The translations under genes were made by a program, and so were the position numbers. Positions 1 to 64,000 of a DNA stretch of 64,000 nucleotides are shown here, one piece after another. The notes under the pieces were generated by a model. The model was not told the origin of the DNA. It searched no databases and saw only the letters and a list, made by a program, of their open reading frames with translations. Within the stretch, counting starts at the first letter, position 1, and every line of letters starts with the position of its first letter. This DNA is from Candidatus Parcubacteria bacterium (lineage in GTDB: Bacteria; Patescibacteriota; Saccharimonadia; UBA4664; JBIOIQ01). Location: NCBI GenBank assembly GCA_963718875.1, contig OY970378.1, positions 68,396-132,395 of the forward strand. Reading direction: 5' to 3'.

Positions 1-1650
1 GGCAATGTCCACCACTGGTTGTACCAAAATATACGAACCGGTGTCGTTTTTAAATTTGAGATCCACTTGTGGAGAGTAAATTGTGGCATCGACTCCTGGC
101 ACCCCAAAAGGAGCAATGTAGTAAGCAAGGGCGTAAGCGTGGTTTACGCGCTCAACAATTGGAAGCCCAGCCAACAGTGCCGCTCGATAAACAGTTGAGG
201 AAACTTGGCAAAGCCCTCCCCCGTATTCGGGTTGGATCTTATTGCCTACAATGGCTAGCCCCGGTCGAAAGCCATTGGCTGCATCAACATTTCCCAAATA
301 CTCATTGAAGGAAAAGATTTCATTCGGCTTGATGATAATTTGACTGTACTTATTGCTCCCTACCGTTATATTGGTAATTCTGTCGGCGGTGGAATGTGGA
401 AAATATGATATGCCTTCGGAAATTAGTTCCTTTATCCCTAGACTAGCCAAATTGTTTTCCGTAACGTCGGGCTGAGTAACTTTAACAGCTAGCGTTAACT
501 CACGGTCATAAGCTGATTTTGTTAAAGCAGTTTTTATTGATGCAACTGTGGCCAGCTGATCAAGTGATTGGCCTGGACGGCTTGGCTGCACCACAATCAA
601 CTGGTTGTTTTGCATCGCGAGCAAAGCATTTTTTCCAGCTTGATCGATCTTGGCCGCAAGACCCGCGACGTATTTGGTGACGGCAGCATCATTAAGCGAC
701 ATTTTTACCTCAGCGGGACCAGCATAGTAGTCGGCAATATTGTGGCTAGTTTCAAAGGTTTTGGAGTTGGGTCGCGAAAGTTTAATCCATGACACGATTT
801 GGTCCTGACTGACCGTAATGGTCTCTGTGGGTGTATCGAGTTTTAACGGACCAGACACATAGGTAGAGGCCTGGGCTTTGGCGGATTGAAGACTGGGGGC
901 ATCTATGGACGGAGCTACATCTGACACTGGAGCATCGATAGCTTCTAGGCTAGCACTCTCTAAGCGGTTTTTTACTTGCATTACAAAAGACCCAATATCC
1001 AATCGCTTCCCTGGATTATCAGCGGTAACAGTGACGCTGTTGCCACTGAAATTAAGGCTAGCGTCTGAGACGGCGCTAAATGTACTGCTATCAATTTGTT
1101 GGACAAAAGGAGTCAAAGCATCATCACTAAACTCTACATTTGACACATTGGTCGATCGGCCTAAAAGCGCCAAAATGTAATCTTTGGCCTGCTTCCAGGT
1201 GGAACCGCGTCGACCAACTTGTAACCCTTGGTCAACTGCTGCTGCCACATCATATTTAACATCTAGCTTAGAAGGGCTAAGCTGCAAGCTTGTGCCAGCG
1301 TAATTGACAGGAATCAGACTGCCTGAAAATTCATCGACGTGCTGTTGAACAGCGGCTATGGCGCTGTTTCGGTCCAAGCCGGCGATTTTGGCACCATTCA
1401 CTGCCACTCCCGGCAAACCCTTGCCACTGTAAACAAATATTATGACTAGCGCTAGCCCAACAACCAGTAAGACACTCCAACCGGCCAACCGCCAGGGCAA
1501 AGGAAGCCTTTTTGACCTGGGCTCTAGGTTCCAGTCTTCGGGTCGGCTATTATCGGGAGTGAAAACAATTGGGGTAGACCCGGCAGTAGGTTCGGACGCG
1601 ATGGCAGGCTCAGCAGGTATATTAAAGGAATGTTTTTTAGTCTTTGTCAT
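1..1650 (-). CDS. VanW domain-containing cell-wall protein (YoaR-like), 3' end beyond window start
   Basis: My own minus-strand translation from ATG at 1648-1650 gives one open frame to position 1, absent from the ORF track because it has no stop in the window. N-terminal TM anchor (LAGWSVLLVVGLALVIIFVY), then motif PGLAIVGNKIQPEYGGGLCQVSSTVYRAALLAGLPIVERVNHAY typical of VanW domains. The + strand ORFs 69-1657 in the track are antisense artifacts. Confidence 0.7.
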   Translation of the reverse strand, partial: MTKTKKHSFNIPAEPAIASEPTAGSTPIVFTPDNSRPEDWNLEPRSKRLPLPWRLAGWSVLLVVGLALVIIFVYSGKGLPGVAVNGAKIAGLDRNSAIAAVQQHVDEFSGSLIPVNYAGTSLQLSPSKLDVKYDVAAAVDQGLQVGRRGSTWKQAKDYILALLGRSTNVSNVEFSDDALTPFVQQIDSSTFSAVSDASLNFSGNSVTVTADNPGKRLDIGSFVMQVKNRLESASLEAIDAPVSDVAPSIDAPSLQSAKAQASTYVSGPLKLDTPTETITVSQDQIVSWIKLSRPNSKTFETSHNIADYYAGPAEVKMSLNDAAVTKYVAGLAAKIDQAGKNALLAMQNNQLIVVQPSRPGQSLDQLATVASIKTALTKSAYDRELTLAVKVTQPDVTENNLASLGIKELISEGISYFPHSTADRITNITVGSNKYSQIIIKPNEIFSFNEYLGNVDAANGFRPGLAIVGNKIQPEYGGGLCQVSSTVYRAALLAGLPIVERVNHAYALAYYIAPFGVPGVDATIYSPQVDLKFKNDTGSYILVQPVVDIA

Positions 1651-1725
1651 TACTTGACATTATATTACATAGACAGTAATAAGGTAAGAATAATCGGATC
1701 TAGTAGTTACACTTATGCTATAATA

Positions 1726-2352
1726 ATGACAATGAAACCCGGGGGTAAAAAACTGAAAAAAATCAAAATACGCCAAAATCTACCACTGATTATCACTGGA
1801 TTAGTGGCCTTGGGGCTAGTGAGTACGGCAGCTTACGTTTATTTTAACCGTCCGGAAAACCGCTTAGCCACGGAGACTAAGAAGCCCACTGATCATCCTG
1901 GTGCCGGTGCGGCAGAAATTACCAACAACCCTGGATCGGGCGGTGTTGCGGAAGGAAATGAGGGTGGCTCATATACCAGCCCAAGCGCCAACCAAACGGA
2001 TCCTCAATACAATTCCACAACTTTAGCTTCTCCGATCCAAACCTTTAACAAATCTCGTACGCCAGTTTCATTGAGCCAAACGGATACCAGCCAACCTGAT
2101 CATCCAACATTAGTTTCTACCTGTCAGTCCGTAGCTGGGGCTACTTGTGAAATTCACGCTATCCTTGGTAGTGCGGATATTGTGGTGGCTGGGCCAATGA
2201 CTGTGTCTGATGACACAACCGGAGCGGAAATGTCTTGGAACGCCAAGGATAAAGGCTTGACTAAGGGGGTGTGGACAATCAAGGCCGTTGCAAAAAAAGG
2301 CGGCCAAACTAGCACATCAACCTCAAACTACACTTTAACGGTCAACCCATGA
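1726..2352 (+). CDS. membrane-anchored surface protein with Thr/Ser-rich C-terminal domain (hypothetical)
   Basis: ORF 1630-2352; likely true start at MTMKPGGKKLKK (ATG 1726), followed by a TM helix (LPLIITGLVALGLVSTAAYVYF) and a low-complexity extracellular region; the stop overlaps the next start (ATGA). Confidence 0.5.
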   Translation: MTMKPGGKKLKKIKIRQNLPLIITGLVALGLVSTAAYVYFNRPENRLATETKKPTDHPGAGAAEITNNPGSGGVAEGNEGGSYTSPSANQTDPQYNSTTLASPIQTFNKSRTPVSLSQTDTSQPDHPTLVSTCQSVAGATCEIHAILGSADIVVAGPMTVSDDTTGAEMSWNAKDKGLTKGVWTIKAVAKKGGQTSTSTSNYTLTVNP

Positions 2353-4385
2353 AATACCAGCTTACAACCTTGGCAAATTTCGACGGCAGAACCTCCGCTC
2401 CTCGTTTAAAGAAATTGCGTTGGCTCACTCCCCTGTTAGTAGCCTTTGGTGTGGCTGTAGCTCTGAGTGGTCAGGCTTCGGCTTACTCCAACTCTAGACT
2501 GATGGACGACCAGGTTTTTGATAATGTCGGTTCATTGAATGCTGCCCAAGTGGCGGATTTTTTAGCGGCTAGAACGGGTCCTTTTACTAAGTTATCGGGG
2601 CCTTCGCCTTGTTTGTCTGGTCACTCAAATATTAATTTTCATTGGGACAATGTTAAGTGGCACTATGGCAGTGATGCAGACTGGAATACGGCTTGGGGGC
2701 CTGCCCAGATTGCGGCTTCAGACATAATATATAAGGCTGCTCAAATGTGGGGCATTAACCCACAAGTTTTAATTGCTACTTTGCAAAAAGAACAAAGCCT
2801 GATTACCGGGACATCTTGCGATGGTTGGCGTTACAATTCCGCCATGGGGTACGGATGTCCCGACTCTGGCGGATGTAACCCAAAATACGCTGGTTTTAGC
2901 AAACAAGTACTGTGGGGGGCATGGCAACTTAAATTTAATAAAGAGCGTAGCTACGGCAACACCACGTGGGATGGAGACGACGTAATTACGTATGTTGGGT
3001 ATATGACCCAAGGCACGCGTAAACGTTGCGGGACCTGTACGGCTAATTATTATGACGGTTACGCCACGATTGATGGTCAGACGTTTTATTTGGAAAACGG
3101 CACCACTGCGTCTCTCTATACATACACACCTCACCTTGGACAAAGCTTTCCCGGTATTTTTCAGGGTTGGTTTGGCCCAACCATACTGCCAACGCATGCG
3201 TGGAACTTTGCGGGCCAGACTAGCACAAAAGACCTAAACGGCATCATAGTGGGGCAAACAGCAACATTATCGGTGTCGGCCGTAAATGCTGGTAATACCA
3301 CTTGGACCAATAGTGGGGCTAACCCGGTCCGGCTTGGAGCAAGCCAGCCCAGAGATCGTAAAAGTCTTTTTGCCACCTCCGGTTGGATTGCGCCCACCCG
3401 ACCCGCCAACCTAGATCAAGCTTCGGTAGCGCCGGGTCAAACCGGGACTTTCACTTTTACTATCCAGGCGCCGGCGGCTCCGGGTGACTACAAAGAATAC
3501 TTTAATCTTCTGGCTGAGGGAGTTACTTGGATGAATGATCCGGGAGTTTACTTTACTATTCGCGTTGCCCCTATTACATATACATGGTCTTTGGCAGGAC
3601 AAGCTGCCTACTCTGATTCGGGCAAGACAACTGGGATTGATTTGGCCGCGTTTTCTCCTGGGCAAAGTGGCTGGCTGGTTCTCAAAGCTAAAAATACCGG
3701 AAATGTTATTTGGAGTAATTCTGGTGCTAATCCCATTAGAGTAGGAACCGAGGCGAACAAGGACAGGCGAAGTTTGTTTAACACTGGTGGCTGGTTGGCC
3801 CCACATCGCCCCAGTAACATGGTGGAGTCCAGTGTAGCTCCAGGTGCGATTGGAACTTTTGAATTCCCTATCACAGCTCCTGCTAACGGTGGCACATATT
3901 TTGAGCGGTTTAATGTCTTGGCTGAGGGTATTACTTGGATGAATGACCTTGGTTTATATTATTACATCAAGGTAAACTCGGGTTACTCATGGACTCTAAC
4001 AAGCCAATACGCCTATGCAGACAGCTCTAAAACTGCAGGGGCTAATTTGGCTGCACTTTCACCAGGCCAAACAGTCTTTATAGGCTTGACAGCCAAAAAT
4101 ACCGGTACAGCTACTTGGTTTAATTCGGGCCCATATCCAATGGATTTGGCGACTTCGCGCCCGATTGATCGGATCAGTAAATTCCAGGCAGTTGGATGGT
4201 TGGCTCCTCAGCGACCGGCGCGGATGAAGGAAGCCTTTGTGGCTTCAGGGCAAACAGCCACATTCGAGTTCAATTATACGGCCCCAGCCCAAGTCGGCAC
4301 TTATTTTGAGTATTTTAACCCCGTAGCCGAAGCCATTACCCATTTGAACGACATTGGGATGTACTTCTACACCGTCGTTCAATAA
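2349..4385 (+). CDS. secreted protein: N-terminal possible lysozyme-like region plus three tandem ~115-aa repeats
   Basis: Signal peptide/TM at residues ~25-45. Three consecutive repeats share NTGNxxWxNSGANPxRLG ... R(K/R)SLF ... GW(I/L)AP.RP ... SVAPG..GTF.F ... AP...G.Y.E.FN.LAEG(V/I)TWMND.G.Y. The QKEQSLITG stretch is weakly reminiscent of lysozyme-like folds. Confidence 0.55.
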   Translation: MKYQLTTLANFDGRTSAPRLKKLRWLTPLLVAFGVAVALSGQASAYSNSRLMDDQVFDNVGSLNAAQVADFLAARTGPFTKLSGPSPCLSGHSNINFHWDNVKWHYGSDADWNTAWGPAQIAASDIIYKAAQMWGINPQVLIATLQKEQSLITGTSCDGWRYNSAMGYGCPDSGGCNPKYAGFSKQVLWGAWQLKFNKERSYGNTTWDGDDVITYVGYMTQGTRKRCGTCTANYYDGYATIDGQTFYLENGTTASLYTYTPHLGQSFPGIFQGWFGPTILPTHAWNFAGQTSTKDLNGIIVGQTATLSVSAVNAGNTTWTNSGANPVRLGASQPRDRKSLFATSGWIAPTRPANLDQASVAPGQTGTFTFTIQAPAAPGDYKEYFNLLAEGVTWMNDPGVYFTIRVAPITYTWSLAGQAAYSDSGKTTGIDLAAFSPGQSGWLVLKAKNTGNVIWSNSGANPIRVGTEANKDRRSLFNTGGWLAPHRPSNMVESSVAPGAIGTFEFPITAPANGGTYFERFNVLAEGITWMNDLGLYYYIKVNSGYSWTLTSQYAYADSSKTAGANLAALSPGQTVFIGLTAKNTGTATWFNSGPYPMDLATSRPIDRISKFQAVGWLAPQRPARMKEAFVASGQTATFEFNYTAPAQVGTYFEYFNPVAEAITHLNDIGMYFYTVVQ

Positions 4386-4461
4386 GCTTGCTTCGACACA
4401 ACGAAGGTTATCAGGCACGGTCAAATCTGTTATGATAATGCTACTAAGCTAAAGGAACTTT

Positions 4462-6212
<1,751 letters not shown>

Positions 6213-6216
<4 letters not shown>

Positions 6217-7460
6217 AACAACCAATTATTGAAATCAAGAACCTTAGCAAAGTTTACACTATTAGCCATGAGCAGCAGTCGTCCGGCAATGCCACTTTTC
6301 GTGACGCCCTGGTAAAGCTAGCTAAAAAACCGATTGAACTAGTGGCGGGTCATCGTCAAGAAAAAGAAAAGTTTCATGCTTTGCAAAACGTCAGCGCCGA
6401 TATTCAAAAAGGGGATGTAGTAGGCCTCATTGGCAAGAATGGCTCGGGTAAGTCCACTTTGTTAAAAATTTTGTCGCGGATTGTGGAGCCAACCGAAGGG
6501 GAAATTATCATGCGAGGCAAGTCTGCTAGCTTACTTGAAGTTGGCACCGGCTTTCATCCAGAATTAACTGGCCGTGAGAACATTTTCTTTAACGGGGCGA
6601 TTTTGGGCATGAGCCGGCGTGAAATTAAGAGCAAGTTTAATGAAATTGTGACTTTTTCAGGTGTAGAAAAGTTTCTCGATACTCCAGTTAAGTTTTATTC
6701 ATCGGGAATGTATGTACGTTTGGCTTTTGCCGTAGCTGCCCATTTGGAGCCTGATATTTTGATGGTTGATGAGGTGCTGGCAGTTGGCGACGCTGAGTTC
6801 CAGAAAAAAAGCCTTGGCAAAATGCGTGACGTCACTAGTAACCACGACCGCACGGTTATATTTGTGAGCCATAATATGGATGCTATCCAGAGCGTTTGTA
6901 ATAAATGTATTTGGCTGGCGGGTGGTGAAGTGGTTGAATTCGGTAATACCGATGATGTTGTCAGAAACTACATGGCGCTAGTGGGCCCACAAAACCAAAT
7001 GCCAATTGCGGAGCGCAAAGACCGCAAAGGCAGTGGTCGTGTTCGGATAACAAAAATTGTTATCGATGACGCGATTGGTAAAAATCGTAGCCTAAAGCTT
7101 GATATTGAACTCAATAATAAGACTGTTGAGATTTATGATGATTTTAAGCTTTCACTGGATTTATACGATAGCCTTGGAAACCACATCAGCAATTTGTACA
7201 ACAATACGATCGAAAAGAGACTCAACCTGAGACCGGGTATAAATCGTGCAAAACTAACCATTCACAACTTTAACCTTGTGCCGGGTACGTATAGCTTCAA
7301 CGCATTTGCAGCGTCTGATCATCACAACACTGAAATTTTTGACTGGATTGATGATGCCACATCATTTGTTGTTCCAGCCTATGATTACTATAAAACGGGC
7401 ACTGTTCCGACCTTCCGTGGGAAATTTGTTTTTATGGATTTTGACTATGCCATTGAATGA
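6213..7460 (+). CDS. wzt: polysaccharide export ABC transporter ATP-binding protein (Wzt/TagH family) with C-terminal extra domain
   Basis: Walker A GKNGSGKST, ABC signature YSSGMYVRLAF, Walker B ILMVDEVLAVGD. A ~170-aa C-terminal extension resembles Wzt-type glycan-terminus-binding domains. Confidence 0.8.
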
Positions 7461-8151
7461 TATAGCAAAAAAATTCAAACACCGCTTAGTAGGCGCGCCG
7501 GCCGATCCATTTGGCTTGACTTCATATTCTCAAGAAGGCGAGGATATGGTTTTGCGCCGGTTTGTCGGCGATAAGCTTAATGGGTTCTATGTCGATATCG
7601 GGGCTCACCACCCTAAGAGGTTTTCTAATACCTATTACTTTTATAAGCTGGGCTGGAGGGGGATAAATGTTGATGCAGACCCACTACTTATTAAGGAATT
7701 TGATAGCACCCGCCCAGATGATATAAATATTGCTTGTGGAGTTGGCAACTCAAATGAAGAGCTTACTTTTTATGTGTTTGATGAGCCTGCCATAAACACC
7801 TTTGATAGTGCTTTAGCTCAGGAAAGAGTTGCAAAGCATGGATACAGAATTGTTCGAGAAGAGAAAATTGCAATAAAAAAATTAGACTTAATTCTTAATG
7901 AATTTTTACCAACAGGACAAAAAATTGATTTTATGTCAGTTGATGTTGAAGGTAAAGATCTTGAAGTATTAAAATCAAATAATTGGTTAAAATACCGTCC
8001 TAGGTTTTTATTAGTAGAGTGCCTTGATACGAGCAGTTTAGAAAAAGTGTTGGTAGATGGGGTGACAAGCTATCTTAAGGGCGTGGGTTACAAACCAATA
8101 GCTAAATCATTATTTACAGTCTTTTTCGCAGATACGGAAAATCCAGCGTGA
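7447..8151 (+). CDS. FkbM-family SAM-dependent methyltransferase
   Basis: ORF 7276-8151; probable start ATG 7447 (MPLNDIAKKF) overlapping the wzt stop. Motif FYVDIGAHHPKRFSNTYYFYKLGWRGINVDADP fits the FkbM methyltransferase family. Confidence 0.6.
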   Translation: MPLNDIAKKFKHRLVGAPADPFGLTSYSQEGEDMVLRRFVGDKLNGFYVDIGAHHPKRFSNTYYFYKLGWRGINVDADPLLIKEFDSTRPDDINIACGVGNSNEELTFYVFDEPAINTFDSALAQERVAKHGYRIVREEKIAIKKLDLILNEFLPTGQKIDFMSVDVEGKDLEVLKSNNWLKYRPRFLLVECLDTSSLEKVLVDGVTSYLKGVGYKPIAKSLFTVFFADTENPA

Positions 8152-9707
8152 CTAATAATGATACTCCGGTAGTTCTGTTTGTTTTTAATCGGCATGAAAA
8201 TTTGGCCGATACTCTGGCCTGCCTGAAAGCCAACAGCATCACAAAACTTTATGTTTTTTCAGATGGACCCCGCAACCAAGACGATGTGGCCGGGATAGCT
8301 AAAGTGCGGGAGATTATTGCCCAAATTGATTGGGTCGAGGCCGAGATAATTGAACATCAAGCAAATCAAGGTTTGAGCCAATCGATCCAAAATGGGCTTA
8401 GCTATGTTTTTAAAAAACACGAAACTGCTATTGTGGTTGAGGATGACATTAAGATTGCCCCAGATTTTTATAATTATGCTGTCCAGGCACTTGAGGGCTA
8501 TCGTCAGGACAAAAATGTTATGGGTATTACTGGCTTACGATACCCATTTAAGCGCGACGGCCTTGATGCCGCTAGATATGACGCGTTTTTTACTCCCCGT
8601 TTTTCCTCCTGGGGATGGGCCACTTGGCGAGATCGGTGGCAGCGGGTTTCATTTGATTTAGAGGCAGTTAAGTCGGCTATAAAATCTAAATCAGACTTTG
8701 ATCCTAGCATTGCCGGAGCGGATATTCCGGGAACAATACAGGCATTGCTTGATGATAATTTGACTGGCTGTTGGGACGTATTTGTATTGATTCATATGCT
8801 TTTAAATAACAAGCTTTTTGTTTGGCCGCGCTATAATATGGTAACCAACACGGGGTTGCTGGAGGGCAGTCATGCCAATGGTATAGCCCCTTCCTGGAAG
8901 TTGAAATGGGAAACAAACCCAAGTACCGGATGGAAGTTACCTGGGCATGCAAAGGTTGACGAAAATATTTTGCGTGACTTCCGTCAGTTTTTTTTAAACA
9001 TAAGCAGTAAAGAAGGAATATCAATGAAGCAGCAAGTAAAAGCGGTCTTAAGGAAAATAAAGCATAGTTTAGAGCCCACTCCACCTACGCACGAGCCCAA
9101 AGAGTATTCAACTACCGATGAGCCTATGGAAGTGCCGTGTCAAAAGGAAGCCTATTACTTAGCATTAAACAAATACATGCAGGACGGAGATAAAGTCTTG
9201 GATGTTGGTTGCGGGCTTGGTTATGGCCTTAATTTACTTTCGATCAAAGCAAAGTCGACTTATGGTGTAGATGTTGACCCAAAGGCGGTTGAATATTGTA
9301 AGCAAAATATCCTGGGTAAAAATCCGCGCCTTCAGAGTGTCCAGGCTTACGACGGTTACAGCTTACCGTTTAAAGACAAGGAGTTTGATATTGTAACTAC
9401 AGTTGACGTGTTGGAGCATGTTGAGGATTATGATCGGTTTATTGATGAGTTAATACGAGTGGCTAAGCGGGCAGTAATCATAAGCACACCCAACCGCAGG
9501 CCGGAATACACCAATCCAGACGGGACTCCAAAAAACTTTTGGCACTTAAGGGAGTGGTCGCACTCGGAACTAGAAGACATAGTGAGTAGCCATGGCGTAA
9601 AACAAGATTGGAATTTTATCAACGGACCTTGGGACGGACCATTTGCCACTTCTGCCAAGGTTCAAGATGATACTATGACCTTAACTCCTGCCCTCATACT
9701 TAAATAG
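8148..9707 (+). CDS. bifunctional glycosyltransferase / class I SAM-methyltransferase
   Basis: N-terminal domain (VVLFVFNRHENLADTLACLKAN...VVEDDIKIAPDF) is glycosyltransferase-like. C-terminal domain carries the SAM-binding motif VLDVGCGLGYGLNLL and DIVTTVDVLEHVED. Confidence 0.6.
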   Translation: MTNNDTPVVLFVFNRHENLADTLACLKANSITKLYVFSDGPRNQDDVAGIAKVREIIAQIDWVEAEIIEHQANQGLSQSIQNGLSYVFKKHETAIVVEDDIKIAPDFYNYAVQALEGYRQDKNVMGITGLRYPFKRDGLDAARYDAFFTPRFSSWGWATWRDRWQRVSFDLEAVKSAIKSKSDFDPSIAGADIPGTIQALLDDNLTGCWDVFVLIHMLLNNKLFVWPRYNMVTNTGLLEGSHANGIAPSWKLKWETNPSTGWKLPGHAKVDENILRDFRQFFLNISSKEGISMKQQVKAVLRKIKHSLEPTPPTHEPKEYSTTDEPMEVPCQKEAYYLALNKYMQDGDKVLDVGCGLGYGLNLLSIKAKSTYGVDVDPKAVEYCKQNILGKNPRLQSVQAYDGYSLPFKDKEFDIVTTVDVLEHVEDYDRFIDELIRVAKRAVIISTPNRRPEYTNPDGTPKNFWHLREWSHSELEDIVSSHGVKQDWNFINGPWDGPFATSAKVQDDTMTLTPALILK

Positions 9708-9752
9708 AATGTTTTTCTCTTGTGATAATTCCATATTTAGAGAGGCCGCTTA

Positions 9753-10931
9753 ATGTTGGGTCGTGCCAAACGGGCTGTTTTACAAAAATTAGCCACAAGC
9801 CGGGGATGGCTGAGCATAGAAGAGGGGCAAAGACCTTATGTATATGACTATAAAAAATACTTAAAACCAGGGCCGTCCAAGCGGGCGTTATTATCATATT
9901 TGCCAAATTTTGTTATAGATGAGGCCGCCGGGTTAAAGACTAGCCAGTTTAGTAATGTGGGGCTAGCCTTAACGTTGCCTAAAGTACTAAATAACTTGGG
10001 CTACAGTGTAGATATTGTAAGCTGGGATGACACGACCTTTAAGCCCAATAAGAAATACGATTTATTTATTGGGCACGGGGCAAAAAATTTTGAATTGCTT
10101 CATAACTTGATGCAGCCCAAACCGTTAACAATTTACTTTTCAACTGGAAGTTATTGGCGTTTCCATAACGAACAGGAGGATATGAGGTTGGCTGGGTTTA
10201 AAAAGCGCCATCACGTAGAGCTACCTAGAGACCGTTACATTTATGAATCGGAGGAGCTGGCAAATAAAGCGGCGGACGCAATTATCTGCTTAGGTAATGA
10301 AGACGCTAAGCAAACATATTTGGGCTTTCCAGCTGTTTATAGTCTGCCTATTGCCTGTTATCCGGAAGTTAGACCTCTGCCTGAAATGACGGCGGAACGA
10401 CGGCAAAGCTTCATCTTTTTTTCGGGAGGCGGTAATATTCACAAAGGCTTAGACTTAGTGTTAGATGCTTTTGAGGGAAGCCAAAACGAGCTATACATCT
10501 GTTCAATTCTTGACCCTGAATTTGAGACTTATTACAAAGACCTGCTGTATCACTCACCCAATATCCATTATGTTGGACTCGTTGAGCCACGTAGCCAGCA
10601 ATTTTACGAAGTTATGGATAAATGCGCCTTTACAATTTTGCCTTCCTGTAGCGAGGGTAGCCCTGGTTCGGTAGTAGAGTGCATGCAACAAGGTCTTGTC
10701 CCGATAGTGAGCAACGAGGCTCATATAGACGTGGCCGACTTTGGTATAACGCTGAACAAAACAAATGTGGAAACAATAAAAGCGGCCGTTGAAAAGAGTT
10801 CTGAGATTCCGATCGCGGATTTACGTTTGCGGTCCAAAAAGTCTAGGCGTTCTGCACAAAACTATTCCATCGAAAAATTCGAATCGAATCTTGAGGCGAT
10901 ATTCACTAAGATTAGCGCTGAGGTTTTATGA
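9753..10931 (+). CDS. glycosyltransferase (GT1/GT4-like)
   Basis: 392 aa; C-terminal EGSPGSVVECMQQGLVPIV motif matches the E-x7-E nucleotide-sugar-binding site of retaining GT-B enzymes. Confidence 0.55.
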   Translation: MLGRAKRAVLQKLATSRGWLSIEEGQRPYVYDYKKYLKPGPSKRALLSYLPNFVIDEAAGLKTSQFSNVGLALTLPKVLNNLGYSVDIVSWDDTTFKPNKKYDLFIGHGAKNFELLHNLMQPKPLTIYFSTGSYWRFHNEQEDMRLAGFKKRHHVELPRDRYIYESEELANKAADAIICLGNEDAKQTYLGFPAVYSLPIACYPEVRPLPEMTAERRQSFIFFSGGGNIHKGLDLVLDAFEGSQNELYICSILDPEFETYYKDLLYHSPNIHYVGLVEPRSQQFYEVMDKCAFTILPSCSEGSPGSVVECMQQGLVPIVSNEAHIDVADFGITLNKTNVETIKAAVEKSSEIPIADLRLRSKKSRRSAQNYSIEKFESNLEAIFTKISAEVL

Positions 10932-12070
10932 AAATCGGAATTGTAGCTTTAACTTTTGCACCCGGTAAGTCAGGCGGGATAGAAATATATTTTCGAAACT
11001 TAATCGAGTACTTACAAAAAACCACGTCTGGAAATCAATACTTTATTTTTTTGCCGACTGAGCATGCCGGGGAAATTGAGTTAACTTCGGAGGCTTTTAA
11101 GATTGTGCCTATCTCAATGACGCCTAAGTTAAAGTCGAAGATTGTAGCTAAACTTAAAAAAGAAGATTCTTTACAACTACAAGCATCTAAGGAAATTAAT
11201 AGCTATATGTGCGATTTAATACACTTTCCCCTTCAAATAATTTATCCGGCTGGAGTAAAAGGCCCTAAGGTGCTTAGTTTTATGGATTTACAACAAGAGT
11301 ACTATCCCGAATTTTTTAGCCAAGAAGACTTGCTGTCTCGAGCCAAAACTTACAGACCCTCTGCGGAAGCAGCCGACCATATTATTGCTATTTCTAATCA
11401 CACCAAAGCTAGCTTAACTGACAAATACCTTATCCCCGCTGCTAAGATTTCTACAATTTACTTGTCCTACGATGAACAGGTGTTTAGCCAAGACACTCAT
11501 GCAAAAGTCCCGGTGGAGTTTAAATATTTTTTTTACCCGGCTGCGACATGGCCACACAAAAATCATCTGCGTCTAATCGAGGCTTTTGCGTTACTGGCAG
11601 AAAAGTACCCAGATATTAAACTGGTTTTTTCGGGTGCTAAAAAACAAACAAGTGATGATTTAGTAAATAAAATAGATGAGCTAGAGCTAAGTAAGCGGGT
11701 TACTTTTATGGGGTACTTGCCATATGAAGACTTACCTTTAATGTATCGCCACGCAATTGCATTGGTATATCCGTCCTTATTTGAGGGCTTCGGCATTCCA
11801 CTACTCGAAGCTATGGCTTCTGATTGCCCAATAGTGGCCTCAGATGTTGGCTCAATACCAGAAATAGCCGCGGATGCAGCCCTATATTTCGATCCCACAA
11901 AACCTCAGGACATGGCTGAAAAAATGAAAATTATACTAAAAAATGATGAGATTAAAAAAAAGCTGGTTGAAGCTGGCAGAAAAAGAGTTAAGACTTTTTC
12001 CTCTGCTAAAATGGCGGATGAGACACTAGGGGTTTACAGGAAAGTATTGAGGCAATCTAATGGAGACTAA
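10928..12070 (+). CDS. glycosyltransferase family 4
   Basis: YPSLFEGFGIPLLEAMASDCPIVASDVGSIPEI, the canonical GT4 motif; start overlaps the previous stop. Confidence 0.8.
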   Translation: MKIGIVALTFAPGKSGGIEIYFRNLIEYLQKTTSGNQYFIFLPTEHAGEIELTSEAFKIVPISMTPKLKSKIVAKLKKEDSLQLQASKEINSYMCDLIHFPLQIIYPAGVKGPKVLSFMDLQQEYYPEFFSQEDLLSRAKTYRPSAEAADHIIAISNHTKASLTDKYLIPAAKISTIYLSYDEQVFSQDTHAKVPVEFKYFFYPAATWPHKNHLRLIEAFALLAEKYPDIKLVFSGAKKQTSDDLVNKIDELELSKRVTFMGYLPYEDLPLMYRHAIALVYPSLFEGFGIPLLEAMASDCPIVASDVGSIPEIAADAALYFDPTKPQDMAEKMKIILKNDEIKKKLVEAGRKRVKTFSSAKMADETLGVYRKVLRQSNGD

Positions 12071-12992
12071 GCAGACACCGGCTGTCACTGTTGTGACGCC
12101 TATATATAATGGGATTGAGCACACCATTCCTTACCTTCGATCACTAAAAAAAGTAAAATATTCATACTTAGAAATTGTAATTGTAGACGACGGTTCTACG
12201 GATGGATCGGCTGAAAAGATTCGAGCAGAGTTTCCGGACGTTGTGGTTCTACAAGGAGATGGTTCGTTGTGGTGGTCCGGGGCAACAAACTTAGGAGTTA
12301 AATATGCACTTGAGCACAATGCCGATTATATATATACCGTCAATAATGACGTAGAGCTTGAATCTGGGTCAATTGGAAATTTAGTAAAGCTGGCGAAAGA
12401 AAATCCAACTGCCCTTATTGGATCAATGGTCTGCTACCTTGGCGAGCCGGACAGAGTTTGGTATTGTGGGGCAGAGTTTGACAATAAAACCAAGGATTTA
12501 ATTCACCGCTCTGGCTCGCGCGATCAATTCACTAAAATGGAGTCTTCTGAATGGCTAGCAGGTATGGGCGTGTTAGTCCCAGCTAGGGCATATGCGGATG
12601 TAGGGCTGTACGACCAATTAAATTTCCCTCAATATTTTGGTGACGCCGACTTTTCACTGCGGGCCAAAGCCCAAGGCTATTCGCTTTTGGTTGCCCCTTC
12701 AAGCGTGGTACTTGTAGACGACACTTCGTCTTGGGTGTTCAAAGCTTTCGAAAAAGGCTCCTGGAGTTTCATTTTTGAAGCCCTGGGTTCAATAAAATCT
12801 CAATACAACTTCAAGGTCAGATATAAATTTTACCGACGATATTGGCCAGGGTCGTGGCTAGGGGCTCTGTCTGGTTTTTATATTCACTTTACTAGCACTA
12901 TGTTAATCCCCTTCATAAAAATGAAAACTAAGCGGATCATATTAAGACTGTTTCCTTTTTTAGCTCGCTTTGAAAAAGGTGACCAGCAATGA
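12060..12992 (+). CDS. glycosyltransferase family 2
   Basis: VTVVTPIYNGIEHTIPYLRSL...EIVIVDDGSTDGS is GT2 GT-A fold with a DxD region; overlaps neighbours on both sides. Confidence 0.75.
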   Translation: METKQTPAVTVVTPIYNGIEHTIPYLRSLKKVKYSYLEIVIVDDGSTDGSAEKIRAEFPDVVVLQGDGSLWWSGATNLGVKYALEHNADYIYTVNNDVELESGSIGNLVKLAKENPTALIGSMVCYLGEPDRVWYCGAEFDNKTKDLIHRSGSRDQFTKMESSEWLAGMGVLVPARAYADVGLYDQLNFPQYFGDADFSLRAKAQGYSLLVAPSSVVLVDDTSSWVFKAFEKGSWSFIFEALGSIKSQYNFKVRYKFYRRYWPGSWLGALSGFYIHFTSTMLIPFIKMKTKRIILRLFPFLARFEKGDQQ

Positions 12993-14002
12993 GCGTGCGG
13001 CATTTTGGCCCAAAAGACAAAGGCAATAACGGGGTAGCCAAGTATTCTACAATCATCGACGGGATAATTGATACCTTGCCAAAGCATTTAAACAATATTG
13101 AGCATTTTGAGCTTGGTTATACCGGACATAGAGAGTTATGGATGGCTCTTTCGGCGATAAGGAAGCATAACTCCAAAATTGTTCTTACATTGCATGATCC
13201 GCTTATTGTAACGGGCAAGCCATTTTACAAATATTTGCCTGGTAGCTTTCTAATAGTGAAGTTAATTAGAAAAGTGCTCGATGTAAGCTTTGGCAAACTG
13301 ATAATTCGGGAAGTAGTCAGAAAAGCTTCGGCCATAATAGTTTTAAACCCGCTGGCGAAGCCCGAAGTCGCAAAGCGATTTAATGTGCCTCCACAAAAGA
13401 TTCATAGCCTGCCTCTTCCTCCATTGCTACAGAGCGCACCGAGCGCTAACTCAAAGGGTTTTAATATATTAACTTTTGGTAATCTATCTCCACGCAAAGG
13501 GGTCGACTTATTAATTGAGGCCTTTGCCGGAGCTTTCGCGGATGATAAAAGAGCGAGCTTGGTGGTTGTGGGCGGATGCAAGGGGGAAGAAAAATATATG
13601 CAAAAGCTAGAGGCCATGAGCCACGGCATGAATGTGGCTTTTAAAGGTAGCCTTTCGGACAATGATTTAGCAACGGACATTGGAAAAGCTAATGTAGTGG
13701 TGTTACCTTACTATGACCCCGGGATTATACACGCCAGCGGACCACTAATTGCTGCTATGGCAGCCGGTAAAGCAGTAGTAGCATCACGTATACCTATTTT
13801 TGAAGGGGTAATGGAAGACGGAAAAACTGGTCTGCTTTTTGAGGAAGGTGATGCTAGCGACCTTAAGATAAAGTTATTGGAGCTAAAGAATGATCAAGCT
13901 TTAGCAAAGCGTATTGGGCAAGCCGCAGAGCAACATATACGCAAGTATCACAACCTGGATATAATTAAAAAACAGTTAATAACCACATACGAGTCACTAT
14001 GA
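12989..14002 (+). CDS. glycosyltransferase family 4
   Basis: GT-B C-terminal domain (LIAAMAAGKAVVASRIPIFEGVMEDGKTGLLFEEGD). Confidence 0.65.
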   Translation: MSVRHFGPKDKGNNGVAKYSTIIDGIIDTLPKHLNNIEHFELGYTGHRELWMALSAIRKHNSKIVLTLHDPLIVTGKPFYKYLPGSFLIVKLIRKVLDVSFGKLIIREVVRKASAIIVLNPLAKPEVAKRFNVPPQKIHSLPLPPLLQSAPSANSKGFNILTFGNLSPRKGVDLLIEAFAGAFADDKRASLVVVGGCKGEEKYMQKLEAMSHGMNVAFKGSLSDNDLATDIGKANVVVLPYYDPGIIHASGPLIAAMAAGKAVVASRIPIFEGVMEDGKTGLLFEEGDASDLKIKLLELKNDQALAKRIGQAAEQHIRKYHNLDIIKKQLITTYESL

Positions 14003-15150
14003 AAATTGGCGTTGAAACATCGGTACTAATTCGAAAACAAAAAACAGGGGTAGAAAACTATACTCTTAATATTCTTAGAGAAGTTGTTAAGCAAATGCCT
14101 AATGACCAGTTTTACATGACTTATATCAGCTTTATTACAAAAAAATCGGCTGATCTTGGCGTTCGTGGTCCAAATGTTTTTCAAAGAAAAATTAATCTAC
14201 TCCCGGGGAGACTTTATCATTTGTTCGTTCGTAAACTGGTTGGGATTCCATATGATTTTCTAGCTTTGTTGAAGCCAGATATTTTCTTTTTTCCAAATTT
14301 TATTAGGTGGCCATTAGCCTGGACAAAAAAATCCGTAATCGTTGTTTATGACTTATCTTTCTTAAAAGCTAGTGAATACGCCACAAAAAGCTTTCGAGAG
14401 TATATGACCAAAATTGTGCCAAAATCCATTCGGCAGGCGTCCCAGGTAGTGGCAATTTCTGAGAGCACAAAACGGGAAATTATTAATGAGTATGGGACTG
14501 ACCCAAATAAAATAACCGTGATTTACCCGGCGGTTGACCATGAATTTTTTCGGCCCGCCAGTAGCAACGAGGTGGAGGATGTAAAGCAAAAGTTCCAGAT
14601 TGAGGGGCCGTATATTTTGAGTGTGGGCACTCAAGAACCACGTAAAAATTTGCTCGGGCTACTCAAAGCTTACGCTAAGCTCGACGAAAAGATTCTTAGC
14701 AGCCATACTCTTGTGCTTACCGGGGGCAAAGGCTGGCTGGATCAGGAGCTTAATAGCTTGTACGATAATTTAATTAAAAACTATAGCATCATCCGTACTG
14801 GGTACGTTGACGAAAAAGATTTACCAGCACTTTTTACAGGGGCCAGCGTTTTTGCTTACCCAGCTTTTTATGAAGGCTTTGGCATGCCTCCACTTGAAGC
14901 CATGGCCTGTGGTACGCCGGTGATAACGTCTAATAATACTTCCTTACCCGAAGTTGTGGGAGATGCCGGCCTGATGGTTGGTGCACATAACATTGACGAA
15001 TTGACGGCTGCCCTGACTCGTGTGCTAAGCGACGAAAAGCTGGCCCAAAAAATGTCAAAAGCCGGGCTGGAACAGTCCAAAAAGTTTGTCTGGAGTCACG
15101 AAGCCGCAAAACTAGTAAAAGTTTTTGATGGGCTTGGTAAATCAAAATGA
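13999..15150 (+). CDS. glycosyltransferase family 4
   Basis: [40 protein letters not shown]4 motif. Confidence 0.8.
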
Positions 15151-16067
15151 AAGCTTTAGTTACTGGCGCCAATGGTTTTGTGGGCCAACACTTAGTGGAT
15201 TTGCTCATTGGCGATAAGGTTAGGGTGGTTGCAACTGGGCAGAGCCCTACTAGCCCTTTTGGTGAAGGTGTTGAATATGTTTGCGTTGACCTTATGGATG
15301 ATAATAAGGTAAAAACCTTGCCATTAGCTGATGTCGGTGTCGTTTTTCACTTGGCTGGGTTAGCCGCCATTGGCCCAAGCTTTGAGATGCCTAGAAAATA
15401 CATTGAGACAAACGCCGGTATTCAAATTAATTTGTTTGAAGCGTGTTTGGCACAAAAGATTTTTCCTAGAGTTGTTGTGGTGAGTTCAGGGGCACTATAT
15501 GACCCTCACAATGTATTACCGCTAACGGAAAAGTCCGCCACCTCCCCTAACTCGCCCTATGCTGTTAGTAAACTGAGCCAAGAAGCTTTGGGTTATTATT
15601 ATGGCACTCGTGGATTTGAAGTAATAGTTGCCCGTCCATTTAATCACATTGGTCCGGGGCAAGGGCCGGGGTTTTTGGTGCCAGATTTGTGCAAGCAAAT
15701 CGTGGAGGCGGAACAGTCGAGTAAAAGCAAAATTAAAGTGGGAAATCTTGATTCAAAACGCGACTATACTGATGTACGTGACATCGTGCGGGCTTATGTG
15801 CTCTTGGCAGACAAAGGCACAGCTGGCGAAGTTTATAACGTTTGTAACGGTAGCTCGGTGTCTGGCAAAGAAATTCTTAATCAACTGCTGGCTTTATCTG
15901 ACGCGGCCATTACTGTAGAGGAGGATGCGGATAAATTGCGCCCCTCTGACATTCCTGATCTTTATGGCGACTACTCAAAGCTGCATCAAGCGACCGGCTG
16001 GCAGCCGCAAATTCCACTAGATCAGACTTTGAAGGACACTTTAGAATTTTGGCGTAAGCGAGCTTAG
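15147..16067 (+). CDS. rmd: GDP-4-dehydro-6-deoxy-D-mannose reductase (Rmd-like NAD-dependent epimerase/reductase)
   Basis: TGANGFVGQHL Rossmann motif, SPYAVSKL catalytic YxxxK, ARPFNHIGPGQ and YNVCNG, all strongly reminiscent of Rmd (GDP-D-rhamnose synthesis). Confidence 0.65.
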   Translation: MKALVTGANGFVGQHLVDLLIGDKVRVVATGQSPTSPFGEGVEYVCVDLMDDNKVKTLPLADVGVVFHLAGLAAIGPSFEMPRKYIETNAGIQINLFEACLAQKIFPRVVVVSSGALYDPHNVLPLTEKSATSPNSPYAVSKLSQEALGYYYGTRGFEVIVARPFNHIGPGQGPGFLVPDLCKQIVEAEQSSKSKIKVGNLDSKRDYTDVRDIVRAYVLLADKGTAGEVYNVCNGSSVSGKEILNQLLALSDAAITVEEDADKLRPSDIPDLYGDYSKLHQATGWQPQIPLDQTLKDTLEFWRKRA

Positions 16068-16089
16068 ACGGGAGGGCTTGGAAAGAGGT

Positions 16090-17103
16090 CTATTGTTTAA
16101 TTTTGGCGCCCTCAATTTTTAGGTCGTGTTCGACCATCATTTTGACTAGCCCAGGAAAGTCCACTTGACGCTTCCAACCCAAGACTTTTTCCGCTTTAGT
16201 GGCATTCCCTAGCAGCAAGTCGACTTCAGACGGGCGCATAAAAGCTGGATCTTGTTTAACATACTTTTTCCAGTCATTGACCCCAATCGCTTTGAACGAG
16301 AGAGCTAAAAACTCTTTGATGTCGTGGGTCTCTCCTGTAGCTAAAACGTAATCATCCGGTTCCGTTTGTTGCAGCATACGCCACATACCTTCGACATAAT
16401 CCCCCGCGTAACCCCAGTCTCTCTTGGCATCCAAATTGCCGAGGATAATTTCTTCTTGAAGCCCTAGCTTGATTCTGGCTACCGCTTGGCTGATTTTACG
16501 GGTTACAAATTCTGGACCGCGTCGGGGGCCTTCATGATTAAACAAGATCCCACAACTGATGTGCATACCGTAACTTTCGCGGTAATTGCGGCTAATCCAG
16601 TGGCCATAAAGCTTGGCTACGCCATAGGGGCTGCGGGGATGGAAGGTAGCGGTTTCGTCGTACCCGGTGTCGGGGCGGTTATACGCCAGGCCGCCGAACA
16701 TTTCGGAAGTTGAAGCTTGGTAAAATCGAACGGTTGGTTCGCCACCAGATAGCCGGATTGCTTCCAGCATATTGAGAACGCCGCCTCCAGTAACTTGGTG
16801 CGTCAGGATTGGGTCGCGGAATGAGTAGCCGACATGGCTGATAGCCGCCAAGTTATAAACCTCATTTGCCTGAGACTCCTGCATTGCTCGAACCAGTGAG
16901 GATAAATCGAGCAGATCCGCCATTATGAGATTAACGTAGGGCATTTCCTGCTTAACAGCTTTGTAACGCGGGTGGCTGGCTTCCATTTGACCACGGATGA
17001 TGCCATAGACCTCATAGCCTTTTTGGTGTAAAAGCTCTGCTAAGTGGCCTCCGTCTTGACCTGCAATTCCGGTAATAAGTGCGCGCTTAGTAGGTTGTGA
17101 CAT
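16090..17103 (-). CDS. gmd: GDP-mannose 4,6-dehydratase
   Basis: MSQPTKRALITGIAGQDGGHLAELLHQKGYEVYGIIRG plus a conserved Gmd core along 337 aa. Confidence 0.9.
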   Translation of the reverse strand: MSQPTKRALITGIAGQDGGHLAELLHQKGYEVYGIIRGQMEASHPRYKAVKQEMPYVNLIMADLLDLSSLVRAMQESQANEVYNLAAISHVGYSFRDPILTHQVTGGGVLNMLEAIRLSGGEPTVRFYQASTSEMFGGLAYNRPDTGYDETATFHPRSPYGVAKLYGHWISRNYRESYGMHISCGILFNHEGPRRGPEFVTRKISQAVARIKLGLQEEIILGNLDAKRDWGYAGDYVEGMWRMLQQTEPDDYVLATGETHDIKEFLALSFKAIGVNDWKKYVKQDPAFMRPSEVDLLLGNATKAEKVLGWKRQVDFPGLVKMMVEHDLKIEGAKIKQ

Positions 17104-17149
17104 CGTGTCCTTTCGTAAAGTACTGCTTTAAAGATTTTCTCTGCTCCAG

Positions 17150-17215
17150 ATACAAAAGTCAAACACATGGCTCGTATGCCGCTACCCGTAATCCGTCTTC
17201 CGTCGCCTTGCCGCG
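17150..17215. repeat. ~65-bp direct repeat, copy 1, flanking the BrnTA cassette
   Basis: ATGGCTCGTATGCCGCTACCCGT...TCCGTCGCC...GCGGC.TGC.GA.AAC recurs at 17835-17905 on the other side of the TA pair. Confidence 0.6.
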
Positions 17216-17235
17216 GCTTGCAGATAACCTATAGC

Positions 17236-17496
17236 TTACTTATTGGCAAAACGGTGCAAAACAGAGCTAACCAGAGTCTGATATGGTAACCCGTTTTCGG
17301 CTGCCTTGGCCTTGATTTTAAGTAAAGCTTTTTCCGACAAGCGAATATTAATATTTTTGGTTTTGCCTAAACTTTCTTTGGCAACCAGCTGAAAACGCTT
17401 TTGCTCTTCTTCTAAATTGCCAACACTGGCAAACTCGCCCTGTTCTACGTCGTCCAGGATCTGTTGCTCTTCTTGGCTAAGTTCATAAAACTTCAT
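17236..17496 (-). CDS. brnA: BrnA-type antitoxin (ribbon-helix-helix)
   Basis: 86 aa; C-terminal NINIRLSEKALLKIKAKAAENGLPYQTLVSSVLHRF is typical of BrnA; overlaps the upstream toxin gene by 4 nt. Confidence 0.7.
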   Translation of the reverse strand: MKFYELSQEEQQILDDVEQGEFASVGNLEEEQKRFQLVAKESLGKTKNINIRLSEKALLKIKAKAAENGLPYQTLVSSVLHRFANK

Positions 17497-17783
17497 GACT
17501 TTTTCCTTCTATCAATTAAGTATTTTTTGGTGGCTTTTCTACTGGAGATAATGGTTTTTAGGAAAATTTTTTGTTCATCCTCCACAAAAGGCACGAGGTA
17601 GACATACTCGTATATTTCTACAATCAATACCCGCTGGTTTTTATATTTGGTTTTATTGTGATGCTCTACAATGTCCAATATTTTTCGATCTTCGATGGCA
17701 AGCTCAACCTCTTCAAAAGAAGTATTACGTTCTATCTTTAGCGATTGATTCTTATCATTATCCCAATCAAAATATTTCATCAA
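17493..17783 (-). CDS. brnT: BrnT-type toxin (DUF497 ribonuclease)
   Basis: 96 aa, MKYFDWDNDKNQSLKIERNTSFEEVELAIED...RVLIVEI signature. Confidence 0.65.
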   Translation of the reverse strand: MMKYFDWDNDKNQSLKIERNTSFEEVELAIEDRKILDIVEHHNKTKYKNQRVLIVEIYEYVYLVPFVEDEQKIFLKTIISSRKATKKYLIDRRKKS

Positions 17784-17834
17784 TCAAATTGTATGACAAC
17801 TAGTATGTAATGTCAATAATTCTGAGTAAATTGA

Positions 17835-17905
17835 GTATGGCTCGTATGCCGCTACCCGTGCTTACGCTTTCCGTCGCCATATGCGGCCTGCGGAGAACGG
17901 AGAAA
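17835..17905. repeat. ~65-bp direct repeat, copy 2, flanking the BrnTA cassette
   Basis: Shares a 23-bp identical core (ATGGCTCGTATGCCGCTACCCGT) and further motifs with 17150-17215. Confidence 0.6.
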
Positions 17906-17917
17906 CGGAGGTAGCAT

Positions 17918-19243
17918 ATGATAGAATACCTGGGTATGAAATTCCTCAAGAAATACTGGATTTACTTTTTAGTCGCTTCCCTACCCTTTGAACGAATCCC
18001 CTCTTTCAATATTTCACTCCAAGGCCGTAGCGTAACTGTGAGGCTGAGTTATATTGTGGCGGTACTTGGGCTGGTGCTGTTTGGGAAACAGCTTTTAAAG
18101 GTGCTTAAATGGCGTTGGACCTCTCCTGTGTCGTGGTTATTGCTGTATCTTTTTGTAGCCTTCCTTTCTACTATTGCGGCGCTTGATGTTGCGAGAGCAG
18201 TAATAGCGTTGGTGGCCAGCTTAATTACGATTGGAACGGGGCTTGTTGTAGCCCAGGTCGTAAAGCCCAACATGATGCCACAGATTTACCGCGTCCTGTC
18301 AGTTGTAACGGTTGTAGCTTGTTTAATAGGACTTTACCAATTCTTTGGTGACAGTTTTGGTCTTTCACCGAGCCTAACTGGTTTGACGCCGAATTATGTC
18401 CATAAAGTGTTTGGTTTTCCTAGGATTCAATCAACTGGTTTAGAGCCGCTTTTTTTTGGTAATTTCCTTTTAATCCCGTTTGGATTAACTTTGGCCAAAA
18501 TCTTAGGTAATCGTTACAGTAAATGGACTGCATTACTTTTGATATTAATCACGATCACAATTGTTCTAACCCTGTCACGTGGCACCTTTTATGCGGCGTC
18601 GGCTGGCCTAATTGGTCTGGCTATCACCTTGGTTCGCCGCAACAGATTAAGAAGCGCTGGAGTTGCTTTAGCAGCATTACTGGGGGGAATAGGGATTGGA
18701 GTTGGTTTGATTGTGGCGGTTACAACTCTGAACCCTTACGAGGGGCGGAGTGGTAAAAAATCAATCCAACAGTTTGCTAAGCAATCAACCACCCTCAATG
18801 CTAGCGCAACTTCGGCTGATAGCGATCGGGTAGTTAATCGTCGACTGGCTGTTCAAGCCTTCGAAGCAAGTCCATTTTTAGGTAATGGCCTTGGTAATTT
18901 TGGAACTTACGTTCAAGCCACCAACCCTGACCTTTATGGTCCTCGTACTTCTAAGGTAGTGGTAAACAATGAATACCTAGAGGTGTTGGCGGAAACTGGT
19001 ATTGCAGGGGCTTTTGCTTTAGTCGGCTTTGTGCTTAGTTTGGCTTGGACGGTATTCAAACGTGTAATATTTGTGATGGATGAAGAAAGGATGTGGTTAC
19101 TTGGCCTGACTGCAGTCTGCGGCGGTTTTTTGATTCAGTTTTACGCGTTTTCCACTTTGTATGTGATGCATATTTGGGTAGCCGTTGGCTTGCTTATGGG
19201 GCTAGCCCAGTTTAATGGTCGGACGGCCAAAGATAGGGCTTAA
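17918..19243 (+). CDS. O-antigen ligase/polymerase family membrane protein (Wzy_C-like)
   Basis: 441 aa, ~10 TM helices with a large loop containing LSRGTFYAASAGLIGLA and NGLGNFGTY, consistent with the O-antigen ligase family. Confidence 0.6.
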   Translation: MIEYLGMKFLKKYWIYFLVASLPFERIPSFNISLQGRSVTVRLSYIVAVLGLVLFGKQLLKVLKWRWTSPVSWLLLYLFVAFLSTIAALDVARAVIALVASLITIGTGLVVAQVVKPNMMPQIYRVLSVVTVVACLIGLYQFFGDSFGLSPSLTGLTPNYVHKVFGFPRIQSTGLEPLFFGNFLLIPFGLTLAKILGNRYSKWTALLLILITITIVLTLSRGTFYAASAGLIGLAITLVRRNRLRSAGVALAALLGGIGIGVGLIVAVTTLNPYEGRSGKKSIQQFAKQSTTLNASATSADSDRVVNRRLAVQAFEASPFLGNGLGNFGTYVQATNPDLYGPRTSKVVVNNEYLEVLAETGIAGAFALVGFVLSLAWTVFKRVIFVMDEERMWLLGLTAVCGGFLIQFYAFSTLYVMHIWVAVGLLMGLAQFNGRTAKDRA

Positions 19244-19248
19244 GGCAT

Positions 19249-20388
19249 ATGAAAATTGTAATTGATGGGCGCATGCTGGCCTGGACTGGTATTGGGCGAT
19301 ATACCAGTGAGTTAATCCAAAATTTGGCAAAGATAGACAAAGACAACGACTATACCGTTTTACTTGATCCAAAAGATGCAGATAAGCTTGGTGCGTTACC
19401 GACCAACTTTGAAAAAAGAGTTGTAAATATTAGGCCTTATGGATTACAAGAACAGCTGGTGTTGCCATTTATTCTGTACAAACTACGGCCAGACTTGGTT
19501 CATTTTGTGCATTTTACCGCTCCTCCTTTGTATTTTGGTAAACGGGCGGTAACTGTTCATGACCTGACTCTGGTACGCTACAAGACACATCGTGGAACAG
19601 GATTTAAGCGTCTTGTATTTGAACTTAAGTACTGGATTATGCGCTTTCTATTACGCTGCTCAGTAATGCGAGCTGACGCGGTTTTGACTGATACCGAATG
19701 GGTTAAGCGAGATATTTTGAGCTTTTATAGGCATTCGGTTTTCCGCAAGCTTTTAGAAGGTAAAATAACTGCTACCTTGCTATCAATTAGCTCTTCAGCT
19801 ACACAGATTGATGCTAGTAAGGCAAGCATTAAGATTGATGAACCGTTTTTGCTCTATGTCGGAAACTATTACCCCAATAAAAATATATTCACTTTGTTAA
19901 GCGTTTTTGAACGGCTACGAGCCGCCCGACCCAAACTAAGGCTGGTATTAGTCGGCCCCAAGGATTATTTTTTAGAGCAAGCGAAACTCCAAATCACAAA
20001 AATGGGACTAAACGACTCCGTGACTGTAACCGGGTGGATCACAGATGCGGACTTGGCCTGGTTATATAAAAAAGCGGCGTTATTTGTATTTCCGTCGCTA
20101 TCCGAAGGGTTTGGGATGCCACCGCTAGAAGCTATGGCTGCTGGCACCCCAGTAATATCGTCTGATTCAACTTGCCTGCCAGAGGTTTTGGGAGATGCGG
20201 CGGCTTACCTTGACCCTACTGATCCCCAAGACATGGAAACTAAAATAGATGCCCTGCTAAAAAACGACAAAGAGTTAGGGCGGCTGCGTAAAGCCGGTTA
20301 TGAGCGGGTTAAGCTTTTTTCTTGGCACCGAACAGCTAAGCAGACTCTGGATGTGTACCGGAAGGTTCTTTTCGCGAATAATGAATAA
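19249..20388 (+). CDS. glycosyltransferase family 4
   Basis: [38 protein letters not shown]. Confidence 0.8.
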   Translation: MKIVIDGRMLAWTGIGRYTSELIQNLAKIDKDNDYTVLLDPKDADKLGALPTNFEKRVVNIRPYGLQEQLVLPFILYKLRPDLVHFVHFTAPPLYFGKRAVTVHDLTLVRYKTHRGTGFKRLVFELKYWIMRFLLRCSVMRADAVLTDTEWVKRDILSFYRHSVFRKLLEGKITATLLSISSSATQIDASKASIKIDEPFLLYVGNYYPNKNIFTLLSVFERLRAARPKLRLVLVGPKDYFLEQAKLQITKMGLNDSVTVTGWITDADLAWLYKKAALFVFPSLSEGFGMPPLEAMAAGTPVISSDSTCLPEVLGDAAAYLDPTDPQDMETKIDALLKNDKELGRLRKAGYERVKLFSWHRTAKQTLDVYRKVLFANNE

Positions 20389-20563
20389 GGAATTATAAAT
20401 TAGGTTTACCGAAGCGCTTGCCTGAGCTTGTCGAATACTAAGTAGGCGCCGTGCCCAGCCCTTCGACCCTTCGATTACGCTCAGGCCAGGCAGGCTCAGG
20501 GAGTAAAATGGAGGCATTGTAAGCGCCGTGATTCTTGATTCTTAATTCATGATTCGTTAGTGC

Positions 20564-21955
20564 TTACTTGCCGATGCAGAAATTACTAAAAATCTGGTCA
20601 ATCACGGCCTTGTTGACCGATTCGCCAAGTAGTCCACTTAGCTTTTCAGCAGCAATGGTTAGCTCACCAGCTAGAACATCGAATGGGGCCCCGTCATGCA
20701 GGGCGTGGGAGGCTCGACCAAGTCCTTCATTGGCTTCTTTAAGGCCGTTAAGCTGACGAGCGCTGGTAACAAAAGCGGATTCGACCTTAACTGAACCTGT
20801 ACCTATTTGATAAAGTTTTTGTCGCAAATTATCCAGCCCCTTGCCCGTCTTGGCCGAGGTTTGGATTACAACCGTAGGTTTGAATGGCCAGGCTATACCA
20901 AGTCTTGGGTCTTGAGTCTTGAGTCTTGAGGGGGGTGCGTCATCGGCCATGTCTATTTTGGTTTGAACACCAATCACTGGCGTTCCCGGAGTAAGTCTTA
21001 AGCTCTCAAACTGTTCTAGCAACTGGCCCATGTTTTGCTCGGCGCTAGCTGCCACCAGCAGTACGTCGGCCTGACGAGACTGAGCTTGGCTGCGGGCTAC
21101 CCCCTGTTGCTCGACAATTTCGGCGGCCTCCCGCAATCCGGCTGTATCAACAAACACTACTCCCAGCCCATGGATAGAGATACTCTCTTCCAGGGTATCG
21201 CGAGTGGTGCCAGCTAAGTCAGCTACAATAGCACGCTCGTATCCAACCAGGGCATTGAGCAGACTCGACTTTCCAGCGTTGGGCAGGCCAACAATTGCAA
21301 CTCTAAGCCCGTCCTTGGCAATTAAAGCCGTCTTAGCATTATCAAGCCACAAGGAAATGACATTCTGCAGCCCTTGTAAATCAGTCGCGATGGTGGCTGG
21401 GTCAAGATCAGGAATGTCTTCTTCGCCAAAGTCGAGGTTGGCCGATATCTTGGCGATGAGATCTACAATGTCTCCCCGCACTTGTTCGATCTGCCGCGAC
21501 ACCACGCCAGAAACTTTTCGCTCTGCTAGGAGCAATGCCGCTTCTGTATTGGCATCAATTAAATCGGCAACGGCCTCTGCTTGCATAAGGTCTAGTTTGC
21601 CATTTAAGTAGGCGCGCTTGGTAAATTCACCTGGTTCGGCCAACCGAGCACCGGCGGCCATAGCACCAGAAATAAGTTTTTCGACCACAGCCGTGCTCGC
21701 ATGCAGCTGCAGTTCAACAACGTCTTCGCCGGTGTAGGAGTTGGGAGCCGGCATGGCTACAACTAACGCTTGATCAATTGCCTCATCATTGGATTGTGCA
21801 GAACCCAAAATGAGCTCACGCGGACGCTGCCAGGCTAACTTAGAGCGGTTGTGCAAAGACAAACTTATGGCCTCAGCTTGTGGTCCGCTGAGTCTTATTA
21901 CGGCAATCCCTCCCCTCCCGGGTGGCGTTGCCAAAGCTACAATAGTGTCATTCAT
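20564..21955 (-). CDS. mnmE: tRNA modification GTPase MnmE
   Basis: N-terminal DTIVALATPPGRGGIAVIRLSG, G-domain GLPNAGKSSLLNAL...DTAGLRE, C-terminal CIGK. Contains a 7-bp x4 tandem repeat at 20901-20928 inside the coding region. Confidence 0.9.
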   Translation of the reverse strand: MNDTIVALATPPGRGGIAVIRLSGPQAEAISLSLHNRSKLAWQRPRELILGSAQSNDEAIDQALVVAMPAPNSYTGEDVVELQLHASTAVVEKLISGAMAAGARLAEPGEFTKRAYLNGKLDLMQAEAVADLIDANTEAALLLAERKVSGVVSRQIEQVRGDIVDLIAKISANLDFGEEDIPDLDPATIATDLQGLQNVISLWLDNAKTALIAKDGLRVAIVGLPNAGKSSLLNALVGYERAIVADLAGTTRDTLEESISIHGLGVVFVDTAGLREAAEIVEQQGVARSQAQSRQADVLLVAASAEQNMGQLLEQFESLRLTPGTPVIGVQTKIDMADDAPPSRLKTQDPRLGIAWPFKPTVVIQTSAKTGKGLDNLRQKLYQIGTGSVKVESAFVTSARQLNGLKEANEGLGRASHALHDGAPFDVLAGELTIAAEKLSGLLGESVNKAVIDQIFSNFCIGK

Positions 21956-22158
21956 GGGCTAAATTTGGCTCCTATGCTTAGCGCCCAAACCTGTCATCCC
22001 CTATCGGAAGGTCATTTTTACTTATCTGTAATATAACAATTGACCGCTCCGGATAGGGGAACCACCAGCCAATGTTGATCCTGAACGGTAGGAGCCTGCC
22101 TGCCGGCAGGCAGGCGGCCATTTAATACTGGTTTTCCTCTTTTAGGATGACAAAAGAG

Positions 22159-22611
22159 CTAGGGTTTTGGCTTAATCACTACTCTGCGCTCACGTCCGTC
22201 CCCTTGGCTTTCCGTTACAACTTCGGGGATATCGGCCAAAGCCATGTGGACAATCCGTCGTTCCGCTGCGTTCATGGGCCGTAATGTCCGTGGCTCCCCC
22301 GTTTGGGCAACATGTTGGGCGTCATTTTTTGCTGACTCAGACAAAGCTTCGGCGCGGGCTTTTTTATAATCACCTACGTCAACACTTATATAAACATGCT
22401 CGGCAGTATGAGCCCGCACTAGAGCATTAACGAGTTGTTGCAAGGCATCGAGCGTTTCCCCGTGACGTCCTATTAAACGACCGGTGTCGTCGCTTTGGAC
22501 AGACAGAGTAATAGTTGACTCGTCAAAGTCGGCTTTAGCGGAGGTGTTAACACCAAAGTAAGTCAACATTTCTTCCAGCCGCAATTTTGCTAAAGCCGCG
22601 ATGTCTTCCAC
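22159..22611 (-). CDS. jag: Jag/KhpB-like RNA-binding protein (KH + R3H domains)
   Basis: 150 aa; KH-like LIGRHGETLDALQQLV and R3H-like C-terminus; position downstream of yidC matches the conserved yidC-jag arrangement. Confidence 0.7.
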   Translation of the reverse strand: MEDIAALAKLRLEEMLTYFGVNTSAKADFDESTITLSVQSDDTGRLIGRHGETLDALQQLVNALVRAHTAEHVYISVDVGDYKKARAEALSESAKNDAQHVAQTGEPRTLRPMNAAERRIVHMALADIPEVVTESQGDGRERRVVIKPKP

Positions 22612-23354
22612 TATTTTTTGACCTCTTCCATTTCTTCCACGTCGCGGTTAAGCACCAGGTGTTGTTGCAAGATCGCCACCAGGCTAGTAACTGTCCAGTA
22701 CAGCGCTAGGGCTGCAGGCAGCGTTAAGGCAAATACAAAAGTTACCACTGGAAAAATTGTTCCAGAAATAGCCATGGCTTGAGCGCTGGCATCTTTTTTT
22801 TGCTTGGAAGGGTTTTTAGGAGTCAGTTGGCGCGTTTGGACAAACTGCGTTAAACCAGCTAAAACTGCCAGCACCATGCTTGGCTTGGATAGGTTGATTA
22901 TGCCAAGTAAGCTGGTATGAAGATGTTCGGGGTGGGCAATGATGTCCTTAACAACATCAAAGTTTTTAATTGGCTCGTAAGCTAGCTTGGCAATTTCACC
23001 GGCTTTCAAGACGTCTCGTAAAACGATAAATAGAGCAAACAGTAGAGGAAGTTGGATAAACAGCGGAATTAGGGCCGTAAACGGACTAATCTCTTTTTCT
23101 TTATATAACTCCATGAGTAATTTGCTTTCGAGCTGCTTGTCGCCTTTGGCTTTTTCGCGTACCTTGGCAATTTCCGGAGCCAGCTTCTGCATGGCCCGCT
23201 GCGAGTGGAGCTGCTTATTTACCAACGGCCACAACAGTAGGCGCATGGCAATTGTAAGGGCTATAACAGCTATGCCTAAGTCGTGGCCAGGAATTATGGA
23301 ATAGAAAAATAGCAGGAGATTAAAAAGCGGCTGAATAAGAATGGTGTTAAACAT
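22611..23354 (-). CDS. yidC: membrane protein insertase YidC/Oxa1 (short Gram-positive type)
   Basis: 247 aa, 5 TM helices, conserved QLHSQRAMQKLAPEI...LYKEKEISP core. Confidence 0.85.
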   Translation of the reverse strand: MFNTILIQPLFNLLLFFYSIIPGHDLGIAVIALTIAMRLLLWPLVNKQLHSQRAMQKLAPEIAKVREKAKGDKQLESKLLMELYKEKEISPFTALIPLFIQLPLLFALFIVLRDVLKAGEIAKLAYEPIKNFDVVKDIIAHPEHLHTSLLGIINLSKPSMVLAVLAGLTQFVQTRQLTPKNPSKQKKDASAQAMAISGTIFPVVTFVFALTLPAALALYWTVTSLVAILQQHLVLNRDVEEMEEVKK

Positions 23355-23370
23355 GCAGACCTTTCCGTGA

Positions 23371-23715
23371 TTATTGTGTTAAGACGCCCGATTTACGCAA
23401 TGCGGAGTTTAAATCTTGGCCCAGCGCTGTAGGGGCAGTTTTGGACACATCCTCCCGTACAGTTACTACTATATCGTAACCAGGCTGAACTGTCTGCCAG
23501 TTGTCGCCCAGGTAGCCAGACAAGCGCCGTTTTATACGGTTGCGAACCACTGCTCGCTTAGAAATTTTTTTGCTTACCACGATGGCGACTCTGCTGGTGG
23601 GGAGCTTGGATGACAAAGCTTTGACTTGAAGCGAAGAGACACCACCATACCGCCCTTTGCGGTAAACCATAGCGATGTCTTTTTCACGGCGCAGGCGTTT
23701 GTCTCTAGATAACAT
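23371..23715 (-). CDS. rnpA: ribonuclease P protein component
   Basis: ORF 23371-23799; likely start at MLSRDKRLRRE (23715) giving a 113-aa protein with the RNR motif region KISKRAVVRNRIKRRL. Confidence 0.85.
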   Translation of the reverse strand: MLSRDKRLRREKDIAMVYRKGRYGGVSSLQVKALSSKLPTSRVAIVVSKKISKRAVVRNRIKRRLSGYLGDNWQTVQPGYDIVVTVREDVSKTAPTALGQDLNSALRKSGVLTQ

Positions 23716-23879
23716 AAAAATAATCCCTAATATGCAAATCCCGTAAAGGGACGAGGTCCCCGCGGGACTTTTGGTCCGAAATCCGAAGGAATGAACCAAG
23801 TTCTAATGTTTAAACCATTCGTTACTGGATAATTATTTCGTCCGTCAGCTGACGGATTCGAGCTTAAATATTAGGTATT

Positions 23880-24017
23880 TTAGGCAGAAAGGACTTTGCG
23901 TCCTTTAAGACGGCGGCGCTTGAGCACGTTTCGACCCACGCGCGTAGCCATGCGACTCATAAATCCGTGCACTCTTTGGCGGCGGCGTTTTTTTGGTTGG
24001 TAGGTTTGCTTTGACAT
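23880..24017 (-). CDS. rpmH: 50S ribosomal protein L34
   Basis: Not in the ORF track (45 aa). My minus-strand translation: [45 protein letters not shown]. Confidence 0.9.
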
Positions 24018-24134
24018 TACCGAGGAATTTTACACTAATCTGGCCTTCCGGTCAATTCTGCCTTGGTTGAGCGAACGATACACGGCGCCACTTGTGTAAT
24101 AAGCAACTAATCACTCCCGCCTGTTTAGCAAGAC

Positions 24135-24395
24135 TTACTCGTACAGTTGCGAGTGCGTTCCGACAGCTACTAAGATGATGGTGTCGGGAGCCGATTGTAA
24201 AAAATGAACTCTCAAATCACCGCCGGCACTGATGGAGAACTGGGGATAATATTTGCCCTTGAGTTGATGAAGCCGCAACTGTGAGTTGGTAGAGTCTTTG
24301 ATAAATAACTCGATACTTGTGTTGACGCGCTGCTGCTTTCGCAAAGGCAGTTTTACCCATTGTTTGATGTAATTGCGATGGAGATCAATCTGCAT
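24135..24395 (-). CDS. RelE/YafQ-family type II toxin (mRNA interferase)
   Basis: 86 aa with GDLRVHF...IILVAVGTHSQLY C-terminus typical of RelE/YafQ; overlaps the antitoxin gene by 11 nt. Confidence 0.6.
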   Translation of the reverse strand: MQIDLHRNYIKQWVKLPLRKQQRVNTSIELFIKDSTNSQLRLHQLKGKYYPQFSISAGGDLRVHFLQSAPDTIILVAVGTHSQLYE

Positions 24396-24672
24396 GCGGT
24401 AACGACTTGAGGTAGGCCAGAGCCTGTTTGGCGGGCATGGGGCCCGTCAAATTGCGGCCAGCACGAACGTCGCTCTCTACTCCGTCTAGTTGTTTGGCAA
24501 ATGCAGCATTTGGTACTAGTGCTTCAGTGAACTCGACTGTTCGTTCAGCTAAAACCTTGCGGGCCTGGTTGTTCAAAATTGCGCTCATACTGAGGCCGAC
24601 GCTTTCGGCAAAATCCTGCAACTCTTCTTTAATTTTTGGATCCATTTTGATTGATACGACTACGTTTTTCAT
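24385..24672 (-). CDS. RelB/DinJ-family antitoxin
   Basis: 95 aa, MDPKIKEELQDFAESVGLSMSAILN ribbon-helix-helix N-terminus typical of DinJ/RelB. Confidence 0.6.
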   Translation of the reverse strand: MKNVVVSIKMDPKIKEELQDFAESVGLSMSAILNNQARKVLAERTVEFTEALVPNAAFAKQLDGVESDVRAGRNLTGPMPAKQALAYLKSLPHAD

Positions 24673-24839
24673 ATATACAAGGTATTATTTTGTTAGTACT
24701 TTGTCAATACGTGCCTAGCTCTTGAGTCTCAAAACTCACATCACCGTCATTCCGATGGGAAGTCCCACCCTGGCGGGACGCTCCTGATCCGTTCTCCGTA
24801 GCACTACGAAGGATGAATCGAGGATGTCAAAAAAGATAA

Positions 24840-25073
24840 GGTTTTTCGAAAATCTTCTCCACCGCCGGAGTGGACTTTTCCACCGTTTTCTCAGATAGAC
24901 CACAGTTTTGCACAGCTTTTTTGGTCTAAAAAAGCATTAATTTTAACGTTGTGGAAAAACATCATGGTGGTTATGATTATTACATTAGGTTTTTGAGAAG
25001 TGTGAACGAATATTTTTTAGAAGTTTTATTCTAAAATGCGTTTGTTTGTGAACTCATTGCCCTACTAACAAAG
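24840..25073. promoter_or_regulatory. dnaA upstream region with DnaA-box-like motifs (candidate oriC portion / dnaA promoter)
   Basis: TTCTCCACC (~24866), TTTTCCACC (~24885) and TGTGGAAAA (~24951) match TTWTCCACA in 6-8 of 9 positions; the surrounding tract is AT-rich. Confidence 0.4.
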
Positions 25074-26462
25074 GTGGTGAAAGTGGAAAAAAGGGGTTTG
25101 TGGCAGGCTGTGCTTGGCGAATTAGAGCTAACGATTAGCAAAGCTAATTTTGGTACATGGTTTAACCACACAGCAATATTGTCTAATGAAGATGGCCATG
25201 TAGTTATTGGTGTCCCCAATATTTTTACCAAGATTCGACTGCAAGATAAGTACCATGGTGCCATCAAAGACACTTTGGCGCGCATGACACCGGTGAAATC
25301 GATTGAATATAAGCTCACGCCCACCTCAAGCACCACTATTACCTCAAATCCGTTTGTGATTGAAGCCGCGCCAATCTCATCTCCCTCTGAATCTGTACCT
25401 ACGACCAAGGCTGTTACTGCAATGTCCGCTCCATCTACCACTACGCTTAACCCTAAATACACTTTTGACTCCTTTGTGGTAGGTTCAAGTAACGAGCTGG
25501 CCTATGCCGCCTGTATGGCGGTAGCAAAGAGCCCCGGAGCCAAATATAACCCCCTCTATATTTATGGAGGTGTCGGCCTGGGCAAGACGCACTTAATGCA
25601 GGCTGTGGGAAACGAGGTTTTACGGGCCGACCCGACAAAGAAGATTGTTTACATCACAACTGAGGGTTTTACCAATGAGTTTGTTGACAGTATTCGCAAC
25701 AAAAAACCCCAGGGCTTTACCAACAAGTTCCGGGGCGTGGATGTCTTAATCATTGACGACATGCAGTTTTTGGGAACCAAAGAAAAGACTCAGGAAGCTT
25801 TTTTCCATACTTTCAACGCGCTGCACCAAGCTGGCAAACAAGTAATTATTTCCAGCGACAAACCGCCCAAAGCCATTCCCTCACTCGAGGAACGCTTGCG
25901 ATCACGTTTTGAATCGGGCATGATGGCCGACATTCAGCCGCCCGATCTTGAAACCAGAGCAGCCATTTTGCAAAGCAAGGCCAGCGCTCAGGGCGTAATG
26001 TTGCCGCCGGAGGTGATCGAGTACCTGTCGCGCAATATCAAGCAAAATGTGCGCGAACTAGAAGGGGCATTAACTCAGCTGGTAGCGCACTGTGAGTTTT
26101 TGGGAGTGGACCCAAGCATTGCCACTGTTACGGGCATATTAGGCAATATTGCCATGGCTAAGCCGAAGCTAAAAACTTTATCGGCGCGGTTGGTAATTGA
26201 GCGCGCGGCTGGTTATTACGACTTATCGATTGATGACATTACAGGGCCAAAGCGCGATAAGGAGATTGTGCTAGCTAGACAAGTGGCAATGTATTTAATG
26301 CGCCATGAAATGAGCTTGAGTTTCCCCAAGATTGCTAAGGCAGTCGGCGGACGTGATCACACCACTGCCATGCACTCAGTGCAGAAGATTGAAAAATTGG
26401 TGGAAATTGATGAAATGCTGCGAAGTGAAATCAATGCTGTGCGCGAACGGCTATTTGTCTAG
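25074..26462 (+). CDS. dnaA: chromosomal replication initiator protein DnaA
   Basis: AAA+ Walker A GGVGLGKTHL, Walker B LIIDDMQFL, C-terminal DNA-binding domain; probable non-ATG (GTG) start. Confidence 0.95.
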   Translation: MVKVEKRGLWQAVLGELELTISKANFGTWFNHTAILSNEDGHVVIGVPNIFTKIRLQDKYHGAIKDTLARMTPVKSIEYKLTPTSSTTITSNPFVIEAAPISSPSESVPTTKAVTAMSAPSTTTLNPKYTFDSFVVGSSNELAYAACMAVAKSPGAKYNPLYIYGGVGLGKTHLMQAVGNEVLRADPTKKIVYITTEGFTNEFVDSIRNKKPQGFTNKFRGVDVLIIDDMQFLGTKEKTQEAFFHTFNALHQAGKQVIISSDKPPKAIPSLEERLRSRFESGMMADIQPPDLETRAAILQSKASAQGVMLPPEVIEYLSRNIKQNVRELEGALTQLVAHCEFLGVDPSIATVTGILGNIAMAKPKLKTLSARLVIERAAGYYDLSIDDITGPKRDKEIVLARQVAMYLMRHEMSLSFPKIAKAVGGRDHTTAMHSVQKIEKLVEIDEMLRSEINAVRERLFV

Positions 26463-26504
26463 GCTTTAGATGTGCCCTCACGAGGAGGCTCCTTCTTTTA
26501 GCGG

Positions 26505-26533
26505 TCTATTGCACGGGTGCCTCCCGTGCAATA
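26505..26533 (+). terminator. hairpin downstream of dnaA
   Basis: ATTGCACGGG-TGCCTC-CCGTGCAAT, a perfect 10-bp inverted repeat, followed by ATTTCC (weak U-tract). Confidence 0.35.
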
Positions 26534-26624
26534 TTTCCAAACCAACCATCTTTTTGTGATTACCTTGGAAACTCCTCCATCGCCGCCACGTTAATGAGGA
26601 CGATGGAGGGTAGAACCGCGGCCG

Positions 26625-27056
26625 CTAGTTGCCGCCGAGCTCGATGCACTGGCCGCCGGAAAGTTGTCGAAGACGATCGCGGACGTCGTCGGGGTAAACG
26701 CCGAACTCCTGCGACAGCTCAAACACCCTTCGGCTATAGATCTCCCTCCAGGTTCCGTCGGCTCGGCGATAAGAGGAAACCAAATAGCAATCAAGGCATT
26801 CTCGCTCGGGTGTATTGCGATGAGGTTTGGTCGCATCTTTGCTCGCAGTCGTGCACGAGCGAAGTCTCTCAAAGCGCCAGTCCGGCAACAGATAAAAAGC
26901 GGCAGCCCATAGCTGGTTTGCACTTTCCCATTCGGGAGTTTGGACGAGGCACCTCGCGCAGATTACGCCAGTGGGGCTGGTTTTGATCTGTACGAAGACT
27001 GCAAACTCGCCTTTACATTGCGAGCAACTAAGGCGGCGTTCGGTGAATTGTTGCAC
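26625..27056 (-). CDS. hypothetical protein inside the high-GC insert, Cys-rich (CxxC...CxxC)
   Basis: 143 aa ORF in the ~60% GC segment 26470-27790 between dnaA and dnaN; no recognisable family. Confidence 0.35.
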   Translation of the reverse strand: MQQFTERRLSCSQCKGEFAVFVQIKTSPTGVICARCLVQTPEWESANQLWAAAFYLLPDWRFERLRSCTTASKDATKPHRNTPERECLDCYLVSSYRRADGTWREIYSRRVFELSQEFGVYPDDVRDRLRQLSGGQCIELGGN

Positions 27057-27207
27057 GTACGGTCCTTTCCGGTAGACGGATGCGTATCGCGATGTGAAGA
27101 GCTAGCCGAACTCATTCGACCCCCAAGTTGGCAAAGTTTGTAAACTTAGGGGTCGGCCCCGCCGCTGCCGGTTAGGGCAAACGGCGGGGCCAAAACAACA
27201 GTTGCAT

Positions 27208-27771
27208 CTAGGGGCGGAAGGCGTTGACGGCAAAGATGGTGCCCGGCTGCCACTCGGTCTCATCGGCCACGGTGAGCAGACCGAGGTGCCGCACCTCGTC
27301 GCTGTCGCTGCCGACGTGTCCCACCCAGACATTGGGGACGCTCCAGACGCCCTTACGTACCTTCTTGGTGAGGCGAAGACCGACCGTCACCCTCATGGCA
27401 CGACCTTCGAGCTGTGCGATGGGATCGCAGGGAAAGTCAGGGTGTTGAGCCAGGGCCGCCAGGACGCGAGGTCCAGAGGGCAAAAGGGTGTCTCGACCTC
27501 TCTCGAACATCAGGCTGGCCTGGATCTCGGCCGTGGTTGCCCAGTCGTCGAGCTCGTAGAGCATGACTGTACCGGAGTACCCATGCCCCTCGAACTCGTC
27601 GCTGTAGGCGGGGTCGGCAAGGAGGGCGGCGTTGATAGTGAGGTAGTCGCTGGCGGATTGTGCCAACGAAACGCCACTAGGGACGTCGACTCGTACCTGA
27701 CGGATGTCTCCGGATTTCCAAAGACGCTTCATGATGGTCCCTTCGGGGTTTGGGGCAGGTGCCCGGTACAA
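27208..27771 (-). CDS. hypothetical protein inside the high-GC insert
   Basis: 187 aa ORF, same orientation as 26625-27056; a GC-rich hairpin (GGCCCCGCC...GGCGGGGCC, ~27150-27190) lies immediately downstream. Confidence 0.4.
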   Translation of the reverse strand: MYRAPAPNPEGTIMKRLWKSGDIRQVRVDVPSGVSLAQSASDYLTINAALLADPAYSDEFEGHGYSGTVMLYELDDWATTAEIQASLMFERGRDTLLPSGPRVLAALAQHPDFPCDPIAQLEGRAMRVTVGLRLTKKVRKGVWSVPNVWVGHVGSDSDEVRHLGLLTVADETEWQPGTIFAVNAFRP

Positions 27772-27963
27772 CAGCTTTTGAAGAACGTCCTGAGCACAAA
27801 AAACAGTAAATATTGGGTGATGCGATCAGTTGGTTATAGATATTACACTATGAATCATAATTTGTCAAGTATTGAAAGGTTATTTTTTCTTTATATCTGT
27901 TAATTTATAAAATAACTCGGATAAATTGACGTATATATGAATAAATGATAATATTTAATTGTT

Positions 27964-28515
27964 ATGGCTAGACCAGCAACCACAATTCACTTTTTAATGA
28001 CGGGTGGGACGATTGATTCGGAATATAACGGCCGGCAAGACTTAATATTGCCCAACAGCAAGTCGGTGATTCCCGAATTTATTCGCGGGTTGAGGCTCAA
28101 GCAAGGTGCCAAGTTTAATGTGGTGTGTATGAAAGACAGCCGCGAGATAGATAAAATTGATCGGCAAATGTTGCTTAACGCTATTGAGGTTAGCCCGTAC
28201 CGAAAAATTATTGTGACGCATGGACTTTATACTATTACCGAAACTGCGCGCTATCTGGCAAAAAATCTTAAGCGCCGTGACCAAGCCGTTATTTTGGTGG
28301 GGTCGCTCTTGCCTATTCGAGGGTTTGCCCCATCAGACGGACCTTTCAACCTCGGCGTTTGCGTAGCCGAAATACGCCATCTTAAAAAAGGCGTACTTGT
28401 GGCCAATGGTAACCACTTGGTGGACGCCTATGATGAAATGGAGTTGGCGCAAACAGTGTTTTTGAGCTCGCCTTTTTCAGAAAAACCTATTGCTTCAAGC
28501 TCAGCCCAGAGCTAA
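27964..28515 (+). CDS. L-asparaginase N-terminal-domain protein (truncated asparaginase/GatD-like)
   Basis: HFLMTGGTIDS matches the asparaginase TGGTIAG threonine motif; 183 aa is about half a full asparaginase. Preceded by a very AT-rich tract (27800-27960). Confidence 0.5.
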   Translation: MARPATTIHFLMTGGTIDSEYNGRQDLILPNSKSVIPEFIRGLRLKQGAKFNVVCMKDSREIDKIDRQMLLNAIEVSPYRKIIVTHGLYTITETARYLAKNLKRRDQAVILVGSLLPIRGFAPSDGPFNLGVCVAEIRHLKKGVLVANGNHLVDAYDEMELAQTVFLSSPFSEKPIASSSAQS

Positions 28516-28873
28516 ACCTTAAATTAGGGTTTTTAAAACCTGTGGTAATGCGACAAAACAGATTGCGTCCATGTATACTTTGGTAAGTAACTGGTAGTTT
28601 TGGAATGGTGGAAATAGTTCGGGAAAGGATGTGGGAAAAGATGATATTTCCCCAGTTTTGCATAAGCGCTTTGATAACTCATCCACAAGCACCAACACTT
28701 TACCCCACTCCCGCCCGCGGTTATCATGCTTATGTTCACAGTTTTATTTAAAGTATTATAACTTCACAAAGGCTTTTATAATGGTTATGCCCAGTGTCCC
28801 CAACCACTATAATTATGCTTACTGTCTTAAAGTCATCCTATAATAAACTAATAAGAAAGAGATAAGGGGATAA

Positions 28874-29986
28874 GTGAAAGCTAGCGTTACACAAGAAAAC
28901 TTGAATAAAGCCCTCGGTCTAGTTGGTAGAATAGTTAGTTCACGTAGTAGTTTGCCCGTACTGGGAAACATTCTCCTTAGTACTGACAAAAATCGTTTAA
29001 AGCTAGCGGCTACCAATCTTGAAGTTGGAATAAACTATTGGGTGGGTGGAAAAATTGAGCAAGAAGGGGCAATAACCGTACCTGCGAGGTTGGTGTCTGA
29101 GTTTGTGGCGAGTCTTCCAAGTGGGACAATTGAGCTAGATGCTAATGAATCAGGTGTGACCGTTAAAACCAATCATTATCAATCGCATATTAACGGAATA
29201 TCAGCCGATGAATTTCCGCTTATTCCGCAGATTAAGAACAAGCCAGTGTTAACACTCTCGGCTGAACAGTTTCGAGATGCCTTGCAACAAGTGGTTGTGG
29301 CTGCGTCAGCTGACGAGTCGCGTCCCGTACTTGCCGGCGTTTACATGTTTGTGGAAGACAAAAATTTGTTTTTGGTTGCCACAGATAGCTACAGGTTGGC
29401 TGAACGAACCTTAGCTTTAAAAGAAAACCCAGCTGAAAAACTAGAAGTAATAGTGCCTGCTCGTACCATGCAAGAGCTAGCTAGGATTTTGGCCGAGGCA
29501 GAGTCTGAATTGTCGATATATGTGGCGGATAATCAAATAATGTTTGAAGTCGATAGTGTTGAGCTGACGTCTCGTTTAATTGATGGCCAATTTCCTAACT
29601 ACAGGCAAATTATTCCGGCCAAAACCGAAACGGCAATTGAAATTGATACCGCCGAGTTTAGTCGTATTACTAAAGTGGCGAGTTTGTTTGCGAGGGAGAA
29701 TGCTGGTGGTGTTAAGCTTGAAATAAAACAAGGCGGACAAGTAAGTATTGTGTCGGCGGCTTCGCAATTGGGCGATAATGTTTCTACGGCTGATTGCGTT
29801 ACCATTGGTCCCGACGGTGAAATTTCGCTTAATACGCGCTACTTAGCTGATGCGTTGGCGGTTATAAAAACGCCTCAAGTGGAGTTTGCCACCAGCGGCA
29901 AACTGTCGGCTTGTATGTTACGGCCAATTGATGACAAGGGTAAAACTACCAACTACCTGCATATTATTATGCCGCTGCGAACTTAG
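28874..29986 (+). CDS. dnaN: DNA polymerase III subunit beta (sliding clamp)
   Basis: 370 aa, GTG start; three-domain clamp signature (LLSTDKNRLKLAATNLEV..., VVVAASADESRPVLAGV...). Confidence 0.9.
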   Translation: MKASVTQENLNKALGLVGRIVSSRSSLPVLGNILLSTDKNRLKLAATNLEVGINYWVGGKIEQEGAITVPARLVSEFVASLPSGTIELDANESGVTVKTNHYQSHINGISADEFPLIPQIKNKPVLTLSAEQFRDALQQVVVAASADESRPVLAGVYMFVEDKNLFLVATDSYRLAERTLALKENPAEKLEVIVPARTMQELARILAEAESELSIYVADNQIMFEVDSVELTSRLIDGQFPNYRQIIPAKTETAIEIDTAEFSRITKVASLFARENAGGVKLEIKQGGQVSIVSAASQLGDNVSTADCVTIGPDGEISLNTRYLADALAVIKTPQVEFATSGKLSACMLRPIDDKGKTTNYLHIIMPLRT

Positions 29987-30029
29987 CTGTAATCCCTAGC
30001 CCCTAAGTTCTAGAGGGTATAATATCCTT

Positions 30030-31106
30030 GTGGCACTAACCTCTCTTAACTTGGTTAACTTTCGCTCTTATCGCGATGAATCTTTTGAATTTGGTAACGG
30101 GGTCACTTTGGTGGTGGGGCCAAACGCTAGTGGAAAAACCAACTTACTCGAAAGCCTATATGTGCTGGCTTCAACCAAGTCGTTTCGGACTCGCGATCCA
30201 GGGTTGGTTTGTCATAATCAAGATTATTTTCGGATTGTCGGACACTTTCAAGATGATGAAGTGACACTATCGTATGGGCTTCAAAACGGACGCTCTACGA
30301 AACACGCCAGTCGCAACGGAGCAAAGCAAAGCTTAGTGTCGCATGTTGGTAGTGTGCAAGTGACATTGTTTGAGCCCACTGACCTCGAGCTTACTAGTGG
30401 TGCGCCTGAGCGACGTCGGCGCTATATAGATTTTATACTTTGCCAAACCAACCGCGCCTATTTAACGACCTTGAGTCAATATCGAAAGGTGTTACGTCAG
30501 CGCAATAGCCTGCTTAGTAGTTTTGATACATCCCGTATAAAAGACGAGATTTTTGCTTGGGACGTCAAGTTGACAGAGCTAGCAAATGAGATTTATAGTC
30601 GTCGGCTGGAATTTTTAAACTATCTAAACCAAGTGGCTCCTGATTTATACTACGACGTGTCGGGCGAACTAGTTAAAATTAAGTTTGAGTATCAGCCTAG
30701 TGTGGGCGCCAGCGATTATGCAGGTAATTTTTTAGAGGAGCTAGCCAGGCGGCTGACAATCGATTTGGCGGCTGGGTTTACAACTATTGGGTCACATCGA
30801 GAAGACTTTAGGGTCACGTTTAAAAGTAATGACATTAACTCAGTGGCTTCAAGAGGAGAAAACCGCAGTGTAGTGCTAGTAATGAAACTAGCTGAGCTAG
30901 CTTACAACGAGGAGCGCAGCGGCATAAAACCAATTCTTTTACTGGACGATGTTTTTAGCGAGCTAGATATCAACCGGCGCAAGTATTTGGTTAAAAAAGT
31001 TAGTGACCACCAAACCATTATCACGACTACAGAGGCCGAGGCTATCAAAGACATTATGGGTGACTACCATCTTATATCTACTGAGGACAGTTATGCTCGG
31101 CAGTAA
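30030..31106 (+). CDS. recF: DNA replication and repair protein RecF
   Basis: GTG start; Walker A GPNASGKTNLLESL and Walker B LLLDDVFSELD. Confidence 0.9.
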   Translation: MALTSLNLVNFRSYRDESFEFGNGVTLVVGPNASGKTNLLESLYVLASTKSFRTRDPGLVCHNQDYFRIVGHFQDDEVTLSYGLQNGRSTKHASRNGAKQSLVSHVGSVQVTLFEPTDLELTSGAPERRRRYIDFILCQTNRAYLTTLSQYRKVLRQRNSLLSSFDTSRIKDEIFAWDVKLTELANEIYSRRLEFLNYLNQVAPDLYYDVSGELVKIKFEYQPSVGASDYAGNFLEELARRLTIDLAAGFTTIGSHREDFRVTFKSNDINSVASRGENRSVVLVMKLAELAYNEERSGIKPILLLDDVFSELDINRRKYLVKKVSDHQTIITTTEAEAIKDIMGDYHLISTEDSYARQ

Positions 31107-31347
31107 CGATTATTTACGCCAAAAAGCTAGCGAGCTAGATCTTGCGCGCGGCGACTTCTTAGAAGCGGTCCAGCGGCTTTTGGAGCAATGGTATCCGGGG
31201 ACAGTGCGGGCTGTGAGTTTCAATAAGGGGACTTTGCGCCTGGTAACGCCTAATGCGTCGGTGGCGGGTGAACTAAGGTTACGTCAAGTTGAGCTGTTGG
31301 AGGCCATTAAAGAACCGGTGGAGCGGCTGCAGATAAACATTGGCTAA
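31093..31347 (+). CDS. DUF721-family protein (conserved recF-downstream gene)
   Basis: ORF 31003-31347; likely start at MLGSNDY (31093) overlapping the recF end; GTLRLVTPNASVAGELRLRQVELLEAI fits the DUF721 pattern. Confidence 0.5.
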   Translation: MLGSNDYLRQKASELDLARGDFLEAVQRLLEQWYPGTVRAVSFNKGTLRLVTPNASVAGELRLRQVELLEAIKEPVERLQINIG

Positions 31348-31349
31348 TA

Positions 31350-31392
31350 GTTTTATAGAGTCTTTAGAATCCGTAACGTCCTAAAGTAGTTC
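31350..31392. terminator. hairpin between convergent genes
   Basis: CCGTAACG-(21 nt)-CGTTACGG inverted repeat between the DUF721 stop (31347) and the minus-strand stop (31392). Confidence 0.3.
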
Positions 31393-32870
31393 TAGTTCAC
31401 GTTACGGTTGTTAACCGGTTTGGAGTCGAATAGGAGTGTATTTGATTTGCTGTCGTATAAGTATAGTCGGATTGTGGTGAGGTCATAATATTCCATTTTG
31501 GCGCGGAAGGTTCGTTGGCTCATGGCAATATTAAAGTTGGCGGTGGCTTTGCCAGTGGGGTTTTTGCGGTCAATCGGTTCAAGATCAACGTTGGTTATAT
31601 CGACGACTTTGGGATTTAGGCTTGAGCTTAAGGCGTATTGGTAAATAGCGTACTTAAGGCTGCTTGACTGAGTGTTGGTTAAGCCATGCTTCATTAGTTC
31701 TTCTATGCCGGAATAGTTCCATTGGCTAGGCTTAAATGGTTCAATTTCCTTTGTATCTAGTTGTTCCGGAGAGGCAACGTAGGCGTTGTTACTGGAATCT
31801 AGCAGCAAAATTTGGTCATTTTCGTAAGCTACGACCTTTAAATTTGAAGGTATGGCCTGCCCTTTTGATAATTTAAAGCTTAGCTCAAAAATTTTGCCAG
31901 TTCCATCATCCAAGTATCCTGTGAGTTCGTTTTCGCCAACCGTTTCGACTGCAGCCCAAGCGTCGGCTGATCGGCTCCAGGCTGCTGTGCCAGAAAAGGC
32001 CGTATCGATGGTTGTGGGACTAGCCGTGTCGCTTAACGACAATAGTTGCAGGGGGCCGTTAACTTCGCTCAGGGCTTCTTGGCCTTTTTTAATTTCGATC
32101 GGGACTATTAATCCAGCTACCCCGCTGGTATTTAAAACAGTTAAACCTTTGAAATTGTCGTACAGGACTTGAACGGTTTGGTCTTTGATATTGAGCTGGC
32201 TCAAAGTGTGTTTATTGGCGGTATCGACTTTGTAAATAAGCTTATCTTGGTCCGCCCATAACAAATTCGGGCCATCAATTTTTGCCAAAGGGTTGTTGGG
32301 GCCACCTAATGATCCAGAGAATACCGTGTATTCGTATGGTTGGCTGCGGAAAAGTTGGATCTGGGTGTAGTAGTACGTCTCACCATCAATTGACCAAACG
32401 GCGCTATTTATAACTGTGCCGTCGGAAGCGGCGCCATCTGAAGACGGGCCTTGAGGCGAACCCACCAACTTTATTTGGCCGTTTGAGAATGATACAGACC
32501 ACCAGTATGATGCGTTGGACGGCAGTCGTTCTTGGTCAAGAATAGGCTTCAGCTGATCCAACGTGCTGTAGTCATTGGCTTTGAATAGGACACCATTTTT
32601 AGACCACTGGACTTCAAGAACGTTGGGTAGCGAATAGATTGGTGTTAGGGGGCTGGAGGCTTGAGTGGCCAGATCGAATTTTAAAAAGGTACTGCCGTTA
32701 AAATAGTAGGCTTCGGAAGGAGTTAGTTGGGCCGGATAACGAAAGTTGGAGGCTACAACTTTGCTAAAAAATAAGTTTTTTTGGGGAGACAATATTCTTT
32801 GCCCAAATAGCAGGATTGCAACCAAGACTACGGCTACTACAGCAACAGCAATTACTAATTTTTTATTCAT
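31392..32870 (-). CDS. secreted/membrane-anchored T4SS-associated protein (hypothetical, beta-rich)
   Basis: 492 aa, N-terminal signal anchor MNKKLVIAVAVVAVVLVAILLF, no recognisable catalytic motif; last gene of the minus-strand T4SS-like gene string. Confidence 0.5.
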   Translation of the reverse strand: MNKKLVIAVAVVAVVLVAILLFGQRILSPQKNLFFSKVVASNFRYPAQLTPSEAYYFNGSTFLKFDLATQASSPLTPIYSLPNVLEVQWSKNGVLFKANDYSTLDQLKPILDQERLPSNASYWWSVSFSNGQIKLVGSPQGPSSDGAASDGTVINSAVWSIDGETYYYTQIQLFRSQPYEYTVFSGSLGGPNNPLAKIDGPNLLWADQDKLIYKVDTANKHTLSQLNIKDQTVQVLYDNFKGLTVLNTSGVAGLIVPIEIKKGQEALSEVNGPLQLLSLSDTASPTTIDTAFSGTAAWSRSADAWAAVETVGENELTGYLDDGTGKIFELSFKLSKGQAIPSNLKVVAYENDQILLLDSSNNAYVASPEQLDTKEIEPFKPSQWNYSGIEELMKHGLTNTQSSSLKYAIYQYALSSSLNPKVVDITNVDLEPIDRKNPTGKATANFNIAMSQRTFRAKMEYYDLTTIRLYLYDSKSNTLLFDSKPVNNRNVN

Positions 32871-34045
32871 AGTACTCCCGGTAACTTTAGAAATGTGGAA
32901 ATTAAATTGGGCTGAGGGTCAATATAGTGCGTGCGCTCGGATTGGTCTTCGGTATTGGTAATCATAACGGAACTCATTTGAAAGTGGAGGTGTGGTGGGG
33001 TGCCTTCGGCGCAGGCAGACGGGCCAATAGTGCCTAGTTCTGTCCCGGCTGTTACTTCTTGTCCGTCGTGAATCTTAATAGACCCAGGTGACATGTGGGT
33101 GTAATAGTAATAAATGTTGTCAGTTCCCAAAATCTGCACCCTTGGTACATTTGTGCTTCCGGTACAAGTGGTGTCGACGGCTCTTATAACTGTACCGCCA
33201 ACAGCAGCCACAACTGGGGTGCCAATGGCGTCGAATATATCGGCCGCCCGGTAGTCGTGGTGACAGCTAGTGGGACTGTCGAAACACCAACCTCCAGCCG
33301 CCTTAATGGATTCTTGGGTGGTTTTTAGCGGAAATGTAAAATCGCCGCTAACCCCAAGTCCACCGCTGCAGGTGGGAGTGGTTCCTGGTGTAGGCGTGCT
33401 TACTGAAGCATTTGTGCTGCTTGTGGAGCTAGCATATAAATCATAGGCTTGTTGCGCATATTTGACGCGATCTTCAAAGTGAGCTCGGGCAGGATCTGGT
33501 CTTTCAAAACCGTCCATAAAAACCTTTGTGGCATCCCTTACTGTCGTTGTGCTTTTAAGGGTTGTTAAGGTTTCCCCATAGTCTTCGCTTAGTTCTTTCC
33601 ATAAAAAACCCAATTGGGGCTCGAGGGTGTTTACTGGCTTACTAACTGATTGGGCGTAGGCCACTAGTTTTTCTTGTCGCGATGGGAAGGTCCATTGGGC
33701 TATGCCAAAGCCTTCGTGTGGGTAGGGGTTGGGGTCTCCTTTGTGATTAGGGTTTTCTTGGGCAGTTGGGTCAATGATGCCGGCGCCTGATTCCCAGCGG
33801 ATGTTTCCTACTATGCCGGCGGATTGTTCCGGAGTTAGCCCTTGGCTGACAAAATATTTAAACGACGTTTCAATAGCGTCTGAGCCAATAAAAATTCCAG
33901 TGTCCTCCACGGTTTTACAGCGTTTTTCAGCATTATAATAAATTGCGTCGTAGTCGACAGATATTGGTACGTCGGCCAGAACTTGGGCTGGGAGCAAACC
34001 GATTAAAAGTGCCAATATAAGACGTCGTTTGATATAGGTTATCAT
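32867..34045 (-). CDS. secreted bifunctional cell-wall hydrolase: lysozyme-like domain + M23 (LytM) peptidase
   Basis: Signal peptide; GIVGNIRWESG...EGFGIAQWTFPSR resembles the phage-tail-type lysozyme family. C-terminal HHDYRAADIFDAIGTPVVAAVGGTV...THMSPGSIKIHDGQEV...PPHLHFQ is an M23 peptidase (HxxxD ... HxH). Confidence 0.6.
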   Translation of the reverse strand: MITYIKRRLILALLIGLLPAQVLADVPISVDYDAIYYNAEKRCKTVEDTGIFIGSDAIETSFKYFVSQGLTPEQSAGIVGNIRWESGAGIIDPTAQENPNHKGDPNPYPHEGFGIAQWTFPSRQEKLVAYAQSVSKPVNTLEPQLGFLWKELSEDYGETLTTLKSTTTVRDATKVFMDGFERPDPARAHFEDRVKYAQQAYDLYASSTSSTNASVSTPTPGTTPTCSGGLGVSGDFTFPLKTTQESIKAAGGWCFDSPTSCHHDYRAADIFDAIGTPVVAAVGGTVIRAVDTTCTGSTNVPRVQILGTDNIYYYYTHMSPGSIKIHDGQEVTAGTELGTIGPSACAEGTPPHLHFQMSSVMITNTEDQSERTHYIDPQPNLISTFLKLPGVL

Positions 34046-34048
34046 AGA

Positions 34049-36679
34049 TTAACTTCCGGTTACCGACCAGTGCCAAGGTTCGTTGGGAAGCAAGCCCTTA
34101 AGCCCATAGGTCCCAGCATTTTGTGATAACCAGGCAAAGCATTGATCTCCCCTGGACACTAGGCTGCCATTGCAGCTGAAGTCGATGGCGAGTCCCATTT
34201 GGTGGTTTGATTTACCTGGTGGGGCTACCTCTGCCCCACCTGAATCTCCGTTAAAAAGGTCCTGTTGGTGTTGCATGGTACGGAAGGTGCTGGTAGCCGC
34301 AATAGGTAGGTTGGCCGCTTTGGCGGCTGTTGCCAGGGCCAGGAAGGCTCCTGAGGCTCGCGAATTAACTAAGGCTAGGCCGTTGGCGCCGTTGATGTAG
34401 TATGGATCCCCTGGCGAGCTTTCTCTACTGCTACTCGCTAGGTTGGGGAGGGTGCAAAGTTTGATTTGGATGGGCGCCTCATTGTGATAGCCAGTATGGT
34501 TGCCGACTTCATTGGTTCCGGGAGAGCAGCCAATATTATCCGAGGGCTGGAAAACAGTGTTTAAATCAATTGTTCCACCAGCCGTAGTGCTGCTGCCGCC
34601 TACACCCGCAGCTGTAAGAAGAGGGTTTTTGTTTTTTAAACGCATAATGCCATGGATAACCATTTGGTCGGCTTTATATTGGCCGTAGCGTTGGGCGTCA
34701 ATGTCGCCTGCAAGGTTGTCGCATTTAGAGTTTGGGCCATCAATAATTCGTTGGGCGTAATCCTCAGAACTGCCGCCGTAGCACTTGTCATACTTACTCT
34801 TGAATGTTGCCAAGTTAGCTTCAATGTACTTGGCGTTTTCAAGTACTGGCCAGGTGGGAGCGTTGAGCGGAATCCCTACAAATGGTTGGCCAGTTACCGG
34901 GTCAACTGGGTCGGCCGCAAAGGCAGTTGGGGGTGAAACGGTGGCTAGGGCAAGCCGTCCGCTAGATAGTGCAAACTTGGCTGGACTAAAAATGGTCCCA
35001 AAAAAGTGGTTAATTTGCGCCAACATTCCGGAGGGTGATGATGGAATGGCAAACAAGGATTGGGTAAGTACGGAGCGAGGGTTGTTGGTATCAACTAGGC
35101 GCCAGGCAAGCCCTTTTTTCTTATCTAGAGCCAATCGCTCTTGGTGGATGACGGTTTCAAGAGCAACGTTTTCTGCAGGGGTGAGTTGTTTGCAACCGGC
35201 GCTGAAACAGGCGTTGTCGGCAATTATTTTGGTGCCTCCAGACATATAGTTGCCCCAGGCAAGTGGGCTGGCATTGGCTGATATGGCGGTGTGGGCCATT
35301 TGGGAAACTACGTGTACAGCCAAAGCTTTGCCGGCGATTCCAGCAAAAACTACCGCCCCGCCCGCTACAATCGATCCGACTACAGCTCCAACAGTGACGT
35401 TAACACCCGGAGTAAGAACAGCTCCTACTAAAAGCACTACTCCAGCGCCCGCTACCGCAAATTGCACGCCGGGCTTTAGGATGTAGGAACAAGCTTCTTC
35501 AATTTTAGGAATGCCTAAAAAGAAATTGAGAGCCTTGCCAACATTACCACCCGGTGGAGTGTTGGTTGGCTTGGCTTCATCACTAAGGCCTGGGCCGGTA
35601 ATCGGTTGCCCTGAAGCTTGCTGCGCGCCAGCGCTGTTTACAAAAGATTCTTGGCTGTTATCGAGCTTACTAGCAACGGCGCCAATGCCCGCTAATGGAA
35701 CTTGTCCTTGTTTTTGCCCATCGGCCCAAGCGTAAACCGACTCAGCGGCTTTTACGAGGCCTTCGGCCTTGTAAGCAATATAGGCTTTTTTGGAGGCACC
35801 CCAAATGTCTATGGCAATGCAGGCGATGGTCACTTTTGAAAAAATACTCAGGGCTTTACCAGTTGATTCAATTAACCTGGTAGCCGTGTTTTCAACCACA
35901 ACTTTGGGGTCACCGCCGTCTTGTACACCCTTTTTTGTTTCATCAACTGTGTCTTTAACCTCAGCGTCTGGAATTCCGCCTGGTCCCTTGCCTGGATCGT
36001 CAACTTTTGACTGAAGATCTTTGTCGACCGCCGCTTTTATGTCCGCGTCTGGTTTGGTGGTGTCTATGCTCGCTACCGAACGGTCTCTGACTTTGAATCT
36101 TGAATCGGTGTCGGCTCCTGGTGAACCCGATAAGTCTGATTTCATGTATGCGTCAACGTCGGCCTGGAGTTTTATTCGTTCCGGCGAGTCAAGATCAACT
36201 GGCAAGGGACCTTCGCCTTTAGCTTGAGATAGTTGGAGGTCCAGCGGGGCTTCTTTGGGTGCTGGGGCTTGACCTGCTTTTCCGGCTGGCACTGCTCTAG
36301 CGGCTTCCAGCGAGGCAGCAATGCGTTGGGATACAACTCGATTAAATTTGGCAAAGCGGTAAGAAATAAACAGCTCTTTTACGTGGTTAAGCTTAAACAA
36401 AAACAAGAACATAAAAAACAATATAAACGGTGCTAGAATTCCAATAATGCCGCCAACGCCAGCAATCATTTTCCAGCGTTTACTCAAGCCATTGATTTTG
36501 CCCTTCATGTTTTGGGCTTTCCCTTTGGATGATGCGCCTAGGCCAATTCCGTTTGCGCTTCCTCCGCCTCCGGGTTGGCTATCTTGGGCAAACTGATCGC
36601 GTGCGTCGTTTGAGGCAGTTTGTGGGGCCGACTCGTCTTGGGCGGTTGTTTCGTCTTCTGGTAGGGTACCCAGTGCCAT
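34049..36679 (-). CDS. large membrane protein with C-terminal M15 (VanY/LAS-type) peptidoglycan peptidase domain
   Basis: 876 aa; TM helix near residue 70, long Asp/Lys-rich linker, a Gly/Ala/Val-rich hydrophobic block, and C-terminal SNHQMGLAIDF...EPWHW characteristic of peptidase M15. Confidence 0.6.
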   Translation of the reverse strand: MALGTLPEDETTAQDESAPQTASNDARDQFAQDSQPGGGGSANGIGLGASSKGKAQNMKGKINGLSKRWKMIAGVGGIIGILAPFILFFMFLFLFKLNHVKELFISYRFAKFNRVVSQRIAASLEAARAVPAGKAGQAPAPKEAPLDLQLSQAKGEGPLPVDLDSPERIKLQADVDAYMKSDLSGSPGADTDSRFKVRDRSVASIDTTKPDADIKAAVDKDLQSKVDDPGKGPGGIPDAEVKDTVDETKKGVQDGGDPKVVVENTATRLIESTGKALSIFSKVTIACIAIDIWGASKKAYIAYKAEGLVKAAESVYAWADGQKQGQVPLAGIGAVASKLDNSQESFVNSAGAQQASGQPITGPGLSDEAKPTNTPPGGNVGKALNFFLGIPKIEEACSYILKPGVQFAVAGAGVVLLVGAVLTPGVNVTVGAVVGSIVAGGAVVFAGIAGKALAVHVVSQMAHTAISANASPLAWGNYMSGGTKIIADNACFSAGCKQLTPAENVALETVIHQERLALDKKKGLAWRLVDTNNPRSVLTQSLFAIPSSPSGMLAQINHFFGTIFSPAKFALSSGRLALATVSPPTAFAADPVDPVTGQPFVGIPLNAPTWPVLENAKYIEANLATFKSKYDKCYGGSSEDYAQRIIDGPNSKCDNLAGDIDAQRYGQYKADQMVIHGIMRLKNKNPLLTAAGVGGSSTTAGGTIDLNTVFQPSDNIGCSPGTNEVGNHTGYHNEAPIQIKLCTLPNLASSSRESSPGDPYYINGANGLALVNSRASGAFLALATAAKAANLPIAATSTFRTMQHQQDLFNGDSGGAEVAPPGKSNHQMGLAIDFSCNGSLVSRGDQCFAWLSQNAGTYGLKGLLPNEPWHWSVTGS

Positions 36680-36680
36680 A

Positions 36681-38549
36681 CTAGGCTACCTCGCTGCCTT
36701 GCGTGTAGCGTTCTTCAATTGATGGCGGATTGCTTTGGATCAAGTCGGACTCCGTGGCGGATGCTAAGATACGAATAATAACGTGGTTGAGGCCAGCAAA
36801 AAACAAACCTTCCCCTACTGGGAACTGGCTTAAACGGGCTTTTTCAGCTCCCGTTAGCTTAAAGGTGTCGGCTACAATATCTACGGCTGATGGGGCTTGT
36901 TTTAAAAGTAATTGCAAAGACGAGTTGGCAACTACAGCCCGGCCTAGCCTGGAACTAAGGAAGTCTTCGACGTCTTGGGAAATTGTAGTTAGGCCTAGTG
37001 AATACTTGCGGGCGCGCTTGGCGATTGAGAACATAAAGTTGGCTGAGTCGTCGTAGCGCATTAATTGCCAGGCTTCATCGACAATCAAAATACGTTTGCG
37101 CTTGTCGGATTTAACCTTATTCCAGATGTAATTCAGGATAATGTACATGGCGACTGGCCGCAGCTCGTCTTCGAGGTCGCGAATGTTAAACACTACAAAT
37201 TGGTTATTGATGTCGACATTTGATTGCTGGCTAAAAATACCAGAAAACGTACCGGTAGTGTATTTACGCAACCGTTGGGCTAGTGCTGGTCCATTACCGC
37301 TCATGCTTTCGAGCATACTATAAAGGTCATTCATGGTTGGCGGTGTAGCAGCATGGGTTAGAGGATCATTAGTAATGCCAGCTTTGGCGTAGGTGTTAAT
37401 GATGGCCACATCTAAGTCAGCGTCTTCGGCCGGAGTAAGTGCCCCATAATTGGCTTGGCTGGCGGTTTGAGTGCCAGCTTGGGCTTGGGCGCCACCCATC
37501 ATCAACCGCAGTAACCCATGGAGAGTAATAATATTGGCCCGGAGAGAATTATCGGCATCTTCGTCATCGAGAACCCGTGGCAGGTCAAATGGGTTGAGGC
37601 GAGTATCGGAGGCTAAGGAGACGCGCAGGTAGCTCCCCCCTACGGCATCACTGAGGGTGCGATATTCGTCTTCTGGGTCAATAATTATGACTTCAGTACC
37701 AAGCATTAGTGAGCGCAAAGCCTCTAGTTTTACAGCAAAACTTTTACCAGCGCCAGATTTGGCAAATACTACCATGTTGGCGTTTTCCAGACTAAAGCGG
37801 TCAAACAATACTAGTCCGTTGTTGTGGCGGTTAAGTCCATAAAGCACGCCTTCGTTGCGTGATAACTCGGTGGAGGTAAAAGGAAAACAGGTAGAAATAG
37901 CGCCGGTGCTCATATTGCGGCTAATCTGGAGTTGGTCGCTAGCAATCGGCAAAGTTGAATTAAAGGCTTGTTCCATTTGCAGAGAAGCCGGCTTGGTGTA
38001 GACAAGTGATTGGCCAAACATGCCTTCGATTTTGCGTTGCATGGTGGTAAGTTCTTCTAGGCTATCAGCGTACATTGTGACATAGAGGCCAAAGCGGAAA
38101 AAACGTTCCTCCCCAACTTGTAGTTTGTCGCGTAGCTCTTCGGCATCGACTATGGCTGCCTCTAGCCCCGGGTCGCGTACCCGGCCTTTTTCTTGGTTGA
38201 TGGTGTAGGAAGCTTGCAGCTCCCCTACCTTGCGGCGTAAATTGTTAAGGACCACTTGGCTCTCAACTGGGTAAATGTTGATACTGATGTCGAGTATTTC
38301 ATCGAGGTTAATGAGAGGGGAAAGCCAGCCGGTAAAAATTTGGCGGGGGTAGCCGTAAACGTACAACGTTCGGGCAAAGCGCTTTCCCAGCTGAAGGTAG
38401 GACGACTCAATTTTAAGAGACGGCGGCGCAATGAGGTCACGCATAGTAACAATTCCCTGACGGTAAACTGTCTCGGCTTCTTGCTGATCGCGGGCTTTTT
38501 GGCCTTCAGCCAGCATCACTGGATCGACTTTTGGTTTAAATAGACCCAC
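36681..38549 (-). CDS. virB4: VirB4/TrbE-family type IV secretion ATPase (ATPase domain ORF)
   Basis: Walker A VVFAKSGAGKSFA, Walker B ILIVDEAWQLM, plus conserved TISQDVEDF / FAGLNH C-terminal motifs. Confidence 0.85.
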   Translation of the reverse strand: MGLFKPKVDPVMLAEGQKARDQQEAETVYRQGIVTMRDLIAPPSLKIESSYLQLGKRFARTLYVYGYPRQIFTGWLSPLINLDEILDISINIYPVESQVVLNNLRRKVGELQASYTINQEKGRVRDPGLEAAIVDAEELRDKLQVGEERFFRFGLYVTMYADSLEELTTMQRKIEGMFGQSLVYTKPASLQMEQAFNSTLPIASDQLQISRNMSTGAISTCFPFTSTELSRNEGVLYGLNRHNNGLVLFDRFSLENANMVVFAKSGAGKSFAVKLEALRSLMLGTEVIIIDPEDEYRTLSDAVGGSYLRVSLASDTRLNPFDLPRVLDDEDADNSLRANIITLHGLLRLMMGGAQAQAGTQTASQANYGALTPAEDADLDVAIINTYAKAGITNDPLTHAATPPTMNDLYSMLESMSGNGPALAQRLRKYTTGTFSGIFSQQSNVDINNQFVVFNIRDLEDELRPVAMYIILNYIWNKVKSDKRKRILIVDEAWQLMRYDDSANFMFSIAKRARKYSLGLTTISQDVEDFLSSRLGRAVVANSSLQLLLKQAPSAVDIVADTFKLTGAEKARLSQFPVGEGLFFAGLNHVIIRILASATESDLIQSNPPSIEERYTQGSEVA

Positions 38550-38562
38550 TGGGAACCTCCGC

Positions 38563-38667
38563 GAATAATGAATAATGAATCATGAATAAAGGGAAACTGT
38601 CTTGCGTTTTGACCCTATAATTCTTAATTCTTAATTCGTGATTCTTAATTCGTGATTCGTGATTCGT
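38563..38667. repeat. inverted arrays of AT-rich heptamer repeats (GAATAAT-like / TRATTCK) in the virB4N-virB4C gap
   Basis: GAATAATGAATAATGAATCATGAATAAAG (38563-38591) and TAATTCTTAATTCTTAATTCGTGATTCTTAATTCGTGATTCGTGATTCG (38627-38667) are reverse complements of the same 7-bp family. Confidence 0.7.
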
Positions 38668-38674
38668 TTGCATA

Positions 38675-39433
38675 TTATTGTCCAAATGGTCCTGCTAATG
38701 GTGGTGGCGGGGCTTGACCTACGCCCTTGGTGACGGCAGCTGTTTGGAGTTGGCTAGCGTCAATCATTTTTTGGTTAGGGGCAACGTCTGGGTTGTAGGA
38801 AGCATAGTAGAGGTCAATGAGCTCTTGGGTATTGAGCGGGATGGCTCTAAGTCCCATTTGCGCGAGCCCCGCTGATACTAGCTGTACGCGTTGGGCTAGT
38901 TCGGATTTGGCTTTCTCGAAATCAGCGGCTGTAACAGTTATAACGGGTACCGGTTTAAAGATATTGGCGAGTCCTGAAGCCACATTGATTTTTGAAGGGT
39001 CAAGATGGGGGTAAAACGGCACCACAATAAAAAACAACTTGTCCATAATGTTGACTTCTTCGATCAAGCCCTTGATGTTAGCTATGTAATCGTCCATAAG
39101 CTCGGCTAAAAGTGCATTGCCTTGGTCTGAGCGAAGCTTACCAAGGTTGTCGATGTAGCTATCGAGGTCAATTTTTTGGGATTTAATTACAATTTGAAGC
39201 GGGAAATGTAAAGAGTTTAAAAATCCTTGATAAGCATATTCTACGGCGTCTTGTTCTTGCTGGCTCATCAGGTCAAAATTGATGGCGCTGGTCAAAATGA
39301 CTGCGCGCAAACTGCCATCGCGCAACACCACAACTCCATCTTTAATTTCAGATATCAGGAGGCTGCCTTGGGTGCTTTTGGTGCTGGCAGTTACAGGATG
39401 GGCTGGTTGGTTGATGGGGGGAGTTTTTGCCAT
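38675..39433 (-). CDS. VirB4 N-terminal-domain protein (separate ORF)
   Basis: 252 aa; LRDGSLRAVILTSAINFDLMSQQEQDAVEYAYQGFLNSLHFPLQIVIKSQKIDL resembles the N-terminal domain of VirB4/TraC-type proteins. A 125-bp gap to the ATPase ORF is filled by heptamer repeats. Confidence 0.5.
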   Translation of the reverse strand: MAKTPPINQPAHPVTASTKSTQGSLLISEIKDGVVVLRDGSLRAVILTSAINFDLMSQQEQDAVEYAYQGFLNSLHFPLQIVIKSQKIDLDSYIDNLGKLRSDQGNALLAELMDDYIANIKGLIEEVNIMDKLFFIVVPFYPHLDPSKINVASGLANIFKPVPVITVTAADFEKAKSELAQRVQLVSAGLAQMGLRAIPLNTQELIDLYYASYNPDVAPNQKMIDASQLQTAAVTKGVGQAPPPPLAGPFGQ

Positions 39434-39573
39434 TAAACATTAACCTTAGTTAAGTAAGAAACAAGCTACAAGATACAAGAAACAGATAGCTTCAATATTC
39501 AAATTTTCAAACAAGTGGAAAGTTTTTGTCGCTTGGGTATTTGTATCTTGTCTTTTGTGTCTTGGAACTTGCC

Positions 39574-40599
39574 CTAGGCTGCGGGCTGATCTGGATGTAT
39601 CGCTACGGCTTGGCCTTCCACAAGTACTGCCGGGCTGGTGGCCTGGGCGGCAATTTGGCTCACCTGGCTCACCTTCAGGTCGGGCGTCTCCATGGCTCTC
39701 TTTAGTATATCAGCAATGGGATTTGTAGTCATCTCGCTTATGTTGGCTTGGGCTGTTTGGACCACGGCTGCAGAGGGTACGATGGCTGGCGGAATGGGTG
39801 CTGACTGCATTACAGCTGTTGGAGCAGTTTCTGGACTGGGCGTAGGAACTGAATTAGGTTGGACTGACAGAGTCGGAAGGTTTTGACTTTGAGTGGGGGC
39901 TGTTGGCTTGGTAAGGTCGCCGGGGTGAGCGTGGATTGGTGAGGGAAGTTCTTCGCGGATTTTTTGCATGACCTCGTCGTGAATACTTTTTTCGGAGTCC
40001 TCAATCAGGACGCTCAAGTTGCGGGCAGACTGATTGTTATCAAGGTCGAGCATGTCGTCTTCCATGTTGACTACGGATGTGGGTCGAATAGGAGCTATGT
40101 CGAGTTCATTGGTCTTTAAACGCCCGTCCAAGTCTATTACCGGATGTTCTGTGGGCTCCTGTACCTCTGGCTGCTTGCTTTCCCATCCCCTGGTATCAAC
40201 TATTTGGGCTAATTTTTCGAGCTGGCCGCGGACTTCGCGTGGGTCGCGGTGGGCTTCTTCGGGTTTGGGCAATGGTTGCTCAATTTTGAACACTTCTGCA
40301 ACATCCTCCTTAAGCCAGATGCGCTGACGAGGCTTAAACCAAAAGTTAACCAGTGCTAAAAAGTAGGCTTCAAATGGCTGGCCCTCACGTTGGTAAAGGC
40401 CAAGCAGTAGCATCATAGCTGTGGGTGGGACTCCAATAAGTACAAAAAGTATTAGGGCTTTTTTGAATATCTGAAAAGTCAGCAGTCCGTAGGCTACGCC
40501 AATAACGGCGTAAATGAACTGCTTAAGGGTTAAAACCCCAATTATCTTATCTTCGGCTTCGACGTCCTGAGGGACTTTATACTGACCCATTAAGCACAA
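39574..40599 (-). CDS. VirB3-like small-membrane-domain protein with long Pro-rich C-terminal extension
   Basis: The first ~100 aa hold two TM helices (LKQFIYAVIGVAYGLLTF / LILFVLIGVPPTAMMLLLG) immediately upstream of virB4, as for VirB3/PrgI; the remainder is an acidic/proline-rich low-complexity tail. Confidence 0.45.
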   Translation of the reverse strand: MCLMGQYKVPQDVEAEDKIIGVLTLKQFIYAVIGVAYGLLTFQIFKKALILFVLIGVPPTAMMLLLGLYQREGQPFEAYFLALVNFWFKPRQRIWLKEDVAEVFKIEQPLPKPEEAHRDPREVRGQLEKLAQIVDTRGWESKQPEVQEPTEHPVIDLDGRLKTNELDIAPIRPTSVVNMEDDMLDLDNNQSARNLSVLIEDSEKSIHDEVMQKIREELPSPIHAHPGDLTKPTAPTQSQNLPTLSVQPNSVPTPSPETAPTAVMQSAPIPPAIVPSAAVVQTAQANISEMTTNPIADILKRAMETPDLKVSQVSQIAAQATSPAVLVEGQAVAIHPDQPAA

Positions 40600-40700
40600 G
40601 TATAACTCATCTTGGTAATGAACTACGAATATTGAATAAGGAATTATGAATGAAGAGACTTGGAGTTGACAAAAGTTGAACGATTTGATAAGTTAAACGT

Positions 40701-40931
40701 ATGAAAACCGTTATACTTTCAAGTAAATACCAAGTGGTTATTCCTAAAGAGATTAGGGAGTCATTGAATCTTAAGCCTGGGCAAAAACTGCATGTGCAAA
40801 AGGGTAAGAACGGTGCTGTGGAGATTCAAACAAAATCGGCTTTGGATGAGTTATATGGTAGCGTGCCAGGCGTGTGGGGAGATGACGCAGTGGCTTACAT
40901 TCGGAAACAACGCGATGATTGGGAAGGCTAG
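40701..40931 (+). CDS. vapB: AbrB/MazE-fold antitoxin (VapB-like)
   Basis: 76 aa, MKTVILSSKYQVVIPKEIRESLNLKPGQKL swapped-hairpin motif. Confidence 0.65.
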   Translation: MKTVILSSKYQVVIPKEIRESLNLKPGQKLHVQKGKNGAVEIQTKSALDELYGSVPGVWGDDAVAYIRKQRDDWEG

Positions 40932-40964
40932 TTGTTGCTTTCTGCGGATGAACAGTAGGCAAAA

Positions 40965-41390
40965 TTGCTGATAGCTCTCGACGCCAATATTTTTATCTAC
41001 GTTCTTGAACGTGACTATCAGTTTGGGCCGCAGGCTTTAGCTATCTTAAAAGCAGCCGAGTTGGGTACAATCGATGCTGTTACCTCTGAGCTGGTGTATC
41101 TGGAAACACTGGCAAACAGTAAACTGCAGGCTAGCGATGTTAATCGCATCAATCGATTGCTGGAACTTTCAGGAGTAGTATTTGAGCCAATTGAAAAACC
41201 GGTTGTTTTGGAGGCCGCAAGATTAAGGCGCATTTATGGGATTAAAACCCCCGACGCCATTCATATTGCCAGCGCACTTGGTGTAAAGGCTACCCATTTT
41301 GTAACCAACGACAAGCAGTTGTTGAGGCTCAAGATTGCTGGACTTGAAATAGTTTCTCTCGATCAGGCTCTTTTGTTGAGTGAAGCATGA
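40965..41390 (+). CDS. vapC: PIN-domain toxin VapC
   Basis: 141 aa; LDANIFIY ... ETLAN ... TNDK acidic residues spaced as in PIN domains. Confidence 0.65.
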   Translation: MLIALDANIFIYVLERDYQFGPQALAILKAAELGTIDAVTSELVYLETLANSKLQASDVNRINRLLELSGVVFEPIEKPVVLEAARLRRIYGIKTPDAIHIASALGVKATHFVTNDKQLLRLKIAGLEIVSLDQALLLSEA

Positions 41391-41490
41391 GGAAGAGTAA
41401 ATTCCTAATACCTAAACTCGAAATCCGAAGGGATTAACCAAAGTCTAATATTTTAAACATTTGCGCTTGAGTTATCCCTTCGGATTTCCC

Positions 41491-43572
41491 TTAAGGGGTT
41501 CCCGGCAGTCCTTGGTGTTCGATCTTACCGGTGTCAGCAATGTAGTCGTTAAAGAAGTCAACGCCAGTCATATCCCGATTGTCGAACCTTATGCTTTCTG
41601 CTGCCAAGATATTGTGGAATTCGTTGTCGGTTCGAACCTTATCTTTGAAATACGCAACGAGTTGTTGGTCAACCTTGGAGCGTTGATCAGCTGAACTAGC
41701 GATAGTACGGAAGTTGCTGAGCGCCTTTGATACACGGTCTTTTTTGCCTGCAGCAACGTCGGCTGGGTTAGCATCGGTTCCAACAGGAGCCATGATACGG
41801 TTGAAATATTTGTCGGCACCTGAACCATGGATTGATGCTACCTGAGAGGCGCTTAAACCATCATAGGCAACATGTTTTTTGCCTGGGTTAAGCATAGGAA
41901 TGGCTTGAATGGCTTGGGGCATGACGCCACTAGAGCCCATGCCTCGGAACCAGGTATCAGCTGATTCATTGCCAGTAGGTAGGCCCAAACCAGCAATGTA
42001 CTCACCTTTGTAATTGTCTCTCGTAGGATCAAAAATTTGAGCATGAATTTTATTTAGCTCAACGTTGCCGCCTTGCTTAGCAATTTGACCTATAGCTTGA
42101 GCTTGCATGGCTTTGGTAATTTTTTCCTTTTTTGTTCTACCATCTAGCCCGGTGTAAATAAAATCATTGCCGTGTCCTGCCAAAACAACTTTTTTCATTA
42201 AGTCATCATTACTAAGCCCAAGATCATCGAATCTGATGCCCCAGTCTTTCATTTGGGCGCCAATGGCAGCGTCATAGCCTTTAGCTAGTCGACGTCGACC
42301 AGGTTGTCCTAGGCCGGGTTGCCCAGCTCGGGCTCGTCCCAATGCGCGTTCCCATTTATGGCTCGCGTCACGTTGGGCAATAAAGCCCTTTTCCTGACGT
42401 GATTCTTTGATATCTTTCTTTAACTGGCCACCAAGAAAGCCTTTGGCACGATCCTGAGAGCCAAACACCCTACCGGAAACAGTTCCCATAATGCCACTGG
42501 CGATCTTGAAAGTTGCTGGTATGGCCAGGAACACTAGGATGGGGATGAGGCTGGCAAAAATAACGTTAATTTCGTGCGAGCCAAAAATGCCGTCGGTCTC
42601 GCTAGCAACTCGGGCTAGAAACCCACCGATGGAAAGCAGGATAACAATTAGCGGGTACACTAAAATAACCCGAACCATGTTTTTTACCCACTGCTTAAAG
42701 TAAACTTCGGTGTTGGGCAATACCCAAGCGGCAAAAGCCAGTGGTGAGAGTACAATTAAAACAGCAATAATTAGTTGTCTTAGGGCCAGCGTAAAGAATA
42801 CCCCCAGCACACTGATGATGAATCCACCTAGCATCAAGAGGATGGCCGGCCAGGTCAAAATAACTCCGGCTATGACAGCGGTTAGTCCGGCTATACCAAA
42901 AGTGATTATCGAACCGACATTAAAAATACCGTGAGTTATGTCTTGAGAGGTTCCGGCGGTTGTTCCTAACTGGCTCATGATGCTACCTATGCCGGCACCA
43001 GAAACATTACCGATATCAATGATGAAGGCGGTTACAAAGAAAGATACTTGCACTCCAATGGCGGCAATTATGAGTTTGGGTAAGAGGCTTTTAAGGGCGT
43101 ATGAGCCTTCAGATGAAACCATGTTTCCAAAAATTAAGGCTAGGAAAATGAGGATAAACATTACATCGGCCAAGTTTCGAATAGCTTTCCAAGCTTCGTA
43201 GAGGCCGCTGTCTTGGGTTAGCGGCTTGGTTTCAAGCATATCAATTACGAGCTTGCTAATCTTGGCCACGGTTTCAACGCCAGCATTAATAAGCGGGCAA
43301 ACAATCCAGCCCAAGCCTCCCCCGCTACATGATGGTTTGGTGTAGCTACTAGGGTCGGAATCGCCATTACCGCCGGGAAGAATTGGTGCAGTGCTAGTTG
43401 GGCTTGTAGAAGTGGGTGATGTTGTGGAGGTTGTTCCTGGTGTAGTGGTTGTGGTTGTACCAGTTGAGGTGGTTGCGGGTGCGGTTTGGGCGTACACTAA
43501 GCTCGCTTGACTCATGCAGAGCCAGGCGATAAGTAAGGTGATTAAACCGGTTGCGAACCTTCGAATGGACAT
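41491..43572 (-). CDS. VirB6/TrbL-family polytopic T4SS membrane protein with Thr-rich N-terminal region
   Basis: 693 aa; signal peptide, TTSTGTTTTTTPGTTSTTSPTSTSPTST linker, then six or more TM helices and a C-terminal cytoplasmic domain. Confidence 0.65.
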   Translation of the reverse strand: MSIRRFATGLITLLIAWLCMSQASLVYAQTAPATTSTGTTTTTTPGTTSTTSPTSTSPTSTAPILPGGNGDSDPSSYTKPSCSGGGLGWIVCPLINAGVETVAKISKLVIDMLETKPLTQDSGLYEAWKAIRNLADVMFILIFLALIFGNMVSSEGSYALKSLLPKLIIAAIGVQVSFFVTAFIIDIGNVSGAGIGSIMSQLGTTAGTSQDITHGIFNVGSIITFGIAGLTAVIAGVILTWPAILLMLGGFIISVLGVFFTLALRQLIIAVLIVLSPLAFAAWVLPNTEVYFKQWVKNMVRVILVYPLIVILLSIGGFLARVASETDGIFGSHEINVIFASLIPILVFLAIPATFKIASGIMGTVSGRVFGSQDRAKGFLGGQLKKDIKESRQEKGFIAQRDASHKWERALGRARAGQPGLGQPGRRRLAKGYDAAIGAQMKDWGIRFDDLGLSNDDLMKKVVLAGHGNDFIYTGLDGRTKKEKITKAMQAQAIGQIAKQGGNVELNKIHAQIFDPTRDNYKGEYIAGLGLPTGNESADTWFRGMGSSGVMPQAIQAIPMLNPGKKHVAYDGLSASQVASIHGSGADKYFNRIMAPVGTDANPADVAAGKKDRVSKALSNFRTIASSADQRSKVDQQLVAYFKDKVRTDNEFHNILAAESIRFDNRDMTGVDFFNDYIADTGKIEHQGLPGTP

Positions 43573-43807
43573 TGCGGTACGCTCTTCCTTGTAAGCAAGT
43601 TGACAATTGTGTCAACGATCGCGAGAATACTTTCACGCGAATTACAAAGTATACCACATTTATGGCGCTTATGGAAGAGTTTTATCTGTTGGAAGCACAA
43701 GCGTTTAAGTTTGTGAGAGGAAAACAAAACACAAGCATTTCGAGGGAAGCTCCCTCTTATTGCTTGTGTTTTGTTTTTTGCCTGATCACAAGTCCAGATT
43801 AGACTTA

Positions 43808-46522
43808 TCACGGCGGTGGCGGTGGCGGTGGCGGTGGCGGTGGCGGTGGCGGTGGCGGTGGCGGTGGCGGTGGCGGTGGCGGTGGCGGTGGCGGTGGCGG
43901 TGGCGGTGGCGGTGGCGGTGGCGGTGGCGGTGGCGGTGGCGGTGGCGGTGGCGGTGGCGGTGGCGGTGGCGGTGGCGGTGGCGGTGGCGGTGGCGGGCCT
44001 GATACAGAAGGTGGGGGCGCCTTAAGAGTTTTTGATGCACGGTCAACATGGTTGTCAAGGAAGTCTTGTAGGCTCATTTCATTACCGTTGAGAGTAATTT
44101 TGTGTGCCCGGGTGTTAACAGTAGGGTCTGACTCAAGAGCTAGAAGTGCTTCTACGCCCTTGCTTGAAAAGTTGGTTCTAGAAGTGGAATCTTCCATGAC
44201 TTGAGCGATTTGACCCATAAGGGGGTCAATTCTGCCTTCACTTGCAGCAAGCTCAACAGCTTCGGCTTGGCGCTCTTTAGAAAAATTGGCAAGCGCTTGA
44301 CCATTGGCTCCTCGGAGTTGCTCGTAGCCGTCAGGACGGAAGCCAGATTTTGCAGCCCAAGAACCATTGGATCCTTCGTGAGCATTCGACCATAGTTGCG
44401 CGGCTTTTGTTGCGTTGATCCTTCCCCCAGTTTTTGCTTTCAGCTTATTTGGGTCAAATTTACCATTTGCGCCTTGAAGACCTGCAGAAGTATGTACCAC
44501 TGCTCCAGTTTCGTCTTTCCAGTCGCCGCCTTGCATAAGTTTGGCGTATTCTGAGCTCCCTCCATTGCGCATTAGTCTTTCAAGAGCTGCTTGATACATT
44601 TGATCGTCCATTTTGGTTCCATCTGGTAATTCTCCCTTGGCCAAGGCTAAACCTAAGGCCACGTTGTCCGGGGTAAGACGCTTAAGCGTCTCGTCGTGGT
44701 CTTTGCGTCTAGCGGCCTCGGCGGCACCGATACTGGCATTCCTTCTTCGTTGGCCTGTCGGCCCATAGCTAAAAGCATTGCCCGATCCGACCCGACCCAG
44801 AACTTTTTTTATGCGGCCAGAGTCTGGGTCGCCCATCATAAGAGCGGCTTTTTCTCGGCTGGATTCTTTGGCATTTTTCATCAAGCCATTACTTCTTAGG
44901 CCCTTGCTCATTTTGCTGGCTCTCCCCTGAATGGCGCCGCTGACTGCTCCCATAAGCGTTCCCGAGGCCTTAAGGGTTTTTAATACCAAGAAAAATAAAA
45001 TGATGGGACCTAAGGATGACATAACTTGTTGGATTGGATCGCTTGCATTCCCCACCAAAGCCGGAAAGTCACTAATGATTTTGCCAGCGTAAATAAGAAT
45101 TACGATCATAGGGAACATTAGTAGTAGCTTAATTAAATTGGTGGACCACATTTTGAATAACTTTTCGGTATTGGGTAGTACCCAGGCAGCAAGTGCAATC
45201 GGAGACATTAATACCAAGAGATAGAGAATTATTATTCTGGCTTCGAGAGTAACAAATACTGCCAGGATCGAAACTAATGCACTTGCTAGTAAAAGTAACA
45301 AGGGTATTACAAGCCCTACAGCAACAGCGGCTGTGCCGGCAACAGCACCAATAGCCACAGCTTCTAGCCCTCCAAAGAATTGAATGGTACCACTATTGCC
45401 GCTACTAACGTCGTTTAAGGTGCTAAGTGGGGCTAAGAGTCCGCCTATGCCTCGTCCTAAAACATTGGTAAAGTCGATGGCAAAGGCCATAAGTACAAAT
45501 GAAAATTGCACCAAAATAACTGATAGTACTAGTCGTGGTAAAACTTTTTTAATGGTGTAGGCGTCTAAACCTAGGGCGTTACTTCCCAAAATAGCAAAGA
45601 ATATTAAGACAAAAAACACGTTGGCAATGTTTCGAATAATTACCCAGGCTTGGTAAACTGTGGTTGCGTTGCCACTACTATCTTCTGATGCCAGCGGGGC
45701 TGATTGGAGATAATTCAAAATTCTTGTTTCCAAGAAATTGACGGACCCTGTGGCCATGGAAATTAGCGGGCAAAGAATCCAACCTAACCCGCCTTGAATG
45801 TTGCATTTATCTTTAATGGAACCTGAATTTGAGGAGGCAAGACTAACTGAAGCATCGGGCGGCGTATTGCTGATAAGGACGGTACGCGTATCATTTGATT
45901 CGCATGCGTAGGTATTAAAAAATCCCACAATGGTTCTTTGAGTTTTCCTAGGGGTGAAGCGGCCAGTTTCACTGTTAGGGGCGGTTTGGACGGTGCTATG
46001 GCAGTCGCCACTGTTTTTTTGGCCGTAGATATTGGGTTCTGCTGAATTGTTTTGAAAAATTTCGGCCCCAATTTCATCATGTTGTCCGGTTTTAGCCCCT
46101 TTTAGCTCAAAATCGTAATTTGTGAAGGCCGGAGTTAAGGTGTCACCACTGGTCCTATAAAAGTAGACAGATGCTCTGGCTACTTCGCCCATTTCGAGCG
46201 GACGCTCACCGTCATATATGCAGTCAGAGTTGGCGGGATTGGAATGAAAGGAAAATAGGGTGGCTTTTGAGCTAGGATTTGGACTGCCCTCAAACCGTCC
46301 AATCCAGTTTGAGCAGGTTTTGTCGCCATTCAAATAATATTGACGTCCACTATCACCCAGAATGTTATCGATATAGACATCGTTGCCAACCTTGATATGG
46401 GCAGCGTCCAGCCAGGTGGCGTCAGCTGCATAAGCTGGAGTGGTAGGTAGGAGGACGGCGATCATGGGGATCAACACCAATAACATAAACGCTAATGCGC
46501 TTTTTTGCCTCAACCGGTTCAT
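43808..46522 (-). CDS. VirB6/TrbL-family polytopic T4SS membrane protein with large N-terminal ectodomain and ~60-residue C-terminal polyproline tail
   Basis: 904 aa; signal peptide, ~220-aa extracellular domain, multi-TM core paralogous to 41491-43572, C-terminal KAPPPSVSG(P)n encoded by the microsatellite. Confidence 0.65.
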   Translation of the reverse strand: MNRLRQKSALAFMLLVLIPMIAVLLPTTPAYAADATWLDAAHIKVGNDVYIDNILGDSGRQYYLNGDKTCSNWIGRFEGSPNPSSKATLFSFHSNPANSDCIYDGERPLEMGEVARASVYFYRTSGDTLTPAFTNYDFELKGAKTGQHDEIGAEIFQNNSAEPNIYGQKNSGDCHSTVQTAPNSETGRFTPRKTQRTIVGFFNTYACESNDTRTVLISNTPPDASVSLASSNSGSIKDKCNIQGGLGWILCPLISMATGSVNFLETRILNYLQSAPLASEDSSGNATTVYQAWVIIRNIANVFFVLIFFAILGSNALGLDAYTIKKVLPRLVLSVILVQFSFVLMAFAIDFTNVLGRGIGGLLAPLSTLNDVSSGNSGTIQFFGGLEAVAIGAVAGTAAVAVGLVIPLLLLLASALVSILAVFVTLEARIIILYLLVLMSPIALAAWVLPNTEKLFKMWSTNLIKLLLMFPMIVILIYAGKIISDFPALVGNASDPIQQVMSSLGPIILFFLVLKTLKASGTLMGAVSGAIQGRASKMSKGLRSNGLMKNAKESSREKAALMMGDPDSGRIKKVLGRVGSGNAFSYGPTGQRRRNASIGAAEAARRKDHDETLKRLTPDNVALGLALAKGELPDGTKMDDQMYQAALERLMRNGGSSEYAKLMQGGDWKDETGAVVHTSAGLQGANGKFDPNKLKAKTGGRINATKAAQLWSNAHEGSNGSWAAKSGFRPDGYEQLRGANGQALANFSKERQAEAVELAASEGRIDPLMGQIAQVMEDSTSRTNFSSKGVEALLALESDPTVNTRAHKITLNGNEMSLQDFLDNHVDRASKTLKAPPPSVSGPPPPPPPPPPPPPPPPPPPPPPPPPPPPPPPPPPPPPPPPPPPPPPPPPPPPPPPPPPPPPP
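43816..43995. repeat. perfect (GGTGGC)n hexanucleotide microsatellite, ~30 units
   Basis: About 180 bp of uninterrupted GGTGGC repeats; on the minus strand the TrbL-like ORF frame reads CCA CCG = Pro-Pro. The other frames give the artefactual RW/AV/HR ORFs in the track. Confidence 0.95.
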
Positions 46523-46594
46523 GAATACAGTTTAGCATAAAACGCTAATGGTTATGTCGCTTACTGATAACGCAACCAAAGTTATGTCCTGCCT

Positions 46595-46624
46595 TTGACA
46601 TTGTGGTTTTGCTTCGGATATGAT
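46595..46624 (+). promoter_or_regulatory. candidate sigma70-type promoter for the pilin array
   Basis: TTGACA (46595-46600), 18-nt spacer, TATGAT (46619-46624), 8 nt upstream of the first pilin ATG, in the divergent region between the TrbL gene and the pilin genes. Confidence 0.35.
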
Positions 46625-46631
46625 CTAGCTA

Positions 46632-47336
46632 ATGAAAAAGTTAACAGCTCTAATCCCAGTCCTTGCTTTTGCAGTTGTAGTCACATTGTTATTTAGTCCA
46701 CGCGCTGCATTGGCGGATGAAAAAAGTCATTTGTATGGTAACTCAATATCGGAGTGCCGACCCGGGAGCTATTTGTTGTCTGAGCAAGCTGGGCCGGCGC
46801 TCGGAAATTCCTGTTTAACGTTGAGCGATGATAGGACTACTTATTCATCCGCGCCGGCGTCATCCGGTGCTTGTCCAGACAATAGTGAGGGCGCCAGGGG
46901 ATTTAAAGCCAGGCAAGGCACCGATCCAGCGCGATGTTTTTATTTTCAAACCGGTACACTTGAAGTTTCAACCCCTTCTTTATCTACGCCCACGCCTCAA
47001 GCCGGGACATCTCAGGCGTTTCAAGGAGGCTGCAATAACGGCGGCGTCAAGCTAGGGATTAATATTAACTCGAGTGATAATAATTGCGCCGGGGGCAATG
47101 GCGTAAACCCAATTTACGCTTATTTGCGCAGTATTATCCGTTTTGTATCGGGGCTGTTTGGGATAATTGCGGTATTAATGGTAATTCTGTCTGGTTTTCA
47201 ATACATGACATCCGCTGGCAGTCCAGAGGCTGTAAAAAAAGCTAAAAGCCGCTTGGCAAATGTAGTCTTGAGCATTATTGTATTTGCCATGATGTTTGGC
47301 ATCCTTAACTACTTGATTCCGGGAGGGGTAATTTAA
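46632..47336 (+). CDS. VirB2/TrbC-like pilin paralog 1 with extended Cys-containing N-terminal domain
   Basis: 234 aa; signal peptide; C-terminal ~75 aa has the shared two-helix module (IRFVSGLFGIIAVLMVILSGFQYMTSAGSPEAVKKAKSRLANVVLSIIVFAMMFGILNYL). Confidence 0.55.
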   Translation: MKKLTALIPVLAFAVVVTLLFSPRAALADEKSHLYGNSISECRPGSYLLSEQAGPALGNSCLTLSDDRTTYSSAPASSGACPDNSEGARGFKARQGTDPARCFYFQTGTLEVSTPSLSTPTPQAGTSQAFQGGCNNGGVKLGININSSDNNCAGGNGVNPIYAYLRSIIRFVSGLFGIIAVLMVILSGFQYMTSAGSPEAVKKAKSRLANVVLSIIVFAMMFGILNYLIPGGVI

Positions 47337-47683
47337 TGCATGCGTTTAAGATTTTGGCTGCTGCATGCACGCCGGGCGGTAACAATACTAGTTTTTTGTT
47401 GCCAGATCTTTACAAGGGTTTGCGAGGGTCCGACGGTCTCTGCATTACGAGCTTAACCGCTATTGAAGTATTGCTCATGAACATAGTGCAAATAATATTG
47501 GCTTTAGCGGGACTGGCGGCGGTATTCATGGTGATTTTTGCTGGATTTACTTACATTACTTCCAATGGTAACGCTCCCCAAATTACCAAAGCTAAGGATA
47601 CGTTGATAAACTGGGCGTTTGGTTTACTTATAATTATTGGTGCTTATGCTATTGTGGGTCTAGTGGCAGGAGCTTTGAACTAA
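47336..47683 (+). CDS. VirB2/TrbC-like pilin paralog 2
   Basis: 115 aa; signal peptide + hydrophobic helix - GNAPQITKAKDT - hydrophobic helix; start overlaps the previous stop. Confidence 0.55.
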   Translation: MHAFKILAAACTPGGNNTSFLLPDLYKGLRGSDGLCITSLTAIEVLLMNIVQIILALAGLAAVFMVIFAGFTYITSNGNAPQITKAKDTLINWAFGLLIIIGAYAIVGLVAGALN

Positions 47684-47684
47684 G

Positions 47685-47990
47685 ATGGCTGTTGAATTTT
47701 TAGCTCAAGCCCAACAGCTTTGTCGGACTGCGGCTGATTGTGGCCTTCCTAATGTGGCTTTTACCAGCAGTACTTTGGGTCAAATTATTAGCTTGTTATA
47801 TAAGGTGTTGGCGGCCTGCTCAATTTTATTTCTTATGTTTGGGGCCTTTAAATACGCTGCTTCAGGTGGCGACTCAGCGGGTATAAAAAACGCCAAAGAA
47901 ACAATTTTGTACGCAGTTTTTGGCCTGATTATTAGTCTTTTAGCCTTTGTTGCGGTAACATATCTATCGAACAGAGCGGGAGGATTATAG
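47685..47990 (+). CDS. VirB2/TrbC-like pilin paralog 3
   Basis: 101 aa; ...FGAFKYAASGGDSAGIKNAKETILYAVFGLIISLLAFVAV. Confidence 0.55.
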   Translation: MAVEFLAQAQQLCRTAADCGLPNVAFTSSTLGQIISLLYKVLAACSILFLMFGAFKYAASGGDSAGIKNAKETILYAVFGLIISLLAFVAVTYLSNRAGGL

Positions 47991-48394
47991 TGATTAAGCT
48001 AAAATCGGCATTTTTGACATTGCTTGTGGCTGTTGGCCTAGGCGGTGGATTAAGTGTGGTTCTTCCCTCGCTGGCTTTGGCAGCTGATACGCCTTCGCAA
48101 ATTATCACTACTCAAGCCTGTAAAACCAATCCATCTGCCCTTGGCTGCCGTGCAAACGATAAAGTCTTTGGTGCTGGCAGCATATTTAATAACGGCATAG
48201 CCGTATTGATAGGTTTAATAGCTTCAGTCTCGGTGGTGATGGTAGTAGTTGGTGGCTTGCGTTACGTGCTTTCTGGTGGCGATTCAGCTGGTATAAAAAG
48301 CGCTAAAGATACCATTTTGTATGCATTAATTGGGTTGGGTGTGGCGTTGGTGGCGTTTTTGATTGTTGGGTTTGTAATAGGAAGAATAGGATAA
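47990..48394 (+). CDS. VirB2/TrbC-like pilin paralog 4
   Basis: 134 aa, GTG start overlapping the previous stop by 1 nt; VVGGLRYVLSGGDSAGIKSAKDTILYALIGLGVALVAFLIVGFV. Confidence 0.55.
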   Translation: MIKLKSAFLTLLVAVGLGGGLSVVLPSLALAADTPSQIITTQACKTNPSALGCRANDKVFGAGSIFNNGIAVLIGLIASVSVVMVVVGGLRYVLSGGDSAGIKSAKDTILYALIGLGVALVAFLIVGFVIGRIG

Positions 48395-48395
48395 C

Positions 48396-48812
48396 ATGAG
48401 TATTATGAAACGAAGATTTCGAGATTATATTTATACCTCCGCCTTGCTGGCTCCAGCTGTTTTGCTTGGTGGGCGAGCCCTTGCAGTAGATCCCAACTCC
48501 CCTACAGCGCAGGCTTGCACTGGTATTGGCGGTACGCTTAATGCAGCTGGTAAATGTGTGGTCGCTACCTCTAGCGGCAAGGTTGGTGATCTGGGCACAG
48601 CTTTTAAAGCAGTGGCTAACACGCTCATTTTTGTTGTAGGGGCGATTTCGATCATCATGGTTATTATTGGGGGCTTGCGCTACGTGCTTTCAGGGGGTGA
48701 TTCAGCTGGGATAAAGAGCGCTAAAGATACGGTTTTATATGCCCTCATTGGTGTGGGCGTGGCAATTGTGGCTTATGCGCTAGTTAACTTTGTCATAACT
48801 GCAATCACATAA
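48396..48812 (+). CDS. VirB2/TrbC-like pilin paralog 5
   Basis: 138 aa; IIGGLRYVLSGGDSAGIKSAKDTVLYALIGVGVAIVAYALVNFV. Confidence 0.55.
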   Translation: MSIMKRRFRDYIYTSALLAPAVLLGGRALAVDPNSPTAQACTGIGGTLNAAGKCVVATSSGKVGDLGTAFKAVANTLIFVVGAISIIMVIIGGLRYVLSGGDSAGIKSAKDTVLYALIGVGVAIVAYALVNFVITAIT

Positions 48813-48924
48813 TCCAAATTAATTTTTATTATTCTTATGCTTAAATGTTGTTTTGGCCTAGTCAAGCGTTAGCAATTGTGATACAAAGAAACAGTAAACA
48901 AGCCTTTAAGGAGAACTTATTCAA

Positions 48925-49350
48925 ATGACACAAACAATAAAATCGTTGGGTGGTAGGGCAGCTGGTGCAGCCGTATTAATAGCTACATTTGGTACTGGAG
49001 CATATGCTGGAACGCCAGTAACATGTGACCCTACAACAAGTACCGATCCTATTCAAAGCGGCGTAAACTGCAGTCAGCCTGCAGGTAGGGCTGGAAATTC
49101 CCAACTTTTTGGTGGGACCGGATCTATTTTCCAAACTGTTGCTAATACACTTATTTTCATCGTAGGAGCTGTTTCAGTAGTAATGCTTATCATCGGTGGC
49201 TTGCGTTACGTATTGTCGAGTGGTGAAGCCTCAGCTGTTAAGGGTGCTAAAGACACCATTCTTTACGCCATTGTGGGTATTGTAGTGGCTATTCTGGCCT
49301 TTGCGGCCGTATCGTTTGTGACTGGTCGATTTGGCGAGCCTACTGCTTAA
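48925..49350 (+). CDS. VirB2/TrbC-like pilin paralog 6
   Basis: 141 aa; IIGGLRYVLSSGEASAVKGAKDTILYAIVGIVVAILAFAAVSFV. Confidence 0.55.
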   Translation: MTQTIKSLGGRAAGAAVLIATFGTGAYAGTPVTCDPTTSTDPIQSGVNCSQPAGRAGNSQLFGGTGSIFQTVANTLIFIVGAVSVVMLIIGGLRYVLSSGEASAVKGAKDTILYAIVGIVVAILAFAAVSFVTGRFGEPTA

Positions 49351-49367
49351 GCTTAAAAAGTTTTTAT

Positions 49368-49406
49368 ACAAAAAAATCGCCTCTGGTAATGAGGCGATTT
49401 TTTTGA
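49368..49406. terminator. bidirectional rho-independent terminator (pilin array / hsp20)
   Basis: AAAAAAATCGCCTC-TGGTAAT-GAGGCGATTTTTTTG: perfect 8-bp GC-containing stem flanked by an A-run and a T-run. Confidence 0.8.
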
Positions 49407-49508
49407 TGGCGGATTTCTTGTTTTGATTCAGCAGACGAGAGATGGAGCCCTATAGGTGGGAACATAGTTCGTCAAACTTTTAAAAGGTTGTTAGAGGAAA
49501 GAAATTGG

Positions 49509-49967
49509 TTATCCTACTGGCTTAACCTTAATTTTCTTAACCTTATCTTGGGCAACTTTGGGGATTGTAACGGTTAATACGCCGTCTTTAAGAGCAGCTG
49601 AGGCTTTTTCGGCAATGGTGGAGGTAGGCAGAATCACTGAGCGGGAAAACGAGCCCCAATAACATTCTTGAACGTAATAATGCTCGCGGTCAACTTCGCG
49701 CTCTTCTTTGCGTTCGCCCCTTAGGGTTACAACGTCTTCGGATACACTAATGTCAATATCGTCGGCTTTAACTCCAGCAATGGGAGCCTTAATGACCACA
49801 GAGTCTTTGGTTTGGTATACGTCAACGGCTAGCTGGCCTTCTAGCTCTTCGTCACCTAGCCAATCTTCGCCCGTACTGCTGTTATTATCGAGAAACTCGT
49901 CTTGCAAGACGTCTTCATCACCGTTTGGAGCGTTTTTCTTACCCGCCATTTTTACCATTTCCTCCAT
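49509..49967 (-). CDS. Hsp20/alpha-crystallin family small heat-shock protein
   Basis: 152 aa; ACD core PAVDVYQT...VVIKAPIAGVK...ISV...VLTLRGERK...GVLTVTIPK. Confidence 0.8.
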   Translation of the reverse strand: MEEMVKMAGKKNAPNGDEDVLQDEFLDNNSSTGEDWLGDEELEGQLAVDVYQTKDSVVIKAPIAGVKADDIDISVSEDVVTLRGERKEEREVDREHYYVQECYWGSFSRSVILPTSTIAEKASAALKDGVLTVTIPKVAQDKVKKIKVKPVG

Positions 49968-50134
49968 AATTATCAGGTTTGCTACCGTCCCCTCGGGTTG
50001 CTTATTTCAGCCACTTTCCACTATTATATGCAGACCAGGGACGGAAAAGCAACACAAGCAAGCATTTGGCGCTACGCGTCGGATGCTCATAACCAAGGAA
50101 AATGGGCCATGAGGGTGGGCTTTGACTCACTAAT

Positions 50135-50803
50135 ATGGCTTTTTTTGAAACACTTATTGCTATGATTGCACCTCATGCTTGCGTTCTTTGCGGAGTGGAA
50201 GGGCAAATGTTGTGCAAGAGCTGTTCGGCTAAGGCTGTGATTGTAAAACATTCAACCTGTTACCGATGTAATGCTCTGACTGACGACTGGCGGACGTGCC
50301 CATCGTGTAGGGTAAATACCCAGCTAAGTGGGGTGGTGGTTTCGGCCTATTATGACGGCGCAGTAAAAGAGCTCATTCATGAGCTTAAATACGAGCGCGC
50401 ACGGGCAGCTGCAGAAGTTTTGGCTACATTTTTGACCCCTCGTATCAATTCTAAAGAGTTTGATTTTGTGACGTCTGTACCAACTGATCCAGCCCGGAGG
50501 AGGCAAAGGGGGTATAACCAAGCGGAACTGATTGCAAAGGCTGTCGCCAAAGAGCTGAGCCTTCCTTACGTGCAAGTGTTGTTACGGGTGAAGCCAATTC
50601 ATCAAGTGGGGGCGGAGCGAAAACGGCGTTTACAACAGATTAAAGGAGCTTTTTTACCTTATCGAGAGCTGTTTATTAACGAGTCTCGCGTGTTGGTTGT
50701 TGATGATGTGGTAACTACGGGAGCGACATTGGCTGAGTGTGCCAGCGTTTTAAAAGCTGCTGGGGCCAAGCGAATTTGGGGAGCCGCCATTGCCAAGCAT
50801 TAG
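50135..50803 (+). CDS. comF: ComF family protein (ComFC-like phosphoribosyltransferase-fold competence protein)
   Basis: N-terminal four-Cys zinc finger (CVLCG...CKSC...CYRC...CPSC) and C-terminal PRTase motif VLVVDDVVTTGATL. Confidence 0.75.
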   Translation: MAFFETLIAMIAPHACVLCGVEGQMLCKSCSAKAVIVKHSTCYRCNALTDDWRTCPSCRVNTQLSGVVVSAYYDGAVKELIHELKYERARAAAEVLATFLTPRINSKEFDFVTSVPTDPARRRQRGYNQAELIAKAVAKELSLPYVQVLLRVKPIHQVGAERKRRLQQIKGAFLPYRELFINESRVLVVDDVVTTGATLAECASVLKAAGAKRIWGAAIAKH

Positions 50804-50810
50804 CCTCCTT

Positions 50811-50870
50811 ATGTCATCCTGAAGAGAAAGGTCGCTCAAGGCGACCGCTTCTACTGTTCAGGATCTTTTA
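50811..50870 (+). terminator. extended hairpin downstream of comF
   Basis: CATCCTGAAGAGAAAGGTCGC-TCAA-GGCGACCGCTTCTACTGTTCAGGATC nested inverted repeats followed by TTTTAAT. Confidence 0.35.
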
Positions 50871-50944
50871 ATCCAGAATGGGTGGATGCGAGCAGTTGAG
50901 TTGTAATCTAGTGCTCATAGATGGTAATCTAACTTAGTTCATGC

Positions 50945-51020
50945 GCGCTCGTAGCTCAGTGGATAGAGCATCAGCTTGCGGTGCTGGGGGTCGGAGGTTC
51001 GAGTCCTCCCGGGCGCACCA
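50945..51020 (+). tRNA. tRNA-Arg (anticodon read as GCG)
   Basis: Hand-folded cloverleaf: acceptor GCGCUCG/CGGGCGC (one G-U), U8 A9, D-stem GCUC/GAGC, anticodon stem UCAGC/GCUGG with loop UUGCGGU (U33, G37), T-arm GGAGG-UUCGAGU-CCUCC, discriminator A, encoded CCA. Confidence 0.7.
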
Positions 51021-51232
51021 TCGAAAAACACCTGTGTAATTACACAAAATTTTAAAAAAGAGACTTAGCAAAGTCTCTTTTTTTGTATCTAGGGGCACTT
51101 GTCGGGGCAATCAAATGTCAGGCAATTAAGTGAGAAGTTGCTCTATCCCCTTTCGATCGCTCCGCTTGAAGTCTGTAACGTTGCATAGTGATCCAGCTTC
51201 TCGCAGTGTGGTTCAATGCCGATTCATTTTTG
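51015..51232. repeat. att-like ~215-bp repeat E, copy 1 (starts in the tRNA 3' end GCACCA)
   Basis: Contains the 14-bp perfect palindrome TGTGTAATTACACA (51033-51046), an intrinsic terminator (AAGAGACTT-AGCAA-AGTCTCTT + T7, ~51054-51085) and ~130 bp further conserved sequence. Copies at 58451-58668 and 60095-60317 are ~85-90% identical. Confidence 0.8.
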
Positions 51233-51290
51233 CGAGACGCTTTGTTCCGGAGCCTTTACAGATACAACTGGCTTGTGTTCAAATTGATAC

Positions 51291-52376
51291 ATGGAATTTA
51301 TACCAGGATTGCAGTTAAGCGAACTCTTTTACAAAGAGGCAGTTCTGCCGATTCTGGAGGCGAGCTTCCCCCACTTAGCCCATGGGGCTGGGCTTATAGG
51401 TGAGGGGTCGGAGGTGCTCGGGTTTGATGACGAACGTTCAATGGATCACGATTGGGGTCCCAGATGTCAGATTTTTCTGAGCCCTGATGATCACAAGAAG
51501 TTGGCTAGCCAAATCACAGAAGTACTTGGTAAGGAGCTCCCCCGTGATTTTCGCGGGTTTCCTACCCGTTTTAGCGTTTATGAAGATACGGGCGCAAAGC
51601 TTCTGGATCGTAGTGAAAGCGGGCCGGTGACGCACAGAGTTGAAATCGAAAGCATCCCGGAGTTTTTTGGCGGGTATCTGGCATTGGATGTTGATAAAGC
51701 AATGTCTGTCTACGACTGGTTGACCACACCAGAGGAACTCCTGCTTATTGTCACTTCCGGCAAAGTTTTTTCCGACCCTCTCGGCGGACTCCAGCAGATC
51801 CGACAAAAATACTCGTACTATCCGGAGGAGGTGTGGCTGTATTTGCTCGCCTCACAGTGGCGCATAATCAGCCAAGAGGAAGCATTTATTGGTCGCACTG
51901 CGGCGGCAGGGGACGATTTGGGCTCTCGAATATTGACGGCCAAGATGGCTGGCTATTTGATGAAGCTGGCATTTCTAATGGAGAAGAAGTATGCCCCATA
52001 CAGCAAGTGGTTCGGTAAGGCATTTAGTCAGCTTGAAGCTGCAAAGCTGCTGGCTAGCCCTTTGAAATCGGCCCTTGATGCATCTGAATATTCTGAGCGT
52101 GAAGGCTACTTGTCAGAAGCTTATGAAATTGTCGCAGGTATGCATAACCAGCTTGGCATCACAGACGCCATTGACCCAACAGTTCGCTCGCATTACTACG
52201 ATCGACCCTATAAGGTCATCAAGGCCGATAGATTTGTCGATGCCATTGCGAACAAGCTTAAAGGCACTGAGCTAGCCGAGATAGCGGGCATAGGTTCCGT
52301 TGATCAGTTTGTTGCCAACGTTGACCTATTGACCCATCCTGAGCTTTGCCACAGGCTATCTGCTCTATATCTTTAA
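51291..52376 (+). CDS. nucleotidyltransferase-fold protein with DUF4037-like C-terminal region (island cargo)
   Basis: 361 aa; N-terminal GLIGEGSEVLGFDDERSMDHDWGPR resembles the GS...D.D motif of polymerase-beta-type nucleotidyltransferases. Sits between repeat E and repeat F, which are directly fused in the third copy. Confidence 0.4.
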   Translation: MEFIPGLQLSELFYKEAVLPILEASFPHLAHGAGLIGEGSEVLGFDDERSMDHDWGPRCQIFLSPDDHKKLASQITEVLGKELPRDFRGFPTRFSVYEDTGAKLLDRSESGPVTHRVEIESIPEFFGGYLALDVDKAMSVYDWLTTPEELLLIVTSGKVFSDPLGGLQQIRQKYSYYPEEVWLYLLASQWRIISQEEAFIGRTAAAGDDLGSRILTAKMAGYLMKLAFLMEKKYAPYSKWFGKAFSQLEAAKLLASPLKSALDASEYSEREGYLSEAYEIVAGMHNQLGITDAIDPTVRSHYYDRPYKVIKADRFVDAIANKLKGTELAEIAGIGSVDQFVANVDLLTHPELCHRLSALYL

Positions 52377-52380
52377 TCGT

Positions 52381-52605
52381 TTTTGCTCTTGCAGATCTTT
52401 GCTTTCGGCGCGACAATCGCGGTAATTAACGAGAAGTAGTCATGAAGCAGCCCAAACCCCGTTCGCAGCGCCGCGTCAGAGTAACTGGAGTTAAGAAGAA
52501 AGAGCCGAATGTAAAGCTTTTCACATTGGCTCTGATCGAACTAGCAAGGGAGCAGGTGCAAGCTGAGGACAAGAAGACAGGCGACAAATAACGTCTACGT
52601 TACGC
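52381..52605. repeat. ~220-bp repeat F, copy 1 (carries the small basic ORF and ends in the CGCTCATGCTTG box)
   Basis: Second copy at 60318-60545 is ~85% identical and includes a GGCGCGACAATCGCGG inverted-repeat motif. Confidence 0.75.
52442..52591 (+). CDS. small basic protein, 49 aa (duplicated; paralog at 60376-60531)
   Basis: Below the ORF-track size cut-off; my translation is MKQPKPRSQRRVRVTGVKKKEPNVKLFTLALIELAREQVQAEDKKTGDK. The paralog MKQPKPRPQRRVRVAGIKKKEPNVKLFTLALIELAREQMRTEDEKKDKSIT differs mostly by conservative changes, which suggests a real gene. Confidence 0.5.
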   Translation: MKQPKPRSQRRVRVTGVKKKEPNVKLFTLALIELAREQVQAEDKKTGDK

Positions 52606-52693
52606 TCATGCTTGTCTTAAAATCACTGTGCCCTGAGCAGTAAGTGATTCGGTCGACTGGTTTCGAACCACATTCTTTATCTGTCCTTTGGCG

Positions 52694-53341
52694 TTAGGCG
52701 AAGAGACTGTATATGACCGGCTTCTCGGCTCTATGATAAGACACGAATAATCTATCGGAACACAGATTGCCCCAGGACAATACCGACGCCAGGATTTCGG
52801 CTGGCGTCCAACGGTAGGTTACGAACGATGTATCACTTACGGCCGTTGATACGCTCGTTTCCATATGGGAGGTTTGCGGATCAAAGCCCGGGATGAGGGG
52901 CTCATAGGTGAAAATGAGGCTTCCTTTGGAGTTTAGGTGTTTCCCGACCTGCAGTAGCACCTGGGGGAGATCAGGGATAAACTCCAGACTTCCAATGGCC
53001 ACCACAAGGTCAAACAGGCGCGCATCCCTCGCGAGGAACTGCACAAGGTCTTCGGCATGAGTCTCGGCTGAGGGGAACTTCGCCGCAGCTATGTCGATCA
53101 TTGCTGGGGAAATATCCACAGCCACCAAAGTCTGGAGATCTGGATATAGCTCGCATATCTGGCTAAGAGTCTGTCCGGTGCCGCAGCCCAAGTCGAGCGC
53201 CGTCGAAGCTCTGACCGCGCTGGCTAAGAGTTCCTCGCCCAGGACACTGTTTGGTATCCACGCACCATCACCCGTTGCTGCGTCATATAGCGGGGCTAAC
53301 CCATTCCAGTATTTTGCTGTACTCTTATTCAGGTCCACCAT
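52694..53341 (-). CDS. class I SAM-dependent methyltransferase
   Basis: ALDLGCGTGQTLSQI motif I and DLVVAIGSLEFIPD; high-GC gene. Confidence 0.7.
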   Translation of the reverse strand: MVDLNKSTAKYWNGLAPLYDAATGDGAWIPNSVLGEELLASAVRASTALDLGCGTGQTLSQICELYPDLQTLVAVDISPAMIDIAAAKFPSAETHAEDLVQFLARDARLFDLVVAIGSLEFIPDLPQVLLQVGKHLNSKGSLIFTYEPLIPGFDPQTSHMETSVSTAVSDTSFVTYRWTPAEILASVLSWGNLCSDRLFVSYHRAEKPVIYSLFA

Positions 53342-53607
53342 TTAATCCGATTATATACTACGAATAAGGTGGCACTAATTTCGCAAAAGAACAAGTTGCA
53401 GCAGTCGAATCGAGCAAGAGAAATGACGCTAACCAAGCCTACTTTCTCTTTCCCTTATGCTTGGTCAATTGAGCTCAATGTCATATAATGTTGTTTCGGG
53501 TTGACCGGATTGGTTCTTATCCGAATCTGATTTACTTCTGCTTAGCGCTCTGATGAGCCCAGTGCGCTGAGCTTGGGAAGTACCTGAGCCGGCATGGAGG
53601 CAATCCC

Positions 53608-54006
53608 GTGACAATCGGTATCTTCGAAGACGTCCTGCCGGCAGGATGGTCGTCCGATGTTGGCAATCCACCACAGCTCGGCGACGTCATCATGAGCATG
53701 CAGAGCAACCGGTCATTTCCAATCCCCATGCTTCTCGAGGTCACCGATCCATCGGGCATGCTGCCGCCGGAAGAGAGCGTCTACCTTCCGGTGCGTGCGA
53801 CCTCGATCCGCACGGTCTACCCGCAGGGCTGGGACGAGCCCGAGTACGAGGTCGTGGGGTACGTGACTCGCACCAGATCGGAGCGGGAGATCACCTGGGT
53901 TCGGATCGATCTTCGTACGAACGGCGATACCACCATCAAGGAAGCGACGGCGTATCTCCTTGGCCCAGGGGAAGAGATCGGGCTCGATCAGACCATCAGG
54001 AACTGA
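53608..54006 (+). CDS. hypothetical protein (island)
   Basis: 132 aa; preceded by promoter box TATGCTTGGTCA-N17-TATAAT (53455-53492) and followed by hairpin element A (54060-54110). The overlapping Arg-rich 53646-54110 frame is rejected. Confidence 0.45.
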   Translation: MTIGIFEDVLPAGWSSDVGNPPQLGDVIMSMQSNRSFPIPMLLEVTDPSGMLPPEESVYLPVRATSIRTVYPQGWDEPEYEVVGYVTRTRSEREITWVRIDLRTNGDTTIKEATAYLLGPGEEIGLDQTIRN

Positions 54007-54059
54007 GCAAGATTCGGGAGGGCCCCGAGCGGCCGACATCGCCGCGCATCATTGCAAAG

Positions 54060-54110
54060 GCAGGGAACTGGGGTTCGCGCCCCAGTTCCCTGCCCCACTT
54101 TTATGACTAG
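54060..54110 (+). repeat. hairpin element A, copy 1 (GGAACTGGGG-TTCGCG-CCCCAGTTCC + CTGCCCCACTTTTATGACTA)
   Basis: 10-bp GC-rich perfect stem; copies at ~56350-56397 and ~61808-61856, each directly after an ORF stop. Confidence 0.75.
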
Positions 54111-54232
54111 ATACATTGTTAAATAGTCGTTTATGCTTGGCATTAATTCATTTTGGTATTAATATATTCCTACGTTTCAATACGGACCAAACAGCCAACC
54201 TTGGCTAACGTGTTGAACGGTGAGGAGAGTGC

Positions 54233-54568
54233 ATGACAACTGGCGTTTTGACGGATGACGACATCAACGGCAGGCGCAGGATGATTCGTCTCGAACTGCT
54301 CAGTCGCGGCCAAGTCGGCGTGGTTGGTGCGGGGGGCATGGTTCCGATGCAGGAGCTGACTCCCTACGAGCTGCACGAGCACATCGGCAACGTCGGATGG
54401 GAACTCGAAGGCTTGACTCGGACCGACTGGATCAACCTCAGCGCGGCCGAACAGGAGGCCTTCCTGCACAGCATGGACAACCTGGAGAGGTTGCTCGACG
54501 CCGATCCCGAGGCGAGCGTCCCCACGGCACTCGAACTCGGTATCGATCCCAACTTCCTTCTGAACTAG
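54233..54568 (+). CDS. hypothetical protein (island)
   Basis: 111 aa, ~60% GC; upstream TTGGCA-N17-TAATAT box at ~54137-54165; followed by hairpin element B at 54603-54661. Confidence 0.45.
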   Translation: MTTGVLTDDDINGRRRMIRLELLSRGQVGVVGAGGMVPMQELTPYELHEHIGNVGWELEGLTRTDWINLSAAEQEAFLHSMDNLERLLDADPEASVPTALELGIDPNFLLN

Positions 54569-54602
54569 CCCCATCGGCGACGACGCCGAGCTCACCCCCC
54601 GT

Positions 54603-54661
54603 CCTTATTCGCCTCTCAGACAAGGCTCCTCGCCAACTCTGGGAGGCGCCTTGCGTTTAGG
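54603..54661 (+). repeat. hairpin element B, copy 1 (CGCCTCYCAG-N~20-CTGGGAGGCG + CCTTGCGTTT)
   Basis: Copies at 55565-55626, 59299-59355, 59978-60030 (diverged) and 61120-61180, always 10-35 nt after an ORF stop and before the CTCATGCTTGCC promoter box. Confidence 0.8.
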
Positions 54662-54735
54662 CAACCTGTTAAACCCCGCCTGAACCTTTGCGCTCATGCT
54701 TGCCTAATTGAGTTCATATCAGTATTAGTATCTTA

Positions 54736-54823
54736 TGCTCCGCCGCAGCAAACTGAGCACTTCGATTAGCACTCAGCTTGCTGCGAAACCGGAAAGTCCG
54801 GATAAGCGGAGGAGGCTCGTGAT
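54736..54823 (+). ncRNA. conserved structured 5' leader (candidate cis-regulatory RNA), copy 1
   Basis: CTCCGCCGCAGCAAACTGAGCAC-loop-GCACTCAGCTTGCTGCG long helix, CCGGAAAGTCCGG hairpin, then GCGGAGGAGG (SD) whose GCGGAG can pair with the 5' CTCCGC. Second copy at 61237-61319 upstream of an unrelated ORF. Confidence 0.4.
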
Positions 54824-55144
54824 ATGACCGACCAGGCATCAGCTTATCATGTCCCAGTTCTGAGCCACTATGCAATTTGGTACGGACCAAACATCGACGT
54901 TTTGAGCGCTGCCGTTCCATCCCGTGACCCTCGAGGCACGATCAAGCCGGGGGCCGACTACTTCCGGTTCTACGACGTTCTGGAACTTGAAGCGGAAGTC
55001 GATGGGGAGATGGTTCGCTTTTACAGCGGCCCCGCAACTACTCGTCGTTCTATTTTCCTGGGGGTGGCTTCCTTACTGGCGACGATCGTGACAACGCCCT
55101 ACGTCGCCGAGGAATTTCGTTCGAGCTCGACAAGTATCTGGTGA
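54824..55144 (+). CDS. hypothetical protein (island)
   Basis: 106 aa behind the conserved leader. Confidence 0.4.
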   Translation: MTDQASAYHVPVLSHYAIWYGPNIDVLSAAVPSRDPRGTIKPGADYFRFYDVLELEAEVDGEMVRFYSGPATTRRSIFLGVASLLATIVTTPYVAEEFRSSSTSIW

Positions 55145-55192
55145 TCTGGACTCGCTACCGCGTCGTACTCCTGACGGCGGAAGAGCTGGCGG

Positions 55193-55549
55193 GTGCAGAT
55201 GTTGAGTTCCCTCCCCTGGCATCATCCGATGTTGTCTGAGGATCTAGCCACTCTGGCCGCAATTTGGCGAGACTGGCACACTGTGCACTTCGCTCTCGGA
55301 ACCAACAGTGAGCCGGCCGAAATCAAGGTTGTTCAAGAAGCTCACGAGTTCCGCGACCATCCTTCTCTGGCAGAAGCTGCCGACGTGATTATTCCTCTGC
55401 TGACCTGGCTCGATACCAAAGGTCACGCTGTGGAGGATCTGATTGGAGCGGTGGCGGCAAAGATCCATGAGAACATGCGGCGAACCTGGGTGCGTCAACC
55501 TGACGGGACTTTCCAGCATGTCGAAGATTCTGATGAACCAGCCGGCTAA
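55193..55549 (+). CDS. MazG-like all-alpha nucleotide pyrophosphohydrolase (putative)
   Basis: 118 aa; ...VQEAHEFRDH...SLAEAADVIIPLLTWLDTKGHAVEDLIGAVAAKIHENMRR matches the E..E / EEADV-I-LL...G.D...A...K...N..R pattern of MazG/HisE-type NTP-PPases. Confidence 0.4.
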   Translation: MQMLSSLPWHHPMLSEDLATLAAIWRDWHTVHFALGTNSEPAEIKVVQEAHEFRDHPSLAEAADVIIPLLTWLDTKGHAVEDLIGAVAAKIHENMRRTWVRQPDGTFQHVEDSDEPAG

Positions 55550-55665
55550 TGGCCGCAACGATCCGTTCTATTCGCCTCCCAGGCCAAGGCTCCTCGCCAT
55601 TCTGGGAGGCGCCTTGCGTTTTGGGGATTTGTTTCTTGCTCATGCTTGCCTAAAGATTCAAAACG

Positions 55666-55694
55666 TTGACATATTTCAACTTTTAGCATATAAT
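55666..55694 (+). promoter_or_regulatory. consensus sigma70-type promoter (TTGACA-17-TATAAT) inside a conserved CTCATGCTTGCCTAA box
   Basis: TTGACA 55666-55671, 17-nt spacer, TATAAT 55689-55694. Equivalent boxes sit at ~53455, 54137, 54683, 60547 and 61197, each after a hairpin element. Confidence 0.55.
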
Positions 55695-55798
55695 ATGACA
55701 CGGCATTTTTGAAAGGGCTTCGGAGTCTCGCCAGCAGTCTGCTGCTTTTTGCAGGAGCCGCCTGCTGTCCGGGACTCTCACGAAAGGCCTGATTCATA

Positions 55799-56281
55799 AT
55801 GCTGACCTTTGAAGAACTGTTTGCCGAAGTCGTTGTACGCTTCGACGCCGCTCCTGACACCCGCATTGAAGCTGACGGAGTGCTCTATGCAAACGACTAT
55901 GTCCACTTCGCTTGGCTTTTGACTGAAGAGCGCATTACCACGCGGGAGGAAGCGCTTGAACTCATTCAAGACATGGTGCGGAACTATGAAGTTCCGAACG
56001 CATCTCCTAGAGACGGCTTGGAGTTCACCGACTGGGTAGGACTGGCGGTTCAGCTCTTTGTCACCCTGGTCGAAGGGAGGGTTGAAAGTGACCCTGTTTT
56101 GGAACGAGCTGAGCGCAGGCGAAGCGTGTTGGTCTCTGTAGCAACCGAAACTGGTTTGGCCGCTAAGGCCAACCTCGAAGAGAGTGGTTTTACGACCACT
56201 GTGGACTGGGGCAATTTGCTCCTTCTGAGAATCGGAGCAAAGGATCTCGTTCCGGTGCGAGCGCCTGAAGACGAGTCCTGA
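55799..56281 (+). CDS. hypothetical protein (island)
   Basis: 160 aa, followed by hairpin element A copy 2. Confidence 0.45.
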   Translation: MLTFEELFAEVVVRFDAAPDTRIEADGVLYANDYVHFAWLLTEERITTREEALELIQDMVRNYEVPNASPRDGLEFTDWVGLAVQLFVTLVEGRVESDPVLERAERRRSVLVSVATETGLAAKANLEESGFTTTVDWGNLLLLRIGAKDLVPVRAPEDES

Positions 56282-56404
56282 TCCAATAACACTCCATTTC
56301 AACGTTTCCCAGGCTGTTTCGGAGTGAGGCTAGGAGTCCTTGTTCACCGCAGGAGTTGGGGTTCGCGCCCCAGCTCCTGCCCCACTTTATGACTACACAG
56401 CTCG

Positions 56405-56640
56405 CCGCCTGGCGGAACTTCCAGGTTCTTAACGGCAAGAATCAGCTGATTTCTGGATGTTCGGCCAATGTTCGTCAGAGCCTGCCACGGTATAACGACA
56501 AAGAGGGTCTCTTTTTGTAGTTTGTGTAAGCGGGTGTAATCGATGTTGTGCCGGGTCTTAAGCTTCCAGAGTGGAATGATACAGAATACTGATCGCGTCA
56601 TGGATTCCTGGGTTTGAAAGCTGTCCGATTAGGGGCACCA
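56405..56640. repeat. ~230-bp direct repeat D+, copy 1 (ends in the GCACCA core)
   Basis: Near-identical copy at 58224-58452, with partial copies at ~56690-56715 and 60063-60100. Contains the GGAACTTCC palindrome and a terminator-like AAAGAGGGTCTCTTTTT. Confidence 0.75.
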
Positions 56641-56833
56641 ACGTAAGAATTATTCTCAAAACGTGGCTTATCAAAGCCACGTTTTTTGTGGTTTGAATGC
56701 TGTCCGATTAGGTGCCTAATCGAAATGATGACTTGGATGTCCTTGCAGGTATGGTCGAGTAAGTGCGTGATTGCTCAAAGCACAGCTGCCGAGAGCAAGC
56801 TCGACGTAGGCGTTTGCCAAGATAGGCAGTAAA

Positions 56834-57316
56834 ATGGGAACCATGGAGAAATGGTCCCTACCCCCACGGATCAAGATATACGAGGCGCTCGGAGCCATCG
56901 CGGACGGGCGACTGACACTAACGACGCCGGGCGCTGCCACTGTCTTATCCTCTTCTGGCAACAAGACGTACAACGTTACCTACAATGCCGAGACAGGTGA
57001 AGTTACCTCGAATGATAATGGCTCGTATTGGCAAGGATACCTGGGATACCCCGCGATTGCCTATTTCATGGCTAAGGGCATTTTGCAGTACGAGTCAACA
57101 GTCGCGGCGTGGCTCAAAGGAATTGCCTGGAAGGATGTCAACACTAAGTTCGAGAACGACTATGTCCAGACCGAGGCTTTAGTGCGCAGCTATGTCATTG
57201 AAGCAGGAGGCGACCTGGTGGTTCTTGATAGTCAGATCAACAAGACAACACACCAGCTGACGCTCCTTCCTCTCAGGAAGGGCGCTTCCTTGAACAAGCC
57301 CCCTGGGGATTACTAG
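56834..57316 (+). CDS. hypothetical protein (island)
   Basis: 160 aa, lower GC than neighbours, no recognisable motif. Confidence 0.4.
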   Translation: MGTMEKWSLPPRIKIYEALGAIADGRLTLTTPGAATVLSSSGNKTYNVTYNAETGEVTSNDNGSYWQGYLGYPAIAYFMAKGILQYESTVAAWLKGIAWKDVNTKFENDYVQTEALVRSYVIEAGGDLVVLDSQINKTTHQLTLLPLRKGASLNKPPGDY

Positions 57317-57430
57317 GCGAGATATTCTCCAATGCGCCCATTACTCCCCGTGCAACTAACCCCTTGTCCGGCGCTATTTCATATCACATGATCTTGTGAT
57401 ATAACGGCAACAACAACCTTACCAGCGTCC

Positions 57431-57757
57431 GTGAGAACTGACTGGAGGAGACAAAAGCTAAGACGAGGAAATCGATCCATGAAGCGCATCCAGTACGAAC
57501 AACGTTCCAGGCCGATCGCCGCTCTCTGGGCATTCTTGGCCCTAGTACTCAGCCTGCCGATAGTGGGAGGTGCGTGGTTCTTCCTGTCGGCATGGATGGC
57601 GTATAAGTGGGGTGGTGGTTTCTTTAGCCAAAGCCAGCCAATAGCCAGCTGGTATTCCTACGCTTCGTACGGGAGCATTCTGATCGCTCTTGCCATCGAA
57701 GGCGCGATCGTGATATGGGCATATCGTATGGTTCGAAAGCGTACATTGAAGCCTTAA
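57431..57757 (+). CDS. small membrane protein (island)
   Basis: Two to three predicted TM helices (IAALWAFLALVLSLPIVGGAWFFLSAWMAY; GSILIALAIEGAIVIWAY); the true start may be the internal MKRIQYEQ. Confidence 0.4.
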   Translation: MRTDWRRQKLRRGNRSMKRIQYEQRSRPIAALWAFLALVLSLPIVGGAWFFLSAWMAYKWGGGFFSQSQPIASWYSYASYGSILIALAIEGAIVIWAYRMVRKRTLKP

Positions 57758-57859
57758 CCGGCCCCCTCTCTCCCGGTACGTCGGCGACGCTTGCTTTACC
57801 GACTGACTTGTATGTCAAACAAAATGGTGAAACAATTATGACAGTTATTAGGCTATGTC

Positions 57860-58153
57860 ATGAAGAGTTCTTCGCAATCCCCTTATCGTTATTTAATTGC
57901 TGTTGGGATAAGTTTTGCTGCTGTTGTAGAAAGCTGGTGGGTAGTTTCAAAGCTAATCCCTGCTCTCTCAAGCCAGACAGGTATCATGGGGGCGGCACAC
58001 CCTCGTCCTCGGTTTCCTATTTACCTGGCTTGGCTAGTGATGATTGCTGTACTTGGAAGTGCAGCACTTAGCTGGATTAAGTCGAAGTATGCAATCGGGC
58101 TTTTTGCAATCTGTAGTCTCGCGACGTTTATTCTAGCCTTAGCTGCTATTTAG
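57860..58153 (+). CDS. small membrane protein (island)
   Basis: 97 aa, three hydrophobic helices. Confidence 0.4.
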   Translation: MKSSSQSPYRYLIAVGISFAAVVESWWVVSKLIPALSSQTGIMGAAHPRPRFPIYLAWLVMIAVLGSAALSWIKSKYAIGLFAICSLATFILALAAI

Positions 58154-58450
58154 GATCGCTTGTCTGATCCCGTTCCGAACCACACAGAGAAGCAAGAGAA
58201 GTTGCAAACTCAGGGTTCGAACGCCGCCTGGCGGAAGTTCCAGGACCATAGCCGCAACAATCAATCAATTTCTGGACGTTCGGCCAATGTTCGTTCAAGC
58301 CCGCCACGGTATAACGACAAAGAGGGTTTCTTTTTGTAGTTTGTGTAAGCGGGTGTAATCGATGTTGTGCCGGTCTAGGCTTCCTGCGTGGAATGATACA
58401 GAATACTGATCGCGTCATGGATTCCTGGGTTTGAAAGCTGTCCGATTAGG

Positions 58451-58668
58451 GGCACCATCAAATTTCATGTGTGTAATTACACAAAAGTATGGAAAAGAGA
58501 CTTAGCAAAGTCTCTTTTTTGTATTTAGGGGGTAGCCGTCGCATGTATCAATTGCAAGCAACTTAGTAAGAAATCGCTCTACCCCCTCTCGCTCGCTCCG
58601 CTTGAAGTCTGTAATTTTGCATAGTGATCCAACTTCTTGCAATGTGGTTCAATGCCGATTCATTTTTG
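58451..58668. repeat. att-like repeat E, copy 2
   Basis: GCACCATCAAATTTCATGTGTGTAATTACACAAAAG...terminator...GGTTCAATGCCGATTCATTTTT; preceded by D+ copy 2. Confidence 0.8.
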
Positions 58669-58720
58669 AGGGCTTAGGCTTTTGCCACTACGAGTAAGCT
58701 AGAACCCCGTATCCAGCTAT

Positions 58721-59272
58721 TTGTTTCGGGAAGGACATCTGGCTGTGTGTTGGGAGAGAGCAATCAGTGTCTATTTTGGAAGTGAGGGCGGCGGGTGTAC
58801 AATTAATACAATGCATGGATCCACGAGACGTATATCCTCACTGACACTGCTAATAGGTGTGCTGGGAGTTCTTTACGTATCTTGGACTTTGAGCTCTAGT
58901 TTTACCGGCGAACAGAAGGCCGACCCCCAGCTACAAATTCTTCGCCACGATCCAATGGCATCTTGGGATCCCTCTGTTGTAACTGGGACTGAGCAGAGAA
59001 CCGAGCGAGCCTCAAGTGACGGGTTAATAACCGGTACGAACGCCAAGCTCCTGCGCGTTATTCCTCTATCGACTGAGGTTGGTGTACTTGACGAAGCATC
59101 ACGAGCCGCAGCGTCCGCGGGATGGGTATTGCAGGATCGAGCGCAGGCCGATACTATTATTGGTTCCCGAAACATAGAAGCACACGTGGTAACTATTAGT
59201 CTGAGCCTGTTACGACCGCCTGACTCAGGTATCAATGGACCAACTCTTTTGATCAGCCTGACAGGGACCTGA
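58721..59272 (+). CDS. secreted/membrane-anchored hypothetical protein (island)
   Basis: Probable start at the internal MHGSTRRISSLTLLIGVLGVLYVSW (signal anchor); followed by hairpin element B copy 3. Confidence 0.4.
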   Translation: MFREGHLAVCWERAISVYFGSEGGGCTINTMHGSTRRISSLTLLIGVLGVLYVSWTLSSSFTGEQKADPQLQILRHDPMASWDPSVVTGTEQRTERASSDGLITGTNAKLLRVIPLSTEVGVLDEASRAAASAGWVLQDRAQADTIIGSRNIEAHVVTISLSLLRPPDSGINGPTLLISLTGT

Positions 59273-59504
59273 CAGGCTGATCGTCTGTCAGGCAGATGCC
59301 GACGCCTCCCAGGCCAAGGCTTCTCGCCAATCCTGGGAGGCGCCTTGCGTTAAGATCACCCCTTAATAGCAAATGTTGAGCTTCCTATATAGAGTTCAAG
59401 AAAGGCCGTTGGCAAGTAGCTTTTTCTTTGTTTTTATTTTCTCACGTCTCAATATGTACCTATCGCTATTCCGGCGAACTTATTGGGCGGAAGAGGAGCA
59501 CTGA

Positions 59505-59936
59505 ATGACCAACCCGTTCCAGCAGTTGTCTGACGACGAGGTTGCAGCCAGGATAGCTACCTGTCGTCATCTGTTGACCCGGCTCGGCGTAGTCCGCGTG
59601 CACATCGGCCGTGCTTTGCCGATGAGCGAGCTGACCGTTGTCGAGCTCGATGACCGCACCGCCCACATGCAGGCCCTACTCGACACCAAGGGCCAGCCGG
59701 AATCAGTCCGTGACGCAGCAGTGGAAGCCGCTGCCCTGCGCCGCGAGTTCGAGGTCATGGAGTATCTGCTCCAGCACCCCCACGCATCGCTGTTGTCTAC
59801 CGATACCCTCGGGCCTCCGCCCGTTTCGGAGGGTCCCGGCGTGGTGTTGCCAGTCGGAGGTCCTTCGTCCGCAGTGGTGACTCTGTTGCGAGCCAGAAGG
59901 GCTGTTCCCGTCCCTGCCATGGCCATGGCGGCCTAG
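59505..59936 (+). CDS. hypothetical protein (island)
   Basis: 143 aa, high GC, followed by the diverged hairpin element B copy 4. Confidence 0.4.
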   Translation: MTNPFQQLSDDEVAARIATCRHLLTRLGVVRVHIGRALPMSELTVVELDDRTAHMQALLDTKGQPESVRDAAVEAAALRREFEVMEYLLQHPHASLLSTDTLGPPPVSEGPGVVLPVGGPSSAVVTLLRARRAVPVPAMAMAA

Positions 59937-60094
59937 CTGCAACCGATCATCTCCACCTAACCAAGCGACTTCAAGTCGCGACCGCCTCTCACGCAAGGCT
60001 CCTCCTTGCCTGACGGCGTCTTGCTTTAGTCACGAATCACCAAATCACACAAAACAGCCAGAGAAGCCGTGAATTCTGGGTTTGAAAGCTGTCC

Positions 60095-60317
60095 GATCAG
60101 GAGCACCATCAAATTTCATGTGTGTAATTACACAAAAGTATAGAAAAGAGACTTTGCAAAGTCTCTTTTTTGTATTTAGGGCCACTTGTCGGAGGCATCA
60201 AATGTCAAGCAATTAAGTAAGAAGCTGCTTTACCCCTCTGGTTCACTCCGTTTGAAATCTGTAATGTTGCCCAGTGATCCAGCCTCTCGCACTGTGGTTC
60301 AATGCCGAATCATTTTT
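60095..60317. repeat. att-like repeat E, copy 3 (directly fused to repeat F copy 2, 60318-60545)
   Basis: Same palindrome, terminator and core sequence. Here E runs straight into F, whereas copy 1 has 1.15 kb of cargo between them. Confidence 0.8.
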
Positions 60318-60375
60318 TGCTCTTGTAGATATACCGCATCGGCGCGACAATCGCGGTAAATAATGAGATATAGCA

Positions 60376-60531
60376 ATGAAGCAACCCAAACCCCGTCCGC
60401 AGCGCCGCGTCAGAGTAGCTGGAATTAAGAAGAAAGAGCCGAATGTTAAACTTTTCACCTTGGCTCTGATAGAGCTTGCCAGAGAACAGATGAGGACTGA
60501 GGACGAAAAGAAAGACAAGAGTATAACTTAA
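60376..60531 (+). CDS. small basic protein, 51 aa (paralog of 52442-52591)
   Basis: MKQPKPRPQRRVRVAGIKKKEPNVKLFTLALIELAREQMRTEDEKKDKSIT; not in the ORF track. Confidence 0.5.
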   Translation: MKQPKPRPQRRVRVAGIKKKEPNVKLFTLALIELAREQMRTEDEKKDKSIT

Positions 60532-60625
60532 GCGTCCCGCTCATGCTTGCCTAAATAGTTCTTACTTCAGTATAATTAGGCTATTCTTCCGCTTCCGGGC
60601 TTGGCGCTTTGTCTGTCTTATCAGA

Positions 60626-60889
60626 TTGGTAGTGCGCCCGGTCTGGAAATGCCATGACTTGAAGGCTGGAGAAACGATGCCTGATACACAAAATGAAATG
60701 GGCGACCGTCTGCTCAACGGATGTCTTGCCGCCTGGGTCATATTCGGACTTCTCGTCGGCTGGACAGGAGCTTATGAAGGCGGCTGGGAGTTCCTAGCTT
60801 CCGTAAGTGGCTTCTTGGTCACAATTGGTCTAGGAGAGTGGGTGTACGTGTTATTCCCAACATCCCTGCGCACCGCCACGAAGGAGTAA
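60626..60889 (+). CDS. small membrane protein (island)
   Basis: 87 aa, two TM helices; upstream TTGCCT-N18-TATAAT box. Confidence 0.4.
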   Translation: MVVRPVWKCHDLKAGETMPDTQNEMGDRLLNGCLAAWVIFGLLVGWTGAYEGGWEFLASVSGFLVTIGLGEWVYVLFPTSLRTATKE

Positions 60890-60894
60890 TCTCA

Positions 60895-61098
60895 ATGGAA
60901 TCTTTCCTTGTCATCGCAGCGTGGACCCTCGGTGGAGTAATCCTCGGCTGGTTCGCCCCTTACCTATCACTTGAAATCATGAACGTATCTCCGGACACGT
61001 GCGAATACCGTTCGAGCATCACGTTCATGCGATTCTTCACCACGCCTGCCATGGCGGCGTTTTTCCTCCTGACCTATCTCGAGCTCATCCGAGTCTGA
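60895..61098 (+). CDS. small membrane protein (island)
   Basis: ORF 60838-61098; likely start at MESFLVIAAW (ATG 60895); two TM helices; followed by hairpin element B copy 5. Confidence 0.4.
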   Translation: MESFLVIAAWTLGGVILGWFAPYLSLEIMNVSPDTCEYRSSITFMRFFTTPAMAAFFLLTYLELIRV

Positions 61099-61236
61099 GG
61101 GATAGCTAGTCCGCCAAGTTCTATTCGCCTCCCAGGCCAAGGCTCCTCGCCAACTCTGGGAGGTGCCTTGCGTTTTAGGGCCTCAAAGACGCTCGTGCTT
61201 GCCTTTTTAGGCTCATTTCAGTATAAGTACCCTATT

Positions 61237-61319
61237 CCTCCGCCGCAGCAATCTGAGCACTTCTTCCTTAGCACTCAGTTTGCTGCGAAACCGGAAGTAC
61301 CGGATGCGGAGGAGGACGC
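61237..61319 (+). ncRNA. conserved structured 5' leader, copy 2
   Basis: CTCCGCCGCAGCAATCTGAGCAC...GCACTCAGTTTGCTGCG...CCGGAAGTACCGG...GCGGAGGAGG; ~85% identical to 54736-54823. Confidence 0.4.
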
Positions 61320-61781
61320 GTGACAACAGACGGTGCAACCCAAACCATCGAAGAGCTGATGGCGCGCCTTTCGTGGCATACGAATTACGACGTTGAGGTT
61401 TCTGTTCTAAGCGGGATGGGGTTTTCAGCTAAGATCACCGACCCATCCTTCGGTTTGCCCGTCGTGTATGGATTCGGGATCGGCAAAACGGTTGTTGAGG
61501 CGCTCCAAAACGCCGAAAGACATGCGGAAAATCTACGAATGGCTGGGTATGTACCCACCGCTGAGCGGAACCAGCCATGCCTCAGGTGCAACAATGACGG
61601 TTTCTTGCCCGAATCGAGCCATGCAACTGGCGCTACGTGCAGATGCTCTTACGGCCGCAGGGCGCGCTTAGCGGAGCGAGCGTTTCAGGATCGGGGGCAA
61701 CAGACGGACGGTGTCACTCGAGCTTCCTCGAGAAGATCAATGGCTCCGCGAGGAAGATGTCGACGTACTGGTCCGGCTTGA
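61320..61781 (+). CDS. hypothetical protein (island), Cys-rich C-terminus
   Basis: 153 aa, GTG start; followed by hairpin element A copy 3. Confidence 0.4.
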   Translation: MTTDGATQTIEELMARLSWHTNYDVEVSVLSGMGFSAKITDPSFGLPVVYGFGIGKTVVEALQNAERHAENLRMAGYVPTAERNQPCLRCNNDGFLPESSHATGATCRCSYGRRARLAERAFQDRGQQTDGVTRASSRRSMAPRGRCRRTGPA

Positions 61782-62000
61782 TACCCAATCACATGTCCTT
61801 GACCACCGCAGGAACTGGGGTTCACGCCTCAGTTCCTGCCCCACTTTATGACTACAGGACTTCACAGATGGCTCTGTCATCTGTGAGTGTTTATTGAAGC
61901 CTCCCCGTGGACGATGGCGCACGAAAGTCGTCCAATCAGGTGTGTTATAGCTAATCCATTACTTATTGCAAAATGTAATGGTATTTGATAAAGTAATGGT

Positions 62001-62252
62001 ATGAGAACAACGCTTACCATCACTAGTAAAGGGCAGACTACTATTCCGGTTGAGATACGCAAGAAGTTAGGTATTTCAGACGATGGAGGAATTTTATCAA
62101 TTGATTTTAACGAGCAAAAAGGCGCAGCTATTATTACAAAGCCTATGAGTATTGAGCTGCTTAGTGAGATAGTCAGCAAAAATATTCAACCAGGCACTGT
62201 TCCTGTGATAGATGCAGATAGTTATTACCAAGAGCATCGAGGGAAAGAATAA
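62001..62252 (+). CDS. vapB: AbrB/MazE-fold antitoxin (VapB-like)
   Basis: MRTTLTITSKGQTTIPVEIRKKLGI swapped-hairpin motif; stop overlaps the toxin start. Confidence 0.65.
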   Translation: MRTTLTITSKGQTTIPVEIRKKLGISDDGGILSIDFNEQKGAAIITKPMSIELLSEIVSKNIQPGTVPVIDADSYYQEHRGKE

Positions 62253-62656
62253 TGTCTAAGCTGGTTGGTTCGCTAGATGCAAATGTTATTCTAAGACTGC
62301 TTTTAAATGACGTTCCGGAGCAGCATCAAGCAGCTTTGAGGCTGTTCCATGGTGCAAATGGCCAATTTGCCGTGGCAGATACCGCCATTATTGAAGTGGT
62401 TTTTGTGCTGTGCCGAGCTTACGGTTTTACCAGAGAACAAACCCGGCAAGCCGTGGCTGGTTTGATGAAACTTAGCGAACTCAACTTGAATCGAAATGCC
62501 TTTGACCTGGCATTGCCGCTATTTGTAAGTTACCCAGGGTTGTCATTTGAAGATTGCTGTTTATCGGTATACTCCCAGCTCAATGACGCCGAGCCGTTAT
62601 GGACTTTTGATAAAAAACTGGCTAATCAAGTATCGAATGCTCAATTGGCTGCGTGA
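62252..62656 (+). CDS. vapC: PIN-domain toxin VapC
   Basis: 134 aa; LDANVILRLL...D...E...D acidic quartet spacing of PIN domains. Confidence 0.6.
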   Translation: MSKLVGSLDANVILRLLLNDVPEQHQAALRLFHGANGQFAVADTAIIEVVFVLCRAYGFTREQTRQAVAGLMKLSELNLNRNAFDLALPLFVSYPGLSFEDCCLSVYSQLNDAEPLWTFDKKLANQVSNAQLAA

Positions 62657-62708
62657 TGATTTTTGCCCCCTACTGCTCTTAATTGGAGGCCCCAAACGGG
62701 GCCTTTCG

Positions 62709-63374
62709 CTATCTAACGATGGTTGATTGTTTCAATATTTGGTTGAACTCGTCGACAAAGTCATGTGAATCGGTAATAAATTCGAGGGTTTTGTCTCGGA
62801 CGGGTACAAGCACAATAATCCCATTGTGCTCCGCGTCAAATTTACCGTCCAGCCAGGTGGCGCCAATGCCCGATACTGTAACGCTTTTTTCGGTTAATCG
62901 GCCGGCTTTTACGGCGTTTTTATAGTAGGTGTCGTATAGGGTAGATTGCTTTTGGTTAATTAAGAGTGCTCTAAAGGCATAGAGGTTAGTGCGTATGCTG
63001 CGGTCGAGTTTTACAGCGACCGGGTGAAGCAGTAGGTTTACTTGGGTTAGGGCGGTTTGGTCTTCTATTACGTAGGCATTCCAATTTTTAGGGAATGAAA
63101 TTACAAAATTTCCATAAAGGTCGGGGGCTTTGTACTGACGATAAGGCAACGCATTGGCAGTAGCGTACTCCTTGTTGTCGGCATCCCTTTGGGCGGCTTG
63201 GCCTTGTTTGTAGGAGGCGGCTTTAAGTACGTCAGTGGCTTTTTGGGTTTGTTGGTTGTTGGTGTAGGCATAAATTGCCAGGATGCCAAAAATAAGTGTG
63301 CTCAAGCCCAATAGTAAGGTTGAGATAAGTAGAATGTTAACTTCGCCGCGAGTAGATCGTAATATTTTAAACAT
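62709..63374 (-). CDS. membrane-anchored hypothetical protein
   Basis: 221 aa with N-terminal TM (VNILLISTLLLGLSTLIFGILAIYAY). Confidence 0.45.
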   Translation of the reverse strand: MFKILRSTRGEVNILLISTLLLGLSTLIFGILAIYAYTNNQQTQKATDVLKAASYKQGQAAQRDADNKEYATANALPYRQYKAPDLYGNFVISFPKNWNAYVIEDQTALTQVNLLLHPVAVKLDRSIRTNLYAFRALLINQKQSTLYDTYYKNAVKAGRLTEKSVTVSGIGATWLDGKFDAEHNGIIVLVPVRDKTLEFITDSHDFVDEFNQILKQSTIVR

Positions 63375-63623
63375 GCTTGTGCTTATAATACCGAATTTTA
63401 GAGAATGCGCAAAGGACTAGAGACCTAAAATATTTGGAATTGGTCCCACGTGATCATAATTATCTAAGGCCGTATTGGCTGCAAGTTGGTACCCGGCGGT
63501 AGCTGTAGAGCTGATGCAAAGTAGTTTTTAAAAAGCTGTTGCAGGCATTCTGTAGTTCTATATAGTTAAGAGAATAAACTTCCAAAAAGCGCAAAACAAT
63601 CAATCACGCCTTTTAAACATTGT

Positions 63624-64000
63624 TTATGTTTGTACTCCGGGCCGCTCCCAGTTTGACGTGTCTAATTTAGTAAGATCGGCCGAAATGAGAAACTCGCGAC
63701 TTCGATCTTCTGGATCCTCTTCGATTAATCCTGCGCGAGCTAGGGATTCTATGGCCTGTTGGTTTGTTATTGGGATGTTCATTAATCTGTAGCTAGAGAG
63801 GGCTTGATCTCGAACCTTGTATTCTATGTCATCACCCAATAGCTTAGCTAAGACTTTTAAGGAAAAGTCATTAACAACTGATGCTCTCAATTGAGTAGCT
63901 CCATGGTCAACTGCATAGGCCAGTGAGGCTTCGATCAGTCTTTGTCCGATACCCCTATTGCGTAAAGCAGGATTTACTCGAACATATCCAGGATTGTATA
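63624..64000 (-). CDS. GNAT-family N-acetyltransferase, 5' end beyond window
   Basis: The minus-strand frame continues open to the window end; NPALRNRGIGQRLIEASLAYAVDHG is GNAT motif A (R/Q-x-x-G-x-G/A). Confidence 0.55.
   Translation of the reverse strand, partial: YNPGYVRVNPALRNRGIGQRLIEASLAYAVDHGATQLRASVVNDFSLKVLAKLLGDDIEYKVRDQALSSYRLMNIPITNQQAIESLARAGLIEEDPEDRSREFLISADLTKLDTSNWERPGVQT

Follow-up and report, generated by a model that had tools for sequence, protein, structure and literature searches.

A perfect hexanucleotide repeat encodes a 62-proline C-terminal tail on a VirB6/TrbL-like protein in a Patescibacteria T4SS locus

The window (the whole stretch of DNA that we analysed, 64 kb long with a GC content of 41–55%) carries dnaA, dnaN, and recF at 25–31 kb and, next to them, genes of a T4SS. 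These genes include two tandem VirB6-like paralogs on the minus strand: a 904-aa ORF with an ATG start (43808–46522), which is the subject of this work, and a 693-aa protein (41491–43572) that ends in HQGLPGTP and has no polyproline. The two are 34% identical over their membrane core (E 2e-66). Six tandem VirB2-like T4SS pilin genes, recognized by matches to PF18895 (T4SS_pilin), are transcribed divergently from the 904-aa gene on the plus strand (46632–49350). The remainder of the cluster occupies 31392–40599 on the minus strand, where Pfam and NCBIfam matches mark a PrgI/VirB3-like gene (39574–40599), a TrsD/TraC-like gene (38675–39433), and a VirB4 ATPase (36681–38549), accompanied by an 876-aa VanY-domain protein, a lysozyme/M23 hydrolase, and a 492-aa protein of unknown family. 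This gene order recurs in L124 and in a Logan contig of ERR12037361, which we found through exact look-ups of the neighbouring paralog and PrgI proteins. Patescibacteria T4SSs have been described as comprising VirB4, TrsD, PrgI/VirB3, VirB6, and multiple VirB2-like pilins near dnaA (PMC12102498), and both the dnaA/dnaN/recF genes and the T4SS gene set of the window agree with that layout. We conclude that the locus is a chromosomal, dnaA-proximal, monoderm-type T4SS cluster typical of Saccharimonadia/Patescibacteria.

The 904-aa gene is followed, 30 nt past its stop, by a long terminator-like hairpin (43721–43777, minus strand) with 17-bp perfect outer arms, both located by exact search, and UUUUCC after it. 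The RNA fold of 43700–43815 on the minus strand, which includes a smaller upstream hairpin, has an energy of –46.8 kcal/mol (z –7.8), and none of 200 shuffled sequences was as stable. Heptamer repeats between the T4SS genes, also considered as RNA structure, folded no better than their shuffles (z –0.84).

The encoded protein begins with a signal peptide and an extracellular β-rich N-domain; a polytopic membrane core follows, then a hydrophilic C-terminal domain, and finally a polyproline tail. By hydropathy, alignment, and AF2, the membrane core spans residues 289–525 or thereabouts (44948–45658, minus strand) with about seven hydrophobic segments; AF2 places long helices across it (pLDDT 80–97), and the residues that are invariant in the family alignment (R429, P441, A443, P450, and W459) all sit within it. 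The hydrophilic domain (residues 526–833; 44024–44947, minus strand) is mostly helical in the AF2 model and, from its K+R content, predicted to be cytoplasmic. The first ~664 residues of the protein align with relatives. The alignment to the closest homolog, P0001 (44% identical), goes no further than residue 664, and the ~180 residues at the end of the domain have diverged even from this nearest relative. A native proline-rich pre-tail, KAPPPSVSG (residues 834–842; 43997–44023, minus strand), then leads into the polyproline tail, to which AF2 assigns no regular structure.

The earlier note on this DNA had called the host protein TrbL/VirB6-like, and family, gene neighbourhood, and fold all bear this out. 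The match of the query to Pfam TrbL (PF04610) falls below the cut-off (E 1.2, 9.3 bits; cut-off 25.9 bits), and no scan with the Pfam copy used matched PF19590 (TrbL_3). Precomputed PF19590 annotations are present in 33 of 48 homologs, TrbL_3 is listed for L124 and L126 at E ≤ 1e-5, and a profile that combines the query with its homologs reached 23,192 cluster representatives. A VirB6 protein has at least five membrane helices and a T4SS-cluster context, and here the seven or so hydrophobic segments are accompanied by adjacent PrgI, TrsD-like, VirB4, and six T4SS_pilin genes. When solved structures were searched by sequence, the family profile gave no significant match; the predicted fold resembles solved VirB6 structures, with DotA and TrwI/VirB6 as the best structural matches. 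The protein thus shares with VirB6/TrbL proteins, including TrbL_3 (PF19590), a polytopic core with the family motifs, VirB4, PrgI/VirB3, TrsD, and VirB2-like neighbours, and a long hydrophilic C-terminal extension. It differs in its tail, since no described or sampled member of the family ends in a homopolymer of proline. Large C-terminal domains are themselves familiar from the "extended VirB6" proteins, such as TcpH of pCW3, TraG of F, and RvhB6 of Rickettsia.

The tail is encoded by a perfect hexanucleotide microsatellite at 43812–43996 (185 bp, 30.8 units), which reads GGTGGC on the plus strand and CCGCCA on the coding strand. Tandem Repeats Finder reports it with period 6, 30.8 copies, 100% matches, 0 indels, and a score of 370. 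The earlier note had recognized this perfect repeat in the Pro-Pro frame and the ~60-residue polyproline tail that it produces. Its coordinates for the repeat, 43816–43995, are one base off (an exact-pattern search places (GGTGGC)30 at 43815–43994), and the stop, which it put 8 nt beyond the repeat, directly follows the last proline codon, those 8 nt holding two more proline codons. In translation, the 904-aa ORF runs through the tract as 62 consecutive proline codons (residues 843–904; 43811–43996, minus strand) in strict CCG/CCA alternation, to a TGA (43808–43810) with an in-frame TAA next. Only this frame continues a protein with alignable relatives; the other five yield short ORFs that are all products of the repeat itself, and the plus-strand readings as poly-Gly, Val-Ala, and Trp-Arg (69–90 aa) were rejected as genes on this ground.

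Codon usage points to an origin of the tract at the DNA level. The 62 codons comprise 32 CCG and 30 CCA with no synonymous interruption; outside the tract, proline codon usage in the gene is even (9/9/9/8 for the four codons). Chance is excluded as the source of the tract, because every other perfect repeat of period 1–9 in the 64-kb window is at most 22 bp long. The same absence of any other repeat above 22 bp led us to reject a general microsatellite-instability phenotype, as far as this window is concerned. On the G-rich strand of the tract, many out-of-register hairpins are possible (–58.6 kcal/mol, z –10, with an empty centroid), and this strand would therefore offer a substrate for slippage. 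We also considered mRNA structure within the tract and rejected it, since shuffled sequences fold better than the C-rich RNA itself (z +2.6).

The side of the membrane on which the tail lies was judged from charge distribution. Across the family, K+R alternates over successive segments (15%, 3%, 19%, and 3%), and beyond the last membrane segment the next 60 residues contain 20.7% K+R. Together with the signal peptide, this positive-inside pattern favours seven membrane segments and a C-terminus inside the cell. The tail is thus predicted to be cytoplasmic, which argues against a spacer that spans the wall, one of the two options in the earlier note. The idea of a length-variable spacer finds no support either: nothing follows the tract, so no domain or motif is linked by it.

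No close ortholog for a comparison of tract length was found in genome, metagenome, or protein collections: the best protein match to the 904-aa query was the 44% identical one, no record identical to the protein was found, the scan of genome contigs gave one homologous locus (32% identity), and that of metagenome contigs gave no match. Among 169 sampled relatives, the longest proline run is seven. These relatives nevertheless have proline-rich C-termini, so that the finding which the earlier note named as refuting its reading, orthologs without any proline-rich tail, does not arise. Proline makes up 4.0% of their residues overall; its share is 1.9% at 200–230 residues from the end and climbs to 10.8% over the final 30, in tails that are short, mixed in sequence, and encoded by mixed codons. 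With runs no longer than seven and proline rising toward the end, the tract has the appearance of a native short proline-rich tail expanded by slippage, and the KAPPPSVSG pre-tail is likely to be a remnant of the ancestral tail that seeded the repeat.

The same hexamer encodes runs of 25–43 prolines in other bacterial proteins from metagenomes, mostly between domains; in L091, L097, L106, and L122, for example, a CCGCCA microsatellite encodes 26–43 prolines. An AddA-like helicase-nuclease, a cytoplasmic protein, carries a 30-proline run from this hexamer that ends seven residues before its C-terminus. Such expansions thus recur in unrelated bacterial proteins and are tolerated there. The earlier description of the repeat as extraordinarily long is true within the family and the collections scanned, although the kind is not unique: polyproline encoded by this hexamer is already known, and the 62-proline case is the longest seen in those collections, and terminal. 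Proline-rich envelope linkers and hinges (the autotransporter passenger–barrel linker, the OmpA hinge, TonB, and VirB10) likewise contain long proline runs, several of them encoded by the CCGCCA microsatellite. Those linkers lie between two folded domains, in the periplasm or at the surface of high-GC diderm bacteria, whereas the 62-proline tail is longer, predicted to be cytoplasmic, and located in a Patescibacteria window of 41–55% GC. In contrast to L091, L097, and L106, where a proline segment joins two domains, here the stop comes directly after the last proline.

Our preferred reading, to which we give an even chance, is that replication slippage expanded an in-frame (CCGCCA)n at the end of one of two tandem VirB6/TrbL_3-like genes, and that the expansion has been tolerated. 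Most likely, then, the tail is not a purpose-built spacer. The seed would have been the family's usual short proline-rich C-terminal tail, here probably ending in ...KAPPPSVSGPPPP*, which would already have held two near-identical units, CCGCCA/CCGCCG. With a unit of 6 nt, slippage would add or remove two prolines at a time and never break the frame, as the earlier note had pointed out, and tail length would probably be unstable; on/off phase variation was rejected for the same reason, the unit being a multiple of three. Expansion would be tolerated because only the stop comes after the tract and the domain that carries it evolves fast and is probably cytoplasmic, so that no folded domain is disturbed. 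The ~180 C-terminal residues that cannot be aligned with the closest homolog, and the unstructured tail in the AF2 model, mark the position as permissive. The product would be a homopolymer of 62 prolines, about 19 nm long if it formed a fully extended polyproline-II helix. Its likeliest consequences would be costs rather than a designed function, namely slow, EF-P-dependent elongation and inefficient termination at Pro-Pro-stop. The two faster proline codons, CCG and CCA, are the only ones in the tract and are also not frameshift-prone, which would soften these costs (PMC12856214 for the costs of proline translation and the codon speeds), and the tail-less paralog next door could buffer any defect. 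The window ORFs that were scanned include no efp gene.

Some considerations weigh against a near-neutral expansion. The proline-enriched C-termini of many family members suggest that the tail may have a function and that expansion need not be neutral. A homolog has been reported essential for the epibiotic lifestyle of a cultivated Saccharibacterium (Wang et al. 2023, as cited in PMC12102498); a costly tract this long and this perfect might be expected to be purged from a gene with an essential homolog, which counts against the slippage reading. Finally, if oriC adjoins dnaA, lagging-strand synthesis would use the hairpin-prone G-rich strand as its template, and contraction would be favoured. 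Persistence at 30 units would be slightly surprising under this geometry, although the GC skew of the window does not locate the origin.

An adaptive tail, tunable in length by slippage, would serve the VirB6-like subunit either as a rod or tether, stiffened by its polyproline-II conformation, or as a polyproline ligand that a partner protein binds. Functional diversity would then arise much as at a contingency locus, through changes in length rather than ON/OFF switching. The rise of proline toward the C-terminus across the family hints that a proline-rich end is useful, the tract is restricted to the faster-translated codons (PMC12856214), and the Patescibacteria T4SS, a machinery for host interaction, already has pilins that have diversified in tandem (PMC12102498). 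The CagY analogy taken up below, in which in-frame rearrangements tune T4SS function, would also fit. Even so, we consider this quite unlikely: a tract with nothing after it spaces or positions no domain, other proteins with this hexamer carry their polyproline mostly between two domains (as the autotransporter and OmpA cases show), the tail is predicted to be cytoplasmic, relatives stop at runs of seven, and perfect codon periodicity indicates expansion of the DNA rather than long-term selection on the protein. The tail could instead act on translation, with 62 proline codons and Pro-Pro-stop tying output of this paralog to the supply of EF-P and prolyl-tRNA, favouring stalling, tmRNA tagging, and degradation, and so setting its level relative to the tail-less paralog. 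Ribosomes do stall on consecutive prolines, engineered 20-proline tracts need EF-P (PMC12856214), prolines at the C-terminus trigger SsrA tagging during termination (Hayes et al. 2002, as cited in PMC12856214), and of the two side-by-side paralogs only one has the tract. We nonetheless regard such a throttle as highly improbable, because the codons of the tract are the least stalling ones and because the strong hairpin after the gene means that a stall at its 3′ end cannot regulate a downstream coding sequence. A broader proposal, that the tail is a functional, slippage-tunable T4SS module (either a cytoplasmic polyproline-II element of ~19 nm that acts as tether or ligand, or a throttle, gated by EF-P, on the dose of one VirB6 paralog) whose length varies between cells and alters epibiont–host engagement, strikes us as very unlikely.

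It is also conceivable, if unlikely, that the tract is an assembly artefact or the consensus of a heterogeneous population, its true length being much shorter, longer, or variable. Short-read assembly cannot size perfect tandem repeats that exceed the read or k-mer length, and 42 of 119 metagenome contigs with at least 12 hexamer units end inside the tract. The sole other assembly of the locus on record, the Logan contig of ERR12037361, differs by 93 nt from the window, either in the end of the 904-aa gene or in the intergenic region, which also weighs against the preferred reading. That contig stops 776 nt upstream of the paralog and has a partial product of 210 aa. Within the window, we found neither a stop codon that would explain the disagreement nor a direct repeat 93 nt apart, and guessed versions of the 210-aa product (the C-terminal fragment with 4–20 prolines) matched no record exactly. 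Against an artefact, the tract is embedded in a contiguous 64-kb window, which an exact protein look-up suggests is part of a 1.19-Mb contig, as long reads would give; its 185 bp are unlike the collapsed length expected from usual k-mer sizes, and both flanks form a coherent gene end of proline-rich pre-tail, stop, and terminator-like hairpin. As a practical matter, short-read assemblies break or mis-size such tracts, and copy number and nearby gene ends need spanning reads.

Like the simple-sequence contingency loci of Haemophilus, Neisseria, and Campylobacter, the tract is a perfect and presumably hypermutable microsatellite in a gene of host-interaction machinery. Those loci have units not divisible by three or lie in promoter spacers, whereas this 6-nt unit is inside the coding sequence, where slippage would alter tail length and cause no ON/OFF switching. 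CagY of Helicobacter pylori, a VirB10 homolog, contains long complex repeats that are rearranged by recombination, with a demonstrated functional effect. It resembles our case in that repeat number changes in frame within a structural T4SS subunit, and differs in that ours is a 6-bp microsatellite. If real at this length, the tail would be a natural extreme for bacterial translation of consecutive prolines, and a natural test case for EF-P capacity in reduced genomes, for microsatellite instability in Patescibacteria, and for how much the C-terminus of a VirB6-like subunit tolerates. With its consecutive prolines and Pro-Pro right before the stop, it resembles both EF-P-dependent stalling motifs (at least three prolines in a row) and the C-terminal prolines that prompt SsrA tagging, and with 62 prolines it far exceeds the usual 2–5 of such motifs. 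The longest natural proline run in B. subtilis is four, and 20-proline tracts are described only as engineered constructs (PMC12856214).

The hexamer tract is a period-6 array on the + strand at 43812-43996 (30.8 units, 100% matches, 0 indels), within which (GGTGGC)30 is exact at 43815-43994. The ORF at 43808..46522 (-) reads the tract in the CCG-CCA frame, and its 904-aa product ends in 62 prolines in a row (residues 843-904), with the TGA stop (43808-43810) directly 3' of the last Pro codon. The perfect in-frame microsatellite described in the earlier note was thus confirmed. Elsewhere in the 64-kb window, perfect repeats of period 1-9 are at most 22 bp long, so the tract stands alone there and does not reflect a regional property. 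Only CCG (32) and CCA (30) are used in the tail, in strict alternation, except that the tract ends before the stop in CCG-CCG-TGA, not CCG-CCA; the 35 prolines elsewhere in the protein use the four Pro codons at 9/9/9/8. A strong hairpin with 17-bp perfect arms (43721-43777; folded stretch, -46.8 kcal/mol, z -7.8) starts 30 nt past the stop, with UUUUCC after it; this fits a genuine gene end. The remaining five frames over the tract hold ORFs of merely 69-90 aa, which exist because the repeat is without stop codons.

Because the codon periodicity is perfect, we favor an expansion that would have occurred at the DNA level, through replication slippage, over one-by-one selection of prolines. The G-rich strand can fold back on itself in a variety of registers (-58.6 kcal/mol, z -10, empty centroid), and a strand with multiregister self-pairing is a classic slippage substrate. 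One slippage event would add or remove two prolines and could not shift the frame; the earlier argument that slippage alters tail length rather than phase is therefore right. Given the KAPPPSVSG directly N-terminal of the tract and its CCG-CCG-TGA end, the simplest ancestral C-terminus is ...SVSGPPPP*, with two near-identical hexamers already present.

To place the tract among known sequences, we scanned collections for exact runs of at least 12 GGTGGC units. Among 2.9 million viral contigs there were three such sites, each of 13-14 units (two in Gly-Gly-frame ORFs, the third ambiguous), and 241 million metagenome records gave 119, most on contigs of 60-78% GC. The tract touches a contig end in 42 of the 119, which indicates that short-read assembly truncates such tracts and that metagenome lengths, including the longest periodic run of 129 bp (21.5 units), are lower bounds. 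With that limit, the 185-bp tract, in a window of 41-55% GC, is longer than every viral and metagenome tract scanned. Proline runs partly encoded by the CCGCCA microsatellite also occur in metagenomic bacterial proteins with 26-43 Pro (contig positions L091:2994-6575, L097:10356-11657, L122:1577-4126, L106:2361-6638, and L044:1946-4261): an autotransporter (39 Pro between autochaperone and beta-barrel), an OmpA hinge (26), a two-partner-secretion exoprotein (37), an RTX/FG-GAP protein (two runs, 43 and 25), and a cytoplasmic AddA-like helicase-nuclease (30, stopping seven residues before the C-terminus). These runs of 25-43 Pro in unrelated proteins lead us to conclude that CCGCCA expansion into long polyproline is recurrent and tolerated in bacteria. 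What is particular to the window case is its length, lineage, host protein, and the terminal position of the run; it is an extreme new case of a known in-frame coding microsatellite giving polyproline, not a new type of system.

The 904-aa protein gave no significant match to Pfam or NCBIfam (TrbL PF04610 at E 1.2). A database search returned 48 homologs; identity reached 44% at best, and 33 of the homologs carry precomputed PF19590 (TrbL_3 in locus tables). A profile built from the query and these homologs retrieved 23,192 cluster representatives at E<=1e-3, which marks the family as very large. Two VirB6/TrbL_3-like paralogs stand in tandem, at 41491-43572 (-) and 43808-46522 (-); the former encodes 693 aa and shares 34% identity with the latter over the membrane core, and the polyproline tract is confined to the pilin-proximal one. 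Other neighbors are PrgI/VirB3-like, TrsD/TraC-like, a VirB4 ATPase, two cell-wall hydrolases, and, on the other flank, six consecutive VirB2-like T4SS_pilin genes at 46632-49350 (+; 234, 115, 101, 134, 138, and 141 aa). The first pilin carries an N-terminal extension and is roughly double the length of the others. A 68-kb metagenomic contig (L124) has the same gene order, including two tandem TrbL_3 genes (6806-9022 and 10001-12625), the pilin array, HSP20, recF, and dnaN; the sole genome match was a Saccharimonadales MAG. The arrangement is the same as that of Patescibacteria T4SS, which comprise VirB4, TrsD, PrgI/VirB3, VirB6, and multiple VirB2-like genes, often adjoining dnaA, and in which virB6 is essential in Ca. 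Southlakia epibionticum (PMC12102498). Family, gene context, and fold thus support the label TrbL/VirB6-like, although the query's own profile match is without significance.

No close ortholog was found in the protein, genome, or metagenome collections searched, and the longest proline run among 169 diverse family members was 7. Across these members Pro content increases steadily toward the C-terminus: 1.9% in the window 200-230 residues before the end, then 3.5%, 4.7%, 5.0%, and 6.1% in the windows that follow, and 10.8% in the last 30 residues, compared to 4.0% overall. About one-seventh end in a mixed Pro/Gly/Thr-rich tail (e.g., ...TPPPPPAPGGNP, ...PTPPQPPTPPPSR, ...PPPPGPTPPPPPPPGP) written in mixed codons. 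The ~180 C-terminal residues ahead of the tail could not be aligned even to the closest relative; this end of the protein is fast-evolving.

In addition to a signal peptide, the protein contains about seven hydrophobic segments. Family-wide, K+R-rich loops (15%, 19%) alternate with K+R-poor loops (3%, 3%), and K+R reaches 20.7% in the 60 residues past the last hydrophobic segment, a pattern that favors an N-out/C-in topology with the C-terminal domain and tail cytoplasmic. This predicted location speaks against the earlier proposal of a tail reaching through the wall. The proposed role as a spacer also finds no support, since nothing lies C-terminal of the tract and there are no parts to space; the tail is at most a free rod or ligand. 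A polyproline-II helix rises 3.1 Å per residue, so 62 residues would span ~19 nm as such a helix; AlphaFold gave the tail no regular structure (pLDDT 45-69).

We consider a tolerated, probably mildly costly expansion the most likely reading, at about an even chance. Consecutive prolines slow peptide-bond formation and require EF-P, YfmR alone without EF-P gives no relief on an engineered 20-Pro tract, natural Pro runs in Bacillus subtilis reach at most 4, and C-terminal prolines provoke SsrA tagging at termination (PMC12856214, the last citing Hayes et al. 2002). The two codons used here, CCG and CCA, are the faster ones for Pro (PMC12856214), and the mRNA over the tract is unstructured. The tail-less adjacent paralog may buffer any cost. 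That the dependence on EF-P makes the tract a throttle on synthesis seems to us quite improbable. A functional tail tuned in length would draw on the two-proline steps of slippage and on the Pro-rich ends of some relatives, and is unlikely, with relatives reaching runs of only 7.

A mis-sized or heterogeneous tract, a reading compatible with a tolerated expansion, is rather unlikely. Exact look-ups in NCBI, ENA, and Logan recorded the paralog with PrgI on a 1,189,924-bp contig, presumably the genome of origin, and on a 17,646-bp Logan contig (run ERR12037361), a separate assembly of the locus. From the paralog to dnaN, all gene lengths and spacings on the Logan contig equal those of the window. 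The Logan contig breaks off 776 nt upstream of the paralog, and the gap between its partial upstream ORF and the paralog is 142 nt, compared to 235 nt in the window, which places a 93-nt difference at some point within the end of this gene or the intergenic stretch (43572-44348 compared). No window frame has a stop codon at the equivalent position, and no simple deletion signature was found in the window. This disagreement is the main reason to distrust the exact copy number. For polyproline translation and for microsatellite behavior in Patescibacteria, the tract makes a striking natural example.

Further upstream, beyond the T4SS cluster, lies the chromosomal origin region (mnmE, jag/KhpB, yidC, rnpA, dnaA, dnaN, and recF; 20564-31106, dnaA at 25074-26462), and the cluster starts immediately after it, in agreement with the origin-proximal placement reported for Patescibacteria (PMC12102498). 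Cumulative GC skew of the window had no minimum at dnaA. AT-rich heptanucleotide tandem repeats occupy short intergenic gaps of the cluster (38563-38589, 38618-38667, 39456-39488, 40616-40651, and 20529-20555), for example GAATCAC GAATCAC GAATTAA GAATCAC GAATTAA GAATTAA GAATTAT on the minus strand, with inverted heptamers (TTCATGA TTCATTA TTCATTA) just 5' of the VirB4 GGAGG and GTG start. Their RNA fold was not better than that of shuffled sequences (z -0.84); they could serve as iterons bound by protein or as spacers prone to slippage. A MazE-antitoxin/PIN-toxin (VapBC-like) pair (40701-40931 and 40965-41390, +; Pfam labels from the collinear Logan contig) sits within the cluster, encoded on the other strand in the interval that separates the second VirB6-like paralog from PrgI. 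The region 53600-63400, just downstream of tRNA-Arg(GCG) (50945-51020), holds about ten small ORFs of 100-220 aa that had no Pfam match; GC there is 0.51-0.55 compared to 0.41-0.51 over the first 50 kb, and the region could represent an island of foreign or mobile DNA. Positions 1-20000 hold a long co-directional run of + strand ORFs, with an O-antigen-ligase-like Wzy_C protein at 17918-19243, and are probably a surface-polysaccharide cluster.

Follow-up and report, generated by a model that had tools for sequence, protein, structure and literature searches.

The six pilin-like genes at 46632-49350 of the window (the whole 64,000-nucleotide stretch of Candidatus Parcubacteria bacterium contig OY970378.1 that was analyzed) are probably the pilin set of a chromosomal Saccharimonadia type IV secretion system (T4SS) lying close to the replication origin, with differentiated subunits that co-assemble into one structure. 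They all encode small membrane proteins ending in a helix-loop-helix hairpin of family PF18895 (T4SS_pilin, VirB2-like). The six genes are not equivalent, as they form a fixed series that is conserved in distant relatives. The array is far beyond chance, because all six proteins score above the PF18895 cutoff, each has two C-terminal hydrophobic segments, and 22 independent related loci carry the same array in the same place. The initial annotation had described six consecutive plus-strand open reading frames, and all of them are present exactly as described, including their lengths (Table 1).

Table 1. Features of the pilin array and the adjoining T4SS cluster, in window coordinates
Feature	Position	Strand	Description
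Two cell-wall hydrolases, putative VirB1-like role	32867..36679	-	876 aa (C-terminal VanY) and 392 aa (phage-tail lysozyme, M23 peptidase)
VirB4-type ATPase	36681..38549	-	622 aa; TraG P-loop 92.9 bits, AAA_10, CagE_TrbE_VirB
TrsD/TraD-like protein	38675..39433	-	252 aa; like N-terminal part of VirB4; sub-threshold NCBIfam matches to TrsD and VirB4 N-terminal region
PrgI-family protein (VirB3-like)	39574..40599	-	PF12666, 54 bits
Second VirB6-like paralogue	41491..43572	-	693 aa; positional counterpart of SEML1_0011
Multi-pass membrane protein	43808..46522	-	904 aa; 62-proline C-terminal tail; divergent from array; counterpart of SEML1_0013 by position
Promoter-like site	46595..46624	+	TTGACA-18-TATGAT; 11/12 consensus matches, from consensus scan only
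P1	46632..47336	+	class-1 pilin-like, 234 aa
P2	47336..47683	+	class-2 pilin-like, 115 aa
P3	47685..47990	+	class-3 pilin-like, 101 aa, shortest of the six
P4	47990..48394	+	pilin-like, 134 aa, GTG start
P5	48396..48812	+	class 5/6 pilin-like, 138 aa
Spacer before P6	48813..48924	+	112 nt, AT-rich, AAGGAG ribosome-binding site
P6	48925..49350	+	class 5/6 pilin-like, 141 aa
Bidirectional intrinsic-terminator hairpin	49370..49404	.	A7-UCGCCUC-loop-GAGGCGA-U7, between convergent P6 and Hsp20

The best-fitting family for the six proteins is PF18895, and together with the predicted hairpin and the T4SS context this supports the earlier reading of them as VirB2/TrbC-like pilins. The scores of P1 to P6 are 39.7, 33.0, 29.8, 27.6, 28.0, and 29.9 bits against a Pfam gathering cutoff of 26.6 bits, and the cutoff is also passed by all 44 of the aligned homologues. 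No other Pfam family is above threshold for any of the six. P1 (27.1 bits) and P2 (27.0 bits) fall less than 1 bit under the gathering cutoff of the TrbC/VirB2 family PF04956, which is 27.9 bits (E about 5e-6); P3-P6 have no match to it, and 14 of the 44 homologues reach E<=1e-3. Two homologue alignments were compared by hhalign with a narrow VirB2/TrbC profile built from six annotated plasmid proteins, of which five are alphaproteobacterial and the sixth is from Acidithiobacillus. The E-values were 0.083 and 0.053 with a probability of about 1%, and the register was the expected one, pairing the segment before helix 1 with NNIxxFIxG. Similarity to classical VirB2 of the Agrobacterium type thus appears weak in sequence. 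Classical VirB2/TrbC proteins have in common with the window proteins their small size, the succession of hydrophobic helix, short loop, and second hydrophobic helix, and a gene location in T4SS clusters with VirB3, VirB4, and VirB6. The classical systems, however, have a single pilin gene, always with a long signal peptide, and a separate VirB5 tip protein, whereas the window has six differentiated genes, two of them without a signal peptide, and ectodomains with Cys loops. No VirB5 homologue was found among the window open reading frames that were scanned.

A second family gives sub-threshold matches. All six proteins align over nearly the whole 80 positions of the model for the Mbov_0395/MMCAP2_0565 'pilin-like conjugal transfer protein' (NF045849) with E-values of 3.5e-9 to 5e-4, but their scores of 19.7-36.2 bits are all below its 40-bit cutoff. 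Mbov_0395 is likewise a hairpin protein of a monoderm T4SS. It belongs to Mycoplasma ICEs, mobile conjugative elements with one copy each, in contrast to the six of the window. Fold alone does not discriminate among families, as fold searches gave only generic matches, with the hairpin resembling thousands of unrelated structures. A sequence search for a solved structure related to the pilins found none.

The proteins share an architecture and differ widely in sequence. Two C-terminal hydrophobic segments are present in all six by hydropathy, and the AlphaFold2 model of P4 is a helix-loop-helix hairpin (residues 65-94 and 99-133, pLDDT above 90). The module of about 70 amino acids that had been called the same in every protein is therefore shared as an architecture but not as a close sequence, its pairwise identity among P1-P6 being 21-59%. 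The proposed loop motif, GGDSAGIK-AK-(D/E)T-(I/V)LYA, matches P3-P5 exactly and P6 approximately. In P1 and P2 it is reduced to the skeleton Y..S.G.....AK, whose residues are the invariant alignment columns across the modules. Signal peptides, called by hydropathy as an N-terminal hydrophobic segment plus an AxA site, had been assigned to all six proteins. They are clear in P1, P4, and P5 (predicted cleavage AALA/DE, ALA/AD, and ALA/VD) and weak in P6 (..TGAYA/GT), but absent from P2 and P3, whose open reading frames cannot be extended upstream. P1 does have a Cys-containing extension, with six Cys, but this variable ectodomain is about 130 amino acids in the mature protein and not 150; its hairpin module has the C-terminus LIPGGVI. 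P2 has two Cys and the sequence FLLPDLYKGL, a divergent version of a motif seen at this position in other loci (see below), and P3 has CGLPNVAF immediately N-terminal to helix 1. P4, P5, and P6 each have one Cys loop ahead of the hairpin (Cys44-Cys53, Cys41-Cys54, and Cys34-Cys49), and the P4-type pair is nearly invariant among the 44 homologues.

The array belongs to a Gram-positive-type T4SS cluster that adjoins dnaA-dnaN-recF. The gene order in the window is dnaA-dnaN-recF, the T4SS cluster on the minus strand, the six pilin genes on the plus strand, Hsp20 (minus), ComF (plus), and a tRNA. The 904-aa protein next to the array has no Pfam match, and it is labeled VirB6-like by analogy, from synteny and the published Foldseek annotation of its counterpart in Southlakia epibionticum. 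By eye, it has the GLGWI-CP and AWVLPNTE motifs in common with the 693-aa protein. No relaxase or coupling protein was detected among 37 window open reading frames scanned against Pfam, in agreement with Wang 2023 (PMC10633639) and Quinonero-Coronel 2025 (PMC12102498), and the gene content indicates that the system is non-conjugative. There are no phage genes near the array, its neighbors being T4SS and housekeeping genes. Linkage to the T4SS is kept in every related locus examined, and the same layout, with the six PF18895 genes pointing away from the VirB6-like gene and Hsp20 and ComF after them, recurs in related locus L001 and in metagenome loci.

The same organization is known from a cultivated organism. 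Compared by order, lengths, and annotation, the window has the gene order of SEML1_0001-0022 of S. epibionticum ML1, one-to-one for SEML1_0001-0021, and its array is the positional orthologue of SEML1_0014-0019. In both, the six PF18895 genes share a strand, are transcribed away from a VirB6-like gene, and are followed by convergent Hsp20, ComF, and a tRNA, and the cluster beside dnaA-dnaN-recF (SEML1_0006-0019) contains VirB4, TrsD-like, PrgI, two VirB6-like proteins, and hydrolases. The S. epibionticum proteins have 132, 185, 103, 126, 127, and 138 amino acids (PMC10633639). The shortest gene is the third in both arrays, and the spacer before the last is 83 nt in S. epibionticum and 112 nt in the window. 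P1 is longer in the window (234 vs 132 amino acids) and P2 is shorter (115 vs 185), and the window cluster has an inserted PIN-domain gene and the 62-proline tail on the VirB6-like protein. In Tn-seq of S. epibionticum, the one species for which essentiality for epibiotic growth is known, all six pilin genes SEML1_0014-0019 were individually scored essential (Wang 2023, Cell, PMC10633639; see also the review PMC12857230). Polar transposon effects in the operon could contribute to the essentiality of its upstream genes.

Comparison of 22 related loci shows that the pilin genes fall into ordered classes. With class HMMs the order 1-2-3-4-(5/6)n is found in 21 related loci with 5-8 pilin genes, one of them lacking a detected class-4 gene, and extra copies are confined to class 5/6. 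When 16 six-gene arrays were compared with one another, genes found their best BLAST hit at their own position in 237/240 (position 1), 222/240 (position 2), and 193/240 (position 3) comparisons. Class 1 has a signal peptide, a long hypervariable Cys-rich ectodomain, and a LIPGG C-terminus. Class 2 has two Cys and the motif FFGxPxWYxYL and lacks a signal peptide. Class 3 is the shortest, with the motif GLPxV and usually no signal peptide, and class 4 has a signal peptide and one Cys-Cys loop. Class 5/6 is the most conserved class, with two to four copies and with a spacer and a strong ribosome-binding site of its own before the last copy. In the window, P1 scores 102 bits on the class-1 HMM vs 55 for the next class, P2 scores 68 bits on class 2 vs 58, and P3 scores 74 bits on class 3 vs 61. 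P4 is ambiguous between classes 4, 5, and 6, and its best score, on class 6 (81 bits), is a little above that on class 4 (74 bits), suggesting that the scheme is fuzzier in this lineage. Module identity is 0.40-0.59 between orthologues and 0.26-0.46 between different classes within a genome, the exception being 5 vs 6 at 0.65. No recent gene-conversion tracts were found between P1-P6, the longest shared DNA word being 17 nt. Where a residue is conserved, the window paralogues use the same codon in 24-57% of cases (30-51% among P4-P6), and their synonymous sites are saturated.

The fixed class order, the class hallmarks, and the lack of conversion tracts favor differentiated subunits that co-assemble over interchangeable variants. 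A heteropolymeric filament and sequence variation of a surface structure had both been proposed at the outset; these comparative sequence data favor heteromeric assembly and make the variation option the less favored one. Six interchangeable major pilins would vary the surface structure for adaptation to host strains or evasion of defence, as has been suggested for VirB2 paralogues in Bartonella and Anaplasma, an analogy put forward by Quinonero-Coronel 2025 (PMC12102498). Ectodomain identity between genomes is indeed only 0.19-0.29, and the class-1 ectodomain ranges from about 60 to 240 amino acids with 2-10 Cys. The class 5/6 genes vary in number and resemble each other within a genome more than they resemble their orthologues in other genomes, which fits lineage-specific duplication or concerted evolution. 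However, copy-number change of this kind is seen only in class 5/6, while positions 1-3, and mostly position 4, are ancient and distinct orthologue classes in a fixed order with class-specific conserved motifs. Neither recombination tracts nor long DNA words are common to the window paralogues, and they lie in one tightly coupled operon in which no switching elements were seen. In S. epibionticum, the pilins are not redundant because each is individually essential. A repertoire of interchangeable pilins is thus distinctly unlikely. An antigenic-variation array of the Bartonella/Anaplasma type, made of recent, recombining, interchangeable copies, was rejected as a description of the window genes, given their positional orthology, their longest shared word, and their saturated synonymous sites.

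The hairpins could instead remain in the cytoplasmic membrane as parts or accessories of the translocation channel and never form a filament. Gram-positive-type T4SSs generally lack pili according to the literature, and a FEMS review states that transfer requires pilin-like subunits even in systems without a pilus. The sub-threshold matches of all six proteins to the Mbov_0395 family, which is found in wall-less monoderms, and the missing signal peptides of P2 and P3 point the same way. On the other hand, the six paralogues are differentiated, and their disulfide-type Cys pairs and the large variable class-1 ectodomain give them the look of exposed parts prone to interaction, and a multi-copy, separately translated class 5/6 suits the bulk subunit of a polymer. 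Neither point is decisive, and a role confined to the membrane is judged unlikely. Four of the six proteins have a signal peptide, and the equivalent TM7x genes were earlier annotated as a 'Sec secreted array' or 'putative effector genes', but Sec-secreted soluble effectors delivered to the host are very improbable here, as all six proteins end in two strongly hydrophobic helices and belong to the pilin family, and two have no signal peptide. Small proteins with two transmembrane helices that give only generic hairpins in fold searches could also be holin-like or bacteriocin/immunity-like, with no connection to secretion. This is scarcely credible for the array: PHROGs gave no holin match (P1 has one weak match there, E 9.5e-4, to a functionally uncharacterized family), Pfam and NCBIfam offer no rival family, and the locus has its conserved T4SS linkage and no phage genes nearby.

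Co-assembly into one structure would proceed from membrane-inserted subunits. The hairpins would insert in the cytoplasmic membrane so that the short loop (Y..S.G.....AK) is on the cytoplasmic side and the N-terminal parts, with their disulfide bonds, are outside. A machine of VirB4-, VirB3-, and VirB6-like proteins would extract them from the membrane, and the extracted subunits would assemble together into an envelope-spanning or extracellular structure, either a pilus or a short conduit to the host cell. Most of its mass would come from class 5/6 as the bulk subunit, and classes 1-4 would be low-copy specialized subunits acting as tip, adhesin, initiator, or adaptor and covering the roles of VirB5 in Gram-negative systems. 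Its purpose would be epibiotic life, by effector delivery or uptake from the host, and not conjugation. Co-assembly, stoichiometry, and the tip and bulk roles are what we infer; no filament of these proteins has been seen so far in any Patescibacterium. A more specific version, an ordered VirB2-type heteropolymer with a division of labor in which class 5/6 is the bulk and classes 1-4 are specialized single-copy subunits, with class 1 a host-binding tip and classes 2 and 3 an initiator or adaptor replacing the missing VirB5, is put forward only tentatively. If true, T4SS pilins would have their first minor-pilin-like system and Gram-positive-type T4SSs their first pilus, and the structure would be the physical link by which Saccharibacteria exploit the host. 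The major and minor pilins of type IV pili, and the pseudopilins of type II secretion, offer an analogy only, as they too are an operon-encoded set of differentiated paralogues with one shared hydrophobic assembly module, one abundant subunit, and several low-copy specialized ones. They differ in having an unrelated fold and machinery, with a single N-terminal helix, a prepilin peptidase, and PilB/GspE ATPases.

Pilin arrays are already known as a kind of feature, both from the S. epibionticum counterpart and from a survey of 441 arrays of 2-11 PF18895/PF04956 genes near virB4, which are commonest in Saccharimonadia and Microgenomatia (Quinonero-Coronel 2025, Microb Genom, PMC12102498). The window is a further orthologous example and not a new kind of system. 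Identity within the surveyed arrays has a mean of 25% and a maximum of 54%, compared with 21-59% over the module in the window. The survey treats the copies as variable paralogues and proposes antigenic or host-range variation, whereas this analysis finds differentiated classes. Its text does not mention a fixed class order, class motifs, or classes without signal peptides, and the words 'ortholog' and 'signal peptide' are absent from it. The fixed class order, the class hallmarks, and the lack of recent conversion between the window paralogues are the new additions. Few functions have been shown to be essential for a cultivated Saccharibacterium, and the T4SS with its pilin array is one of them; published reviews openly describe the T4SS role as 'completely unknown'. 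The class order, motifs, classes without signal peptides, Cys pairs, class 5/6 expansion, and spacer narrow the hypotheses for the tractable organisms S. epibionticum and TM7x. They point to a single structure of several subunit types and not to interchangeable variants, and class 1 is nominated as a candidate determinant of host specificity.

Putative expression signals lie at both ends of the array and before its last gene. All the genes had been described as packed with overlapping or abutting stops and starts. This is correct for P1-P5, which have junctions of -1, +1, -1, and +1 nt (the P1 stop and P2 start overlap as TAATG) and are translationally coupled, but P6 is set apart by its spacer and has its own ribosome-binding site. 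A spacer of 60-113 nt precedes the last pilin gene in 15/16 six-gene arrays, and a GAAAGG-type ribosome-binding site is conserved there. The window spacer has no stable fold (z +1.7), and its promoter signal is not above shuffles. Upstream of P1 there is a putative promoter, its function suggested by the consensus match. It ends 7 nt 5' of the P1 ATG, and no Shine-Dalgarno sequence is present before this ATG, so the P1 mRNA may be leaderless. The hairpin downstream of P6 was not listed by a pattern scan for terminators, but its predicted dG is -23.2 kcal/mol (z -6.0), and 0/200 shuffles were equally stable.

The window contains one operon for six differentiated membrane proteins of the hairpin type, within a non-conjugative T4SS cluster that has an essential orthologue. 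The initial annotation described six plus-strand ORFs as pilin genes (P1 to P6, numbered 5' to 3'), and all of them are present exactly where it placed them. Two strongly hydrophobic segments close each of the six proteins, and the loop columns Y..S.G.....AK are invariant in their alignment. The longer loop motif attributed to every protein is exact in P3 to P5 but not in the other paralogues, and the C-terminal helix-loop-helix modules are 21-59% identical to one another. A signal peptide had also been assigned to each protein; P2 and P3 lack one, and neither ORF can be extended upstream. The ILAAAC segment at the start of P2 was rejected as a lipoprotein signal because it spans only 10 residues with no long hydrophobic core and has Ala, rather than Leu, Val or Ile, at position -3.

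Positions of the array genes and other features within the window
Feature	Position	Strand	Description
P1	46632-47336	+	234 aa
P2	47336-47683	+	115 aa
P3	47685-47990	+	101 aa
P4	47990-48394	+	134 aa, GTG start
P5	48396-48812	+	138 aa
P6	48925-49350	+	141 aa
Promoter-like site	46595-46624	+	TTGACA-18-TATGAT
VirB6-like paralogues, tandem	41491-43572 and 43808-46522	-	share GLGWI-CP, YxAWxxxRN and AWVLPNTE motifs
Hexanucleotide repeat	43812-43996		(GGCGGT) x 30.8, within minus-strand gene 43808-46522
PIN-domain (VapC-like) gene	40965-41390	+	inside T4SS cluster
Split VirB4 function	36681-38549 and 38675-39433	-	622-aa P-loop ATPase; 252-aa TrsD-like protein 125 nt upstream
dnaA-dnaN stretch	26462-28874		~2.4 kb
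Polysaccharide cluster	~4700-20400	+	long, mostly same-strand
High-GC region	~52000-62000		short overlapping ORFs, both strands

P1 to P5 overlap or abut, but a 112-nt spacer precedes P6. Correctly spaced Shine-Dalgarno sequences (GGAGG, AGGAG, GGAGG and AAGGAG) lie before the internal genes, and downstream of P6 there is a strong terminator hairpin (dG -23 kcal/mol, z -6). The best promoter-like site of the region lies just upstream of P1, its end 7 nt short of the ATG, and this ATG has no Shine-Dalgarno sequence ahead of it. Together these suggest a putative leaderless P1 mRNA, from which the first gene of the operon may be translated. An internal promoter in the P5-P6 spacer was rejected, as no signal rose above shuffles in 19 spacers. 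RNA structure in this spacer was rejected as well; there is no stable fold, and the conserved ribosome-binding site alone was retained.

The locus is a chromosomal, origin-proximal T4SS of the Gram-positive type. The minus-strand cluster divergent from the array encodes a 904-aa multi-pass membrane protein, its 693-aa paralogue, PrgI (VirB3-like), a TrsD-like protein, the VirB4 ATPase, a VanY-domain protein, and a protein with lysozyme and M23 peptidase domains; recF, dnaN, and dnaA lie past it. On its downstream side the array is followed by a convergent Hsp20 gene and by genes for a ComF-type phosphoribosyltransferase and tRNA-Arg. The 37 window ORFs scanned include neither a relaxase nor a coupling protein. 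An ICE or other mobile element was rejected because the locus keeps its chromosomal synteny with dnaA, recF, Hsp20, and ComF across distant genomes and the scanned ORFs include no relaxase.

Features of this kind are already known; they have been published, reviewed, and experimentally tested in Southlakia epibionticum. The window array is therefore a correct, independent rediscovery. In the supplementary tables of Wang et al. 2023 (PMC10633639), dnaA, dnaN, and recF are SEML1_0001-0003, and the minus-strand genes include lysozyme (0006), VirB4 (0008), PrgI (0010), and large VirB6-like proteins (0011 and 0013). SEML1_0014-0019 are six plus-strand PF18895 (Pfam T4SS_pilin) genes encoding 132, 185, 103, 126, 127, and 138 aa, with intergenic gaps of 26, -4, 5, 20, and 83 nt. 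Each was scored growth-defective and then essential. They are followed by Hsp20 (minus), ComFC (plus), and a tRNA (PMC10633639). Compared by layout, the two loci match gene for gene.

Some neighboring genes vary among related loci. S. epibionticum likewise has two VirB6-like genes (SEML1_0011 and SEML1_0013), whereas the one related genome locus, L001, has just one. The 904-aa VirB6-like protein ends in a run of about 62 prolines encoded by a perfect GGCGGT repeat (100% identity), and its L001 orthologue has no polyproline tail. The perfection of the repeat suggests either rapid length change in in-frame steps or an error of assembly. For a T4SS channel protein, a polyproline rod is an unusual feature. 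The PIN-domain gene lies on the opposite strand between the PrgI gene and the gene for the 693-aa VirB6-like protein, and L001 has nothing at the equivalent position. The 252-aa TrsD-like protein resembles the N-terminal region of VirB4. The same two-gene layout of VirB4 is found in L001 (333 aa + 645 aa) and S. epibionticum (SEML1_0009 + SEML1_0008).

The array pilins fall into orthologue classes arranged in a fixed order. The adjacent VirB6-like protein was used as a probe and retrieved L001 and 39 metagenome loci. With an HMM derived from the modules of the six window proteins, 162 pilin ORFs were detected across the window and these loci. Among named relatives, the nearest are MAGs of Candidatus Saccharimonadia and Saccharimonadales; the search of genome contigs gave one, from Saccharimonadales, at 32% identity. 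Among 21 related loci with sufficient upstream sequence, 15 have six pilin genes, five have seven, and one (L033) has eight; the window is the sixteenth six-gene array. In L031 five were detected, with a 372-nt gap at the expected place of class 4. In every locus the array and the VirB6-like gene are transcribed in divergent directions. Positional orthology was scored by the best BLAST match in another of the 16 six-gene arrays. Position 1 matched position 1 in 237 of 240 comparisons, and the same-position counts were 222/240, 193/240, and 134/240 for positions 2, 3, and 4, while positions 5 and 6 are almost interchangeable mutual matches. Class HMMs built without the window sequences recovered the order 1-2-3-4-(5/6)n in all of these loci, L031 having no detected class 4, and where an array has seven or eight genes every additional copy is class 5/6. 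In the window they assign P1, P2, and P3 to classes 1, 2, and 3, and P4-P6 to a 4/5/6 group with little discrimination. This class scheme was not found in the published accounts consulted. It is the added value of the analysis and yields specific, testable predictions.

Each class has its own hallmarks. In class 1, a signal peptide is followed by an ectodomain that varies greatly in length and carries 2-10 Cys, and the module ends in LIPGG. Class 2 proteins, usually without a signal peptide, contain exactly two Cys and the FFGxPxWYxYL motif. The shortest proteins are those of class 3, which mostly have no signal peptide and show GLPxV ahead of helix 1. Classes 4-6 combine a signal peptide with one Cys-x(8-14)-Cys loop, whose Cys pair is almost invariant across 44 P4 homologues. 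Among L001-L040, classes 2 and 3 have a short conserved amphipathic N-terminal peptide (for example M..L..FAAAC or M..L..FAQ) where the others carry the signal peptide, and the class 2 aromatic motif, FFG[LFI]PxWYxYL, is strongly conserved. The peptide and the aromatic motif together might mark a dedicated route of insertion or processing. Translational coupling of the first five genes is nearly universal in these loci. In 15 of the 16 six-gene arrays a spacer of 60-113 nt lies ahead of the last gene, and S. epibionticum has its 83-nt spacer at that position. A GAAAGG-type ribosome-binding site is conserved in the spacer.

The family of these proteins is clearer than their kinship with classical pilins. 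On the fold and family tests, membership in PF18895 is firm. P1 and P2 match TrbC/VirB2 (PF04956) at E ~5e-6, less than 1 bit under the cutoff, and all six window proteins give sub-threshold matches to Mbov_0395 ('pilin-like conjugal transfer protein', NCBIfam, from Mycoplasma ICEs). The pilins were compared by hhalign with six annotated plasmid VirB2/TrbC proteins (the VirB2 query being 99.2% identical to an annotated 'pilin major subunit VirB2'); the register was as expected, but the match was not significant (E 0.05-0.08). An AlphaFold2 model of P4 from a 44-sequence alignment has a mean pLDDT of 78, with hairpin helices 65-94 and 99-133 above 90. Foldseek of this model against the PDB gave nothing at E <1, and a PDB sequence search with the six-paralogue profile gave no meaningful match (top, methane monooxygenase, E 0.36). 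No holin family matched the array proteins. A relationship to classical VirB2 is plausible, though support from these tests is weak and comes mainly from the near-threshold TrbC matches and the T4SS context. Overall the initial observation is confirmed and its interpretation supported.

The array may encode the subunits of a mixed structure. Once inserted, the hairpins would have their loop on the cytoplasmic side and their Cys-bonded N-terminal parts on the outer side; the clearly basic class 1 loop (KKAKSR) fits the positive-inside rule. A VirB4, VirB3, and VirB6-like machine would co-assemble the pilins into a putative pilus or short conduit, although a purely membrane-embedded role of the hairpin proteins is a serious rival. 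Class 5/6 would be the bulk subunit, since it is multi-copy, shows the strongest conservation of all classes, and is served by a separate ribosome-binding site, and classes 1-4 would be specialised subunits of low copy. The variable Cys-rich ectodomain of class 1 makes this class the best candidate for contact with the host.

Alternatively, the array could be a repertoire whose variants are interchangeable. Quinonero-Coronel et al. 2025 (PMC12102498) reported 441 arrays of 2-11 genes in 383 Patescibacteria assemblies, with a mean within-array identity of 25%, and, drawing a parallel to Bartonella and Anaplasma, suggested that they provide antigenic or host-range variation. Copy-number change in class 5/6 leaves some room for such a repertoire, but the fixed class order, old divergence, and individual essentiality argue against it. 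Module identity is 0.40-0.59 between orthologues versus 0.26-0.46 between classes within one genome, classes 5 and 6 (0.65) being the exception. The longest exact DNA word common to window paralogues is at most 17 nt. They use the same codon at 24-57% of conserved residues (30-51% among P4-P6), and this low sharing indicates no recent gene conversion among them.

Other parts of the window have distinct features. The polysaccharide biosynthesis cluster encodes a Wzt-type ABC transporter ATPase, several GT1/GT4 glycosyltransferases, a methyltransferase-glycosyltransferase fusion, GDP-mannose 4,6-dehydratase (minus strand), and an O-antigen-ligase-like Wzy_C protein. The high-GC region has a GC content of 0.51-0.55, versus 0.43-0.48 over most of the window; its GC skew flattens, its short ORFs are many, and it has no Rfam match. 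The dnaA-dnaN stretch contains a 233-aa ORF without a family and a 183-aa ORF matching only the asparaginase N-terminal domain, while dnaA and dnaN of S. epibionticum are 267 nt apart (Wang et al. tables, PMC10633639).

Follow-up and report, generated by a model that had tools for sequence, protein, structure and literature searches.

A tRNA-linked island of putative small expression cassettes sharing predicted promoter and terminator modules in a Patescibacteria-type bacterium

Directly downstream of a tRNA-Arg(GCG) gene lies a 10.9-kb island (51021-61942) in which otherwise unrelated small genes share the same promoter-like boxes and hairpins, and we asked how such an arrangement came about. 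Motif scans of the source DNA covered the window, that is, the whole 64-kb stretch analysed here, out of a source genome of 1.19 Mb. In the backbone, dnaA, dnaN and recF adjoin a T4SS with PrgI, VirB4 and a VirB2-pilin array, an arrangement reported for Patescibacteria (PMC12102498). The host is best explained as a small-genome, Patescibacteria-type bacterium, with the island in the origin-proximal part of its chromosome. For the island itself, the best explanation (probability roughly 0.6) is that expression cassettes accumulated next to the tRNA gene and were shuffled at their promoter/terminator modules.

Four tandem units make up the island (51021-56640, 56641-58457, 58458-60108 and 60109-61942), and every one of them is closed by a directly repeated scar similar to the 3' half of a tRNA (Table 1). 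Five scars, all on the + strand and all inside the island, were recovered with a search pattern drawn up with the degenerate scar 5 copy in view. Analysis of repeat families, alignment and blastn further identified three X-modules and two 235-nt P-arms. The contig L005, one of four related metagenomic contigs, shows GGGGCACCA to be a displaced tRNA-Arg 3' end, and the order comF, tRNA-Arg(GCG), island is found again in L006 with different island content. Serial site-specific integrations at tRNA-Arg(GCG) would have left the tandem units and scars as their footprint, the integrating recombinase acting in trans or having since been lost; neither a recombinase nor an excision product or circular intermediate was seen. 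The earlier note on this DNA had drawn the array too narrowly, at 53449-61232. It had also overlooked the tRNA-linked, scar-bounded tandem build of the island.

Table 1 Features of the island and its borders, in window coordinates.
Feature	Position	Strand	Remarks
tRNA-Arg(GCG)	50945-51020	+	Left island boundary; ARAGORN; Rfam tRNA 65.4 bits
X-module copy 1	51021-51232	+	tRNA-downstream sequence including terminator AAAAGAGACTTAGCAAAGTCTCTTTTTTT; repeat families D3/D4, alignment, blastn
DUF4037 protein gene	51291-52376	+	Cargo; Pfam; nearest relatives 54% identical, some named Chloroflexi MAGs
49-aa basic ORF, copy 1	52442-52591	+	84% identical to 60376-60531
Box 0	52603-52619	+	CGCTCATGCTTGTCTTA; orphan, no -10 hexamer, no + strand ORF downstream
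Class I SAM methyltransferase gene	52694-53341	-	Pfam; sole minus-strand island gene
Box 1	53454-53489	+	CTTATGCTTGGTC, 17 nt, TATAAT; kept in L004
Cassette 1 leader	53490-53607	+	Predicted structure with Shine-Dalgarno paired, z -3.0; kept in L004 and L005
Cassette 1 ORF	53608-54006	+	132 aa; GC3 75%; dN/dS 0.10-0.19
Hairpin A1	54059-54108	+	16-bp stem and tail CCACTTTTATGACT; L004 homology stops at 54108
Box 2	54130-54165	+	TTTATGCTTGGCA, 17 nt, TAATAT; L005 homology begins at 54130
Cassette 2 ORF	54233-54568	+	111 aa; GC3 79%; dN/dS 0.26
Hairpin B1	54610-54658	+	
Box 3	54691-54728	+	CGCTCATGCTTGCCTAA, then TATTAG
Leader La, copy 1	54738-54823	+	Predicted three-way junction pairing Shine-Dalgarno; z -3.6
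Cassette 3 ORF a	54824-55144	+	106 aa; may be frameshifted, given the 138-aa version called in a Logan assembly
Cassette 3 ORF b	55193-55549	+	Weak MazG-like pyrophosphohydrolase match (Pfam PF04447, E 0.002; PDB 7ody, E 0.0013)
Hairpin B2	55573-55622	+	
Box 4	55637-55694	+	GCTCATGCTTGCCTAAA, then perfect TTGACA-17-TATAAT promoter sequence (55666-55694)
Cassette 4 ORF	55799-56281	+	160 aa
Hairpin A2	56349-56397	+	
Long P-arm copy 1	56403-56640	+	End of unit 1; repeat families D7/D8/D10; 91% identity over 238 nt
Scar 1	56611-56640	+	GGTTTGAAAGCTGTCCGATTAGGGGCACCA; terminates long P-arm copy 1
Partial scar copy	56690-56715	+	3' of terminator 56658-56685
Unit 2 genes	56834-58153	+	No box, no hairpin A or B
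Long P-arm copy 2	58222-58457	+	Ends in scar 2 (58428-58457), the end of unit 2
X-module copy 2	58458-58668	+	Starts unit 3
183-aa ORF	58721-59272	+	Shorter start possible; hairpin only, no box
Hairpin B3	59303-59351	+	L007 homology begins here
143-aa ORF	59505-59936	+	GC3 73%; dN/dS 0.28-0.39
Hairpin B5, decayed	59983-60027	+	Intact L007 form has a 15-bp stem
Scar 3	60079-60108	+	Closes unit 3; L007 homology stops here
X-module copy 3	60109-60318	+	Starts unit 4
51-aa basic ORF, copy 2	60376-60531	+	
Box 5	60538-60576	+	CGCTCATGCTTGCCTAAA, spacing 18 nt, TATAAT
Leader downstream of box 5	from 60577	+	Conserved in L006
Two small membrane-protein ORFs	60678-60889, 60896-61098	+	Downstream of box 5 leader; leader and ORFs together span 60577-61098
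Hairpin B4	61126-61176	+	
Box 6	61190-61227	+	CGCTCGTGCTTGCCT, 17 nt, TATAAG
Leader La, copy 2	61238-61319	+	z -4.9
153-aa ORF	61320-61781	+	
Hairpin A3	61808-61856	+	
Degenerate scar 5	61923-61942	+	GAAAGTCGTCCAATCAGGTG; right island boundary
vapBC genes	62001-62656		Just past right island boundary

Most genes of the island are self-contained: an extended -35 box and a -10 hexamer precede a leader and a small ORF, and a GC-rich hairpin follows. The box, YTYRTGCTTG, has eight matches in the 64 kb, seven of them in the island and all seven on the + strand (at 52605, 53454, 54130, 54693, 55639, 60540 and 61192). Identity between boxes is exact over 16-17 nt overlapping the -35 hexamer, the spacer is free to vary, and a -10-like hexamer lies 17-18 nt past the TTG hexamer in 6/7 boxes. 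Judged from these elements, the boxes are probably sigma-70-type promoters with a -35 element extended upstream (CGCTCATGC-TTGCCT-AA). All six promoter boxes listed earlier were recovered, the seventh (52605) lying outside the range then considered; the claim that each unit has its own promoter would hold for most genes, but those of unit 2 have no box. The leaders, 60-110 nt long, are all predicted to fold with the Shine-Dalgarno sequence paired, with folding z-scores between -2.0 and -4.9 for five leaders and of -1.5 for the sixth.

Hairpin B has the form CGCCTCCCAG-N20-CTGGGAGGCG-CCTTGCGTT, and its 19-mer gave four matches against 0.01 expected in the 64-kb window. Hairpin A is followed by CTGCCCCACTTT(T)ATGACT; this tail has two exact matches, against 0 expected, and one further copy with a 1-nt insertion. 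All hairpin copies in the island are on the + strand, and the remaining 53 kb of the window lack both hairpins. The previous count of five B and three A copies holds for A, while the B set comprises four good copies and a decayed one, and the distance from stop codon to hairpin is 25-67 nt rather than the 10-35 nt first given. Hairpin A is present, but its stem (13-16 bp, predicted fold -26 to -35 kcal/mol) is longer than had been described. Across A1-A3 and the L004 copy, the stem shows two compensatory changes (A-U to G-C and C-G to U-A) together with several G-U changes, and all of them leave the pairing intact. Hairpin B, for which a covariance analysis had been proposed, is 95.8% paired over 10 copies and varies solely by G-U changes, its covariation not being significant (71/500 shuffles reach the observed value). 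Since a G-U pair is a C-A mismatch on the opposite strand, the hairpin structure belongs to the + strand transcript. The U-tracts of the island hairpins A and B are poor, and the U-run of hairpin B comes after a second, alternative helix (CAAGGC/GCCTTG); the versions of hairpin B in L006 and L005 carry proper T-runs, and the L006 counterpart of B5 has the canonical terminator form, T-run included. Both hairpins would act as transcription terminators in + strand RNA.

The genes of units 1, 3 and 4 may accordingly be described as autonomous expression cassettes (promoter, leader, small ORF, hairpin A or B), in which selection would have preserved the short modules as functional regulatory signals. 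This pattern does not extend to unit 2 or to part of unit 3: between 56.4 and 59.3 kb, the box and both hairpins are absent. The proposal that every island ORF is bracketed by a hairpin and a box breaks down for 56834-57316, 57431-57757, 57860-58153 and 58721-59272. At about 57375 the unit 2 genes carry an operator-like palindrome of their own, and ORF 59505-59936 has its own predicted TTGGCA-17-TTTTAT promoter at about 59415-59443. Nor are the ORFs all unrelated, as had been thought, since 54233-54568 and 59505-59936 are paralogues (31% identical, E 6e-8).

The same cassettes are present on the four related contigs (L004, L005, L006 and L007, most of them short), in different neighbourhoods and orders. 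In blastn comparisons, every homology block starts or stops at the edge of a box, hairpin or scar: 53449-54108 with L004 (box to hairpin A tail), 54130-54658 with L005 (box to hairpin B), 59419-60016 with L006 (promoter to hairpin B5) and 59303-60097 with L007 (hairpin B to scar); the flanks of all four blocks are unrelated. Within the island, the terminator-box-leader module 54597-54823 recurs at 61122-61319 with about 85% identity, and unrelated ORFs lie on both sides of each; the hairpin B and box composite is found again in L005, and homology between units 1 and 4 runs to the 3' end of the box (box 0 in unit 1) and no further. These breakpoints and the shared module uphold the modular organisation first suggested, with the modules as units of exchange. 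The ORFs have dN/dS values of 0.10-0.39, and among ungapped aligned sites the non-coding flanks show 8-17% differences, compared with 20-37% at synonymous sites, a 2-4 times lower level of change. As the modules are the sole sequence common to otherwise unrelated neighbours, they may double as recombination joints. The route would be homologous recombination, possibly following natural transformation; natural competence is known in Saccharibacteria (PMC10633639). At 16-17 nt the box is short for RecA-type recombination, and selection-driven conservation by itself could give apparent breakpoints.

Purifying selection on the non-coding flanks would also suit a pure regulon signature, in which a regulator or sigma factor reads CGCTCATGCTTGCC, the terminators are kept by selection and the mosaic reflects ordinary indels. 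The exact identity over the -35 hexamer beside a variable spacer fits this, as does the small basic ORF of 49-51 aa that directly precedes the box in both unit 1 and unit 4. No DNA-binding or sigma domain was recognised in any island ORF, however, and selection alone explains neither the unrelated ORFs abutting identical modules on both sides nor the four independent inter-genome comparisons that break at module edges. We consider this reading unlikely on its own; it is compatible with cassette shuffling, not exclusive of it.

It is similarly doubtful that one or more phages or plasmids integrated here and that the island is their decayed early or accessory region, with its repeats inherited in a native promoter-ORF-terminator ('moron') layout and no shuffling on the chromosome. 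Such an origin would agree with the tRNA-gene location and its att-like direct repeats, with the higher GC content (52-57% vs 43-49%), which is heterogeneous (GC3 from 38% to 79%), with the MazG-like gene, a phage-typical gene, in the cargo, and with the many ORFans. Yet no capsid, terminase, replication, relaxase or integrase gene is present, PHROG scans gave no matches other than weak ones to the MazG-like ORF, and blastn against phage and plasmid collections found nothing. IMG/VR held no copies of hairpin A, hairpin B or the box and no relatives of two cargo families, its single 21-nt scar match being at chance level, and relatives carry the same cassettes in other orders and contexts.

The periodicity of ORF plus palindrome in one orientation recalls an integron, as the earlier note had remarked; hairpins A and B would then correspond to attC sites that fold as single strands and are recombined by a dedicated recombinase encoded elsewhere, and the box would be incidental. 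Hairpin edges do bound homology blocks, the hairpin B loop is conserved along with its stem, which would suit a protein-recognised site, and in L005 a large serine recombinase lies about 7 kb away. The resemblance nevertheless fails on all three features tested (IntI, attC core, promoterless cassettes): no tyrosine or serine recombinase was found among the scanned window ORFs of at least 180 aa (all but 4718-5395 and 19249-20388), there is no attI and no RYYYAAC / GTTRRRY core, the latter being missing after every hairpin, as had been read from the sequence, and each cassette has its own predicted promoter. attC sites typically have bulged extrahelical bases, whereas the stems of A and B lack these, being perfect or varying only by G-U and strand-specific at the RNA level. 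Breakpoints also fall at box and leader edges, both non-palindromic, and the hairpin moves with the upstream ORF, like a terminator; we regard an integron-like system as improbable. Weakest of all, and very improbable indeed, is that these intergenic, GC-rich, palindromic, multi-copy hairpins are REP/BIME-type elements scattered genome-wide, the case that had been named as contrary to a cassette system: they are confined to the island within the 64-kb window, keep one orientation and are absent from the backbone parts of L005 and L006, and in a set of 185,579 species genomes the exact 19-mer of hairpin B has just three single matches, all of them to unrelated Bacteroidota, where about four are expected by a rough calculation.

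Shuffling of cassettes at promoter/terminator modules has its closest analogue in the PeSLs of T4-type phages, likewise composite promoter/stem-loop motifs, which mediate modular shuffling there (PMC2839356, PMC4122927). The island is therefore not wholly the distinct kind of gene-shuffling system that had been suggested, as PeSLs are already described. Here the PeSL-like modules sit inside a tRNA-linked accretion island, where recombination at the joints would replace, insert or delete genes or the regulatory module itself.

The left edge of the island is a tRNA-Arg(GCG) gene, and the GC content of the island (52-57%) stands against 43-49% in the backbone. The interval proposed in the earlier note lies inside the island, which is larger than had been drawn. 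Backbone genes comprise mnmE, yidC, dnaA, dnaN and recF; a T4SS (PrgI, a VirB4-like ATPase, a lysozyme/M23 protein and a VirB2-like pilin array), comF and the tRNA gene follow one another in that order. The window, taken from a contig of 1.19 Mb, matches the layout described for Patescibacteria, an origin-proximal T4SS with pilin arrays (PMC12102498). A cyanobacterium, considered as a possible host, was set aside: HIP1 sites are absent and the backbone has this T4SS layout. Four related metagenomic contigs (L004-L007) share cassettes with the island, and L006 has the order seen in the window (TrbL, pilins, HSP20, comF, tRNA-Arg(GCG), island) with different island content. CGN codons in Bacteria are normally served by an ACG (inosine-34) anticodon; GCG, found in the island-flanking tRNA-Arg of both genomes (L006 8410-8486), is unusual and may reflect a loss of tRNA editing in the lineage. 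Beside the T4SS and pilin genes, a 904-aa minus-strand ORF (43808-46522) matching no Pfam family carries about 31 perfect GGCGGT repeats at its 3' end (43812-43997). On its right the island is flanked by a vapBC pair (MazE-like plus PIN, 62001-62656), and in L007 a copy of hairpin B is directly followed by a PIN gene (1295-1669) on the opposite strand; both islands are therefore bordered by toxin-antitoxin genes.

The extended -35 promoter motif of the island (the box), in the form YTYRTGCTTG, has eight copies in the 64 kb, seven of them inside the island and all seven on the + strand. A -10-like hexamer follows the TTG hexamer by 17-18 nt in six of these seven: TATAAT (twice), TAATAT, TATTAG, TATAAG and a weak ACATAT (box at 55642), the last with a perfect TTGACA-17-TATAAT promoter just 3' of its box, at 55666. 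Two hairpins, A and B, recur after island ORFs, and the 19-mer spanning the 3' arm and tail of hairpin B has four copies against 0.01 expected by shuffling. The box together with hairpins A and B has no copies in the other 53 kb of the window, and the core observation of the earlier note therefore stands: the repeats are real, non-random, confined to the island within the window and more structured than claimed.

Positions of the recurrent island elements and neighbouring T4SS genes in the window
Feature	Position	Strand	Details
Lysozyme/M23 protein	32867-34045
VirB4-like ATPase	36681-38549
PrgI	39574-40599
VirB2-like pilin paralogue array	46632-49400		PF18895; repeats at 48230, 48648, 49174; downstream of dnaA-proximal T4SS
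tRNA-Arg(GCG)	50945-51020
Island units 1 to 4	51021-56640, 56641-58457, 58458-60108, 60109-61942
Box, island copies		+	CGCTCRTGCTTGYC
Leaders	53490-53607, 54166-54232, 54738-54823, 55695-55798, 60577-60677, 61238-61319
Hairpin A, three copies	54059, 56349, 61808		13-16 bp stem, then CTGCCCCACTTT(T)ATGACT
Hairpin B, 3'-arm and tail 19-mer	54639, 55602, 59333, 61156
Hairpin B, fifth copy (B5)	59983-60027		decayed
Scar, 30 nt	56611, 58428, 60079	+	GGTTTGAAAGCTGTCCGATYAGGRGCACCA
Scar, degenerate copies	56690, 61923	+

A typical gene in units 1, 3 and 4 consists of a box, a -10 hexamer, a leader of 60-110 nt, the ORF and hairpin A or B, with the hairpin 25-67 nt past the stop codon rather than the 10-35 nt first reported. 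It had also been claimed that every ORF is bracketed in this way, which goes too far: the box at 52605 is an orphan and 56.4-59.3 kb is without a box or either hairpin. Before the ORF at 57431-57757, a TATAAC hexamer lies partly within a perfect palindrome of operator type (TATCACATGATCTTGTGATA, 57360-57400), so the regulatory signals of unit 2 are unlike those of the other units. Several hairpins are placed 14-29 nt 5' of a box (54610/54691, 55573/55637 and 61126/61190 for hairpin B; 54059/54130; L005 1273/1338). Intergenic homology is confined to short modules, namely hairpin B (~50 nt), the box (16-17 nt, over which three copies are identical), hairpin A (~60 nt) and one leader (~85 nt), and the sequence between them is unrelated. 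One combined module, a hairpin B, box and leader at 54597-54823, is ~85% identical to 61122-61319, and the ORFs on both sides are unrelated.

All six leaders are predicted to fold with the Shine-Dalgarno sequence paired to an upstream CUCC-type stretch, with z-scores between -2.0 and -4.9 for five of them and of -1.5 for the other. Two unrelated ORFs have an 85-nt three-way-junction leader in common (54738-54823 and 61238-61319; ~90% identity). No Rfam family matched the leaders, and Rfam searches at the gathering threshold and at E <= 5 returned tRNA only. The leaders could be translational control elements, for example thermosensors or processing-dependent activators.

The hairpin A stem is kept in all four known copies, with two fully compensatory changes, several G-U changes and none that is disruptive. 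Hairpin B is paired at 95.8% across ten copies with changes of the G-U type only, and its covariation count is not significant (71/500 shuffles) because the copies barely vary. Such G-U pairs are specific to the + strand and thus fit terminators of + strand transcripts, not double-strand or bottom-strand recombination sites. Hairpin B can form two alternative helices of similar energy, with a U-run after the second (AUUUUU in L005). The B5-type hairpin of L006 is a canonical terminator (GCCTCTCA...TGAGGGGCCCCTTTTTT) and the B5 copy of L007 is an intact 15-bp stem. We infer that hairpins A and B are GC-rich intrinsic terminators with a poor U-tract. An H-type pseudoknot was considered for hairpin B and dropped on geometry, there being no linker between the 3' arms and a central loop of 12 nt; the two helices are probably better read as alternatives. 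A third terminator-like hairpin, C (GGGCGCTG...CAGCGCCC, then TTCTTC), follows cassettes at L005 1369-1389 and 1948-1973 and L006 9655-9675 and is not found in the window.

The protein family of the ORFs starting at 54233 and 59505 has only six members among 5.8 billion proteins, and the contigs of its members plus one contig for the 53608 family make up the four informative loci. L004 carries cassette 1 among other neighbours; the homology (53449-54108) sets in 5 nt ahead of the box and extends through the final base of TTTATGACT. L005 has cassettes 1 and 2 in the order of the window, the first with a different promoter and a different terminator plus scar, the second matching from the box through the hairpin B tail (54130-54658) and followed by a decayed box (CGCTAATACCTGCCTAA) and then an unrelated gene. 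The 59505 cassette is present in L006 from promoter to hairpin, and L007 matches from the third hairpin B to scar 3 and diverges beyond. Across the four relatives, blastn blocks end at 53449, 54108, 54130, 54658, 59303, 60016 and 60097, and in this sample the insertions, deletions and replacements that separate close relatives are joined at the motifs; in the window itself, homology between units 1 and 4 ends at the 3' edge of a box. The ORFs are under purifying selection (dN/dS 0.10-0.39). In the non-coding flanks, 8-17% of the ungapped aligned positions are changed, compared with 20-37% of synonymous sites, and the flanks are therefore functional. These comparisons support a tRNA-linked accretion island containing autonomous expression cassettes, in which regulatory modules and recombination joints coincide. 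That the shared boxes and hairpins simply mark a regulon is compatible with this explanation and leaves the junction pattern unexplained.

Each unit ends in a scar, a repeat that resembles a decayed tRNA 3' half; aligned to the tRNA, it has GGTTYGA, GTCC and GGGNGCACCA in common and a 5-nt insertion. All five scars are inside the island on the + strand, and the last is the island end. In L005 (7171-7412), a displaced tRNA-Arg(TCT) 3' end (AATCCCTCCCGGGGCACCA) lies 165 nt past the intact gene with a mini-insertion between them; it is of the same GGGGCACCA type as the island scars and thereby identifies the GGGGCACCA sequences as scars of integration. L005 has another tRNA-end scar (CCTCCACCA plus GTTCGTTTT...) at ~7530 and a large serine recombinase gene (7763-9432) that abuts tRNA-His; in this lineage, integration seems often to target tRNA 3' ends. 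Two further repeats accompany the scars: the X-module, ~210 nt 3' of the tRNA, recurs after the scars at 58428 and 60079, and the P-arm (235 nt) precedes those at 56611 and 58428 with 91% identity between copies. The simplest reading would be four tandem units of 1.6-5.6 kb pushed inward by serial integrations at the tRNA, the units being integrase-less remnants or mobilised in trans. Pfam scans of the island ORFs and of every window ORF of at least 180 aa other than 4718-5395 and 19249-20388, which are both far from the island, found no recombinase domain; 51291-52376, taken early on for an integrase, is a DUF4037 protein by Pfam.

Successive integration that pushes units inward has been reported for tRNA-linked islands elsewhere, the Prochlorococcus tycheposon islands being tRNA-linked accretion islands (bioRxiv 10.1101/2020.12.28.424599). 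Like these, the present island adjoins a tRNA gene, has tRNA 3'-end-like direct repeats, scattered and partial, that bound its units and mark successive integrations, and consists of degenerate units without integrases, the older pushed inward. Streptococcal cis-mobilisable elements are a further example of such accretion. The island differs in its very small units and its lack of integrase remnants, with no element-encoded integrase in the window; its scars share only GCACCA and a decayed T-arm with the resident tRNA, and the architecture of its cassettes has no described counterpart in accretion islands.

The cargo is compositionally heterogeneous, given the GC of the island and an ORF GC3 range of 38% to 79%. 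Those members that can be identified are a DUF4037 protein, a methyltransferase, several small membrane proteins and, by a weak match, a MazG-like protein; searches of the island ORFs against Pfam, PHROG, PADLOC and NCBIfam returned only DUF4037, the methyltransferase and the weak MazG-like match, and a PDB sequence search only the last of these (7ody). Contrary to what had been stated, not all the ORFs are unrelated: two of them are paralogues (31% identical). DUF4037 homologues are widespread and at most 54% identical, and so are silent on the context of the element. The profile of a 51-aa ORF found only itself, and AlphaFold2 models of 54233-54568 (pLDDT 52) and 53608-54006 (pLDDT 46) were too poor for fold searches. 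For the ORF at 54824-55240, a Logan assembly (run ERR12037361) has a 138-aa version that overlaps the next gene by 11 nt; its counterpart in the window is 106 aa and ends at 55144, and this copy may be frameshifted or contain an assembly indel.

HMMER against 1.84 billion representatives gave 14 matches to the 54233/59505 family at E <= 0.001, its own members included. Nine distant relatives inspected are Ala/Arg/Asp-rich, and the one contig examined (L009) has 65-72% GC; GC3 reaches 73-79% in some cargo ORFs in a genome of ~46% GC. These compositions hint that some cargo came from high-GC organisms. Cultivated Saccharibacteria live on Actinobacteria (PMC10633639), and a tie between the high-GC cargo and such hosts is speculative. 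In L009 the distant homologue (3368-3877) sits among spaced small ORFs, and a short intergenic repeat (AAYGTRCCG..AGCGGCATTTC) recurs at 3953, 4612 and 7013; possibly this is a mobile element of Actinobacteria that has a repeated intergenic signal of its own.

A decayed phage or plasmid is possible as the origin of the units, and no hallmark genes and no viral or plasmid matches speak for it. Blastn of the island against plasmid and phage collections gave no match, and a search of IMG/VR with both hairpins, the scar, two cargo proteins and the box plus -10 hexamer gave a single one, 25 nt inside an ORF of a 65% GC phage contig (L008) that has no other similarity, which we judged to be chance. 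The phage morons of HK97 and lambdoid prophages are autonomous promoter-ORF-terminator units, and in them as in the island the genes are individual transcription units, a promoter preceding and a terminator following each. The island differs in lacking a prophage backbone and in that the promoters and terminators of different units share sequence.

The analogy with integrons drawn in the earlier note fails. In both, small and mostly unrelated ORFs are arrayed in one direction, an imperfect palindrome comes after every ORF, and cassettes are gained and lost as units. Unlike an integron, the island has no IntI-type tyrosine recombinase adjoining the array (Pfam scan), no attI, no R''/L''-L'/R' architecture and no attC with the RYYYAAC inverse core, GTTRRRY core and bulged extrahelical bases. 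None of the four sequences past hairpin B (GTTTAGG, GTTTTGG, GTTAAGA, GTTTTAG) fits GTTRRRY, and the stems, against the bulges of attC, are perfect or varied by G-U only. Instead of mostly promoterless cassettes under a shared Pc promoter, there are seven boxes, six with -10-like hexamers (predicted promoters), and each cassette has its own promoter and leader; the hairpins, unlike attC, appear to behave as RNA terminators. The rAID-1 elements of Bacteroidales also have small-gene arrays, skewed GC and repetitive intergenic sequence 'reminiscent of integrons', and are defined by a conserved XerD-family recombinase and orphan T6SS immunity genes (Ross et al., bioRxiv 10.1101/471110); the island has no detectable recombinase of this kind and no match to defence or immunity models. 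REP/BIME palindromes occur all over a genome in many copies, in either orientation and without regard to particular genes. Scattered REP/BIME-type elements, which the earlier note had named as the finding that would undo it, fail on distribution and orientation in the window and related loci, with no copies outside the island in 64 kb and all copies on the + strand, and no multi-copy hairpin B in any of 185,579 species genomes, where its 19-mer gave three single chance-level matches in Bacteroidota. Two metagenome DNA scans with hairpin B and the scar found none, in a collection evidently without the samples that hold L004-L006.

The closest described mechanism, by analogy, is that of the promoter-early stem-loops (PeSLs) of T4-type phages, composite sigma-70 promoter and stem-loop terminator motifs that are concentrated before ORFans in hyperplastic regions and whose recombination leads to the insertions, deletions and replacements separating close relatives (Arbiol et al. 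2010, PMC2839356; Comeau et al. 2014, PMC4122927). In the island, too, a short composite of a predicted sigma-70-like promoter and a predicted terminator, a stable stem-loop, is intergenic, stands before small ORFan genes in a hypervariable region and joins otherwise unrelated sequences between close relatives; hairpin B and the box are so combined in three intergenic regions of the window and one of L005, and homology breaks at their edges. The modular shuffling proposed in the earlier note is supported in part, and PeSLs are a clear precedent for it. The two differ in setting, a bacterial chromosome beside a tRNA as against a lytic phage genome. The island hairpin is a separable module 5' of the promoter, whereas the PeSL hairpin overlaps or lies between the -35 and -10 hexamers; the -35 extension in the island is the GC-containing CGCTCATGC rather than an AT-rich UP region; and the cassettes, unlike PeSLs, have long Shine-Dalgarno-pairing leaders. 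PeSLs are also defined by residence in T4-type phages, demonstrated promoter and terminator activity and mini-circles, and the island is known from sequence alone. Its context is a chromosome with dnaA, a T4SS and a tRNA gene, and we therefore regard it as PeSL-like in its working, not as a member of the PeSL phage family.

Saccharibacteria are naturally competent (PMC10633639), which would give homologous exchange a plausible route. A bolder proposal, which we consider improbable, is that Patescibacteria have a recombinase-independent capture platform in which standardised expression modules (box promoter, Shine-Dalgarno-pairing leader and hairpin terminator) would serve as portable homology arms, so that DNA acquired by natural transformation would be inserted in a tRNA-linked array and be expressed immediately. 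The sources of that DNA would include high-GC Actinobacteria, the hosts of cultivated Saccharibacteria, or their mobile elements, as hinted at by the high GC3 of the cargo and by the amino acid and GC composition of its relatives.

Patescibacteria have tiny, streamlined genomes with few recognised mobile elements, and how they gain accessory genes is poorly understood. ORFans held in interchangeable promoter-leader-terminator frames, with breakpoints at those frames, suggest a simple, homology-based turnover of genes, and the natural competence known for Patescibacteria would be in line with it. For the emerging genetics of the group, the island is a source of candidate promoters, leaders and terminators of native origin; it also extends to a bacterial chromosome the PeSL principle, seen in lytic phages, that regulatory motifs act as joints for recombination.
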